Source: Prorocentrum cordatum (Eukaryota). From it: a DNA stretch of 57,044 bases. The notes beneath the pieces are model-generated. The model was not told the DNA's origin, did no database searches, and was given only the letters and a program-made list of their open reading frames with translations. Location of the stretch: assembly GCA_963575745.1 (NCBI GenBank), contig CAUYUJ010000050.1, positions 62,001 to 119,044 of the forward strand. Reading direction: 5' to 3'. Shown in pieces: positions 1-57,044 of this stretch. The position numbers were made by a program, and so were the translations under genes. The number at the start of each line of letters is the position of its first letter. The stretch's first letter is position 1.

Positions 1-200
1 GTGCCTCCTCCTAGTCCTCTTTGTCCTCCTCCTCCTCCTCCTCCTCCTCCTCCTCCTCCTCCCCCTTCTCTTCCTCCTCCTACTCCTCCTCCTCCTCCTC
101 CTCCTCCTCCTTCTCCTCCTCCGCCTCCCCCTCCTTGCCTCCTCCTCCTCCAGCTCGTCCTCCTTGCCCCCACCCCCCCCTCTCCTCACATGAGTTTGCC
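1..200. repeat. (CCT)n/(GGA)n microsatellite, degenerate
   Basis: Direct reading: runs of cctcctcct with substitutions; the poly-Pro and poly-Ser ORFs derive from it. Confidence 0.95.
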
Positions 201-502
201 TTCTCCTTCTATCCCCCCGTCTCCGTTTCCCCCGTTTGGTGATCCTCCCTTCCCTCCCTCCACGGAGAACGGCCCACATCTCCTGGGTTCCACTGCGTGG
301 CCCCCCACCTCCCTGGTCAGGGGGACTCCTGGGCATCGCTGCTGGGTGGGCCCGGTGGGGCTGCGCGGGGCCCGATGGATCCGCCGGAGGCCGATGCCGC
401 ACTCCCCGTGGAGGCAGAGCCCGGGGGGCCGCGAGCGTGCACACGCGGCCACTGCCCCGTGTGCAGGACCCGCCGCCGTGCCTGTACCCGTCGGTCGTTG
501 AA

Positions 503-678
503 ATCGGGCGACGAAATCTATACATATCCACTGCTCCCTGGCCAGGCTTATCCTGAACCCAGGAGATGTGTATACGCCCTCCTGGCCAAGCCAGGAGGGT
601 GTGGCGTATACACCGTTGCTGGGTCCAGGATGGGCCTGGCCAGGGAGCACTGGATATGTATAGACTTCGTCGCCCCAT
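503..678. repeat. ~175-bp near-perfect inverted repeat (foldback, MITE-like or hairpin-RNA locus)
   Basis: gggcgacgaaatctatacatatccactgctccctggccagg... pairs with ...cctggccagggagcactggatatgtatagacttcgtcgccc; inner stem ctcctggc-caa-gccaggag. Confidence 0.9.
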
Positions 679-882
679 GAAAGTAGGCATTTCTGGATTC
701 CCAGATTCCAATCTGCTTTTGGCGCCTTCCTACTTCAAGGATCGACTGGCTTCGTGCTTCCCTCCTCCTCGGGGAGCGGGCGGAGGCCCGATCTGCCTCG
801 AGTGCCTTCCTGCTTCACATGGTTCTGCCTGCTTCGTCCGACCGATGGGTACAGCAGTGGGATGCAATGGGGCGTTAGAATC

Positions 883-1062
883 ATGATGCTCCAGCTTACT
901 TTAGCCTAAGCCGCCAGAAAGAATCTCGAGCACCAAGAAGATGCCGTATCCGGAGGGTTTTCACGTGTGGGGCTCTGGGAGGCGAGACTCGCTCGACGCT
1001 GTTTCGATACGTCTCTAGGTGCTCGAAATTATTTCTGGGATTTGGTCCTTAAGTACGACGGG
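883..1062. repeat. Dispersed repeat family A, copy 1 (copy 2 at ~7905-8091)
   Basis: Both copies share atgatgctcca..tactttagcct, ctgtttcga, gtgctcgaaatta.ttctgggat..ggtccttaagta. Confidence 0.85.
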
Positions 1063-1292
1063 CGCAACATCATGTTCGAATGCCTGTGGAGTTTCCGATG
1101 GCGTTCTCGGGCGCCCCCCCCACGATGGTCCCTGAGCGCCCCGAAGCGCCCTGCCCGTGGGCGCCTCGAGGCACGCTCCCCCTGAGCCCCCAGGCCTGAG
1201 CGCGGCGGCGGACGTGTCAGAGGCAGACGCAAACGAAAACGGTGTAGTGATTGCCTTTGAGGGCCCCGCTGCACGTGGTCGTTCTTTATTCG

Positions 1293-1520
1293 TTGTTTTG
1301 CCGGTCGGCGCGGGCCCTCGCACCCCCCTTTCCTCCCCCCTCCCCATGGAGTAGATCTTGGCTGTCTTTTGGCGACCGTCTCGAGCAGGTGGAGCCTCCC
1401 CCATGATGGACGCAAAGTTGCAGACAGTCGCACTGAGCAGAGGTCCGGAGCCAGAACCCCCCCCCTGCCCCCCCCCCCTTCGCCAAATGTCCCAACGCCG
1501 TATGAGAAGGCGCTCACGTT
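1293..1520. repeat. Dispersed repeat family B, copy 1 (others at ~6603-6810 and ~7014-7240)
   Basis: Shared ttgttttgccg.tcggcgcgggccctcgcacccccc...tcgagcaggtggagcc...gcagaggtccggagccaga.ccccc in three copies. Confidence 0.85.
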
Positions 1521-1584
1521 GCCTCCGAGGGCCCAGCCGCGGAGGGTGGTCGCGGGACCTCTCGAAGAGGTCCCGCGACCACCC

Positions 1585-1606
1585 TCCGCAGCGATTTTGG
1601 CTCCAG
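1585..1606 (+). other. Relic dinoflagellate spliced leader (DinoSL), copy 1
   Basis: TCCGCAGCGATTTTGGCTCCAG vs DinoSL TCCGTAGCCATTTTGGCTCAAG: 19/22 identical, just upstream of the PPR ORF. Confidence 0.85.
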
Positions 1607-1609
1607 GGC

Positions 1610-1630
1610 TCCGCAGCAATTCGGCTCAAT
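1610..1630 (+). other. Relic DinoSL, copy 2 (more degenerate)
   Basis: TCCGCAGCAATTCGGCTCAAT aligns to DinoSL with a 1-nt gap and about 4 substitutions; overlaps the ATG at 1629. Confidence 0.6.
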
Positions 1631-2948
1631 GCCGATGGGCTTTGTAACCCACATGCTTCTACCATGTAGGATACCGCTTTGTGCTGGAGCTGTCGTGGCA
1701 CTTGCAAGCGGCACCGTTCTGTGCAGCACTCCTGGCGACACAACAAGTTATGCGTCATGGCTCCTGTGGGTCACAGCTAGTCTTCTGTCCTATTTCCTTG
1801 GTCGCTACGCTTCAATGATCACGGGCTTCAACGCCAGAGTGGTGCAGTTGTTCACCACAAGTTCGGTGACAGACAGCAGTGCTTGCGATGGTGGGCAGCA
1901 GTCCAACCCTGCAGCTACCACTCAGGACGGTTGTCGCCCGAGGAAGAAGGATCATGCCGTATCCGAGTATCCCATGGGACAGGAGCAACATCGAATTGCA
2001 TATGGTATGCGTCTCATGGAATGCGTGCAGGCGCAGTCTGTGTCGTACAACGCCCGAACAGTTCGTAAAGTGATGATTACTTGCAACAGACTCGAAGACG
2101 GGGCCACAGCCGTGAAATTATTTGATCTGATGTTGGATAGGGGTGCTGTTTCAAATGCACATGCTATTGCCAAGCCTGTGTCCGACAAATTCTTCAATCT
2201 CGTCGTCTGCACCCTCAATGACAAACGCATTCGGGAAGACGGGCCGCGACTTATTGATTTAATACAAGCTCATGGGCTTTCACCGCCGGCTACCACCCAG
2301 AATCGTTTGTTGCTTGCATTTGGCAATATCCTTCCTGAGAGCATATTGCGGTGCTTTGTTACGATGTTGAACGGTGGTGGTATTCTCAGCATCTGGGCAT
2401 ACCGCTACATCGTGGTGGCCCACCAGTGGTCGGATCCAGCATTCGCGTTAAAGGTCTTCGACGAGATGGAGGAGCTGGGATATAAAGCCGACAGGGCGGC
2501 GTACAATGCAATCTTGGTTGCTTGCTGTCAGCTTGGTATGCACGAAATAGCTCAGCAGTTGTTCATGCAGATGGCAGACCGTGCGCTGAAACCCAATGCA
2601 AAGTCTTATTCTACCATGGTCAAATCGTACTTATTCAACAACGAACCCGAGAAAGCTCTCGCACTTTTCGCGACGATGCGGGGCAAGTGCTTCAAGCCTG
2701 ACCGCTTTGCCTACCACCATGCGATCCTCTCCTGCATCGCGCTCGAGCGCATTCAGTACGGCGTTGAATTGTACGAGGACGCGGTTACGGCAAATATAGC
2801 CCTCTGCGCTTACACGTACGTCGCTCTGACGTCAGCGTGCCAGGAGTTTGGTCGTCATGAGTTGGTTGACAAGATCATGGCAGACATGGCGCGCGCGCAA
2901 GCATCAGATGTCGAACAGGGGCCTGCCTCGCGCGCATTGCGAGGTTGA
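1629..2948 (+). CDS. Pentatricopeptide-repeat (PPR) protein, 439 aa, intronless probable retrogene with hydrophobic N-terminal segment
   Basis: Non-repetitive open frame with consecutive ~35-aa PPR motifs (AYNAILVACCQLGMHEIAQQLFMQMADRALKPN; SYSTMVKSYLFNNEPEKALALFATMRGKCFKPD; AYHHAILSCIALERIQYGVELYEDA). The start codon could be 1629, 1635 or 1653. Confidence 0.88.
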   Translation: MPMGFVTHMLLPCRIPLCAGAVVALASGTVLCSTPGDTTSYASWLLWVTASLLSYFLGRYASMITGFNARVVQLFTTSSVTDSSACDGGQQSNPAATTQDGCRPRKKDHAVSEYPMGQEQHRIAYGMRLMECVQAQSVSYNARTVRKVMITCNRLEDGATAVKLFDLMLDRGAVSNAHAIAKPVSDKFFNLVVCTLNDKRIREDGPRLIDLIQAHGLSPPATTQNRLLLAFGNILPESILRCFVTMLNGGGILSIWAYRYIVVAHQWSDPAFALKVFDEMEELGYKADRAAYNAILVACCQLGMHEIAQQLFMQMADRALKPNAKSYSTMVKSYLFNNEPEKALALFATMRGKCFKPDRFAYHHAILSCIALERIQYGVELYEDAVTANIALCAYTYVALTSACQEFGRHELVDKIMADMARAQASDVEQGPASRALRG

Positions 2949-3562
2949 ATGCGCCATTTCCGACGAGGGTCCCAGGAAGGCACGGCAAGTTGTGTGTTGC
3001 AATGTGGTATGGTTGCCCCACTGGCATGGTGTCTTTAGTGTGCCGTTGATTGCTGACTTCTTCGTATTGCACGCTGTACTTCGCGGAGCGTAAGCAACTC
3101 GGTATGTTGACCAGGGAGTTGTTTCAACATGTTTGTTGATTTTTTGTTTGCCCGTAATGGTTGCAACCCTTCCCCTCAAGGTTTCTTCTTGTCTTTATCA
3201 CATTCCTCCTCCGCCCTCTCCTTGCTGCTCTATGTCCGGGACCATGGGCTGCTCGAGTGCTCGTTCGGTGCCAGTCGCCCTCGGGGATAGTGGCTAACTT
3301 CTGCTACCTGTGTGAGGCGTGCTGCACAGACATCACGAACCTGTCCCAGTTGCTGCTCGATCGGTGCAGAGGTGCCCCAGCAAATGCAGGCATCAAGTCT
3401 CAGCTGTGCCGCATCAGGGGCGGGCGTCGCCTGAACTTTTTTGCTCCCTTCCGCCCGAGGTGTGCACACCTGCGCGGCGCAGAGCTGTCCTGCCTTCTCA
3501 GAGTTCGCGCCGAGGGGGACGGCGGTGCAAGCGCTCGGGAGCTGCCACGTGTCCACGCTTTC

Positions 3563-3564
3563 GA

Positions 3565-3600
<36 letters not shown>
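3563..3600. repeat. (GA)n microsatellite
   Basis: gagagagagagagagagagagaaagagagag. Confidence 0.9.
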
Positions 3601-5019
3601 CTATGGATGGTGCGGGAGGGAGGCGTTGGGAGAGGGGGCTACCCGTCGAGAAGGGTCGGAAGGTGATCTCTGCCCCGAGTCCGACGGAGGCGATCTTTTC
3701 TACCTATTACTTGCGTCTAGCGCGATCCACACCCAGCCCTGCCGTCTTTCTGGTTGACCCGCCGAAGCGATTTATCAGAGCGCTACTCGGCGCGTCCTCC
3801 TCCCGCGGGCGTGCTGAGCTGCTGGGCAGGCCTGCGGGTTGGCTGTGGACGCTGCCGCGTGTGTCGCTTTGCCCCGCCGCCCGGCCGCCCTGTCCCCATC
3901 CCCCCCCTTCTTTGGAGCAGCAACGTATAGTACAGTTACCATGACTGCGTCTATTACTTCTTTCCTTACTCCGATTTTTGTTCCACGCGAGCTCGGGGTA
4001 TCGCAAGCGAAGGATCACAGTTCGGGTGCGCGGCTGGCATCTGCAGCGACCCCGGCGCGTTAGTGGGCGCCTGGCAGGCCATCCCCACTGGACGCCATCA
4101 GCCCAGACTCCGAATCACCCATTGCAGTCGGACAGACTCCGACTCGCACGGAAGGAGGGAAGCTCGTTGCGCGCATCGAGCGGCGCACGCCCAAGGGCGA
4201 GCATCCACGACAACTTCCAGGGGGCACACTGAAATGCGGGCCCCTTTGGTGTCTCCACGAGCGGAGCTTGCGGCACGTCGGGGCACACAGTTGCTCATGG
4301 CACCCCGCCTCGCCAGTCCTGCTGTTGCCTCCCGCTCCGTTCCTGTCATTCCTCCATCCTCTGCTCTGAGCGTCGTCCCTCCGCTCTTCCTGGAACCTGT
4401 TCCGCGGTTCTGTTCGACATAGCATGCGGTTTCCCGCGGCATGGTGCACGCCTGATCTGAGTGGGCTGCCGATATCTTTTGTGATTGAATTTTGAACTGC
4501 TCGAGGAGTCAGTCGACTTCAGCTCTCGCCGAAGTGGGGTGTGGGGGCTGAGAAACGGGGTGAGTCGGCGTGGTGGGAGGTTAACGAGGGCGAAGGGGGA
4601 GGAACCGCAGTGCATCTTGAGAGAGTTGCCGGTGCCATCGGGCACCCCAGCGGGAATCTTGGTTTCACCCTTTCTCAGTTGATCGGCGCTTCCTCGTGCT
4701 GAAACGCACGTTAGGGCTCGAAGCTAGTTAAGAATCAGCAGACCCGAGGTGATTACACTGTGCTATTTTTGCGCCCGGAAACAAATATGTCCCGCGACCC
4801 CCCGAGTAATGATTGCCTTCGAGGGTCCAGCTGCACCCCAAGAGGTCCTGGGATCCCCCCCCGAAGCGCAAGAGAACGGAGGATGCCTTGAGCGAAAGAG
4901 AATGAGCAAGGAGAAAGGACGAGAAAGGGACGAACAAGACGTGCATATTCAACGTAGGGGGAACCGCTTTTTGAACGTGGACAGTGCGGGCAATGGCGCT
5001 GTCCCTAATGAATGCAACG

Positions 5020-5510
5020 CAACCCGCCGCAGGCGCCTTTTTTTATCATGATGTCGAATAAACATGTGTGGGGCGCCGGTGGTTCGCAAGTGAGTCGCGG
5101 GTGGTCGCGCGGTGGTTGCGCTGTCCCATACCGATGCGATGCAGCCAGCCTCAGGTGCGATTTCTTTTATTCTATTGTCGATGGTGGGGCGGGTCGTGGG
5201 TGAGACGTGGGGTGGGTCGCGGGGTGGGTCGCAGAATGGGTCGCGGGTGGGTCGCAGGCCGGTCGCGGAATGGGTGGGGTGTGGGCCGCGGATGGGTCGC
5301 GGAGGTCGCGGGCGGGTTGCAGGATGGGTCGCGGGATGAGTCGCGGGTGTGTCGCGGGATGGGTCGCGGGATGGGTCGCCGGTGTGTCGCGGGTGGGTCG
5401 CGGGTGTGTCGCGGGGTGGGTAGCAGATGAGTAGCGGGTGGGTCGCGTGTGGGTCGCGGGATGGGTCGCGGGGGGCGGTTTCGGGTGGCACGGCGACAAC
5501 AGCAAGCAGA
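5020..5510 (+). repeat. GGGTCGCGGGT minisatellite-containing element (inverted relative copy at ~26600-27190)
   Basis: Tandem gggtcgcgg(g)t units at ~5190-5475; flank motif cccgccgcaggcgcc at ~5023 is the reverse complement of ggcgcctgcggcggg at ~27132 and ~27172. Confidence 0.8.
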
Positions 5511-5997
5511 GTCCGTGCCGCGGAAGCCCGCCTCAGCCACGCACCCCAAGGATGGTGTGGCGCCGCGCGGCCCCCTCCCTCTGACCACATGGTGCGAGTT
5601 GGCCCCGTGAGGGCGACGTGCACGCCAAGAGATATCTTCTGGTAGAAGCTCCGTGGCGGGCGCCTCCCGGCCATGCTGCTGGGGAGTCGACATGCTATGA
5701 GATTTGTGTACCCTGGGTTTCTTAGTGAGCGTGGGGGGGTACCCCCCCCCGACGGGGGTCAACCTTGCCTCGTCGGCGCGCCGCGACGGGGGTCAGAGCG
5801 CCTTCGACGCGCGGTGGCTGCCCGCGACGGCGGTCGATGTGGGGCTATCGGCGGGGGTGACGCCCCCCCGACGCTTATTGAGAAACCTGGAGTATTGTAT
5901 GTTCGCGTCGGAGGTGCGCCTCCAACATCAGCACACCGTGCCACAGTCGGGTCAATGCTGTTGGCAGTGTAGTGTTAGGCCGCGTGCCAGTTGCCGG

Positions 5998-6186
5998 AAG
6001 CGCGTGCGCACATGCACGCGCGTGCACGCGCACGCGCGCGCACGCGCTCAGGATGGGGCTCGGGCTCGAGCTCGGTCTCCAGCTCGCGCTCGGGCTCGGG
6101 GTCGGGCTCGCGCTCGGGCTCGGGCTCGGGCTCGCGCTCGCGCCCGAGTTTGCGCGCGCGAACGCGCGGACGCGCACGCACTGCAC
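5998..6186. repeat. (GCTCGG)n hexamer array flanked by alternating purine-pyrimidine (CG/CA) tracts
   Basis: cgcgtgcgcacatgcacgcgcgtgcacgcgcacgcgcgcgcacgcgc - (gctcgg)n - gcgcgcgcgaacgcgcggacgcgcacgca. Confidence 0.85.
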
Positions 6187-6602
6187 CCGTTTGAGAGCGA
6201 AGCGTGACTACAATGCTAGGACACCCAACCCTGGGCCCCGCACTCCCCACCCCCGACCTTGTTTATTTCTAAGGCCCTAAGTGGGGTGTAGGAGGGGGCA
6301 ACAGAAGCCGTGGAGGAGGGCGACGACTGGGAGGAGGCGGAAGCGTAGAAGAATATCAAGCACGACAACAGGGGAGGAGGACGAAGATGCCGACCACGAA
6401 CAGGTGGAGGAGGAGGAGGAGGAGGAGGAGGAGGAGGAGGAGGAGGAGGAGGAGGAGGAAGGTGACGGAGGAGAGATCCTCTCGGGGCGCGGTGCGGCCC
6501 GGCCCTTCGAGGTCGGGGCTTGCCAGCACCCGCTCGCAGCATCCGCGAGCGTATGAACAGCGTCGCGACCCCCAAGACAATCATGTGATCGTTTTTCATT
6601 CA

Positions 6603-7240
6603 TTGTTTTGCCGATCGGCGCGAGCTCTCGCGCCCCCCCTTCCCCCCCCCCTGGAGTGGGACTTGGCAGTTTTTGGCGCCTCTTTCGAGCAGGTGGGGTC
6701 CCTCCCCGACAGGGCGCACGGTTCCAAACAGCCGCACCGAGCAGAGGTTTGGAGCCAGACCCCCCCTCTTCCCCCCCCCCCTCCCGCCCAATGTCGAAAC
6801 GCCGAACGAAAGAAGCGCCGACCAGAGCGCGGATGCTCCCCGCGCAGGCTCAGGAGTGCGACCGGCGCCGGGGGCGAGAACGACGGGCGGCCTGGGGCAC
6901 AGCCGATGCACGCGCACGGCAGGGGCGTGCCACCGCACGCAGTGGAGAAGGCGGCACGCCAGAGCCACCCACTCCCCGGGGCGACACGCCACACGTGATT
7001 GTTTTTTCGTGCATTGTTTTGCCGATCGGCGCGGGCCCTCGCACCCCCCTCCCGCCCCCCCCCCCCTGGAGTGGATCTCGGCAGCTTTTGGTGCCTGTTT
7101 CGAGCAGGTGGAGCCCCTCTCCCAGAGGACGCACCGTTCCAAGCAGTCGCACCAGGCAGAGGTCCGGAGCCAGACCCCCGCCCTCCCCCCCCGCCCCTTC
7201 CGCCCAATGTCGAAGCTCCGAACAAGAAGACGCTCACGTG
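6603..7240. repeat. Dispersed repeat family B, copies 2 and 3 (~6603-6810, ~7014-7240)
   Basis: Match to 1293-1520 and to each other. Confidence 0.85.
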
Positions 7241-7616
7241 CAGGGGTAGGGGTGCGGCCCACGCCGCGGCGAGAGCGCCGTTCCACTGGGCAGAGCCAGG
7301 CCGAGTTTTTCCCAACTGTGGCCCGCGCTGCTGGCGGGAGCGCTGCTTCTGCAGATGCCCAGGAGCGAAAAAAGGACGTACACGTACATGAATCCACGTT
7401 GGTTTCGAGAGTTCGCATGGCGCGAATGTGCGTATGGCGCGGCCGGTCTCGCGTTTCAAGGGACCGTGTTCATGTACATAGCTAGGCGCGTACGTCCTTT
7501 GTGGGCTCCCCAGATGCAGGGCTACAGCCAGCGATACGGCGAGAGCGCCGTTGCGGCGGACGGAGGCTGCAGGGAGATCATCACATGTTCAAGCAGTGGC
7601 GAAGCGTCCTGGCTTG

Positions 7617-7793
7617 CCTATAGCCCTACTAAACAATGTTCTAAGAACCTTTTGTGGTTTCCACGAAATGTTCTTAGAACATTTCTGGTTGAGACTGTCT
7701 TGTTCTAACACATCGGGTTTATGTTCTCAGAACTATGTTTTTGTTATTAGAAAATCTTTGGGTTCTAAGAGCATTTCGTGGTAGGACTATAGG
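7617..7793. mobile_element. MITE-like element with terminal inverted repeats and internal GTTCTnAGAAC palindromes
   Basis: Left end cctatagccctactaaacaatgttct vs reverse complement of right end cctatagtcctaccacgaaatgctct (first 13 nt 12/13); AT-rich interior. Confidence 0.65.
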
Positions 7794-7904
7794 AATGCCG
7801 GGACGGTCGGTCCCTGCTCAACATGTGGCACACGCTGCAGCGGGAGCACCGATGTCGCTGATGCAGGAGTGCGACCACCCCTGCGACGAGAGCATGGACC
7901 CATT

Positions 7905-8091
7905 ATGATGCTCCAACCTACTTTAGCCTTGATCACCAGGAAGAATTTCGAGCGCCCAAAAGAGTACCGAAGCTCGAGGTCGCGTGTCGGGCCCTGGGAG
8001 ACACTCGTCCGACACTGTTTCGACACTGTTTCGACACTCTTTTCCGGGTGCTCGAAATTACTTCTGGGATGCGGTCCTTAAGTAGAACGGG
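7905..8091. repeat. Dispersed repeat family A, copy 2
   Basis: Aligns by eye to 883-1062. Confidence 0.85.
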
Positions 8092-9954
8092 GTCAACCCT
8101 TGGCCGGAAGATCGACCGAACTTCGCAAATGCCCCCCCAGCGGGAATGCCATTTTCATTGATGCAAGGGCACGGTCCGCGCTGCGGCGAGGGGTTCGTTC
8201 CGTTGGGCGGCGTCTTTGCGGAGCTCGTTCAGTATGACAACCGCTGCAGCGGGGTGTTATTGTTTGCAAGACCCAGAGCGTTCTGATTGGACCCAAAGAC
8301 CATTGCGAAGGCCAACTCGGGACACTTCCTGTGTGCAACAAAGCAGTGTACCTATAGGATATAGGGGGGTGCAGGTGAACACAGCATCAGTGGAGAGAGG
8401 AGAGTAGCTTTCACGTTGTGTTGTTGCGGCAAGAAGAACGAGGCGAAGAAGGATGAGGAGGATGAAGAAGGGTGGAGGAGGACGAAAGGGCAGCGCGGGT
8501 CCGGGGCAAGATTGGCAAGTGCAGAAGCTGGTGATTCCGGATCTTTCAGGGCAGCGGTGCCCGAGGAGGAGGACTGGGAGAAAGCAGGCAGCTGCCATTG
8601 CGTGCCGAGGCTTCCCCTTTTCGACTGTCGCCCCATCCCCTGCCCCCCCCCCTCCCCCCCCCCTCCCCAGAGCCAAGACGCTGGACTGAGGACCACCTCG
8701 GGCTCGGGAGGGGCTCTGGCTCTCGGGCAGCTCCTACGACCGGGGTCGGTGGACGTGGCCGCGTCGCCCCGGCCAGAAGAAGGGCCCCTCGGTTCCCGGT
8801 CCAGCGTTCCTGGCTGTAGCGCGACGGCTGCACAGTGGGAGCCCATGCCAAGAGGCACCGTGCTTTGCCTCCAGGGTGCCCTGGGTTTCTTTGGTTTCGG
8901 TGGCTTTGCCGTGGAGAGCATGACGTTCCCACATCAAAGATCGATGGACGTCCTGGGGTCTCAGGGTTGGGTTTCTTGTGGAAGGTTTCTTGTGGACTGG
9001 CCTCCACTGTACTCCTCTTTCACAGCCGCGACGCCGACACTCCTCGCATGCTCCCATCCCCGTAGCCCGCCCGCTCCGCCTCCCCGCAAGGCTCGCGCAG
9101 GTTGCCATTCTGCGGACGAAGACGCCTGCAGCAGACGGGCGGTGAGCCCCGGGACGGGAGGGAGCCGATGACGGTGTGCGAGGGCGTGGACCAGGAAGGG
9201 TTCGGAGCGAGGGGAGGAGGAGGAGGAGGAGGAGGAGGAGGAGGAGGAGGAGGAGGAGGAGGAGGAGGAGGAGGAGAAGAGGAGGGAGAAGAGGAGGAAG
9301 CGTTGAAGTCGCGGAGCGCGCCAGGGCGGCGCTGCAGGCGCCGCCAGGGGGGGGCCAGCGCCGATCCGAGAAACCCGTGTCCAGCCCCAAAAGTTGCATG
9401 CTTATGCAACTTTGGGCTCCTCGAGCCCAGGAGCGTTCGGACTCGCCACGGGGGGCCTGCCGCCGAGCCATCGGCGATGCGTCGCCGATTCCAGGGCGGC
9501 GTCTTCCCCCCCTTGCGCTGGCCCCCTGGCTGTCCTCGGGCCACAGCTCGGCTCTGCGGCGGCCGCTCGGGGCGACATCTGAGCACCCCCGGAGCGCCCT
9601 CGGCGAGGCGCAGCCGCCGAGAAGCATCCCGAGGCCGGAGGCCCGCCCAGAACCGACGAAACCGGTCGAGAGCCTCAAGCCTCGAACCCGAACCGCCCGG
9701 GGACGCTCGGACTCGCTGCCAGGGCCCACCGCCGATCCGTCGGCGATGCCTCGCCGATTCCAGCTCGACGCCTCCCCCCTTTGAGCGCCGAGATCTCTCA
9801 TCTGAGCGGGCTCCGTGGGTCAGTGCTGTGCAGGTGCGGGCACGGAGGGCTCTGCTTCCTCCCCGAGATCCGACGTCGCGAAAAATTGCGACCTCGTACA
9901 AGATCACGCCCGCAGCCCTAGACCCCACCTTCCTGCGCCATTTTTCTCGAGCTG

Positions 9955-10551
9955 GAGCGAGAGGAAGAGGTGGAGGAGGAGGGAGCAGGGAGGAGGAGGA
10001 GGAGGAGGAGGAGGAGGAGGAGGAGGAGGGAGGAGGAGGAGGGAGGAGGAGGAGAGTGAGGGAGAGGAGGAGGAGTGAGGAGGGAGGAGGAGGGAGGAGG
10101 AGGAGGAGGCGGAGGAGGAGGAGGAGGAGGAGGAGGAGGAGGCGGAGGAGGAGGAGGAGGAGAGGAGGAGGAGGAGGAGGAGGAGGAGGAGGAGGAGGAG
10201 AGGAGGAGGAGGAGAGGAGGAGGAGGAGGAGAGGAGGAGGAGGAGGAGGAGGAGGATGAGGAGGAGGAGGAGGGAGGAGGAGGAGGAGGAGAGAGGAGGA
10301 GGAGGAGGAGGAGGAGGAGAGGAGGAGGAGGAGGAGGAGGAGGAGGAGGAGGAGGAGGAGGAGGAGGAGGAGGAGGAGGAGGGAGTAGGAGGAGGAGGAG
10401 GAGGAGGAGAGGAGGAGGAGGAGGAGGAGGAGGAGGAGGAGGAGGGGAGGAGGAGGAGGAGGAGGAGGAGGAGGAGGAGGAGGAGGAGGAGGAGGAGGAG
10501 GAGGAGCAGAGGAGGAGGAGGGAGGAGGGAGAGGGAGGAGGAGGAGGAGGA

Positions 10552-10583
<32 letters not shown>

Positions 10584-10690
10584 GAGGAGGAGGAGCAGGG
10601 AGGAGGAGGAGGAGGAGGAAGGAGGAGGAGGAGGAGGAGGAGGAGGAGGCAGGAGGAGGAGGAGGAGGAGGAGGAGGAGGAGGAGGGGAG
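9955..10690. repeat. Long (GGA)n microsatellite (~730 bp)
   Basis: Direct reading. Similar tracts at ~6405-6460, 9213-9300, 10890-10985, 14202-14643, 15657-15784, 39170-39222, 40233-40398, 42340-42450, 43395-43745, 43998-44355 and 56975-57044. Confidence 0.97.
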
Positions 10691-11299
10691 CTGCGAGCTT
10701 CCCCCCCGTGGCGCCGCGGCCGCGCGCGCCCGGGGCGCGCCTCCTCTTGCGCTCCCGCGGGGGCCCCCCGCGCAGCCCATCACCGACGGCAGGGCTCGCC
10801 CGCAGCCCCCCCTCGGGGCGCGAGGCGGGCGGCCGAGAGGCGGGTCTCCCCCCCCGATGCCAGGCCTCCTCGGGTCATGCCCCCCCTCCACCCTCCCTCC
10901 CCTCCTCCTCCTCCTCCTCCTTCTCCTCCTCCTCCTCCTCCTCCTCCTCCTCCTCCTCCTCCTCCTCCTCCTCCTCCTCCTCCCCCCGTGCCGAAGGTGA
11001 GCATGGCCCCAGTGTCGAGTATCCAGGGAGGACGCACGGGGCGGCATGTAAGGAGACACACACACAAGAACATACAGTCTCCGATGAGCACCTCCCTTGA
11101 GCTCGCTGGGGTTTTGCCACCGGGGAGACACAGGCCAAGGGGGGCCATTTGGGCTGGACCCAAGTCCCAAACAACCCCCCAATCGGGCTCCACCACCCCA
11201 TGCACATACAATATAGCGACAACTTGCTCACATGGCGCCACAACCGTTGGCCCGTAGTACCCCCTTTGGGAGGTCGCCTGAGTGGTCGGTTCTGTATCG

Positions 11300-12180
11300 G
11301 GTACGCCACCACGGCGCCACAAACCAGGGGGTTTGTTCGGGCTGCTCCATCGGCCCGAAGACCCCCCCCAGCACCGGGGCTATCACTACGGTCGTTTTCC
11401 TTTGTGGGTGCGCCAGCAAGGCGCCACAAACCAGGGGGGGTGTTCGGGCTGTTCCTTTGGCCCGAAGGACCCCTCCAAACCGGTGTCCACCACCGTACGC
11501 ACACACTGTAGTCTGCGTAGGCGCCCTTGTCGGCTGTTGGTTGCGCCATCAAGGTGCCACACACCACCTCGGCAACCGTGGCTCACGACGGCCCCGCTGT
11601 CGGATGATCAAGGTCACGGGGGTTGTTCGGGCTGTTCCCTTAGCCTTCAACTGCCCCCTCAATGCAGCCACACCACGGGCGGACGTTCTGTGTTCTGAGT
11701 GCGCCCGCAAGGCGCCACAGACCAGGGGGGATGTTTCGGGCTGTTCCCTTAACCCCAAGGACCCCCCACAACGGAGTCCAACACCATGTGCACTGTAGCC
11801 TGCGCAGGCGCCCCCGTTGGCTGTGGGTTGCGCCATCAAGGCTCCACACACCACCAGGGACGCTTTGTCTCCTGACGGCCCCGCCATTGGATGCTTAAGA
11901 GCGTCGTCAAGGAACCGCCAGTCAGGTGGTTCGTTCGGGCTATTCCCTTGGCCCGAAGAGCCCCCCCCGCACCAGAGCTCCCACCACGAGCGGTCATTTT
12001 CTGTTCTGGGTGCACCAACAAGGCGCCACAAACCAGGGGGGGTGTTCGGGCTGTTCCTCTGGCCCGAAGGACCGCCCCCAAACGGTGGACACCACTGTGC
12101 ACACTGTAGCCTATGTAGGCGCCCTTGTCGGTTGTCGGTTGCTTGCGTGCTCAAGGCGCCACACACCACCATGGCAACCT
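11300..12180. repeat. Degenerate tandem repeat, ~300-bp period with sub-repeats
   Basis: ggcgccaca(a/g)accagggggg..tgttcgggctgttcc..ggcccgaaggacc recurs at ~11313, 11421, 11711 and 12022; cacactgtag..tg..taggcgccc recurs with the same period. Confidence 0.8.
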
Positions 12181-15100
12181 CAGGGTAACGATCGGTTCGT
12201 CTTCTGCTCTTCGTTTTCTTCGCTGGTCTTTGTCAGTACATCATTGGTTTACCTTTTCAAGGGGTCGGGTCTTTGCCTTTCGGCTTTCGTAGGCCTCTGG
12301 AAGAGGTGGCGGGCCAAAAGGAAGGGCTGCCGCGCCCAGCCCCTCCCGAGGTCCACGGGCGGGCACGAACAGCCGGCCCATGAGAGCCGAGCCCGAATTC
12401 CCGCTGCGCCACCAGCGCCGACGCCTTTGATCTTCTGTTGTGCTTTAAGCCACCTGCGCCCAGTGGGTGAGCAGGTGTACTTTGGCCTATGGAGGCCTCC
12501 TGGGCTCCAGGCTGTTCTTGGTGGCCTGTTTGAGTTGTGTTTGCCTGTCGCGTGATCGCGTTGGTGCCGGTTGCGAAGTGTGCTCTCGTCCTTTCGGGTG
12601 TGGCGCCGCCTCGTGGCATGCTTTACAGGTTCCACTGGGCTGTTGCTGCTTACGGGGGTGTTGTTCAAACGCCTTCTGTTCGTCGAGACACCTACGCCCA
12701 GTGGGCTAGCAGGTTTATTTGGGCCTGCGGAAGCCTCTTGGGCTGTGCAAGCGCTTGGTAATTCTGTCTTTGGACAAGGGGTGGCGTTCTTTCTTCGGCC
12801 CACCCAGACACGAGCGGCATCGGGGGGCGTGGTTCGTGCGCTTGCATTGTGGCCCCTGTGCCCAAGGGAAGCGCTCAAAGAATGGGCCCCTGTGCCCCAG
12901 GGGAGCGTTCGAAGAGGCTCGGGTAGACGTGGCGACGTGTACCCAGCCGGCCCAAACAACATTCGGTATCGCACATCCTCTGTAACTGTCACATGGTTGC
13001 GACCCTAATCGCCGACGCTGGGGTCGATGCTGGGCCAGGTGGTGCTTGCCCTCGCTTGGCTGGTTACGACTTGCGGGGCGGGGGCCACATTACTCACAGG
13101 TCGCGGGCGGTCTCGAGGAGACGGTGGGGGGCAAAAAGGGCCACACTTTGTTGCAACGCCCCTGGGGGGTACTCCGTGACACCTTCAAGCCCCAAGTTCC
13201 GCCCTCACTGGAGGCTCGCTGCAGCCTCCCAGCGACCGCGTCTCTCTCTCTCTCTCTCTTTTCTTTCTCTCTGGAGGAGCGGGAGGAGTGGAGGTTGGGG
13301 TTGGGGGCTTTGGACACGGCTTGCGGCGGATGGAGGCTCCCAAGGCTTGCGTGGAGTCGAAATTGTGTACTACTTTGGGGGCGGACGGGGGCTCCCACAG
13401 CTTGCGGGCAGTCGGATTTGTGTACGAATATGTTTTGGTGCTTCTCGGCGAACACGCGTGCGTCTTCTGGGCGAACAGTTGGAGGTCCTCAACTACCAGA
13501 CGGTGCTGCGCCTCCGAAGGCCTCCTGAGGCCTTCGGAGAAAATAAATCGCACCCCATTCGCAAGCCTCAGCTATCCCAAGTGACGGGATTGCTCATTTG
13601 TACTCAGCTGTGGCAAGGAGCTAACTTATTCATCATCCTTCGGCAACTGCTATCCCACTTGGTGGGCTTGCCCGCGTCTGTGCGAGCAGGTACCCCCTGT
13701 CAACCGTAGGTCGGCATTGACCGTGGCAACCTGAACGGTCGCTGTCCAACTGGTTTCACTCTTGACTTCATGTGGGGTGAGTTGTGAGGGAAGCGCTCAC
13801 ATACGGCCCTGGACGTTTCCCATGAGAGTACTTTTCCCATGAGAGTACTTTTCGCACCGCACACATAATGCTCAGGCGAGGGATTTCCCCCCGATTCTGC
13901 GACACCTCCCTCGCAGCGTGCCGCAGTTTTTTGGGGCCCCAAAAAGGCTGGCGAGCCCCCATGGCGCACTGGTACAGCCCAACTGGCTGGCCTGCCGAAG
14001 TATGGTTGAAACCAAGTCAGGTTACACTGGCTTCTGCCATATTCGCGACTGTAAGGATGAGACCTCCAAAAGTCCTTGAACATATCCCTCCTGCAGGGGC
14101 GAGCTGCTTTAGGCAGTGGGTTGCGGAACAATGCACTTCTGAGGGTCGCCTCATCCTTACAGATGGTTAGGTGCTCTGAAAGCCTATAGCGTACTCGGCA
14201 GTCCTCCTCCTCCTCCTCCTCCTCCTCGTCCTCCTCCTCCTCCTCCTCCTCGTCCTCCTCCTCCTCCTCCTCCTCCTCCTCCTCGTCCTCCTCCTCGTCG
14301 TCCTTCTCCTTTTCCTCCTCTTCCTCCTCCTCCTCCTCCTCCTTCTCCCCCTCCTCCTCCTCCTCCTCCTCCTCCTCCTCCTCCTCCTCCTCCTCGATCT
14401 CTCTCCTCCTCCTCCTCCTCTCCTCTCCTCCTCCTCCCCTTCCATTCTCCTCTCCCCCCCCTCCTCCTCCTCCTCCTCCCCCTCCTCCTCCTCCTCCTCC
14501 TCCTCCTCCCTCCCTCCTCCTCCATCTCCTCCTCCTCTCCTCCTCCTCCTCCTCCTCCTCCTCCTCCCGCTCCTCCTCCTCCTCCTCCTCCTCCTCCTCC
14601 TCCTCCGCCTCCTCCTCCTCCTCCTCCGCCTCCTCCGCCTCCTGCGATCCCAGACTCCGGGCCTCCCGGATGGGGTCCGAGCAGATAGGGTCAGAGGGTC
14701 GCACCTCATCGCCAATGCATCGCCGGTGCGGCTCGACGTGTTGCGCAGGCCTAGAGGTTGACACCAACACCAATAGCGGCGGTGTGCCTCCACTGAGGGA
14801 AGACGATCCCGATCTCGATGATGGTGGTCATATTCTGGCTGCCAAGGTGACCGAAAAATTACCACCATCACCGAAATCTAGGACCATCTTCCCCCTATGG
14901 AGGCAACCCCTCGTGTTGGTGTTGGTGCCTATTTCCAGGTCTCCAAGAGTTGCCCGATCTTCTCCACGCTGGCGTCGCCGGAGCTCCGCCGACGCATCGG
15001 CGACGCGGCGAGATGAGATCCTCCGCGACCCCATGTGGGAGGCCTCTGCAGACCCCCTCGGGTCACGAGAACCTGACGCCGGGCGGCTTTTGCCAGTGTT

Positions 15101-15844
15101 CGGCCCCTGGAGGGGCCCTCTCAGAGGCGACGATAGGGGCGAATAGCCCGGGGTGGGAGCAATACATGTATCCAGGGGCGCCGATGATCTATGTCTTCGG
15201 CGAGGCTCGCCAGGCCTCGGGCGGGGACCGTCCAAGAGCCAGTCAGGAGGAAGAAGCAGGCCCAGGGAACGTGTCGAGACTTCTCGGGGTCGACGCTGCG
15301 AACAGATCGGGACGTCGGCGGTGCGGGGTCCTTGCTCCTCGTGCGTTGGGGGGCGGAGGTCCCGCGTCCTCATCGTGGCCAACACGCACCTGTTCTACCA
15401 CCCCGGTGCGCCGCACGTCCGGCTGCTCCAGGATCGCCCGCTGCCCGCCCATCTCCGCTCGGAGGCAAGCAGCATGTCGCCCACGGCGTCGAGACCGACG
15501 AGCGACGACTGTCAGAGGAGGGAAAGATCCCGATGCTGCCACGCTTGCCTCGTTCTCGCCCTCTTGGGGGCCTCTGGGGAGGCCCTCGTCGCCCCCCGCT
15601 GGATTCGCCTCGAACTTCTCGTCTGAACGCACCCCGGAAGAGGTGCGGGGAGTAGCGGAGGAGGAGGAGGAGGAGGAGGAGGAGGAGGAGGAGGAAGAGG
15701 AGGAGGAGGAGGTCGACGAGGAGGAGATCGAGGAGGAGGAGGAGGAGGAGGAGGAGGAGGTGGAGGAGGAGGAGGAGGAGGAGGTACTTCCTTGGGTTTC
15801 CCCAAACGGGGGGAGTTGTGGTCCTTACCCCGCGGGGGGACCCA

Positions 15845-16000
15845 TCAGCCTCGACACCCCTATCAATCGAGTCTCGATCCTCTGTCCTCGATTGAACCTC
15901 GATCCTCCAGGGCTCCTCGATCGAAGCTCGATCCTCGGGCCAACCTCGATCCTCGATCGACTCCAGTGTCGATCCTCGCTCGAGCGAGCGTCGACGCGCT
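15845..16000. repeat. TCGA-rich low-complexity repeat (ctcgatc); related gattc(c/g) and gttcgactc clusters at ~16270-16400 and ~16600-16730
   Basis: Direct reading of short degenerate tandem units. Confidence 0.75.
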
Positions 16001-16475
16001 GGGTTCCCCCCGATGGGGGTAAGTGAGGAGGGAAAAAAACACACAGACACAATTAATCGTCGACCCCCAGGAAGATATTGAAAAATATGGGAAGTGGGGG
16101 GGAAGACAAAAAACCAGAAAATATGGGAAAATGTAGGGAATCCTTTTATTTGTGTGTATTTATTTGTGTGTCCCAGGGCCCCCGCTGCTGCTGCTGCAGC
16201 TGGTCGGCCAGGGTGCCGGGGCGACCCCTCGAGCTGTGTGGGTCGTGCGGCCTTCGACCAGGTCCCCAGGTCATTCCGATTCCGCCGGTTCGATTCGAAC
16301 CGATTTCTGCGATTCCGATTTCGCACCGACTCGATTCCGGGATTCCGATTCGCGATTCCGATTTCGAGTTCGTCCGATCCGGCTCCTGCCGATTCGATGC
16401 GCCTGCCGGGGACCGTCCCCGGCACAGGTTAGTCGGGGCCCACGGGACAGGGGTCAATCAGATTAGGGGGGCAAG

Positions 16476-16541
16476 CAATGGCATAAACACAAAAACTCGG
16501 AGCTCCGCGCGGACCTCCGAGCTGTTGTGTTTATGCCATTG
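16476..16541. repeat. 66-bp palindrome
   Basis: caatggcataaacacaa / ttgtgtttatgccattg perfect 17-bp arms; inner ctcggag/ctccgag; central tccgcgcgga. Confidence 0.9.
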
Positions 16542-16936
16542 GCTGTTTCCCTATAAATGCTCGCTTGGGGGACCTTCCCGGGACCCACCTCACGGATCTG
16601 TTCGACTCTAGTTCGACCCCAGTTCGACTCAAGTTCGATTCAAGTTCGACTCAGGTTCGACTCAGGTTCAACTCGAGCAAGGTCGGCTCAAATCGACGGA
16701 CGTTCGACGCAGCTTCGACGCACGAGTCGAGCGAGTGTCTCCAGGAAGGTCCCCAGAATGAGCATCCGAGGTTAATGGAAACGGGGGTCGGCCAGTGCAC
16801 CAGATCTTGCATGACCCTGCAGAGCCAGGGCTGCGTTGACGCGGGCTTGCGTGCAGGATCTTGCAGGACCCTGCAGGATACTGCAAGGCCTGACTGACCC
16901 GGGTGTGCATTGGCCTGGGTCAGTACGTCCCCGATC

Positions 16937-17131
16937 GAAGAAGAACAAACGCCATAAACATAATGTTTTGGCGCTCCGCGCGGATTTCCTGAATCCGTGC
17001 TGGGCACCCCACGCGGCGCCTCCGGCGCCGCCCCTGGCGCGCGCCGCGCGCCAGGGAGGGGCGTCCAGCGCAGATCCAAGAAACCCGCGCGGAGCGCCAA
17101 AAGTTTGTGTTTAGGGCGTTTGTTCCTCTTC
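16937..17131. mobile_element. ~195-bp foldback (MITE-like); partial relative at ~9335-9400
   Basis: gaagaagaacaaacgccataaacataatgttttggcgctccgcgcggatttc pairs with gaaacccgcgcggagcgccaaaagtttgtgtttagggcgtttgttcctcttc; arms about 70 bp. Confidence 0.8.
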
Positions 17132-18014
17132 TACCCGAGGCAGTCTCCAGTGGTGTCCGCTGCCGTGGGCGTTCCAGCTTCGGCTCGCGGTCGCCGTGGG
17201 GTGAGGGGCGGTGGGTGGGGGAGTGTGTGGTAGTGGGGCGGGACGGTGGAGGAACGAGCCACGCTGGCCGAGCGAGACTGACCCTGTGGACCTTGCGTGG
17301 ACTGCGCACTGAAGCAACAAAAAAAAAGCTTCGGCTCGCGGTCGCCGTCGTCCCCGCGGCGGTCGCCGCGAGCCCTCGCCCGCGCGTGGCGCGCAGGGCC
17401 GCGGGGGGAGCCAGGAAGGGCCTGGCCTCCTCGCACGCTCGGTCATCGGACAGCGTCTCGGAGTCGGAAGGGTGTGCGGGGGCCGTCCATTTTGACGAAG
17501 GGGGGGCCTGGGGGTGGCTCTTCCTCTGGGGGGAACACAGGGCGCCCTCGAGGGCGCGAAGTTATTCGCGCTTCGCGCTTCGGCTCCGATTCCTCCTCGT
17601 CCTCCTCTCCTCCCCTGGGAGGCGGCGCGAGAGCGCGAAGTTATTCGCACTTCGCGCTTCCCGCAGCGCAAAGCGCGAAGTTGGTAGCCCTTGCTCCTTT
17701 CTCTGGGGGGTGCACTGTGTCACTTGGCGCTGGTAGTGTAGTGCCGCGTCTAGATGGCGGGGTGAGGCAGGGCGCTACCAGCAGGCCAGTGCTGATGCCG
17801 GCGCTCCCATGCGTCCCCACCCAACATCATGCCTCCGAGCGGGAACCTCGTACGAAGTTGACGCATTTTGGGGATGGGCCACTGATGGGGAGACGTGGCA
17901 GTCAGAGCTACGCAGCAAAATTTGGGAGACGAGCGTGGTAAACGTGCAACCACGCATGACAGAGCATAGCAATATCAGCTTGCATGATTCAAGCGTGGAC
18001 CTCAAACAGTAAAC

Positions 18015-18410
18015 GGGTGAAGGCAGTGCAACGAAATGCGAAGCATTGCAAAGCAATGCAAAGCAATGCAACGCAATGCAACAGGCAATGCAGAGCAGTA
18101 CGAGACAATGCAAGGCAATGCAAATCAGTAGTACAGACTATATTGCAAGTCAATGCGCAGCAGTGCAGGAGAAGCAAAGCACGCAAAGCAGTCCAAAGCA
18201 ACGCTACGCAAGGGACTGCAAATCCAGGCACCGCCACCCAAAGGAAGGCATGCGGGGCGCGGCAGTGCAGATTAGTCCAGGGCAGTGCAGAGCGGGGCAA
18301 CGCAGGGCACAGCACACATGGGGCAAAGCACAGCAGGGAAAGCCGGGCAGATTGGTCCAGAGCAGTGCAGTGCAGAGCGACGCAGAGGAGCGTGACGCCA
18401 CGCACAACAG
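18015..18410. repeat. Degenerate (GCAAT/GCAAA/GCAGT)n pentamer satellite
   Basis: gcaatgcaaagcaatgcaacgcaatgcaac...gcagtgcagtgcagagc. Confidence 0.85.
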
Positions 18411-18689
18411 GGCGGCAGCCGGGCGGCGGCGGGGCGGCGGCGGATCGGCAGCCGGGCCAGCAGAGGGTCGACGCTGGGCGGCGACGGGGCGGCAAGCAAG
18501 ACGTAAGAGCCCCTGAGCTGCGGTGGGTGGGCGACAAAGGTGTCCACACCCATCGCGCCAGTATGACACGGCACCGAACTGCGTCGAACAAATATCCACA
18601 GCCCCCGCCCCCCCCCCCCACTCCCTCGACTGCTCCTCAACGAATTCCTTTGGGAATGCATCTGGGAATAGCCAACCTCAGCTCACCTC

Positions 18690-19320
18690 ACTCGCCTGCG
18701 GCCATCCCTCGCGGACATCACGCAGTGGTTCTTGGCTGCCCGCGCCTGGTCGTTTGGCCAGCGAGCCCAGGCTTTCGAGCTGCCTCTTATACTTGCCTGG
18801 GTATGAGACATCGCACACGGCCTGGATGACTGCCTCTTTGACCACTTCGTCACGTGGGTCGAGCTCGTCGTATCTTGATACTGGTGTGTCTGCTGCTGCT
18901 GACCCATTGGAGCCAGTAGCAGGTTGAGCAACAGCAGCGCCGCCGCCGCCAGTCTTGCCCGTCTCCATGGGCGTTGGGATCTTGAGCTCGAACTCCTTAT
19001 TCTTATCCGCCGCCAGCTCGAGGTGCGTGCCTGCATCGATGCCGATGCGACCTCCGTAGTTATGAAGACACTTCTCCATGATTTCCAGCATGGCATATCT
19101 CATGCTTGGGCTCCATCGCTTCACCGGCTTGGGGGAGCATCTGAAACAACGTTGGCGGCCTGCGCCTTCCTGCTGTGTTCCTCGATCTCCGCCACGCTCT
19201 CCCCGTGCTCGAGCAGCTGCTCGTGCCCCTCGTCGACGAGCCCGCGCTCGCCTGCCGCGAGGCCTGCCGTGCCGCCTCGGCGCCTCTGCAGGGACCCCCC
19301 GTCGACCTGCATGCTTGGGC
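18690..19320 (-). pseudogene. Possible decayed coding fragment of unknown function (perhaps retroelement ORF1-like)
   Basis: Non-repetitive, protein-like text across a frameshift (HEQLLEHGESVAEIEEHSRKAQ / MRYAMLEIMEKCLHN...RDEVVKEAVIQAVCDVSYPGKYKRQLESL); no family recognised. Confidence 0.25.
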
Positions 19321-21179
19321 TTCTGCCTGCTGGCGACCTCCCTGGACGGATCCGGCGGCCGCACCTCCTCCGACCTCTCGAGAGAGCAGACTCGCCCCTC
19401 CTCCTCCTCCTCCTCCTCCTCCTCCTCCTCCTCCTCCTCCTCCGACCTCTCGAGAGCAGGCTCGTTGGAGAGTGGCGTGCCCCTCCGCCGCGCCCCGGCG
19501 CCTGCGGCAGCGCGACGAGCTGCTCTGCCGGCAGCGTGGTGGGGCCGAACCCCTTCTCACCGGGCTTGGGCGGGCCCTCGGGCCGCCGGGTTTGGTGGTG
19601 GCTGCCTCTCTGCTCGCTGCGGTCCCTGCCCCGTGGCCTTCTTCTGTGCTTGCAGGAGACTGTTTCTTGAACGGTCCGGCGATCACCCAGGTCATCGGGC
19701 TCGCCCCCCCTACCCCCCCCCAGGATAGCCGAACCTGGCCGGTTGTGCAGGTCCAGGGGGGGCGCAGCGAACTCGGAGGGAGCGCTGTGTTCAGCGGTGC
19801 GCGCGGGCATATGCAAGGCTGCCCACAGCGCGAAGGTTAGGTCATCGGCCGCCCCCCCCCCCATCCCCGGATAACCCGGATTATCGCCGATAAGAAAGAA
19901 ACGGTCTCCAGCACCGTCTGAGGGGCACGGCTTTCACACTCGCGGCACGAGGACCTGAAGATGGGAAGCTGGGGAGGCCACACGGCCGGCATCCCCAGGC
20001 CTTCCTCGGGGTCTGCCGCGGTGCTCCATCTTGGGCCACGCACCCGTTTTTGGCTCTGGCCGGCTGCTCCACTTCCGAGCGCGCTGGCCAAAAAGTGTCG
20101 CTCGAACAGTTCGAGACCTGGGAGTGGCTGGGAATGGGAGGAGGAGCCAGAAGAGGGTGGGGAGGAGCAGCGAGAGACGAAGGAGGGGGGGCGGAATGGG
20201 GGAGATGATCAATGACCAAACTTCCAGGTCTGCGAGCGGGCCGCCTTTGAACAGTCCCTGTGCCGAGGATGGATTGCCAAGGGAGGACACCCGTCGCCTG
20301 GGGAAGCCCCAGTTCACAGCCTCTTGCCGTGAGTGGCGTGAACGAGGGCGCGTCCTGGCTAGCAGCCCACACTGGGACTGTTCAGGAGTGGCGCCCTGCA
20401 CCGGGCGGTGCCGGGGCCGGGGCCGGGGCCAAGGCCGACTCTCCCCCCCCGGGGCGCATGACGATCTTTCCCTCGCGCTCGGCGCCGATGTCGCTCTGGC
20501 GCGGCACCGCCCGGAGTGGCCGGCGGGCCCTCGTCAAAGCTGCGCCCAGGCGGCGGAGAGAGAGGGGAGGGAGGGAAGGGAGGGAGCAAGCATGCTGACG
20601 GGTGGGGAAGCGGGCCGGGGGAGGAGACCTCAGAGGGGGAAAAGGAGGGTGCGGGGTAAGAGAAAGGCGCGAAAGTGAAAGCCCTCACCGGAAGGTGGGA
20701 TTTTCGCCCATGGCCTTCGCTTGAAGGACCACGCCCAGCCCGCCGAAACGACGGAGGAATGGGGCGAGGAGGAAGGCCGGCGTAACGAGCGGGTCCTAAC
20801 ATGGTGTCGGCAGAAAGACGCAGGAAGGATGAGGATGGGCTGGCGCTCTCCGAAAAGGCGGCAACGAGGTTGAGGAGAGAGAGAAACGTTGTACGTGCCG
20901 CGGCCGTTGCCTTGGGCAACAGCAGCACGACACAGAGTTCACGACCACCTGGGGGCGAACCCCCCCTCTGGCACCTCCTCCGCCACCTCCTCCACAGACT
21001 CCTCTGTGCCCTCCTGGCCCTCCTCAGCCTGAAGCGGAAGTGGAACGCCCTGACAATGGGGTCGGTCCACACGTGGGAGTTACATGCCAACGCGACGAGC
21101 TCCCGATCGAGGAAGAAGAGCTGCATCATGAAGTATATCATCCAAGCCAGAACTCACCACAACAGTGCCCATGGAGCAC

Positions 21180-22895
21180 AGTGCAATCACCATTCAGGAG
21201 CGGTCTCCGGCTGCTGGTGCAGCAGCACAAGTATCCACCCACTCCTGGCAGAGACTCTCGGAAGAGATGTCCAGAACTGTGGTGGTGACACGTACTGCGT
21301 AGTTAGGCGTTCTCTGAGAGGCGAGACGTGCGGACAGTCCACCACGAGATGCCATGCCTCATGGAGGGCCACATAGCATTGCGGAACTTACAGTTGCGTC
21401 CAGTCTGTCGCCTCGTTTCGGACGATGTGGCTGCCCCGCTCCGAAAAATAGGCTCACCGAGACCACGGTACCGTTTGGCGGAGGCCTTCGCGTTACATGC
21501 TTCGACGTCGACGTCATCGACTTCCTCAGCATTTTTTCTACTACGAACAACCGCCTGCATACCTTATCCGCGAAGTGCTGAGCTCTGTCCGCACCTGTCC
21601 AGAACCTGTTGTTCTCGTCCAGCGCACTTGATTCGAGCTTGTACACACGGTGGTCATCATAGGCGTCCACCTGCACAAGAGCTCCTCTTTCTTCGGAGAA
21701 GCGGATGAAACTCAACCCCAGCTCATTAGCGTCTCGCTTCATGGAGTGCTCTATAAAGGACGATCAGATGAGACGCTCATCCCTCAACTTCTTGAACACA
21801 AGCAATAAGTATGAAAAAGCAGGATGAGACCAAATATTCTGGCACCACCATCGTCCCAAGCACCACCACGTAGTCTGCGTTCTCCAGACCGCCTTGACCA
21901 GGAGCTTGTTCGCGTCGTGTGGAGGCGGTGTGATTATGGGCGCGGCCCATGTCCACACCGGTCGTATGCATGCGAAGGCCAGACGAGTGCGGACCATACA
22001 GCTCTCTGGGACTGATCCCAAGATGGCGATGGCCGTCATCACCTTCTGCCATCGTTGGCCGGGTATGGTGTCGTACTCCACGTTGGTAGGGCTCGCCAGG
22101 ACTTCAGGATGTTCAATTTCGCATGGGGGATCCTCTTGATCTGACCAGGTCTGGCGCTTCTTCTGGTTCTCGCGGTAGCCGATGTCTGCGTAGTATTGCT
22201 TCGTGTCGTTGAGTCCCTCCTCGACAGCCTCAGGCGACGCTGCTATCAGGTAGCGGTCGTCTATGAAGCACCCTGACGATCTCTTTGGTTGCTAAGGTGT
22301 GAGCGTGCATATCATCGCCGAGGGAGCTGCAGAGTCCCCCTGAGGTAGTCCCCGATATGGGTTGGTGACGGGCTTGGCGATCTCCCCGTTCATACTGCAA
22401 TGCATGGGTCCAGACCAAGCGGCAGCACATCTGAATCGGACAGCTGCTGGAAACCTTGATGCCTCCATACCGGTACCCGCAATCTCATGATTGATATTTT
22501 GAAAGATCCAACTAACATCAATTCGTGCCCATCTCACAATCATATAACCACTGGCTGATAGCGTGGGTAACTGAGACATGTTTGCGGTTGGCCCATTCAT
22601 TTTGTGGCGGCGTCGGTGCAGCAGCCGCCAATGCCCGAAGCCAGGTACGTAGTAAGACACCGCCCACCGAGATGAGTCTCGTATCCTCCTCTCCCTTTGG
22701 TAGGCCAGCGATCCTCCAGGAGAAAGCTTGATGAAGTACGTCTTGAGGTGGGTGTTCGCGGCACTGAACACACAGGGCCGTCGGGTCGACCCACAAGTTA
22801 TACAGTTCGTCGATCATATAGTGGAACATCTTATCCAAGATACGTCAGAGTGAGGGGGCCGAACGGTAATTCATTGTCCCTGGGCGCGTGGCCAA
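21180..22895 (-). pseudogene. Degenerate non-LTR retrotransposon reverse transcriptase fragment
   Basis: RT motifs in order across stops and frameshifts: LPKGEEDTRLISV, IDVSWIFQNINH, RGLPQGDSAAP, FIDDR, IGYRENQKKRQTW, then WHLVVDCP (zf-RVT-like). The 5' side is cut off by a (GTT)n tract. Confidence 0.85.
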
Positions 22896-22921
22896 ATAGG
22901 GAATGTGTGGTGAAACTTCGG

Positions 22922-23124
22922 CTTGTTGCGTTGTTGTTGTTGTGGTTGTTGTTGTTGTTGTGGTTGTTGTTGTTGATGTTGCTGTTGCTGTTGTTGTTGT
23001 TGTTGGTGTCGTTGTTGTTGTTAGTGTTGTTGTTATTGTTGTTGTCGTTGTCGTTGTCGTTGTTGTTGCTGTTGTTGTTAATGTTGTTGTCGTTGTCGTT
23101 GTCGTTGTCGTTGTTATTGTTGTT

Positions 23125-23180
<56 letters not shown>

Positions 23181-23246
23181 CGTTGTTGTTGTTGTTGCTG
23201 CTGTTGCTGCTGCTGCTGGTGTTGTTGTTGTTGTTGTTGTTGTTGG

Positions 23247-23286
<40 letters not shown>

Positions 23287-23320
23287 GAATTATCATCTCT
23301 GCAGAATAATTATTGTTGAT
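22922..23320. repeat. (GTT)n/(GTC)n microsatellite ending in gaataattattgttg
   Basis: Direct reading; the same terminal 15-mer follows the (GTT/GAT/GGT)n tract at ~25528-25760. Confidence 0.9.
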
Positions 23321-23464
23321 CCCTGATCCCCCCCCCACCGGTGCATACTGTTTTTTCTCAATCAAAGTGTGCCCCTCGACGCTCGCACCCTGTTTTTTGA
23401 CAGGGAAAGTCTTCCTGCTCAAACTGGGCCCCTGGCCCCCGGGTTACAACAACAACGGCTCCCA

Positions 23465-23670
23465 CTTGAGACTTCCTTACAATTTAGCCAGGACCCCCGC
23501 GCCCGCCTGAGACTTCCTTGCATGGTATTCAGGAATCGCGCTCTCGCCTGGGACTTCCTTACAATTTATTCAAGAATCGCTCTCCCGGCGCTCTGGAGTC
23601 GCGCTATCGCTGGATACTTGCTTGCAACTTTCTGAAGAATGGACTTGCGTTGGAATGTCCTGCAATTTGC
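23465..23670. repeat. ~40-bp degenerate tandem repeat (gagacttccttacaattt)
   Basis: About 4-5 copies of (g/a)acttccttacaattt..cag(g/a)a. Confidence 0.7.
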
Positions 23671-24014
23671 CCAAGCGCCGCGCTCCCGACACCCAGGCAC
23701 CCAGGAGTCGCGCCCGTTGTGGCCCCATGTGCATGCCCTTCGCGGCCCTGCTGTCGCCATTTGTGTCCCCCTCACTGTCCTACGTGGCCCAGTTGCTACC
23801 CTCAGTGGCCCCATAGTTGCCTTCTGTGGCCCCGCATTATCTGCACTTCGTGGCCCCCGCTCGTTCGCGCTCTTCGTGGCCCATACGCATTCCCTTCGTG
23901 TCCCCGCTGTCGCCCTTCGTGGCCTACTTCGTGCCCTTCGTGGCCCTGCTGTCGTTCTCTCTCGCTCTCGGTTTCGCTCGTCGTCGCCGTCGTCATCGTC
24001 GTCGCCGTCGTCGA

Positions 24015-24047
<33 letters not shown>

Positions 24048-24454
24048 GGTCGGTCCCCTGTCCGTCCCTCTTGGGGTCGGGTCGACGGTCAGCGGCCGGC
24101 CCGCGCTGCCGCTGGCCAGGCCGACGGTCCGCGGACGCCCGCCGCTTGCCGGGGCCCGGCCTGCAGGGAAGAAAGGTATACCCCCCAAAAGGGGTTCGAT
24201 CGAAGATGAAGAGGGCGGGTATCGAGGGTTTGGGAATTCTTTACGCTTCGCGTATCCCCACCAGCCCATCTCACAGCAGCAACTCTCGCGAAGCATGCCG
24301 ACAGTCGTGTTTTTCAGGCGTGTGTCCGCTTGGGCCCCGCATATCTCCCCTGTTCCTCCTTCCTCCCGCCTCCTTGTACATCCTCCTTGTGGGGGGAGCG
24401 GGACAAGGACGAGGCGGACCGGAGGAGGAGGGAGAGAAAGCGCTCCTCGTGATT

Positions 24455-24850
24455 TGAGTCGTTTGGGGCTTCGCGTCCTGATGTGAGTCGTTCGGGCCCT
24501 TCTTCCTGGTGTGAGTCGTTCGGGCTCTTCGTGGTGTGAGTCGTTCGGGCTCTTCGTCCTGGTGTGAGTCGTTCGGGCTTCTCGTGGTGTGAGTTGTTCG
24601 GGCCCCTCATCCTGGTGTGAGTCGTTCGGGCCCCTCCTCCTGGTGTGACTCGTTCGGGCTCCTCGTGGTGTGAGTCGTTCGGGGCCCGCGTCGTGGTGTG
24701 AGTCGTTCGGGCTCCTCGTGGTGTGAGTCGTTCGGGCGCCTCGTCCTGGTGTGACTCGTTCGGGCCCCTCCTTGTGGTGTGAGTCGTTCGGGCTCTTCGT
24801 GGTGTGAGTTGTTCGGGCCCCTCGTCCTGGTGTGAGTCGTTCGGGCTCCT
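24455..24850. repeat. ~22-28-bp minisatellite (ggtgtgagtcgttcgggc)
   Basis: About 14 tandem copies. Confidence 0.93.
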
Positions 24851-25080
24851 CGTGGGGCCTCTTGGGTGCCTCTTGGAGCCTCTTGGGGCCTCTTGGGGGC
24901 CTTTTGGGGGCCTCTTGGGGGCCTCTTGGGGGCGTCTTGGGGCCTCTTGGGGCCTCTTGGGGGCCTCTTGGGGGCCTATTGGGGGCCTCTTCGGCCCTCT
25001 TGGGGGCCTCTTGGGGGCCTCTTGGAGGGCTCTTGGGAGCCTCGTGGGGGCCTGTTGGGGCCATCTTGGGGCCTCTTGCG
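24851..25080. repeat. (GGGGCCTCTT)n decamer satellite; second array at ~41675-41955
   Basis: Direct reading; gives KRPQEAP-type spurious ORFs. Confidence 0.93.
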
Positions 25081-26306
25081 ACCTCCTCAGAAGCGCAAAT
25101 GAGCGCCACCCCCTGAGAAGGACAACATGAGGCCAACACCCTCGTAAAATCAATGATTTTGCTATGAAGGAAGAGGAGCGCGGCCCCCTCAGGAGGCCAA
25201 AATGGGGCCGAAACCGTCGTACAATCAATGTTTTTGGCTTCAACGAAGAGGAGGGTTTTTTTTTAGTGTCCCCCCGTCGGGGCCAGAATCCTCGTGAGGG
25301 TCGTCGTTTTTTGGCCCTCCCAGGAGTCCAAAAGGACTCCCCTGGCGACCCGCGGGGCTCCCTCTCCAGGCCCAGGGGGAGGGGGTAGGGGGAGGGGTAA
25401 ACCCCTCCCCGAAGGAGAAGAAGGGGGGTTGAGGACAGAGAGAGCTCGCTAAACCACTCACGCCCAAAGGGCTGGTGGGATTACGCGTTATTGGACACTC
25501 GAGCATAGAAGGGCGAGCAGTCTTAAATTGTTGTTGTTTGTTGTTGTTGTTGTTGTTGTTGTGTTGTTGTTTTGTGTTGTTGTTGTTGTTGTTTGTTGTT
25601 TGTTTGTGTTGTTGTTGTGTTGATGATGATGATATGATGATGATGGATGATGATGATGATGATGATAGATGATTGATGATGATGATGGTGGGTGGTGGTG
25701 GTGTGTGGTGGTGGTGGTGGATGTTGAACATTATTTATTCTAAAGAATAATTATTGTTGGGCCCCCTGGTGCGCGCCCCCCCTGCGCCGCCTAGGCCGCA
25801 GCTACATTTTCATCATTTTCGTGAGGAAGCCTCAGAAAAGAGGGTGTGTACAGGATCCGGTTGTTTTGTTGTAATCCGCTTTCCCTTGCAAAAAACAATA
25901 GAAATGACATTTCTTGTTCTAATATAATCAAATTTCAAGAATCCCTTGCAAAAAATAAGGTAAAGTGGACATTCGCGCGCGCAAGACGAAATCCTTCCAA
26001 AACCTTAGTGTTCGCAGCGATTTTAACATAAAAACATCAAAAAACCAATGGTTTTTTCAACAAAAAATTGTCAAAATCTCATCCCGCGCGCTCTTGCGGA
26101 TTCGTAGGAACCCCAACACCATCAGGACAACCATCGGGACAACCATCGAGACAACCATCGGGACAACCATATCCTCTCTCTCTTGTGTATTCCCACATCC
26201 CTCAGGAATTTGCCCTAAAGATGTGATCAACTATCTTGTGAGTACGTATCATGTGTATCATGTGTATCATGTACCATATGCATCATATGCAACAGATGTT
26301 CTGTGG

Positions 26307-26390
26307 AAGGCTTAACAACTTCTGTGGGTTAACAAGGCTTAACAACTTCTGTGGGTGTACGAACGTAGGCTTAACAACTTCTGTGGGTGT
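26307..26390. repeat. Three copies of ggcttaacaacttctgtgggt; preceded by (gtatcatgt)x3 at ~26246-26272
   Basis: Direct reading. Confidence 0.85.
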
Positions 26391-26599
26391 GTACTCCACG
26401 CCAGTGTAGTAGCCACGGTCGTCCGCAGGCCACGAAGTGAAGTGTCCGAACGTCATAGGGCGGGAAGCTGGGTGTGGGTGGTGGCGAAGAGTCGTGTGGA
26501 TATTTGGTAGAGCTTGCACTGCCCCCCCACAAAGTGGGGGTATTGGCTGGCGTCGCATGAAAACCCTGGCACTGGTGAGAACACTGAGCGTTCGGGTAA

Positions 26600-27190
26600 A
26601 GTGATTGTTGTTGTTGTTGCTGTTGTTGTTGTTGTTGTTTATTGTCGTCGTCCCACCCGCGACCCACCCCGCGACCCACTCCGCGACCCACCCCGCGACC
26701 CACCCCGCGACCCACCCGCGACCCACCCCGCGACCCACCCGCGACCCACCCCGCGACCCACCCGTGACCCACCCGCGACCCACCCCGCGATCCACCCGCG
26801 ACCCACCCCGCGACCCATCCGCGACCCGTCCGCGACCCATCCGCGACCCGTCCGCGACCCACCCGCGACCCACCCGGCGACCCACCCTCAAAGGAGGAGA
26901 AACCACCCGGACCCGACAATTGACGTTTACTAAACAGCCGCGTGCGTTTGTTAAACAGCCCTGCCTTGTTCGATTCATTCTTTGTGTGCGTTTACTAAAT
27001 GGCTTTGCTTGTCGGGGTGATTCTTATGGGATTGATTTTCTGCCTTTACACCCGCGAACCACCCCACGACCCAGCAGCAGCCCACCCGCGACCCACCCGC
27101 GACCTACCCACATTGCTTCAACAACAAAATCGGCGCCTGCGGCGGGCTCGTTGTCTAATTTGTAAAACTTTGGCGCCTGCGGCGGGCTTC
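26600..27190 (-). repeat. GGGTCGCGGGT minisatellite element, inverted copy
   Basis: (cccgcgaccca)n at ~26652-26887 plus shared ggcgcctgcggcggg flank motifs. Confidence 0.8.
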
Positions 27191-27939
27191 TCCAGAGTCT
27201 CGCAAACTGCCGACGTCCCCACCGCCACCGCATTCTTATGGGCGTGGCCACTGACCACACCTCCGATGACAAACGGGGCGGGACAGATAGCAAGAAACCG
27301 GGGAAAGAGGTGGGGTGAGGAGCCTGTGCTCGGAGAGGCGGAGGAGGAGGGGAGGCGAAGGAGCGGGGTGGGACGAGGAGAACGCTGGAGAAGGACGCCG
27401 AAGAGAAAGAGTGGAGAAGAGATGCGCGCAAGTGGAACCGAACAGTTTCCGAACATATCGGCCCCCCGGGTGTTGATGTTCAGAACGTGTCCAGAACCAC
27501 CCCGCTCCATCTCCATGCTGCACTACCCCGCTGATCGGGGCCGGCGCCGGGACACAGCTACGCCATGATGGCATGGGGGTTAACAGCGCCGTAACTACGA
27601 AGTGCCTGATTCAGTATTGCAGAAGCACGGCGAGGATGATGTGCCATCTGGCGGCAGTGCAACTACCGAGTAGGCTAAGCAGCGGAACGAAGGTGGACCG
27701 TGACAGCCGTTGCCACCACACCACCAAAATGGACCTCGGAAGTTGCCTACAAATTGTGCGTGGCGGATGCCAGAACTCCAGCTGTGGTTGTTGAGTCGGT
27801 CTGCCCGAAACAGCGGATCGCAGGCTAGCTGGGTATGCAACACATAGCTTTAGCCCACAGTCCTGGCAGAGTTCCAGGGCGGAAATGGCTGAAACCACGA
27901 GGTCGGGTCGGTCGGAAGGGGGGAAAGGAGGAGGAGGAG

Positions 27940-27971
<32 letters not shown>

Positions 27972-28053
27972 TAATGACGGCGACGAGGAGGTGGTGGAGG
28001 AGATCTGAGCTCGTTGCTGCCGGGCATCCCGGCGGAGCCTCAGCCACGCGGCC

Positions 28054-28326
28054 GGGTGGGGGGGGGGCTTCTTAGAAGCACCCAGTGGGCGCAGGCGCCC
28101 CTTCTGAAGGAGCTGGTGGCTGCTTCTTGGAAGCTTCCCCTGGCGTGCGTCCAAGATGCAGGTGGCCTGCTTCCAAGGCGCTGTCTTTGCTTCCTAGGGG
28201 GCAGTTCCGTGCTTCTGGGAAACTGCGGGGGTGCTTCCGAGACGCGGCGCGCCCCCCTGGCTTCTCAGAAGTGTCGGCCGGCACCTTTGCGAGGCGGCCG
28301 CCTTCTGAGAAGCCCTCCCCCCCTCC
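28054..28326. mobile_element. Short element with imperfect terminal inverted repeats and five TTCnnnGAA palindromes
   Basis: ggggggggcttcttagaag ... cttctgagaagccctcccccc; motifs at 28069, 28124, 28213, 28262 and 28303. Confidence 0.5.
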
Positions 28327-28719
28327 TCCTACCCGTAAATCGGGCCGGCCCCTCTACAGGGGGAATACTCAAACGTAGTATTTCAAAAATCGTCCGGGGA
28401 CGAGGTTTTGATCACTTCTGCCTGTGTTTGAATATGTTTCTGGTATCCTTTATCTTTCGTCCAAAATCTCCCTGAAGGCGGACACGCCCGACCTGATCCT
28501 GCCCCCTACGTGCGCGCCGCCGAGAGCCAGAGGTGGCCTGCCTGCTGGCCCACTGCGAGCAGCTGATGGAGGAGCACGCCGCCGAGGCGCGGAAAGGAGG
28601 GTTGGATGCGCCGAGAATATGTACAAGGAACCCCTAACCTTAGTAGGACAAGGAAGACGTAGCCTCCAGTAGGTCTCCGTCTTTGCACTGGGCACGATCA
28701 GTCCGTCACCACCCACCAA

Positions 28720-28867
28720 ACCACCCCAACCCAACCCGAGGGCCTCAGTTTGCACTCCATTTCCAGTTGGGGGGGGTCGGGGGACACCGAGAAAGCGCAT
28801 GGAGCCCGTACCCTCCTCAACCCGAAATTCGGGTCAAATTCGGGTCTTCGGGTTGGGTTGGGGTGGT
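28720..28867. repeat. Perfect 20-bp inverted repeat pair (MITE-like)
   Basis: accaccccaacccaacccga (28720-28739) / tcgggttgggttggggtggt (28848-28867). Confidence 0.8.
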
Positions 28868-29389
28868 CCGGTAGGTTTGGGTGGTTTGGTTCGATGCACC
28901 TTCTGCAAAAGCCATCCCGAGGGTTTTGGGCCTCTTGACTTGGGCCTGCTCCCAAAGGGCCAGGGGTCCTTCGATTGCTACTCGGGGATGGGGGGGTTAA
29001 TTACGGAGCTGCGCGTGCAGTGGCGACGCTGAACCAGGAGGGGCTCTGCTTTTCGGGTTCAGGAGAGTGCACCTTGGGTGCCCCTTGGGTTCAGGGGGGT
29101 GCACCTTGGGCTCACCTCGGGCCCTCTGGACAGGGAGGCTGCACCTTGGGCTCAGGGAGGAGGGCTTTGGTCCCAGGGCCGCTCCTTCCATGTGTGTCGC
29201 GGGGGTCGGGGGCCTAGAAGCAAGTGTGGCCGAGGCCCGCCGTGGCCATCCGAGCCCCGTGCCTCGTGGCAGGCCGGGCGATTTTATCTGGCGCTCTCCG
29301 CGGCAGCACGGTGGCCGTCTTGCGACTGCGCCGGCTACTCGCACGACGAGGCAGTTTCACGGCGCTGCACCTTGGCTCTCCCGGCCTCG

Positions 29390-29879
29390 CCTCCTTCCCC
29401 TCCTCCTCCTCCTCCTCCTCCTCCTCCTCCTCCTCCCTCCTCCTCCTCCTCCTCCTCCTCCTCCTCCTTCCCCCTCTCTCCCCCTCCCCCTCCCTCCCCC
29501 TCCTCCTCCTCCTCCTCCTCCTCATCCTCCTCCCTCATCATCATCATCATCATCATCCTCCTTCTCCTCATCTCCTCTCCTCCTCCTCCTCCTCCTCCTC
29601 CACCTCCTCCCTCCTCCTCCCGTTCCTCCTTCCTCCTCCTCCTCCTCCTCCTCCTCCTCCTCCTCCTATCCTCCCCTCCCCCTCCCCCTCCTCCTCCTCC
29701 TACCTCCTCCTATTCCTCCCTCCTCCCCTCCCTCTCCCCTCCTCCTCCTCCTCCTCCTCCTCCTCCTCCTCCTCCTCTCCTCCTCCTCCCTCTTCCCCTC
29801 CTCCTCCTCCTCCTCCTCCTCCTCCTCCTCCTATTTCTTCTCCTCCTCCCCCTCCTCCTCCTCCTCCTCCTCCTCCTCC
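29390..29879 (-). repeat. (GGA)n tract directly abutting the 3' end of the LINE
   Basis: On the minus strand the element ends ...GGGAGTGCGCTC then GGAGGAGGA...; no poly(A). Confidence 0.95.
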
Positions 29880-29938
29880 GAGCGCACTCCCCTGGAAAGA
29901 CCGAGTCCCGCCGCGTGCGGGCGTCCTGTGAGCTGCAT

Positions 29939-31900
29939 TTAGTGCAGCATCTCGAACATGGGCCAGGCTCTCAAGCCTGGAGGTAAACGTCATTGCGCTA
30001 ACCTCTGAATTGCTTTCCTCCCCCCTTCTGAGGGAGGCTCACAGACTGACTTTAATTTACTGCGGGCCCGTATAGTCCATCCCCCGCAACGGCTACACCA
30101 GCAAATGCCGTTGGTGACTTGTAAATGGGGTTGATGGGACGGGTGCATCGCCAAAACGTGGGGCCTACAGGGTCTCTTTAACCAGGTGGGCATCCGAATT
30201 TTGACACTACCTTGCTTCTTACATCTAAGGCAAGCTAGATTATACTCGGGGGCGACAGGGGCAGCTAAAAGACAGTGAGATGTATTCTGAAAGGCATCCG
30301 GAAGGGCCTGTACACTTCTAAGGGCTCTCACTCTGCTACGCTCCTCCTTCGACTCCTCGTCCTCCTGGGGGAACTGATCCTTGGATTCCCAGTAGTGGGT
30401 CTGGATTGCCGAGAGACGGTCGCAAATCATGTTGGCGTGGATGTCTGCCCCCTGAATCTGGCGGGCCAGCGCGGGCGGTACGCTCCGTCGTCGGGCAGCG
30501 CACCTGGCAATATCATCCACTTGCTCATTCATGTAGAGCGTCCAGGGCGGCTCGTTAGCCGCCTCCTCCTCCGTCGGGTGACTTTTGACCTTCTGGAAAA
30601 ATAGCTGTGCGGCACGGGCTGAGGCATACGTCCAGAACTTCTTCCAAGCCAGAGGGTTACGAGAGTGTCGGGCCCTGGGTCCTTTCAAGAAGCCTTTGAT
30701 GACGTAGAGGCAGTCGGTGACGATGACTAGGGGTCCTCCTGTGGCTTGGAGAAGGTTGATGACTGCGGCAAGTTCAGCGAGAGGGACTGACTGCTGGCCT
30801 CGGATCCCTCCTGAGAGTGAACCGATGAACTGCATCGAGGAGGACCAGAGGGCGGCTCCCCAGCCGCAGACTCGGAGGCGTGCATCCAAGGTGTGCTCCC
30901 CTCCGCTCCCGTCGGTGGCCCCGATGAGGATGTTTGCGTGGCTGAACTTGGCGTGTTGCTGAAAAACTCCAGTTTTGAGGATGTCGTCGTCAAGGGACAT
31001 GATGTGTTGGTGGACTGCGTGTAGGGCCCACCTAGCAGGTACAATCCCTCGGAGCCAGAGGCAGGCATTCTGGGGGCACTCCTGGACAGCTTGAGGTACT
31101 GAACCTTGGGTCTTCTGGATGGCCTCTAAACCTAGCGAGGGGAGCTCGGGGCAGGTCCAGAACTTGTGAAGGTCGTCCGCATTCGGCTGTCCACAAAGTA
31201 GGCAGTCGGCGCGGTCCTGGAGCCCTGCTTCAAATCTGCGCTCTTCACTCCAGCACTTGGAACAGGCAACGGCAGACATAGCGGAGGGGTAGGAGGCGAG
31301 CCTGGTGAGGTGCTCTTCTTTGGTGGCCCTCTGGTCCCTGGTGAGCTCCTCCTCCTCCATCTTCTTCCTCTGCTTCCCGATGACTGCTGCATTCCTGCTG
31401 GGGTAAAGCCTCATTGCTGTGATATCTCCTCCTTCCTCCAACCCTGCGGAATTGTGGCTCTTGGGGCAATTGAGGCTCCAGAGGCGCATGGAGAGGAGGA
31501 ACTGCATGTGATAGAGGAAGCGCTGCTGCTGGTCCCAGCTGAGCGGCTTCACACTGAAAGCCTGGCCTGAGGGGTCCGACCACTGCCAGGCAGCGGTAGG
31601 CCCCCAACCTATGTCGTGAAGGGTGGCGATGACCGCCGACAGGTGCGACTTCACGCGAAGCCACCGATGCTGCGAACGAAGCTTGTCTCGTAGCAGAGGC
31701 CATGCTCTTTGGATTCCTCCCAGGAGACCGAGCTCGTTATTGATGAACCTGAACCAGGTCTGACATAGGTTTTTCCTGAGGAAGATCGCGGGGTCGACTT
31801 CTGCGGGTTCTGCTTTGAGTGCGTGAAGTCCTGTGGTGAGGCAAGCTCCTGATTTAGACACTCCGAAAGCAGATGCGGTCTGGCGGCGCAGAAAAAACAC
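29939..31900 (-). pseudogene. LINE ORF2 C-terminal part: zf-RVT-like motif, RNase H domain, C-terminal Cys/His motifs
   Basis: CLLCGQPNADDLHKFWTCP; RNase H catalytic pattern ATDGSG...QSVPLAELAA...VTDCLYVIKG...KVKSH...NEQVDDIA; CLRC, HPSH, CWCSRCGGW. The TGA at 29990 is probably premature, since the frame continues RLPPGLRAWP to TAA at 29939. Confidence 0.92.
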
Positions 31901-31924
31901 TTCTGAAGGTGAGGTCCCGTGACC

Positions 31925-33313
31925 TTACGTGCCCCATAACATCTGGGGCTGCGCTCCTGTGCGATAAAGAGAACGAGCCTTGGTCGTTGTCCTGGCCAGC
32001 TTCTTGATGTTTCTTGCCCTGAGGAGCCCGAGGGTGCGACGTTTCCTGCGTACCTTTTGGGTCCGACGGCGCCCCACGGAGGCATCCATCCCGAGGTCCC
32101 TGGTGTGGCTGAGGGGCTTGATGCGGATCCCGTGGTCCTGGAGGGTGCCCGCGACGGCCTTGCTGAGGTCCAGGGAACTGGCCAAGACGACGGACTTATC
32201 CGAGAGACGGCAACCTAGTTCGGCAAATCCTTGGCAGAGGTTCACGATTCAACTGGGGAAGGTCTCCTTCAACATGTCGGGGCTGCCGACCATCCGAATT
32301 CTTATGTCGTCCACCCATGTCCTGATGGTGGGCCTTGGGATCTGGTAGTGGGCCCTCTCGAGTACCTCGTAGAGTAGGGCCCTGGCCCATGGTACACTCT
32401 GTCCGCACCCTTGAAGTATAGACATGAGTGGCGTTAGCGGGTTGCTGACCCCGATAGGCGTAGTGAGGACCCTGACAGCGGTGTGGACCAGGACCCCAAG
32501 GGAGAGCGGGACCACGGGGTAGCTTAGCTGCAGCGCCTTCTGGGAGAGCTTCTGGATATCTATGGTGTCAAAAAGCTTTTCGAGGTCGAGCACGCCCTCG
32601 ACGATGCTGGCCTGGAGTGCCCCTCCGGTCTCAGCGAATACCTCGCTGACCAGAGCGGCCTGTAGACAATCACTACCTTTGGTGGCTGCATCCCAGAAAC
32701 CAGCCCGAGCTTCTTCCCAGGATGATATCTGGCCTTTGAAGAGCCCCATGGTGACCCGATAGGGCGCATTGGTGAGGGTGATGGGTCGGTCACTGATTTC
32801 CGTCTTGGGCTTGAGGGCCACGAGGTTTATTAGACATTGGGCTGGATACTGCTGCAGCCTACATATATCATTGATCATATCTGTTAGGATCTCCAATCCT
32901 GCTTCTGGTAGTCGGCGAAGGTCAGCGGTGCGCCACTGGTCGGCGCCAGGTGCCGAGCTGGCAGGGAAAGACTTAAGCGCGGCTGCTACCTGGGTGGTAG
33001 TGAACTGGTCGTCTTGATCCCAAGAGTCCCGTGCCTGCTGCCTAATCTCTTGAATCCATTGGGCCTCGGGGGGGACCTCCAACTTGTTTCCCTCTGGGTC
33101 CCGGAACTTCATCCCAAACTCGCTCTTGTGACCTAAGACCTGCATGGGGTCCGTAACTATGTTGCCATTGGCATCTGTGAAGATATCGTTTCTCCTCGGG
33201 GGTGGGGCCTGGGATCTTCGTGATATGGTGGGCGCCGCCGCCGCCGCGGGCGAGGGAGTCCTCGAGCCACGACTGGAAGGCAGCATCCTGCTGCCGCAGG
33301 GCCTCTTTCTCAT
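31925..33313 (-). pseudogene. LINE ORF2 reverse transcriptase domain (frameshifted or interrupted)
   Basis: SAPGADQW, LKPKTEISDRPITL, LDLEKLFDTID, SILQGCGQS, TWVDDI, then RLSDKSVVL and TRDLGMD. Confidence 0.93.
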
Positions 33314-33869
33314 AAAACTGGACTGCCACTTCTAGCTGGAAGAGGGCGTCTTCGAGTTGGTCCTCCTGAAGGTTCCCGAGAAGGTACTTCTTGATCAGGT
33401 CCTGGAAATCCTGAAGGGCCCCAGGGGGCCACGGGAGGCCTTGGTTGACGATGTCGCTGATGTACCCCTGGAGTCTCTGGAAACCTTCTGAGCGGGGCTT
33501 GATCTTGTGGAGCTGGTCTCTCTCCTTTGCCCTTTGCTGGAGAACTCCCCATTGGTGACTGGCAGGGTGTGGACGCTGCTGGAAAGGAGTGGGAGGGCAG
33601 ATGTCTTTCCATTCGCACTGGAAGCCTTCAGCTCGCCCAAAACACGGTGGACAGCTCGGCGGACTCCCAAGACAGCACCCCTCCAAGGCCTGACTAAGAC
33701 GAGCGCGCTGGTGGGTCAGGTCGGGGGAGGAGTGGGCGGCGGCAAAAGGATGAGAAATCTCTGGCGGACCTTGCCAGTCCAACTGAGCCTGCGCCCAGTA
33801 GTGATGCCATGGTGCCGCGGGGGCCGATGGCGGTTGGAGCGAGGCCGCTCGCTTTTGAAACCAACCCTG

Positions 33870-34535
33870 CCTGATCATGATCTCTGTCTGGAAGGTCGCC
33901 CGCAAGCCGATGTGCGGCTTCCAGGGGCTGGTGAGGTCGGTCTCTACCCTGAAATATTCTCCAAAGAAATTGCTGATGGTGAAGAAATCGATGAGCCTAC
34001 CTCCCGAACATGTACTGTGGATCTCTGGAGCCTTGATGGTGCCCTCGAGAGCTCCTCAGGGGTCATGTTGAAATCCCCTCCGGTGATGAAGGGGAGCTTG
34101 CGCTGCTTGAGGAAGATGGTGATCTCTCGGACCACCTTGTTGTTGAACGCATTGTAGCCTACCCCCGACTGTAGGTAGACTGAGATGAGAACTATGTTGC
34201 GCTGACTCAGACGGACTATACAGGCGGTCCAATTAGTCCTTCCCACTAATGGTTTGGCCTGCCCCTTTCCGTTCATGATGCGCGCATGCGAGTGAAACTG
34301 CTTTGACACGAATAACCCCACTCCGCCTGAGCTGCCTGCGGGAGTGCGAGCTGCTGGGCACTGATAGCACTTGTAGCCCAGCTTCCCCATGAACTTGCTA
34401 GCTTCTCCCAAACGTCCTGAAACCAGATGCGTCTCCCCTAGCATGATGATTCCTGGTTGTCCAAAACTCGAAGCTTGAAAATAATCATTGGCTTTCTTGT
34501 TCCAATTAGTGATATTGGCATGGTAGATGGTGAAA
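33870..34535 (-). pseudogene. LINE ORF2 apurinic-like endonuclease (APE/EEP) domain
   Basis: In frame: TIYHANITNW (upstream of the listed ATG), MLGETH, SGGVGLFV, LISVYL, GGDFNM. Confidence 0.9.
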
Positions 34536-34588
34536 CTGTCATGAGCCCCTGGGGGGGGGGGCGGGTGTGTCGTGGCCGAACGCCACGC

Positions 34589-35510
34589 TCACCTGGACCC
34601 GTCCCCCCCCCTGGCCCCTGCTGCAGGGCGCGGGCAACTGCGGCTGCGGGGCTTCTGCTCATGAGTCCTGCTGCCTCCCGCCAGATCACGCCCACGGGCT
34701 GGGTCATCACCAGCTGCAGCTGCGGCACCATCAGCACGACGGGGTGGTGCTGCGGGTTGTTGGGCTGCTGCCTTGGGCTTGGCCTTCTTGGCCTTGGCCT
34801 TCGGGAGCAGGCCTTGAATTTTCTCGAGGTCCTCGAAGAACTGCTTGGCGTTGTTGCCTTCCTCTCCCTCCATGCCCTGGACGAACTTGAGGAGCTCGAC
34901 TGGCACTTTGGGGAGTTGAACGGCTGGTCCTTCTTCGATGTCTTCCTCCATGGGGGCGCCTCCGCCCCAGCCACGGGTGGCCTCGACGCTGGCGGCCTCG
35001 AAGTTGGAGCGGGCCTTCGCGAGCTCCTCGGCCGTGGTGTCGAACTCCTCCTGCGCGGCTGTGACCTTGGCCTCCAGGTCGGTGATGGTCTCCTTGAGGT
35101 TCTCCTGCTTCTTCTCGAGGCGCCGTACCTCCTGGAAGGCTGGTGGCTGCAGCAGCTGGTGGTTTCTTCGGCGACTGGATCAAGCCCTGCATCTTTTTGC
35201 AAGCCTCGGTGCCCAGGTCGTCCTTCTGCTCGGGTGTGAGCTTTGCGAGGAGGAGTGAGAGGATCTCTTTCATCTCGGATGGCTTCTCCTGCTGCTCTTT
35301 GTCCTTGCCGCTGGGGCCTGAGGTGCCGTTGTTGTCCTGGCCCTTGCTCATGGGAAGGTCGAACGGCTGCCCACAGAGGCGGAACATCTTCTTCCGCGCC
35401 TTGTTCAGATATTGTCATTCTCCACAACTTGAACAGACGCAGTACTGACGTCGACGTTGCTGCTGCTGCTGGTAGGACTGCTGGTATGCCCACCACGAGT
35501 TGCCACCCAT
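34589..35510 (-). pseudogene. LINE ORF1: N-terminal Cys4-type zinc finger plus coiled coil (one internal TGA, one frameshift)
   Basis: ATG at 35510 in GCAGCCATGG context: MGGNSWWAYQQ...YCVCSSCGE*QYLNKARKKMFRLCGQPF (TGA at 35417-35415); coiled coil RRLEKKQENLKETITDLEAKVTAAQEEFDTTAEELAKAR. Confidence 0.75.
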
Positions 35511-35633
35511 GGCTGCTGAACTGTCGGTGTCTGGCCGACGGGAAACTGGAAAGCCACTGCTGGCAAGATGCACTTCGAGCCCGTGCTGCGGGGCTCTCAG
35601 CCCCCTTAGAGCCCGATCGGGTTCTAAAAGAGC

Positions 35634-35655
35634 CTTGAGCCAAAATGGCTACGGA
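35634..35655 (-). other. Perfect dinoflagellate spliced leader (DinoSL) at the LINE 5' terminus
   Basis: Plus strand cttgagccaaaatggctacgga = reverse complement TCCGTAGCCATTTTGGCTCAAG, 22/22 to DCCGTAGCCATTTTGGCTCAAG. Confidence 0.98.
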
Positions 35656-35656
35656 T

Positions 35657-36118
35657 CTCCTCCTCCTCCTCCTCCTCCCTCCTCCCTCCTCCTCCTCCTC
35701 CTCCTCCTCCTCGTCCTCCTCCTCCTCCTCCTCCTCCTCCTCTTCCTCTCCTCCTCCTTCCTCTTCCTCCTCCTCCGCCCTCCTCTCCTCTTCCTCCTCC
35801 TCCTCCTCCTCGTCCTCCTCCTCCTCCTCTTCCTCTCCTCCGCCCCTCCTCCTCCTCCTCCTCCTCCTCCTCCTCCTCGTCCTCCTCCTCCTCCTCCCCC
35901 TCATCCTCCCCCCTCCTCCTCCTACTCCTCCTCCTCCTCCCCCCCTCCTCCTCCTCCTCCTCCTCCTCCTCCTCCTTCTCTCCCTCCTCCTCCTTTTCCT
36001 TTCCCCTCCTCCTCCTGTTCCTGTTCCTCCTCCTCCTCCTCCTGTTCCTGTTCCTTCTCCTCCTCATCCTCCTCCTCCTCGTCCTCGTCCTCGTCCTCCT
36101 CCTCCTCCTCGTCCTCCT
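35657..36118 (-). repeat. (GGA)n tract directly upstream of the SL-capped LINE
   Basis: Minus strand reads ...GGAGGAGGAGA-TCCGTAGCC... Confidence 0.95.
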
Positions 36119-36239
36119 GGGCCCAGGATGAGCCTTGCCAGGATCGGCGTGGGTGTATAGCTGGTGCCCTCCGCTGTGAGGGGCGACGTTCGGGGGGATA
36201 GGCTCAGAGGGAGAATGCAGCGACCCCCCAATGTCGGAG

Positions 36240-36425
36240 GCGAGCGAGGGGGGAGCTGAGAAGGAGGAGGCCTTCTCAGAAGGCGGCGGGACTTCTCAGA
36301 GGCCCTCGCGCCTTCTGAGAGTTTCGTTTTGTCTTCGGGGAAGGCTTAGAAAACTTGTCAGAAGGCCGGGTGGCTTCCGAACCTTCTGAGAAGGCCTTCT
36401 CCTCCTCGCTCCCCCCCTCGCTCGC
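36240..36425. mobile_element. MITE-like element with ~43-bp terminal inverted repeats containing CCTTCTCAGAAGG
   Basis: gcgagcgagggggga..gagaaggaggaggccttctcagaagg pairs with ccttctgagaaggccttctcctcctcgctcccccctcgctcgc. Confidence 0.7.
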
Positions 36426-36689
36426 CGCCGAGAACCTCGCCCATCCAGCGCCGACTGGGGCCTGACAGCCCACCCCGCCCAGGAAACCTATCTCGGATCT
36501 ATCCGCGATGCCTCGCCGATGCCAGGGCGACGTCCCCCCCACTGTGGAGCCGGTTTCCCCGATGGCTCTCCCCCAAGGACGGCCGGCCGCCACGCGAAGG
36601 AGATCGATCCGCGCAGTCCTCTCGCGGACTGCCGGCGGTGGCCCCCCCCCCCGCGAGGTGCGGGGAGGTCCTGGTCGCCGCGGGCGGGG

Positions 36690-37625
36690 AGCCCTCCTCC
36701 TCCTCCTCCTCCTCCTCCTCCTCCTCCTCCTCCTCCTCCTCGTCCGCCTGGTCTTGGCACCCCAAGGGCGGACGCAGGACGCCTCCGGCGACGGAGCCGC
36801 ACTCCCTCCTCCTCGGGGGAGGAAAAGGTATACCCATATCGCGGCCCTTTTTCCTCGTCTTCCCCCTTTTGGGGTCTTCCTCCTCCTCCTCCTCCTCCTC
36901 CTCCTCCTCCCTCCCTCCTCCTCTCCCCTGTTCTCCTCCTCCTCCGCCTGTCTTGGCACCCCGGGCGGACGCAGACGCATCCGCGACGGAGGAGCACTCC
37001 TCATCCCTGGGAGGAAGAGGTACCCACATCGCTCCCCTTTTTCCTCGGTTCCCCCTTTTGGGTCTTCCTCCTATCCTCCTCCTCCTCTTCCTAAGCCTCC
37101 TCCTCTCCTCCGTCTCCTCCTCCTCCTCCGCACGTCTTGCACCCCAGGGCGGACGCAGGACGCATCCGGCGACGGAGCCGCACTCCCTCATCCTCAGGGG
37201 AGGAAGAGGTACCCACATCGCGACCCTTTTTCCTCGTTTTCCCCCTTTTGGGTCTTCCTCCTCCTCCTCCTCCTCCTCCTCCTCCTCCTCCTCCTCCTCC
37301 TCCTCCTCCTCCCTCCTCCTCCTCCTCCTCCTCCTCCTCCTCCTCCGCCTGGTCTTGGCGCCCCAGGGCGGACGCAGGACGCATCCGGCGCCGAGCCGCA
37401 CTCCCTCGTCCTCGGGAGGCAAAGGACCCCTATCGCGGCCCTTTTTCCTCGGTTTCCCCCCTTTGGGTCTTCCTCCTTCTCCTCCTCCTCCTCCTCCTCC
37501 TCCTCTTCCTCCCTCCTCCTCTCCTCCTCTCTCCTTCTCCCCCTCCTCCTCCTCCTCCTCCTCCTCCTCCTCCTCCTCCTCCTCCTCCTCCTCCTCCTCC
37601 TCCTCCTCCTCTTCCTCCCTCTCCT
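36690..37625. repeat. Four tandem ~130-bp units, each separated by (CCT)n tracts
   Basis: gtcttggcacccca.gggcggacgcaggacgc.tccggcgacggagccgcactccct...atcgcggccctttttcctcg...ttttgggtcttcc starts at ~36751, 36950, 37134 and 37352. Confidence 0.9.
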
Positions 37626-38179
37626 GGGAGGCCCTTGTCGCCACCGCTGGCTTCGCCTCGAAATCCTGGTCAGAACGCGCCCCAGGAGAGGTACGGGGAG
37701 CAGCGGTATCGGTACCTTTCTCGTTTCCCCCCACACCCGACCCGCGCCGGCGGGCGGAAGCCCGTCAGGACCCGGTACATGTAGTGCCTGAGATTGACGA
37801 CGGCGTTTGCCTCCATACGGGTTGCCCATGGGCAAGACGGCCGTGTCCTTCGCGACCGCGGCACCGACCCGCGAGCACGACCGATGTTCGCTCCTTCCGA
37901 TGTTGAACAGCAGCCCCGCCAACCATATTCACCCCTTCGCTGAGCAAGACACTGCCCTCAGAATTCTGAGGGTTTCGCCGCGCACACGCTGGCTTGCCTC
38001 AGGTGGGTCCCTCCATGTGGGTGGGCGTTGAGAAGCTGTAGCTTGCAGGTGCCGTGGAAGACGCCAACCCGCAAGCTCCAGCCAAGAATGAACTGTTGAA
38101 TTACTATTGACGCCACGACACTATGCGAGACGTGCCATCTGAACATCGATGCCACTGGACAAGCACAGTGATAATCCGT

Positions 38180-38645
38180 ATTGGCATTATAAATAAGAGC
38201 ATGCCGATGGGCGGCTCCATGCTCCCACAAAAAAGCCTGTCTGCTGCCATGGCCCTCTCTTCTCACGCGTGCTGATCCATGCATTGTTACTGATAAACAT
38301 GCTGCTTCGCATTGCCTTTCTCGCACGCGCTGAACCAAGCGTTGTGATTGATGGCGGTTGCATGGGCTGCATTTCCCCCTTTCTTATCTAGCAGCTGCTG
38401 GGCGCACGCAGACTGCCCGTCCTTCTCGCTAGCGCCGATGCCAGCACTGCAGCTGATGGTGTCAGGGTCCAGTGTCCACAATAAATTTGCCCGCTGCCAC
38501 TGCCCGCTGCCACTGCCCGCCCTTGTCGAACGTGCTGTTCCAAGCAGTGTAGCTAACGGTGGTCGGGCGGCTCGAACGTGGCCTCCCACATCGCGCCCAG
38601 CAGCGCAAACACCCGCTGCCACAGCCTGCCCTTATCGCACGTGCA
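38180..38645 (-). pseudogene. Decayed PPR array of the dinoflagellate SACEKGxQWQRAL type
   Basis: Across frameshifts: TCDKGRLWQRVFALLGAMWEATFEP; VSYTAWNSTFDKGGQWQRA; DPDTISCSAGIGASEKDGQ; INHNAWFSACEKG; ISNNAWISTREKRGPWQQ. Confidence 0.8.
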
Positions 38646-40479
38646 GAACATGGGAATGCAAAGGGAGATGGCATGAGAAAACAGCCGTCCCAAGGCGGAT
38701 AGGGGCGGTGTGAGGGATGGGTTGCGATGGGCCGTGGGGGGTGGAAGGGGGAGGGAACGGGGGAGGAGGGAGGAGGGAGGCGGGAAGGCGGGGAGGGGAG
38801 GGGGAAGGGGGTCAGGTTGGGCAGGGAGGGAGATCAGCCAGGGGAGAGGGAGGGTGTGGGATGATGGGAGGGGGAGGTTGAGGGAGGAGGGGGGATGGGG
38901 GAGGCGGGGGGGGGAGGATCATTCGGGCAGGTGGCAAGTGACGCCTCTGCAATGTCAGAGTGCCAACCGTGTGCAGGTACGGCTGCACCCCGCCCCCGAC
39001 AGCTGTCGTCGTGGGTCGGGGAGCTGCCGGCGGGGGCCCCGACCCCCTAGGTGCCCCGAGACGGCAAAGTGGATCACGGGAGCAGGCGGGGGCCCAGCCA
39101 CGACGGGCGCCCAGAGTGCCAGAGCGGCAAGCGGAAGGGAGCGAGGGGGGGAGGAAGGACGAGCCATGGCTCCTCCTCCTGCTCCTCCTCCTCCTCCTCC
39201 TCCTCCTCCTCCTCCTCCTCCTGGGGGGGAAGGAGGGGGAGAATGCACCATTGCTTGTGCCAAGCTCTTTGCAGCATGGTACTCTCTGTCTCATCCTCGT
39301 CAGCATCTCATCACAGTAGTATTCCTCGCTCCCTCCTTCCCCGCCGTCCACATCCCTACATGTGGGGCCGATCATCAGGGAACTTCCCTTCTGGATTTGG
39401 CACAGCTTGTGTCCATCACTTTTCAGGAATGTGTCCCAGCTTCTGGACTCCAGCATGTGGACCGTGCTGAACGCACGAGTCCAGTTCTGCGTCTTCTTGA
39501 GTTTTACCTGGATTTCTGCTCATCTTCTGACAGTTGTGCCAGTGCTCTCACTCCATCAGTTGACTGGTTGTGCTATCCTTTCATCTTCTGACGGTGAGAC
39601 TAATCATGCTCGCAGGCGCCAGCAGTGCTCCTCTGCGGCGACTACAACATGGGGAGCTCGGGATTCGGGAGGAGCAGACGGGGAGAGAGCGTGATGTGGA
39701 CATGCACCGAGAAAACGATGTCGACGATGAGGAGTCGCAGCATGTGCGGTGTCTGGCTGGGAGATGCGGGGCGAGCACCAGAGGAGCAGGAAGTAGTGAT
39801 ACTGCTGCGCTCCAGACTTATCGAGACCCCCCGGGCTCCCAAGACAGTCGGTGCCCTGAAGAAGGAACCCTTTTCGTTGGGGAGGGGCTCCGTGTTCCTT
39901 AATTGTTTCGCAGCTTGCCTTAGATTTTCCCTAGGTTTTCGATACGAAATCGAAGTTCAACTTAATTATGGAGAAGAGGGGCCTCGTTCCTTATTCAGGG
40001 TTCCTTGGGTCAACGCCCCGACTGTATCTTCTGTTGTTCCGCACGGGGCCTAGTCACCGGAGCCGCACGCACACCCTGGAACTCCTGGAAAGCACCCGCA
40101 GCTGGGCCAGCAGCGGCACCCGCCGCAGCGGCCGCGGCAGCAGCGGCAGCCCGCAGGAGGGCACGGCCGAGCTGGTCCGACGAGAAACCAGTGGGGCTCG
40201 GCCGGGCCCTGGTCACTGGAGGGGAGAGCTGACTCCTCCTCCTCCTCCTCCTCCTCCTCCTCTCCTCCTCCTCCTCCTCCTCCCTTTCCTCCTCCTCCCT
40301 TTCCTCCTCCTCCCTTTCCTCCTCCTCCTCCTCCTCCTCCTCCTCCTCCTCCTCCTCCTCCTCCTCCTCCTCCTCCTCCTCCTCCTCCTCCTCCTCCTAT
40401 CGCACCATGAGGTCATCCTCGCCCCAGAGCGCCACGGCGGCGTCCGCAGTCGTCCGGGGCCAAAATCTGAAGCAGAGTT

Positions 40480-41383
40480 GCCGCCGCGCGAAGCCTTCCC
40501 GCGCTCGGAACACTTTGCCGCGGACGTGGTGGCGAAGAGAGGAGCTGGTCAGCATCCCACTACAGGATCCGGCTTGAATATGGAACGCTTACTGTTCAAA
40601 AGGGGCTCGGTCGTTCCGTTGGTTTGCATGCGTTCGCTGTCTTTTTGGCGGCGAGCCCCCCTGGTGTTCCTTCAGATTCCGGACGCGCGGGTTCGTCTTG
40701 TCGATGAGGGCGGCTGGTCTCAGGAACGGGGCTCCAAGAGGGGCTCGTTTCCTTGCGCTTGCTCGACGTAGTGCGACGGCGGTCGCGCACAGCGCGGGTT
40801 GGGCCCCTCCTTGGCGATGCATTCGCTGTCTCCGTGGGAGGCGATCTGCGGCGGAGCCGCTTCCTGGAGCGTGTTTCTTCATGGCTTGGGGCACAATGGG
40901 CACTATAGCCCCCGGCCCTCCCTCCATCCCCCCTACAGTGTAACGCCCCTCCCCCCCCCAGTGCGCTCCGGGCTCTGCCGCCGTGCGCACGGCGGGAGGG
41001 AGGCGTTCCATGATACCCCCCCTGGCCCCTCCCCCTCCACCTTATAACGCCCATCATCGCCGAAAATAAAGAAACGCGCTCGTGTTTGCTCGCGCCACTC
41101 GCGTATTAGTGTCGCCAAGCTCCTGTCTCTCGGCCATCGGTGCTGGGTAACCCGGGTAGTGGACAACTGCGAGGACTATTTGCTTTGTTTCTGCCAGGCA
41201 TGTAAGTGCCGCATTTCTGGCCAGCGTCTCGCGCGCCTCGCGGCTCGCTGTTCTGGCCCTCCTACCAGCAAGGACGGCCCGCCCAGGACACCAGGTCCTT
41301 TGTCCAGATACTTTAGAGGCCGGCACCCGACGCGGCCTCGGGTGACGCTGGTATCGAGCACGATCGCTGCGCAGTATCCGTGA
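40480..41383 (+). pseudogene. 3' remnant of another LINE ORF2 (RNase H end plus C-terminal Cys finger)
   Basis: HFAADVVAKRGAGQHP resembles the RNase H C-terminal helix; LGHRCW...FCQACKCRISGQRLARLAARCSGPP...LSRYFRGRHP parallels WCSRCGGWTIRARSKLKSVCEPP...IQRLAQ in the full element. Confidence 0.6.
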
Positions 41384-42819
41384 GTTTGGAGGGACGGCGG
41401 CTTGCCTCTGGCTGGCCTCTGGTCCTTTCTCCGCGCCGACGCAGCGCGGCGTCGCCGCCGGTCGTCGCCCGCCCGCTGCTCCAGGCTTTCGTGCTTGCGC
41501 GACTGGAGCGGGAGCTCCTCGCACCTCCGCCCGACTCAATGCAGACTGGTCGAGGCGCCATTCAGCGCGCATGTCGAAAAATCACCCCAGGCAGCATACA
41601 CACTCGATCGCTTCGCTCAGTCCGCCAGCCCGTATTGTGCCATCGCCGCAGGCGTTTGCCTGCGCGTTCGTGGCCATTGGGGGGCCTTTTGGGGGCCATT
41701 TGGGGGCCTCTTGGGGCATCTTGGGGGCCTCGTGGGGCCTCCCAGGGGCCTCCTGGGTTCTCTTGGGGGTCTCTTGGCGAAAGGCTCGCATTGGTGGTTT
41801 GTGTTTTCCCTCTTGGGTCGTCTTGGGGCCGACTTGGGGCCCTCTTGAGCGATCTTGGGCGCCTCTGGGGCCGTTTTGGGGCCCTCTTGGACCGTCTTGG
41901 GGCCCTCTTGGGGGCCTCCCGGGCCGTTTCGGGGCGGTCTTGAGGGCTTTGGGGCCAGCCTTCCAGCTTTGGAAGCCCGAAAACGCGAGAACGCGAACCC
42001 AACGGGGGGCGGGGGAGGGTTACCCGCCCTCCTTTTGTAGCAACGGGGGGAAGGAAGGGGTTCAACCCCCCTGCCCCAGAGGGGCAAAAAGGGACGGAGG
42101 GGGTGGAGTTGCACCCCCGCTCCTTCCCCTCTGGAAGGGGGGTGGTCCGCCGGGACGAAAGATCGCGAAAAGTGGGGGTGTAGGGGTCACGGACCGCGGA
42201 CCGAGGAGAAGACCCCCTCTGGGCCAACCAGCGGCGCGCCCTCATAAAGGAAATCCTGCTGGCACGCTTTCCTGGTTCGTAGAAGCACCTGAATCCTGAA
42301 GCCTGCCTCGCAGAGCTTATCCTGAACAGGACTGGGGGGGAGGAAGGAGGAAAAGGAGGAGGAGGAGGAGGAGGAGGAAGAGGAATAGGAGGAGGAGGAG
42401 GAGGAGGAGGAGGAGGAGGAGGAGGAGGAGGAGGAGGAGGAGGAGGAGGGACCAGTTTAGACCCAAGGATCATCGATGTGTGCATAACCCTCCTCAAGTT
42501 CTCTTATAGACTCCCGTTAAGGAGATGGCGACACTGCGGGAAGAGCCCGTTGGAAGACAGGAAGAGCCCCGTTGTAACACGACCGTCTGGAAATCTTTGA
42601 CCGTGCCAAAGCACCATCCCTGGCACTTCAACGCCGTGAATCAATACTACTGTTGCTACTAGACGATCCCACATCGCACCAGAACGCAATTTCTGTTTCT
42701 GGGACGTCAGCACCGCGAAACCATGTGACTGCCGCGCCCTCACAATTCGAAGTCAGGTCAAAACACCATAGCTGGGGCGTCAACCATAATAATGTTGGAG
42801 ACTTCGGTGGACTGTTAAG

Positions 42820-45800
42820 AGAAGTGCGCGCGGCGTCTAGGCCAGAACCACACTTTGAAAACGAGCCGCGCCCCCCATCCGCGAAGCTCTCAGCTCTCAC
42901 ACACTTGTCGCACGAACGTGCGAGGCGCCAGGGCGAAAACCACATTTTGACACACGAGCCGCCCTCCATCCGTGAAGCTCTCGCGAACTTTGAAATACGA
43001 ATGGGAGCGACGCTTAGGCGAGAGCCCACATTTTGAAAACGATTCGCTTTCCATCAGTGAAACTGTTGCAGATTCCAAGCTGCAGGATCAGAAAGGGCGA
43101 GGAAGTCTCAGGCGGAGCGCCCAGCCCGCCCTACCGACTCCCAGAATGCGACAGGAAGGACTTGTTTTTTTTATTTTATTTTTTTCTTTTTTTTTTTTTT
43201 TTTTTTCTGTTTTTTTGTTTTTTTTTTCTTTTTTATTGTTTATATTTTTTATTTTTTTCTTTTTTTTTTGTTGTTTGTCTTTGTATTTTTTTTTTTTTTT
43301 TTTTCTTCTTTATCCTTTTTCTGCTTTTTTTGTTTTTTTTGTTTTTGTTTCTGTTTTTTTTTTTGTTGTTTTTTTTTGTTTATAAGGTGAGGGATGGTGA
43401 GGAGGAGGAGGAGGCGGAGGAGGAGGGGAGGAGGGGAGGAGGAGGAAGAGGAGGAGGAGGAGGAGGAGCAGGAGAAGAAGAGAGAAAAGCGGGCGACGAG
43501 GAGGAGGGAGGAGGTGGAGGAGGTGGAGGAGGAGGAAGGAAGGAAGGAGGAAGGAGGAGGAACAGGAAGGAGAAGGAGGAGGAGGAGGAGGGAGAAGGAG
43601 AAGAGGAGCAGTAGGAGGAGGAGGAGGAGGAGGAGGAGGAGGAGAAGAGGAGGAGGAGGAGCAGGAGGAGAAGGAGGGGAGGAGGAGGAGCAGGAGGAGA
43701 GAAGAGCAGTGATGAGGAGGAGGAGGAGGAGGAGGAGGAGGAGCAGAAGGTAGTAGGGCAGAGAACAGGGCAGAGGAGGAGGCGGAGCCCCGGGTTGTGC
43801 CAGGCTGGAGGAGGAGGTGGAGGAGGAGCCTCACGGGAGGCCCGGCTCCGGCGCCTGGGACCTGCTCACGCGCGGCGCCGTGGCGCCGGAGCACCCCGAT
43901 TGGGCGAAGGGCGCGGAGTTCTTCTGGGGCAGGGGCCGCGAGGAGGCTCCAGGCGGGGCCTGCCGCCCGTTCTCTCTCTCTCTCTCTCGTCCGCTTACTC
44001 CTCCTGCTCCTCCTCCTCCTCCTCCTTCTCCTCCTCCTCCTCTTCGTCCTCCTCCTCCTCTTCCTCCTCCTCCTCCTCCTCCTCTTCGTCCTCCTCCTCC
44101 TCCTTCTCCTCCCTTCCTCCCCTCCTACCTCCTCACCCCCCCTTCTCCCGCACCTCGGTACTCCTCCTGCTCCGCCTCCTCCTCCTTCTCTCCTCCTCGT
44201 CCCTCCTCCCCTCCTCCTCCTCCCGCCTCCTCCTCCTCCTCCTCCTCCCCTCCTCCTCCTCCTCCTCCCTCCTCCCTCCCTCCTCCTCCTCTCCTCCTCC
44301 TCTCCCTCCTCCTCCTCCTCATCCTCCTCCTCCTCCTCCTCCTCCTCCTCCCCTTTCTCCAGCAGCGCGGCGGGAACTCCTGCGCGCCTCTTTCTTCCCA
44401 GGTTATACCGTGCTTGGAAAGCGGATCCTTGGTCATCTTGGAAGCTTGGATGCTGGAAAGCGAATGCGCGCGGCGCTGAGGCGAGAGTTAGATTTCGAAG
44501 CCGAGCCGCCTTCAATCCGTGAAACTCGTGCACACTGTTGACAAAGAATGCGCGCGGCGCTGAGGCAGGAACTAGATTCTGAAAAACGGCCGCCTTCAAT
44601 CCGTGAAACTCGTGCACCTTTTTAATAACGAATGTGCGCGGCGCTGAGGCAGGAACTAGATTTTGAAGAACGGCCGCCCTCAATCCGTGAAGCTCGCACA
44701 AAGTGTAAAAGCTCGTGGCGCTAAGGCGAGAGCTAGATCCTAGATAAAAAGACGGCCGCCTTCAATCCGTGAAAACCGTGCACCTTTATAAAAAACGAGT
44801 GTGCGCTGAGGCGAGAGCTAGATTCTGAAACTGAGCCGCCCTCAATCCGTGAAGCTCGCACAAAAGTTTCAAAGCGAATGCGCGCGGCGCTTAGGCGAGA
44901 GCCAGATAAAACAAAAAAGAAACGGGCGCCTTCGATCCGTGAAACTCGTGCACTTTTACGACAGCGTATGCGCGCGGCGCTGAGGCGAGAACCATATTTT
45001 GAATTCGAACCGCCCTCAATTCATGGAACTCGTGTGCATTTGTATAGCGAATGTGCGCGGCGCTGAGGCGAGAGCTAGATTTTGCATCCGAACTGCCCTC
45101 AATCCGTAAAGCTCGTGCACATTTGAAAAACCAATGCGCGCGGCGCTGAGGCGAGAGCTAGATTTTGAAATGGATCCGCCTTCGCTCCGTGAAACTCGTA
45201 CATTTTTAAGAATGCGAATGCGCGCGGCGCTGAGGCGAGAGCTAGCTTTTGAAACCGAGCCGCCCTCAATCCGTGAAATTCGTGTACACTTTTATAGCGA
45301 ACGTGCGCGGCGCTGAGGCGAGAGCTAGATTTTGCATCTGAAGAACCGCCCTCAGTCCGTGAAGCTCGTGCACAGTCTTTAGACAGAGCGTGTTCTACCG
45401 CTGCTGGCCCCCCTCCCCCCTCACCGCCGGCAAACGATTCCAGCTCCTCGGGACAGTCGGACAGTGGTGGAGATACTGGGACAGTGGTGGGGACAGTGGT
45501 GTGGGGACAGTGGGACAGTGGCGCGTACAGTGGGACAGTGGTGGGAACGGTGGTAGTGGGAACTTTGGTGAGGGGACAGCGGGACAGTGGTGGGGACAGG
45601 GGGACAGTGGTGGGGACGGCAGTGGTGGGGACAGTGGTGAAGGCGGTGGTGAGGACGGTGGTGGGACAGTATTACAGTGGGGAGAGTGGCGGGGACAGTG
45701 GGGACAGTGGGACCGTGGTGGGGACAGTGGGGACAGTGGGACAGCACAGTAGGACAGCGGCGGGGACAGTCAGTGGGACACTGGTGGGAACAGTTGGGAC

Positions 45801-47260
45801 AGTGGGACAGTGGTGGGGAACGTCGGGAGACTGGGGAGAGTGGGACCGTGGTGGGACAATGGTGGGGAGAGTGGGGACAGTGAGACTCTGGTGGGGGCGC
45901 TGGTGGAGACAGCGAGGACAATGGTGGGAGCAGTGGGGACAGTGGGACACTGGTGGGGACTGAGGGACAGTGGTGGGGACGGTGGTGGTGGGGACAGTGG
46001 TGTGGGGACAGTGGGACAGTGGTGGGGACAGTGGTGGTGGGGACAGTGGTGAGGGCGGTGGCAGAGGTACAGTGGGGAAAGTGGTGGGGACAGTGGGGAC
46101 AGTGGTGGGCACAGTGGGACAGCTCAGTGGGACGCGGCGGGGACAGTGGGACAGTGGGACAGTGGGGACGGGGGACAGTGGGACAGTGGTGGGGACCGTG
46201 GGGAAATCGGGGAGAGCGGGACCGTGGTGGGAACAGTGGTGGAGACAGTGGGGACAGTTCGACAGTGGTGGGGGCACTGGTGGGGACAGTGGGGACGGTG
46301 GTGGGAACAGTGGGGACAGTGGTGGTGGGGACAGTGCTGGTGGGGACAGCAGTGGGGGATGTGGTGCGGATGGTGGTGGGGACCCGGGAGTCGCTTGCCG
46401 GCGGTGAGTGGGGGGGGGGAGTTCGAACCGAACCGGTAGTGACCCCCCCCGTTTTCTGGAGTGAGGGGGGGGTTCGAACCAGTAGTGACCCCCCTTGGTT
46501 TTCTGGAGGGGGGGGGGTTCGAACCGGTAGTGACCCCCCCCGGTTTTCCGGAGGGGGGGGGGGAGGTTAGGGTAGGGGGGTTTTGCCGGGGGAAAGGGGG
46601 GGGGGTCCAGCAGGAAAGCGGGGATTTTCGAAGGGGGGGGGGAACCCCAGGCTCCAGAGGAAGAGGGGGGGGAAATTTTCCACAGCAAAGCGGCGGTGGA
46701 TCACGCTCTCTCCATTTTCGAAATCGAGCCGCCTTCACTCCGTGAAGCTCGTGCACATTTAAGAAAGCGAATGTGCGCGGCGCTGAGGCGAGAGCCAGAT
46801 TTTGAAACCGAGCCGCCTTCAATTCCTGAAACTCGTGCACTCTAAAAAACACGGATGTCCGCGGCGCTGAGGCAGACTAGACTTTGAAACCGAGCCGCCC
46901 TCAACCCGTGGAGCTCGCACAAAGTTTACAAGCTCGTGGCGCTAAAGCGAAAGCTAGATAAAAAAAGACGGCAAACAAAAACGAATGTGCGCTGAGGCGA
47001 GAGCTAGATTCTGAAACTGAGCCGCCCTCAATCCGTGAAGCTCGCGCCAAGTTTAAAGCGAATGCGCGCGGCGCTAAAGCAAGAGTTATTTTTTGTTTTG
47101 AATCCGTGAAGCTCGTGCACATTTAAGAAAGCGAATGCGCGCGGCGCTGAGGCGAGAGCTATCTTTTGAAACCGAGCCACCCTCAATCCGTGAAGCTCTT
47201 GAACATTTTGTCAGTGAATGTGCCCGGCGCCTGGCGAAAACAAGATGTTGAAAACGAGCT
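42820..47260. repeat. ~84-bp satellite in three blocks (~42820-43060, ~44455-45375, ~46715-47260), interrupted by two unrelated segments
   Basis: Unit gaatgcgcgcggcgctgaggcgagagctagattttgaaaccgagccgccctcaatccgtgaa(a/g)ctcgtgcac; gaatg at 44462, 44546 and 44630 gives period 84. Confidence 0.93.
45385..46709. mobile_element. Non-autonomous TIR element carrying a (GGGGACAGT/GGTG)n minisatellite, inserted in the 84-bp satellite
   Basis: Outer inverted repeats 45385-45405 / 46689-46709 (18/21); inner inverted repeats 45420-45441 / 46387-46408 (20/22); three ~38-bp ggttcgaacc units at ~46410-46550. Confidence 0.75.
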
Positions 47261-47619
47261 TGGGGTGGACTTTTTTTTTCTTCTGTGTTTGCTGTTTGCG
47301 CGGTGCTAAGAATATCACCCCGCTGAAATCCCCAGTGGGATTTATTGTGAAGGCCTGACGGCTGGTGACGCTGAAAGACATCTACGACGACCAGGAGGAG
47401 GAGGACGAGGAGGAGGAGGAGGCGGAGATAAGGAGGAAGGATAAGGAGGCGGAGATAAGGAGGAGGAGGAGGAGGAGGAGGAGGAGGAGGAGGATCAGCA
47501 TGGCGATGCGAATCTGACCCCCCCCCTCCTGGCCCCCCCCCCCAGCTAAGACCACCCAGGGGATTTCTTTCCCTTTTTAAAGATCGGGGGGGGGGCTTTT
47601 TAGATATTTCTTAGGGATG

Positions 47620-49195
47620 CTCAACAGCGTCCGTCTCCAATACAACACCCAGTGCTCGACGGCTCCCGTCTCCAGCACAACACCCAGTACTCAACAGCAT
47701 CCCGCTGCAAGAGAGACTCCTTAGGAGTTCTGTTGTAATCCCAATCCGCGCGCCGCCCGCCCGCCCCCACGCCGCCCGCCCGCCGTGCTTCCGCGTTCAA
47801 CACAACATTCAGTACTCAACAGCCCCCGTCTTCAACACAAAATTGGGTACTCAACAGCCCCCGCCTCCAACGCAACACTCAGTATTCAGCAGTATTTAGC
47901 AGCATCCCGCTGAGTTTTATTCCCGATCGGCCCGCCCGCCCGCCGTGCTTCCGCATTCAACACAACGCCCCGTGCTCAACAACGTCCGTTTCCAACACAA
48001 CGTGGGGTATTCAACAGCTTCCATCTCAAATACAAGACCCAATATTCAACAGCATTCCGTTGCAAGAGAGAATCCTCCGGATTTTTATTATTGAAATCCC
48101 GATCCGCCTGCCCGCCGCCCGCCCGCCGCCCGTTCGTCGCCCGCCCCCCGCCGCCCGCCCGCCGTGCTTCCGCGTTCAAAAACACACCCAGTAGTCAACA
48201 GCGTCCGTCTCCAATACACCACCCAGTGCTCGACAGATCCCGTCTCCAACACAACACCCAGTATTCAACAGCATCCCGCTGCAAGAGAGACTCCTTAGGA
48301 GTTCTGTTGTAATCCCGATCCGCCCGCCGCCCGATCCGCCCGCCGCCCGCCCGCCCGCCGCCCGTCCGCCCCCCGCTGCCCGTTCGCCGTGTTTCCGCGT
48401 TCACCACAACAACCAGTACTCAACAGCGTCCGTCTCCAACACAACATTCAGTACTCAACAGCCCCCGTCTCCAACACAACACCCAGTACTCAACAACATG
48501 CCGCTGCAAGAGGGAATCCTTATGATTTTTGTTCAAATCCCGATCCGCCCGCCGCCCGCCGCCCGCCCACCGCTGCCTGTTCGCAGTGTTTCTGCGTTCA
48601 ACACAACACCCAATACTCAACAGCGTCCGTCTCCAACACAACACCCAGTACTCAATAGCCCCCGTCTCCAACGCAACACCCAGTACTCAACAGCATCCCG
48701 CGGCAAAAGAGACTCCTTAGGAGTTCTGTTCGAATGCGATCCGCCCGCCGCCCTCCCGCCCGCCGCCCTCTCCCCGCCGCCCGCCCGCCGTGCTTCCGCA
48801 TTCAACACAACGCCCCGTGCTGAACAACGTCCGTCTCCAACACAACGTGGGGTATTCAACAGCCCCCGTCTCCAACACAACACCCAATATTCAACAGCAT
48901 CCCGCTGCAAGAGAGAATCCTTAGGAGTTTTATTGAAATCCCGATCAGCCCGCCCGCCGCCCGCCCGCCGCCCGCCCGCCGCCCACCCCACGCCGCCTGC
49001 CCACCGTGCTTCCGTGTTCAACACAACATCCAGTAACTACTCAACAACTCCCGTCTCCAACACAAAACCCAGTACTCAACAGCTCCAGTCTCCAACATAA
49101 CACCCAGTACTCAACAGCATCCCGCCGCCCGCCGCCCGTCCGCTGCCCGCACCCCGCCGCCCGCCTGCCGTGCTTCCGCGTTCAATTCAACACCC
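47620..49195. repeat. Higher-order satellite: ~3x35-bp subunits + gcaagagagactccttaggagt block + (GCCC)n, ~200-bp period
   Basis: aacacaacacccagtactcaacagcgtccgtctcc subunits; about 7 higher-order copies. Confidence 0.9.
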
Positions 49196-49359
49196 GAAAA
49201 AATATAGAAACAACACCGGAATTGTTTTTGTTTCCGGGGGGGTCCCGTTGCGGCTTCTGTTTTTTCCCAACCATCTTGTGGTGTTGGGTCCTCGTTTTGA
49301 AGAGACGGTGCCCCGCGTTCTCCTTCCTTCCTCCCGCTGCCTCCTCCCCCCTCCCATCA

Positions 49360-51565
49360 TCATGGCCCCACAAGGAGCTCCACCGAAGGCCCCAGTGCCG
49401 CTGCCCGCATGCGTCCCCCACACCCATTTCGGCACACCCCTCACACGCTTCGTTGCCCCACAGGGAGCTCCACCGAAGGCCCCAGTGGCCGCGGCCGCAT
49501 GCGTCACCCACACACATTAGAAACCATTTTCGCACACCTCTTCACACGCTTCGTGGCCCCATAGGAGCCCACCGAAGGCCCCAGTGCCCGCGGCCGCATG
49601 CGTCACCCCACAACCATTTCCGGCACACCCTCCACACTTTTCGTTGGCTCCATATGGGCTCCTACGAGGCCCATTTCCCGCGGCCGGGGGGGGGGAAATT
49701 CCGTCCACCCTCACCCATTTCGGCACACCCCCTCACAACGTTTCGTGGCTCCATAGGAGCTCCGACGAGGCCCCAGTCCCGCAAGCCCGCATGCGTCGGT
49801 TCCACCCCCCATTCTGGCACACCCCTCACACGTTTCGTGGCCCCATAGGGAGCTCCACCGAAGGCCCAGTGGCTGCGCCCAGCCCATGCGTCCACCCGAC
49901 CCTTTTCGGACAAATAAACTCCCGTACACACCTTCGGTGGCTCCATAGGGAGCTCCACCGAAGGCCCAGTGCCCGCGCCCCGCCATTGCGGTCCACCCAC
50001 ACCCCGTTTCCGCACACCCCTCACACGTTTCGTGGCTCCATAGGGCCTTAGGGAGTTCCGCCGAAGGCCCCAGTGCCCGCGCCCGCATGCGTCACCCACA
50101 CCCATTTCGGCACACCCCTCACACGTTTCGTGGCTCCATAAAGAGCTCCTCCGAAGGCCCCAGTGCCCGCGGCCGCATGCGTCACCCACACCCAGTTCGG
50201 CACACCCCTCACACGTTTCGTGGCTCCATAGGGAACTCCACCGAAGGCCCCAGTGCTGCCGCCCGCATGCGTCACCCACATCCAATTCGGCACACCCCTC
50301 ACACGTTTCGTGGCCCCATAGGAGCTCCGCCGAAGGCCCCAGTGCTGCCGCCCGCATGCGTCACCCACACCCATTTCGGCACACCCCTCACACGTTTCGT
50401 GGCCCCATAGTAGAAGCTCCGCCGAAGGCCCCAGTGCCCGCGCCCACATGCGTCCCGCACACCCATTTCGGCACACCCCTCACACGTTTCGTGGCCCCAT
50501 AGGGAGCTCCACCGAAGGCCCCAGTGCCCGCGCCCGCATGCGTCACCCACACCCATTTCGGCACACCCCTCACGCGTTCCGTGGCTCCATAGGGAGCTCC
50601 ACCGAAGGCCCCAGTGCCCGCGCCCGCATGCGTCAGCCACGCCCATTTCGGCACACCCCTCACACGCTTCGTGGCTGCATAGGGAGCTCCACCGAAGGCC
50701 CCAGTTCCCGCGCCCGCATGCGTCAGCCACACCCATTTCGGCACACCCCTCACACGCTTCGTGGCTCCATAGGGAGCTCCACCGAAGGCCCCAGCGCCCG
50801 CGCCCGCATGCGTCGCCCACACACATTTCGGCACACCCCTCACACGATTCGTGGCTCCATAGGGAGCTCCACCGAAGGCCCCAGTGCCCGCGGCCGCATG
50901 CGTCCCCCACACCCATTTCGGCACACCCCTCACACGTTTCGTGGCTCCATAGGGAGCTCCACCGAAGGCCCCAGTGCCCGCGGCCGCATGCGTCCACCAC
51001 ACCCATTTCGGCACACCCCTCACACGTTTCGTGGCTCCATAGGGAGCTCCACCGAAGGCCCCAGTGCCCGCGGCCGCATGCGTCCCCCACACCCATTTCG
51101 GCACACCCCTTACACGTTTCGTGGCTCCATAGGGAGCTCCACCGAAGGGAAGCTCCACCGGAAGGCCCAGTGCCCGCGCCGCATGCGATCAGCCACACCC
51201 ATTCGGCACACCCCTCACACGTTTAAAAGGGGGCTCCATAGGGAGCTCCACCGCCGAAGGCCCCGTCAGTGCCCGCGTCCGCCATGCCTCCCTACAACAC
51301 ATTTCGGCACACCCCTCACGCGTTCCGTGGCCCCGTAGGGCTCTCCGCCGAAGGTCCCAGTGGGTGTCCCGCATGCGCCGCATGCTCCCGCACACCCGTA
51401 TTCTTATTCGGCTTCGTTCGACTTCGGCAACACCCCTCTCACACGTTTCGTGGCCCCATAGGGAGCTCCACCGAAGGCCCCAGTGCCCGCGCCCGCATGC
51501 GTCCCGCACACCCATTTCGGCACACCCCTCGTACGTTTCGTGGCCCCGTAGGGGGCTCCACCGAG
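49360..51565. repeat. 90-bp satellite, array 1
   Basis: acccatttcggcacacccctcacacgtttcgtggctccatagggagctccaccgaaggccccagtgcccgcgcccgcatgcgtcacccac; exact 90-bp period from 50461 to ~51140. Confidence 0.97.
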
Positions 51566-51904
51566 AAGATATTCACAACTGCAGTATTCACAATTGCATA
51601 TGGTTGGGTCCTTCGCCAGGGTAATTTTTTATTGTGGGGCCCCGGAACGCCGGAAAACAATCGAAACAACTTCCGGGTTGGGAGGGTGTTTGGGGGTTGT
51701 CCGGGAAGTCATCAGAAATTGTTTTGTGTTTATTTGTGGGCCCCCAGAACCTTCAGAAAATTACCATGGCGACGTACCCAACCCCTGCGCAACACGGGGC
51801 ATGAGTAGCTTGGGATACGTTATACGGAGGTGATGGCGTGACATGGGCGCATATACTTCTGCAAGCGGCATTCGTGAGGCTCGCAACCCCCCAGGGATTG
51901 TGAT

Positions 51905-52172
51905 GTCCCGCTCAGATCTGCTTGGTGCCTCGCTCCGCTGGACCCACCAGCAGCCCTCGAAAGTGGCGACAATTTCGCAGATCGCGACCCCCCAAAGACG
52001 GCGAGGTCCCGCTCAGATCCGCGCGGTGCCCCACTCCGCAGGAACCACCAGCAGCCCTCGAAAGTGGCGACAATTTCGCAGATCGCAGCCCCCCAGGGAC
52101 GGCGAGGTCCCGCTCAGGCCCGCGCGGTGCCTCATTCCGCAGGAACCACCAGCAGCCCTCGAAAATGGCGAC
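51905..52172. repeat. ~100-bp tandem repeat, ~2.7 copies
   Basis: gtcccgctcag...ccaccagcagccctcgaaa(g/a)tggcgac three times. Confidence 0.85.
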
Positions 52173-52317
52173 GTGTCGCGTAAACACGAAAAACTTGCGA
52201 ATTGGGAGTTTTTTTGTTTCCCAACCATCCTGTGGTGTTGGGTCCTCGTTTTGAAGAGACGGTGCCCCGCGTTCCCGCCTCCTTCCTCCCTCCCTCCTCC
52301 CCCCTCCTCCCCCTCCC

Positions 52318-53712
52318 ACGCCCATTCTGGCACACCCCTCACACGTTTCGTGGCCCCATAGGGAGCTCCACCGAAGGCCCCAGTGGCTGCGCCCGCATGC
52401 GGTTCCACCCCCCAATTCTGGCACACCCCTCACACGTTTCGTGGCCCCATAGGGAGCTCCACCGAAGGCCCCAGTGGCTGGCGCTCGGCTGCGGTTTCCA
52501 CCCCCCTTTCGGCACAACCCCTCACATGGTCCCGGACACGCTTCGTGGCTCCATAGGGAGCTCACCGAAGCCCCCCAGTGGCTTCCGTTTTCGCATGCTG
52601 TTCCACGGTTCCACCCACCAATTTCGGCACACCCTTCACACGCTTCGTGGCCCCATAAGGGCTCCACCGAAAGCCCCAGTGGCTGCGTTCGCATGCGGTT
52701 CCACCCCCCATTCTGGCACACCCCTCACACGTTTCGTGGCCCCATAAGGAGCTCCACCGAAGGCCCAGTGGCTGCGTTCGCATGCGGTTCAACCCCCATT
52801 CAGGCACACCCTACACCACGTTTCGTGGCCCCATAGGGAGCTCCACCGAAGGCCCCCAGTGGCTGCGCATCGCATGCGCTCCACCCCCACATTTCGGGTT
52901 TCGGCACAGCCCTCACACGTTTCGTGCCCATAGGGCAGCTCCACCGAATGCCCAGTGGCTGCGTTCGCATGCGGTCCACACCCCCAATTTCGGCACACCC
53001 CTCACACGCTTCGTGGCCCCATAGGGAGCTCCACCGAAGCCCAGTGCTGCGTTCGCATGCGGTTCCACCCCCCCTTTCTGGAACACCTTAACACGTTTCG
53101 TATGGCCCCATTATAGGAGCTCCACCAAAGGCCCCAGTGGCTGCTCTCGCATGCGGTTCCACCCCCATTCTGGCACAACACCCTCACACGTTTCGTGGAC
53201 CCATAGGGATCTCCACCGAAGGCCCCAGTGGCTGCGTTCGCATGGCGGCGCCGCGCCCAATTTGGCACACCCCTCGCACGTTTCGTGGCCCCATAGGGAG
53301 CTCCACCGAAGGCCCCGATGGCTGCGTTCGCATGGCGGCGCCGCACCCCATGTGGCACACCCCTCACACGTTTCGTGGCCCCATAGGAGGGATCTCAACC
53401 GAAGGCCCCAGTGGCTGCGTTCGCATGGCGGTTCCGCACCCATTCTGGCACACCCCTCACACGCTTCGTGGCACCATAGGGAGCTCCACCGAAGGCACCA
53501 GTGGCTGCGTTGGCATGGCGGCGCCGCACCCAATTTGGCACACCCCTCACACGCTTCGTGGCCCCATAGGGAGCTCCACCGAAGGCCCCAGTGGCTGCGT
53601 TGGCATGGCGGCGCCGCACCCAATTTGGCACACCCCTTTCACGTTTCGTGGCCCCATAGGGAGCTCCACCGAAGGCCCCAGTGGCTGCGTTGGCATGGCG
53701 GCGCCGCGCCGA
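52318..53712. repeat. 90-bp satellite, array 2 (variant cagtggctgcgttcgcatg)
   Basis: Same core as array 1 with a different variable segment. Confidence 0.95.
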
Positions 53713-53789
53713 AGAAGATGTTCAATATTGCGGTACTCGCAGCTGCATATGGTTGGGTCCTCTGCCAGGCTAATTTCTTTTTGTTTTTG

Positions 53790-55227
53790 TTCCTCTTTTC
53801 TGGGGTTGCGTGGGAGGTTTTCAGAAATTGGTTTGTTTTTTCTTGTGGGGCCCCAGAACCGTTGAAACACCATCGAAAAAACATCCGAGTTGGGAGGTTT
53901 TTCGGGGGTGTCCCGGTTTTTTGTCAGACATAATAATGTTTGTAATTGTGAGGCCCCAGAACTTTCAAACAATCATCGAATTGAGAGCGTTTTGGGTGTA
54001 GTCCGGGGGTTTTCAGAAATACCATTGTTTCAAATTGTGGGGTCCCAAAGCTTCTGAAACAAAAAACACAAGAAGCACTCCTGAGTTGGAGGTTTCCTTA
54101 TGTTTTCCGAAGGGTTTTCAGACATGTTTTTTTGTCATGGGGGCCCAGAACTTGTGAAACAAACCATAGAAACCTCAGATTTGGGGTGTTCTTTTCTGAG
54201 GTTCCCCCTCCCGGAATTTGTTTCGAAACGCCCTCGAGTTGGGAGGTTTTTCGCGGTTCCCCCCTTCCAGGAAATTCCGGGAAAATTAGTAAAACACCGT
54301 CGGGTTTGTCAGTTTTTTGGAGGGTTGTCCCGGGGGGCGTCTTCAGAAATAATATAGTTTTTAATTGCGCCGAGAAGCCTCAGACAAAAATACTCGAGTT
54401 GGGAGGGTTTCCCCGGAGATTTTCAAACATTCTTTTGCTTTTCAGTGTGGGCCCCCGCGGGTTTCCCAGGGGGGGTCAGAATAGTTTTGTTTGCAACTGT
54501 GGGGCCCCAGAATTTTTGAAAAACCGTAGGACAGCCCCCCAGTTTTTTTTTTTTTGTTCCGGAGGTTTCCCCTCCCGGAAAAATCGCAGAGAAATTCTCG
54601 AAACACCCAGGAATAATATCAGAGTTGGGGTTCTTTGTTTGAGATTTCCTGGGGAGTTTTCTGAAATAGCATTGTTGATCATTGTAGGGCCCAGAACCCC
54701 CGAAAACCTTTCCGAAAAAACACCAGGTTGTTTTTTTTTTTCCGGGGGGTCCCGTCCAGAAAAACCACCGACAAATACCCGAAACACCATTGAACCACCA
54801 CCCGAAAAACCTCCGAGTTGGGAGGTTCCCCGGGAGTTCTCGGAAATAGTTATGTTTTCAATTGCGGGTCCCGGAACCCACGAAAACATACAGAAACAAA
54901 AACCCGAGTTGGGGGATTTTTCTGAGGACCCCCCTCTGGAAAAACTTGTTTTTTTTGTTTTGAGGTTCTTTAGAACAACCCTAACTGGGTTTTTTGTTCT
55001 GAGGTCCCACCCCCCGAAAACCAACGAAAAACCATTGAAAAACCTCCGAGTTGGGGGCTCCTGCGGGGGTTGCCTCGAATTGCGATTTGAAGGGGTTTGC
55101 CCGATCGCTCCCAGGACCCCCTCGAATAAAAACACTGTTTTTTTTGTTTTTGTTGTTGTTGCTGTTGTTGTTGTTGTTGTTGTTGTTGTGGTTGTTGTTG
55201 TTGTTGTTGCTGTTGTTCTTGTTATTC

Positions 55228-55259
<32 letters not shown>

Positions 55260-55420
55260 ATTGTTGTTGTTCTTATGGGTTTTCGGGGGGGTTTTGGGGG
55301 GTATTTTTTTGGGGAAGTGGTACTGTTTGGAAGTGTCGGGCCCCGGAAACCCAACCAACAAGAACCCAAGCTCCCCCCCCCCGGGATCGGGGGGGAAAGC
55401 CCACCGGAAAACCCGCCAAC
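53790..55420. repeat. Degenerate AT-richer repeat with ttgtggggccccagaa and ccgagttgggagg motifs; includes (GTT)n at ~55145-55272
   Basis: Motifs alternate about every 100-200 bp; the same motifs follow array 1 at ~51630-51750. Confidence 0.75.
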
Positions 55421-55479
55421 TCTGTTTTTTTTTCCTAAGGCTTCCTGGGGGGGGTCCAAGGAACTCTCACACTGGTCTC

Positions 55480-56212
55480 CCAATGGGGGCTCCACCTCCG
55501 TGGCGCAGCTCGCATGTGGGCGTCACGCCCGTTTCGGCACACCCCTCTCACGCTTCGTGGCCCCATATGGGGGCTCCACCGAGTGCCTTTGTGGCGCAGC
55601 TCGCATGTGGGCGTCACGTCCGTTTCGGCACACCCCTCACACGCTTCGTGACCCCATAAGGGGGCTCCACCGAGTGCCTCTGTGGCGCAGCTCGCATGTG
55701 GGCGTCATGCCCGTTTCGGCACACCCTTCACACTTTTCGTGGCCCCATAAAGGGGCTCCACCGAGTGCCTTTGTGGCGCAGGTCGCATGTGCGCGTCACG
55801 CTCATTTCGGCACACTCCTCACACGCTTCGTGGGCCCATATGGAGCTCCATCGAGTGCCCCCGTGGCGCAATTCGCATGTGGGCGTCACGCCCGTTTCGG
55901 CATATTCCTCGCACGTTTCGTGGCCCCATAAAGGAGGCTCCATCCAAGGCCTCCGTGGCGCAGTTCGCAAGCGGTTCCCCACTGAAGTCGGCACACCGCT
56001 CACACGTTTCGTGGCCCCATAGGGAGCTCCACCGAGTGCCTCCGTGGCGCAGCTCGCATGCTGTGCCCACTGATTTCGGCAAATCGCTCACACGCTTCGT
56101 GGCACCATAAAAGTGGGTTCCACCGAATGCCGCTGTGGCATAGTTCGCATACGGCTCCCGAGCCATGTCGGCACACCCCTCACACGTTTCGTGGCCTCAT
56201 GGGGAGATCCAT
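55480..56212. repeat. 90-bp satellite, array 3 (variant gagtgcct..gtggcgcagctcgcatgtgggcgtcac)
   Basis: Same core, third variable segment. Confidence 0.93.
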
Positions 56213-57044
56213 CAAAAGCGACAGCCACAACGCGGTACTCACAATTGCATCCGTTTGGGTCCCTCGTCCAGATAATGATCTGAGCTTGCGCTCGAGGAGC
56301 AGGAGGGACGACTGGAGAGGATGTAGGACGGTGGGCGCAGGGGTGGCAGGTGGAGGGAGAAGGGAGGGAGGGCGGAGAGAGGACGACCGCAGCAGGGAGG
56401 GAGGGGAGAGGGAGGGCGGAAGCAGGAGGAAGGGAGGAAGTAGGGAGGGAGGGAGAGTGCGAGGGAGAGGGAAAGAGAGAGAGAGAGAGAGAGCGACGGG
56501 CCGACAGAGCGGCAGGGTGAAAGAGCGACACGGCGGTACCGCCGAAGTGGGAGAGGGAAGGATTAGATATGAAGGATGCGCCAGATGGGCAGCAACATCA
56601 GCAGGAGCAGGTTAAGGATCATGTGGTGGATTCTGATCAGGAGCGAAGGAGGAAGACAATGACGAAGAGGAGGTGGATGATGAGCAGCAGCATGCTTGAT
56701 CAGCAGCTGGAACATGTGCAGCAGCGCAGACGGAGGAGGAACACGAGGAGGATGAGGATGGGGGGTGGAGAAGGAGCCAGAGACTATGATGCAATGCGGA
56801 GTGGAAGGAACGGTAGGGATGCGGAGAGGAGGAGAGAACGAGAGAAGAGGAGGGGAGGGGAGTAAGAGGAAGAGAGAGAGCAGACGGAACAACAGTAGTA
56901 TCTAAGAACTCAGCAGAAGGAGACGCGCAAGGCTGAGGAGAAGGATGCTGATGATGCTGATGATGATGATGATGAGGAGGAGGAGGAGGAGGAGCAGGAA
57001 CAGGAGGAGGAGGAGGTTGTGGAGGAGGAGGAGGAGGAGGAGGA

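Follow-up and report, generated by a model that had tools for sequence, protein, structure and literature searches.

Our analysis suggests, with confidence slightly better than even, that the window (the whole 57,044-nt stretch of Prorocentrum cordatum DNA that was analysed) contains a full-length but dead copy of a multi-copy dinoflagellate LINE, which was made from a leader-carrying mRNA, ends in a lineage-specific microsatellite and homes by repeat pairing. The LINE group to which it belongs probably homes to simple repeats, and we lean towards the view that every family brings a microsatellite of its own and homes to that repeat. Comparison with related sequences supports in kind the conclusion that the 3′ repeat belongs to the LINE lineage and is not accidental.

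Structure of the Element

Along the minus strand, a (GGA)n tract of 462 bp is followed by the spliced leader, the LINE, a 59-nt 3′ UTR, and a second (GGA)n tract of 490 bp. The LINE is 5,777 bp long (29880–35656) and has the domain order APE-RT-RNase H. The features, all on the minus strand, are as follows.

35657..36118, minus strand: 5′ flank, imperfect (GGA)n, 462 bp (TRF: 155.7 copies, 81% matches)
35634..35655, minus strand: spliced leader, exact 22 nt (core 21/21, none in 100 shuffles; DinoSL of PMC5585692)
34592..35510, minus strand: ORF1, zinc-knuckle-like start and coiled coil (ORF1-like stretch of P0001 aligned; ORF1 start of L001)
34589..34591, minus strand: lone in-frame TGA separating ORF1 and ORF2 (codon read from the sequence; flanking ORFs 34589..35179 and 33944..34588)
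33944..34588, minus strand: putative APE-type endonuclease part of ORF2, then a frameshift (Pfam Exo_endo_phos, E 0.0098, below the cut-off)
32249..33331, minus strand: putative reverse transcriptase part with a WVDD motif (Pfam RVT_1, E 0.085, weak)
29993..31924, minus strand: C-terminal 644 residues of ORF2, with zf-RVT-like region, RNase H, and a Cys/His motif at the C-terminus (Pfam RNase_H and alignment of relatives)
29939..29941, minus strand: true ORF2 stop, TAA (sequence, X1 contigs, and alignment of relatives)
29880..29938, minus strand: 3′ UTR, 59 nt, with a small hairpin and no poly(A) (sequence)
29390..29879, minus strand: 3′ flank or tail, imperfect (GGA)n, 490 bp (TRF: 162.7 copies, 82% matches)

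Both flanking arrays are CCT-type on the plus strand and GGA on the minus strand, which is the sense strand (TRF). A sequence-only reading of this DNA had proposed the same order, with co-oriented GGA flanks of ~460 and ~490 bp, and our analysis confirmed it.

The core of the spliced leader (35634–35654, minus strand) matched at 21/21 positions, and 100 shuffles gave 0 matches. The leader is completed to 22 nt by a T at 35655, and a single extra A (35656) precedes the repeat. The DNA-encoded spliced leader (21/21 and the leading T) is the exact 5′ end of the element, and its letters are the same as those of the 22-nt DinoSL printed in PMC5585692. At 1586–1630, the window also contains an ordinary retrogene that bears a double relic leader.

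The 3′ end has no A-run. The sense strand passes from ...GAGTGCGCTC directly to GGAGGAGGA; the earlier remark that poly(A) is lacking was right.

ORF1 and ORF2 lie in one common frame and are separated by a single TGA. The RNase H domain is found at about 30494–30868 (Pfam RNase_H, E 2.9e-8). The relatives P0019 and P0027 match Pfam RVT_1, and the full-length relatives match RVT_1, RNase_H, and zf-RVT. Judged from these sequences, the element is an APE-type (L1-like) non-LTR retrotransposon, with weak Pfam matches for the APE and RT pieces of the window itself.

Decay of the Copy and the End of ORF2

The window copy is dead, as its reading frames are interrupted by four premature stops and by several frameshifts. 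ORF1 is disrupted by an in-frame TGA (35417–35415) and one frameshift. The RT part ends at a TGA (32251–32249), and 9/9 contigs of sequencing run X1 have a G at 32249, which gives Cys. By this comparison, the TGA at 32251–32249 is private to the window copy.

The first stop in the ORF2 frame is a TGA at 29992–29990. All three X1 contigs that cover 29992 have a C there, which gives GGA (Gly), and in the alignment the relatives run on beyond this site with the same '..GRLPPGL..WP' C-terminus. This TGA is a mutation private to the window copy, and the real ORF2 stop is the TAA at 29941–29939, which leaves a 3′ UTR of 59 nt. Once the TGA is set aside, the length of ~60 nt given by the sequence-only reading is correct. 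The small hairpin that it described in the 3′ UTR is present (cccgc/gcggg), but shuffled sequences fold as well as the 128-nt 3′ region does (z = −0.12). When the 3′ UTR of the window was compared with those of the relatives, no homology was found outside the blocks that the L008–L011 group shares within itself.

The two GGA flanks are equally decayed (81% vs 82% matches, TRF), so there is no sign that either is a younger tail made by the element. The idea that the flanks are a long duplication of each other was rejected, because an in-register reading, by eye only, found no common pattern of interruptions.

Family Size and Homologues

The X1 contigs were compared with the interior of the element, between its two end repeats, and this gives copy number and consensus letters. 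The element is multi-copy: 349 X1 contigs were found on it at 80–100% likeness (divided over four bands of likeness as 43, 106, 124, and 76). Among the loose contig ends listed, none was at the 3′ end of the element. Parts of the element are present in three metagenome runs.

The clade is large, with 1,335 relatives of the C-terminal 644 residues at E ≤ 0.001. For a profile of 10 full-length relatives, the nearest solved protein was human L1 ORF2p (E 4.6e-12); a phmmer search of PDB with the single relative P0004 gave no match. A search for homologues of the 644-residue C-terminus at near lengths only returned none, and a peptide reading from the 3′ UTR into the repeat, used as a query for further copies, also returned none. 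No related loci were found in the genome and viral contigs with a single protein, or in the same two collections with alignment A2. An exact 19-nt pattern of the 3′ UTR had 0 matches in the viral contigs; its sole match, L012 (a spirochaete MAG), was regarded as chance.

Microsatellites at the Ends of Related Elements

We explored the element ends in 11 environmental loci (54,170 bp; 25–30% protein identity to the window element), which were found with alignment A2. All six TRF microsatellites (6/6) are at element ends and none lies elsewhere in the 54,170 bp. Five of the six come after the 3′ UTR, and the sixth is at the 5′ edge of L003, upstream of a leader remnant, where it has the same repeat unit as the 3′ microsatellite of that locus. 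A repeat directly after the 3′ UTR was found in 6/11 loci.

L003: (AGT)n, 6202–6369, after the 3′ UTR (TRF)
L006: (ATC)n, 10002–10107, after the 3′ UTR (TRF)
L008: AC/AAC-like run of ~42 nt, then unique DNA, after the 3′ UTR (sequence)
L009: (AAC)n, after the 3′ UTR (TRF)
L010: (AAC)n, after the 3′ UTR (TRF)
L011: (AC)n, after the 3′ UTR (TRF)

Positions 1–41 of L003 are (GTA)n, followed by two 9-nt remnants of the 3′ part of the spliced leader and then by ORF1. With a repeat on both sides and a leader remnant, the whole window pattern therefore recurs in L003, at 25% protein identity. Repeats flank the element on both sides in 2/2 copies with a visible 5′ edge (the window copy and L003); these are the two 5′ edges in all, and the flanks of the window family are known from one copy.

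The loci L008–L011 have conserved 3′ UTR blocks in common, which end ...GTGCGGAAC immediately before the repeat. The DNA of L009 and L010 is 66–76% alike, yet both have (AAC)n, which suggests that the repeat is inherited with the lineage. Where the full extent is visible, the repeats are 106–490 bp long. In L006, a relic leader (17/21) is located within one base after (ATC)n and heads another ORF.

Four of the repeats found in the relatives are at contig ends, and because assemblies tend to break there, sightings of this sort are inflated. The contig end of L001 has only A6 and five CA units, and that of L002 has A12 and then GTAGTTGTAGT; a poly(A)-like end is possible for the L002 subgroup. 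L004, L005, and L007 stop short of their 3′ ends and give no information on a 3′ repeat. As read from these ends, a short tandem repeat appears in place of poly(A), constant within the lineage, in the window, L003, L006, and L008–L011, with L001 and L002 being ambiguous.

GGA Tracts in the Window

About 23 GGA/CCT tracts cover 6.8% of the window. Of random insertions, about 1 in 15 would fall in such a tract, and the single copy is therefore only suggestive. For a co-oriented tract, the chance of adjacency is ~3% (window coverage per orientation). The co-orientation of the two flanks of the element can be explained by insertion into one tract, which gives it. Between 29390 and 40398, 10/10 tracts are in one orientation, that of the element's flanks, and some GGA tracts fall within a ~190-bp satellite (36693–37618).

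The sequence-only reading had suggested that a family that targets GGA/CCT tracts, or makes a GGA tail, could be the source of the roughly 20 GGA tracts of the window. This source was not borne out, since 0/22 other tracts adjoin family sequence. No other copy of the element was found in the window by blastn, and the terminal 23 nt of the UTR are found there a single time, even with up to 3 mismatches allowed. The 120 nt upstream of the 22 other tracts were compared with the 3′ end of the element, and 0/22 were alike beyond shuffled controls. A tblastn search of the window with 150 clade proteins found nothing outside the element. The sequence upstream of the 5′ tract contains no family 3′ end, which means that a sister copy located upstream did not leave this tract as its tail. 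The suggestion of GGA targeting or a GGA tail fared better in its other part: the element-end microsatellites of the relatives point to the 3′ repeat as a property of the LINE lineage, although the family does not account for the other GGA tracts.

Proposed Mechanism and Alternative Explanations

The insertion may be explained by pairing between repeats. The mRNA would already be trans-spliced with the leader before reverse transcription. Transcription would run on into the repeat after every copy, so that the RNA would end in a few repeat units. When a matching genomic microsatellite is nicked, the exposed (TCC)n 3′ end would pair with the RNA tail and prime reverse transcription. Such pairing with the nicked cognate repeat would lead to new copies inside that repeat, in a single orientation and with the repeat on both sides; the GGA tract would be older than the insertion.

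A more tentative proposal, to which we give clearly less than even weight, is that the RNA, not the protein, sets the target. The 3′ repeat units would guide pairing with any nicked matching microsatellite, a change of tail (GGA, AGT, ATC, AAC, AC) would be a change of target, and host mRNAs capped by the leader would be pasted at the edges of repeats by the same machinery. A hint of such pasting is the relic leader of L006 just past (ATC)n.

Homing could also depend on the target alone. The endonuclease would recognise and nick (GGA/TCC)n, in the way proposed for animal LINEs of the R1 clade that are specific for microsatellites, the RNA would carry no repeat tail and undergo no pairing, and the 3′ 'tail' would be the downstream half of the target. 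The repeat on either side of the element in the window and L003 and the equal decay of the two window flanks are consistent with this, and the insertion sites of Waldo, Mino, Kibi, Koshi, and Dong are usually explained by cleavage at a specific sequence (PMC3812793). However, there are at least five repeat units across seven lineages, and AAC in L009 and L010 is opposed to AC in L011 despite their homologous 3′ UTR. The specificity of the protein would have been re-tuned repeatedly, and a change of the RNA tail is simpler, which is an argument and not a test. We consider cleavage specificity alone to be rather unlikely.

Two other explanations seem to us more doubtful still. If the (GGA)n tail were templated or slipped out and integration took place anywhere, the upstream GGA would be there by chance or would be what remains of an older element's tail. 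Simple-repeat 3′ tails are known in several LINE clades (CR1, L2/UnaL2, RTE, and I factor), the short repeat run of L008 is followed by unique DNA, and GGA tracts are frequent (6.8% of the window), all of which count in favor of a tail alone. But it is very unlikely, because the co-oriented chance adjacency of ~3% in the window would have to be repeated with (GTA)n in L003, and no family 3′ end precedes the 5′ tract. The association may otherwise be passive or due to chance, with random insertion, landing or survival in repeat-rich junk DNA, and loss of the original tail, whether poly(A) or other. One copy taken alone would allow this (about 1 in 15), and accumulation near CA repeats has been proposed for Drosophila Waldo-A/B (PMC3812793, excerpts). 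However, the repeat begins exactly at the end of the UTR without an A-run, and the relatives carry lineage-specific repeats at the same place, with no TRF microsatellite elsewhere in their 54 kb, which makes a passive association highly improbable.

Comparison with Known Systems and Significance

The TRAS/SART elements of Bombyx insert in one orientation into the telomere repeat, and read-through target repeats at the 3′ end of their RNA are thought to aid priming. They bear poly(A) and have one fixed target. The present LINEs appear to resemble them in their one-orientation insertion in a tandem repeat, whereas their target repeat differs among lineages and poly(A) is absent. Like CR1, L2/UnaL2, RTE, and I factor, they have no poly(A), and a family-specific tandem repeat comes straight after the conserved 3′ UTR; unlike in those clades, the repeats are long (106–490 bp) and also occur upstream in 2/2 copies with a visible 5′ edge.

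Microsatellite-specific LINEs of the APE type have been described in animals, with Waldo on ACAY, Mino on AC, Kibi on TC, and also Koshi and Dong (PMC3812793). They resemble the window copy and L003 in being APE-type LINEs within a simple repeat on both sides, and the present elements in general in having a repeat that varies among related lineages. Here, in contrast, the host is a dinoflagellate, a trans-spliced leader is the 5′ end, the element has an RNase H domain, and L1 ORF2p is its nearest relative with a solved structure. GGA is absent among the repeats named for Waldo-type LINEs in the excerpts of PMC3812793.

DinoSL-tagged retrocopies ('recycled cDNAs') are also DNA copies that start with the 22-nt spliced leader (PMC5585692, PMC6050394). 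In the present case, however, the retro-copied RNA is the LINE's own and the leader abuts a microsatellite. In PMC5585692 and PMC6050394, a LINE is only the presumed source of the retrocopying machinery. Our literature searches, which were mostly at abstract level, found no published description of such a LINE clade.

Dinoflagellate genomes are very large, repeat-rich, and full of retro-copied genes, and little has been described of the elements responsible for the copying. A LINE clade that moves as leader-capped mRNA, has lineage-specific simple repeats at its ends and inserts within them, if true, would account for insertion sites that are harmless repeat tracts and would explain the lack of poly(A) on such insertions. 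It might also explain why leader-tagged retrocopies start at repeat edges. Should target choice be guided by the RNA tail, the clade would amount to an insertion system that is naturally reprogrammable, and the RNA-guided reading, if true, would connect microsatellites and LINEs with the very high load of retrogenes in dinoflagellates.

Structure and Coding Capacity of the Element

The GC content of the window is about 60%, and simple repeats are very abundant in it. The LINE lies between two imperfect (GGA)n tracts, and its parts are listed below.

Features of the LINE locus (window positions, sense order)
35657-36118, minus: imperfect (GGA)n, 462 bp, 5' flank
35656, minus: single A between the 5' (GGA)n and the leader
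35655-35634, minus: 22-nt dinoflagellate spliced leader (core 21/21; 0 matches in 100 shuffles)
down to 29880, minus: LINE, 5,777 bp
35510, minus: start of ORF1, with relatives in P0001 (a related protein) and L001 (a metagenome locus)
34591-34589, minus: single in-frame TGA between ORF1 and ORF2
29941-29939, minus: TAA, true ORF2 stop
29879-29390, minus: imperfect (GGA)n, 490 bp, 3' flank

The leader agrees with the sequence printed in PMC5585692. These coordinates and the leader match bear out the order given by the sequence-only reading, namely (GGA)n, leader, element, 3' UTR and (GGA)n without poly(A); inspection of the sequence at the element's 3' end found no poly(A).

ORF1 and ORF2 share one frame with only the TGA between them, a layout which hints that ORF2 may be expressed by stop-codon read-through. 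The domain matches were weak for the endonuclease (Exo_endo_phos, E = 0.0098) and the reverse transcriptase (RVT_1, E = 0.085) and clear for RNase H (E = 2.9 × 10−8). RVT_1, zf-RVT and RNase H are all present in full-length relatives, and the nearest solved protein to a ten-relative profile was human L1 ORF2p (E = 4.6 × 10−12).

The copy is dead, because it carries four in-frame stops (35417-35415, 32251-32249, 31927-31925 and 29992-29990) and several frameshifts. The second and fourth stops are private to it; that is, a sense codon was found in all nine contigs covering 32249 and all three covering 29992 in X1, a sequencing run labelled as organism A. Reading through the last stop regains the C-terminus of the clade. 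Thus, the true stop is the TAA and the 3' UTR is 59 nt, in agreement with the roughly 60 nt proposed earlier. The small hairpin described in this UTR is also present; the 3' region of the element folded no better than shuffles (z = −0.12).

Family Size and Relatives

In a comparison that covered the element body between its two end repeats, 349 X1 contigs matched at 80-100% likeness, and pieces of the family were found in three metagenome runs. It is therefore a multi-copy family with members in the sea. With an exhaustive protein search, 1,335 relatives were obtained at E ≤ 0.001; they mostly show about 30% identity, apart from some fragments at 92-94%.

The main new evidence is a set of 11 related loci (L001-L011, 25-30% protein identity), obtained from one metagenome scan with a six-sequence alignment. 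All six microsatellites that TRF detected in their 54,170 bp lie at element ends.

Microsatellites at the ends of related loci
L003: (AGT)n at 6202-6369, 248 nt past the ORF2 stop; (GTA)n at 1-41
L006: (ATC)n at 10002-10107, about 50 nt past the ORF2 stop
L009: (AAC)n at element end
L010: (AAC)n at element end
L011: (AC)n at element end

Four of these repeats (L009, L010, L011 and the 5' one of L003) stand at the end of a contig, a place where assembly often breaks off and such sightings are inflated. L008 to L011 have common conserved 3' UTR blocks ending ...GTGCGGAAC, directly followed by the repeat, which in L008 is an AC/AAC-like run of about 42 nt and then unique DNA. Both L009 and L010 carry (AAC)n despite a DNA likeness of only 66-76%, so the repeat is inherited with the lineage. 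The contig ends of L001 (A6 and five CA units only) and L002 (A12, then GTAGTTGTAGT) speak against a simple-repeat end or are ambiguous, and the contigs of L004, L005 and L007 stop short of the 3' ends.

At the 5' edge of L003, (GTA)n leads directly into two 9-nt leader remnants, both from the leader's 3' end, and then the 5' UTR and ORF1; it has the same architecture as the window element with a different repeat. In L006, a 17/21 relic leader begins within one base after (ATC)n and heads an ORF unrelated to the LINE; the stretch at 10002-10807 may thus contain a retrocopy of host origin at the repeat edge. Open frames on the LINE's strand (362-9952) cover about 9.6 kb ahead of its stop, and L006 may be an oversized LINE.

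Other Repeats in the Window

GGA/CCT tracts make up 6.8% of the window (about 6% without this locus, about 3% per orientation). One insertion within a tract is thus a 1-in-15 event, and the window copy alone is weakly beyond chance. Insertion into a single tract is enough to give its two flanks the same orientation. Within the 11 kb of 29390-40398, moreover, all ten tracts read CCT on the plus strand. The rest of the window has tracts of either orientation, some of them in facing pairs (9961-10690 with 10896-10983; 43399-43743 with 43998-44351).

It had been suggested that the family could explain the roughly 20 other GGA tracts, and this was not supported because no second copy was found in the window by blastn of the element. 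A 23-nt 3'-end search (≤3 mismatches) matched only the element itself, local alignment of its last 120 nt with DNA upstream of 22 other tracts gave none above shuffled controls, and all 184 tblastn matches of 150 clade proteins fell within the element. Some other tracts sit within a satellite at 36693-37618, close to the LINE's 5' (GGA)n on its upstream side, in tandem units of about 190 bp, each with a short (GGA)n (minus strand) and a conserved unique part of about 130 bp.

Long arrays of a satellite of about 90 bp (units of 90, 180 and 270 bp) occupy 49363-53707, and several further satellite families lie at 44457-49125. On the plus strand, the arms of a 27-nt inverted repeat (1536-1562/1566-1592) are 96% complementary around a 3-nt loop, and the repeat passes straight into two relic leaders in a row (1586-1606, the second to about 1630). 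This double leader heads the ORF at 1506-2945, an ordinary leader-tagged retrogene.

Relation to Known Elements and Mode of Insertion

Simple-repeat tails occur in CR1, L2, RTE and I elements. Microsatellite-specific APE-type LINEs of animals include Waldo, Mino, Kibi, Koshi and Dong (PMC3812793); the window copy and L003 likewise lie within a simple repeat, and the window element differs in its leader and its dinoflagellate host. Leader-tagged retrocopies of dinoflagellates have already been described (PMC5585692, PMC6050394). The combination of an L1-like RNase H dinoflagellate LINE clade, a leader-capped 5' end, lineage-specific 3' repeats and insertion in a matching repeat did not turn up in the literature searched, mostly at abstract level.

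The proposal of a GGA target or tail holds in kind, given the lineage-specific 3' repeats of the relatives, and finds no support where it traced the other tracts to the family. Such a repeat argues against a lost poly(A) and against chance landing, which makes passive association improbable. We consider it similarly improbable that the repeat is a tail only, with integration at random: both copies with a visible 5' edge (the window element and L003) have the repeat on both sides, and no family 3' end was detected upstream of the window's 5' tract by blastn, 23-nt search or local alignment, which also argues against a head-to-tail sister array. A target set purely by protein would fit the flanks equally well, but many changes in endonuclease specificity would be needed for at least five repeat units, and we regard it as rather unlikely.

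We slightly favour homing, in which each family inserts into its own microsatellite. With a repeat after every copy, the transcript would end in some repeat units; these may pair with the nicked matching target and prime reverse transcription.
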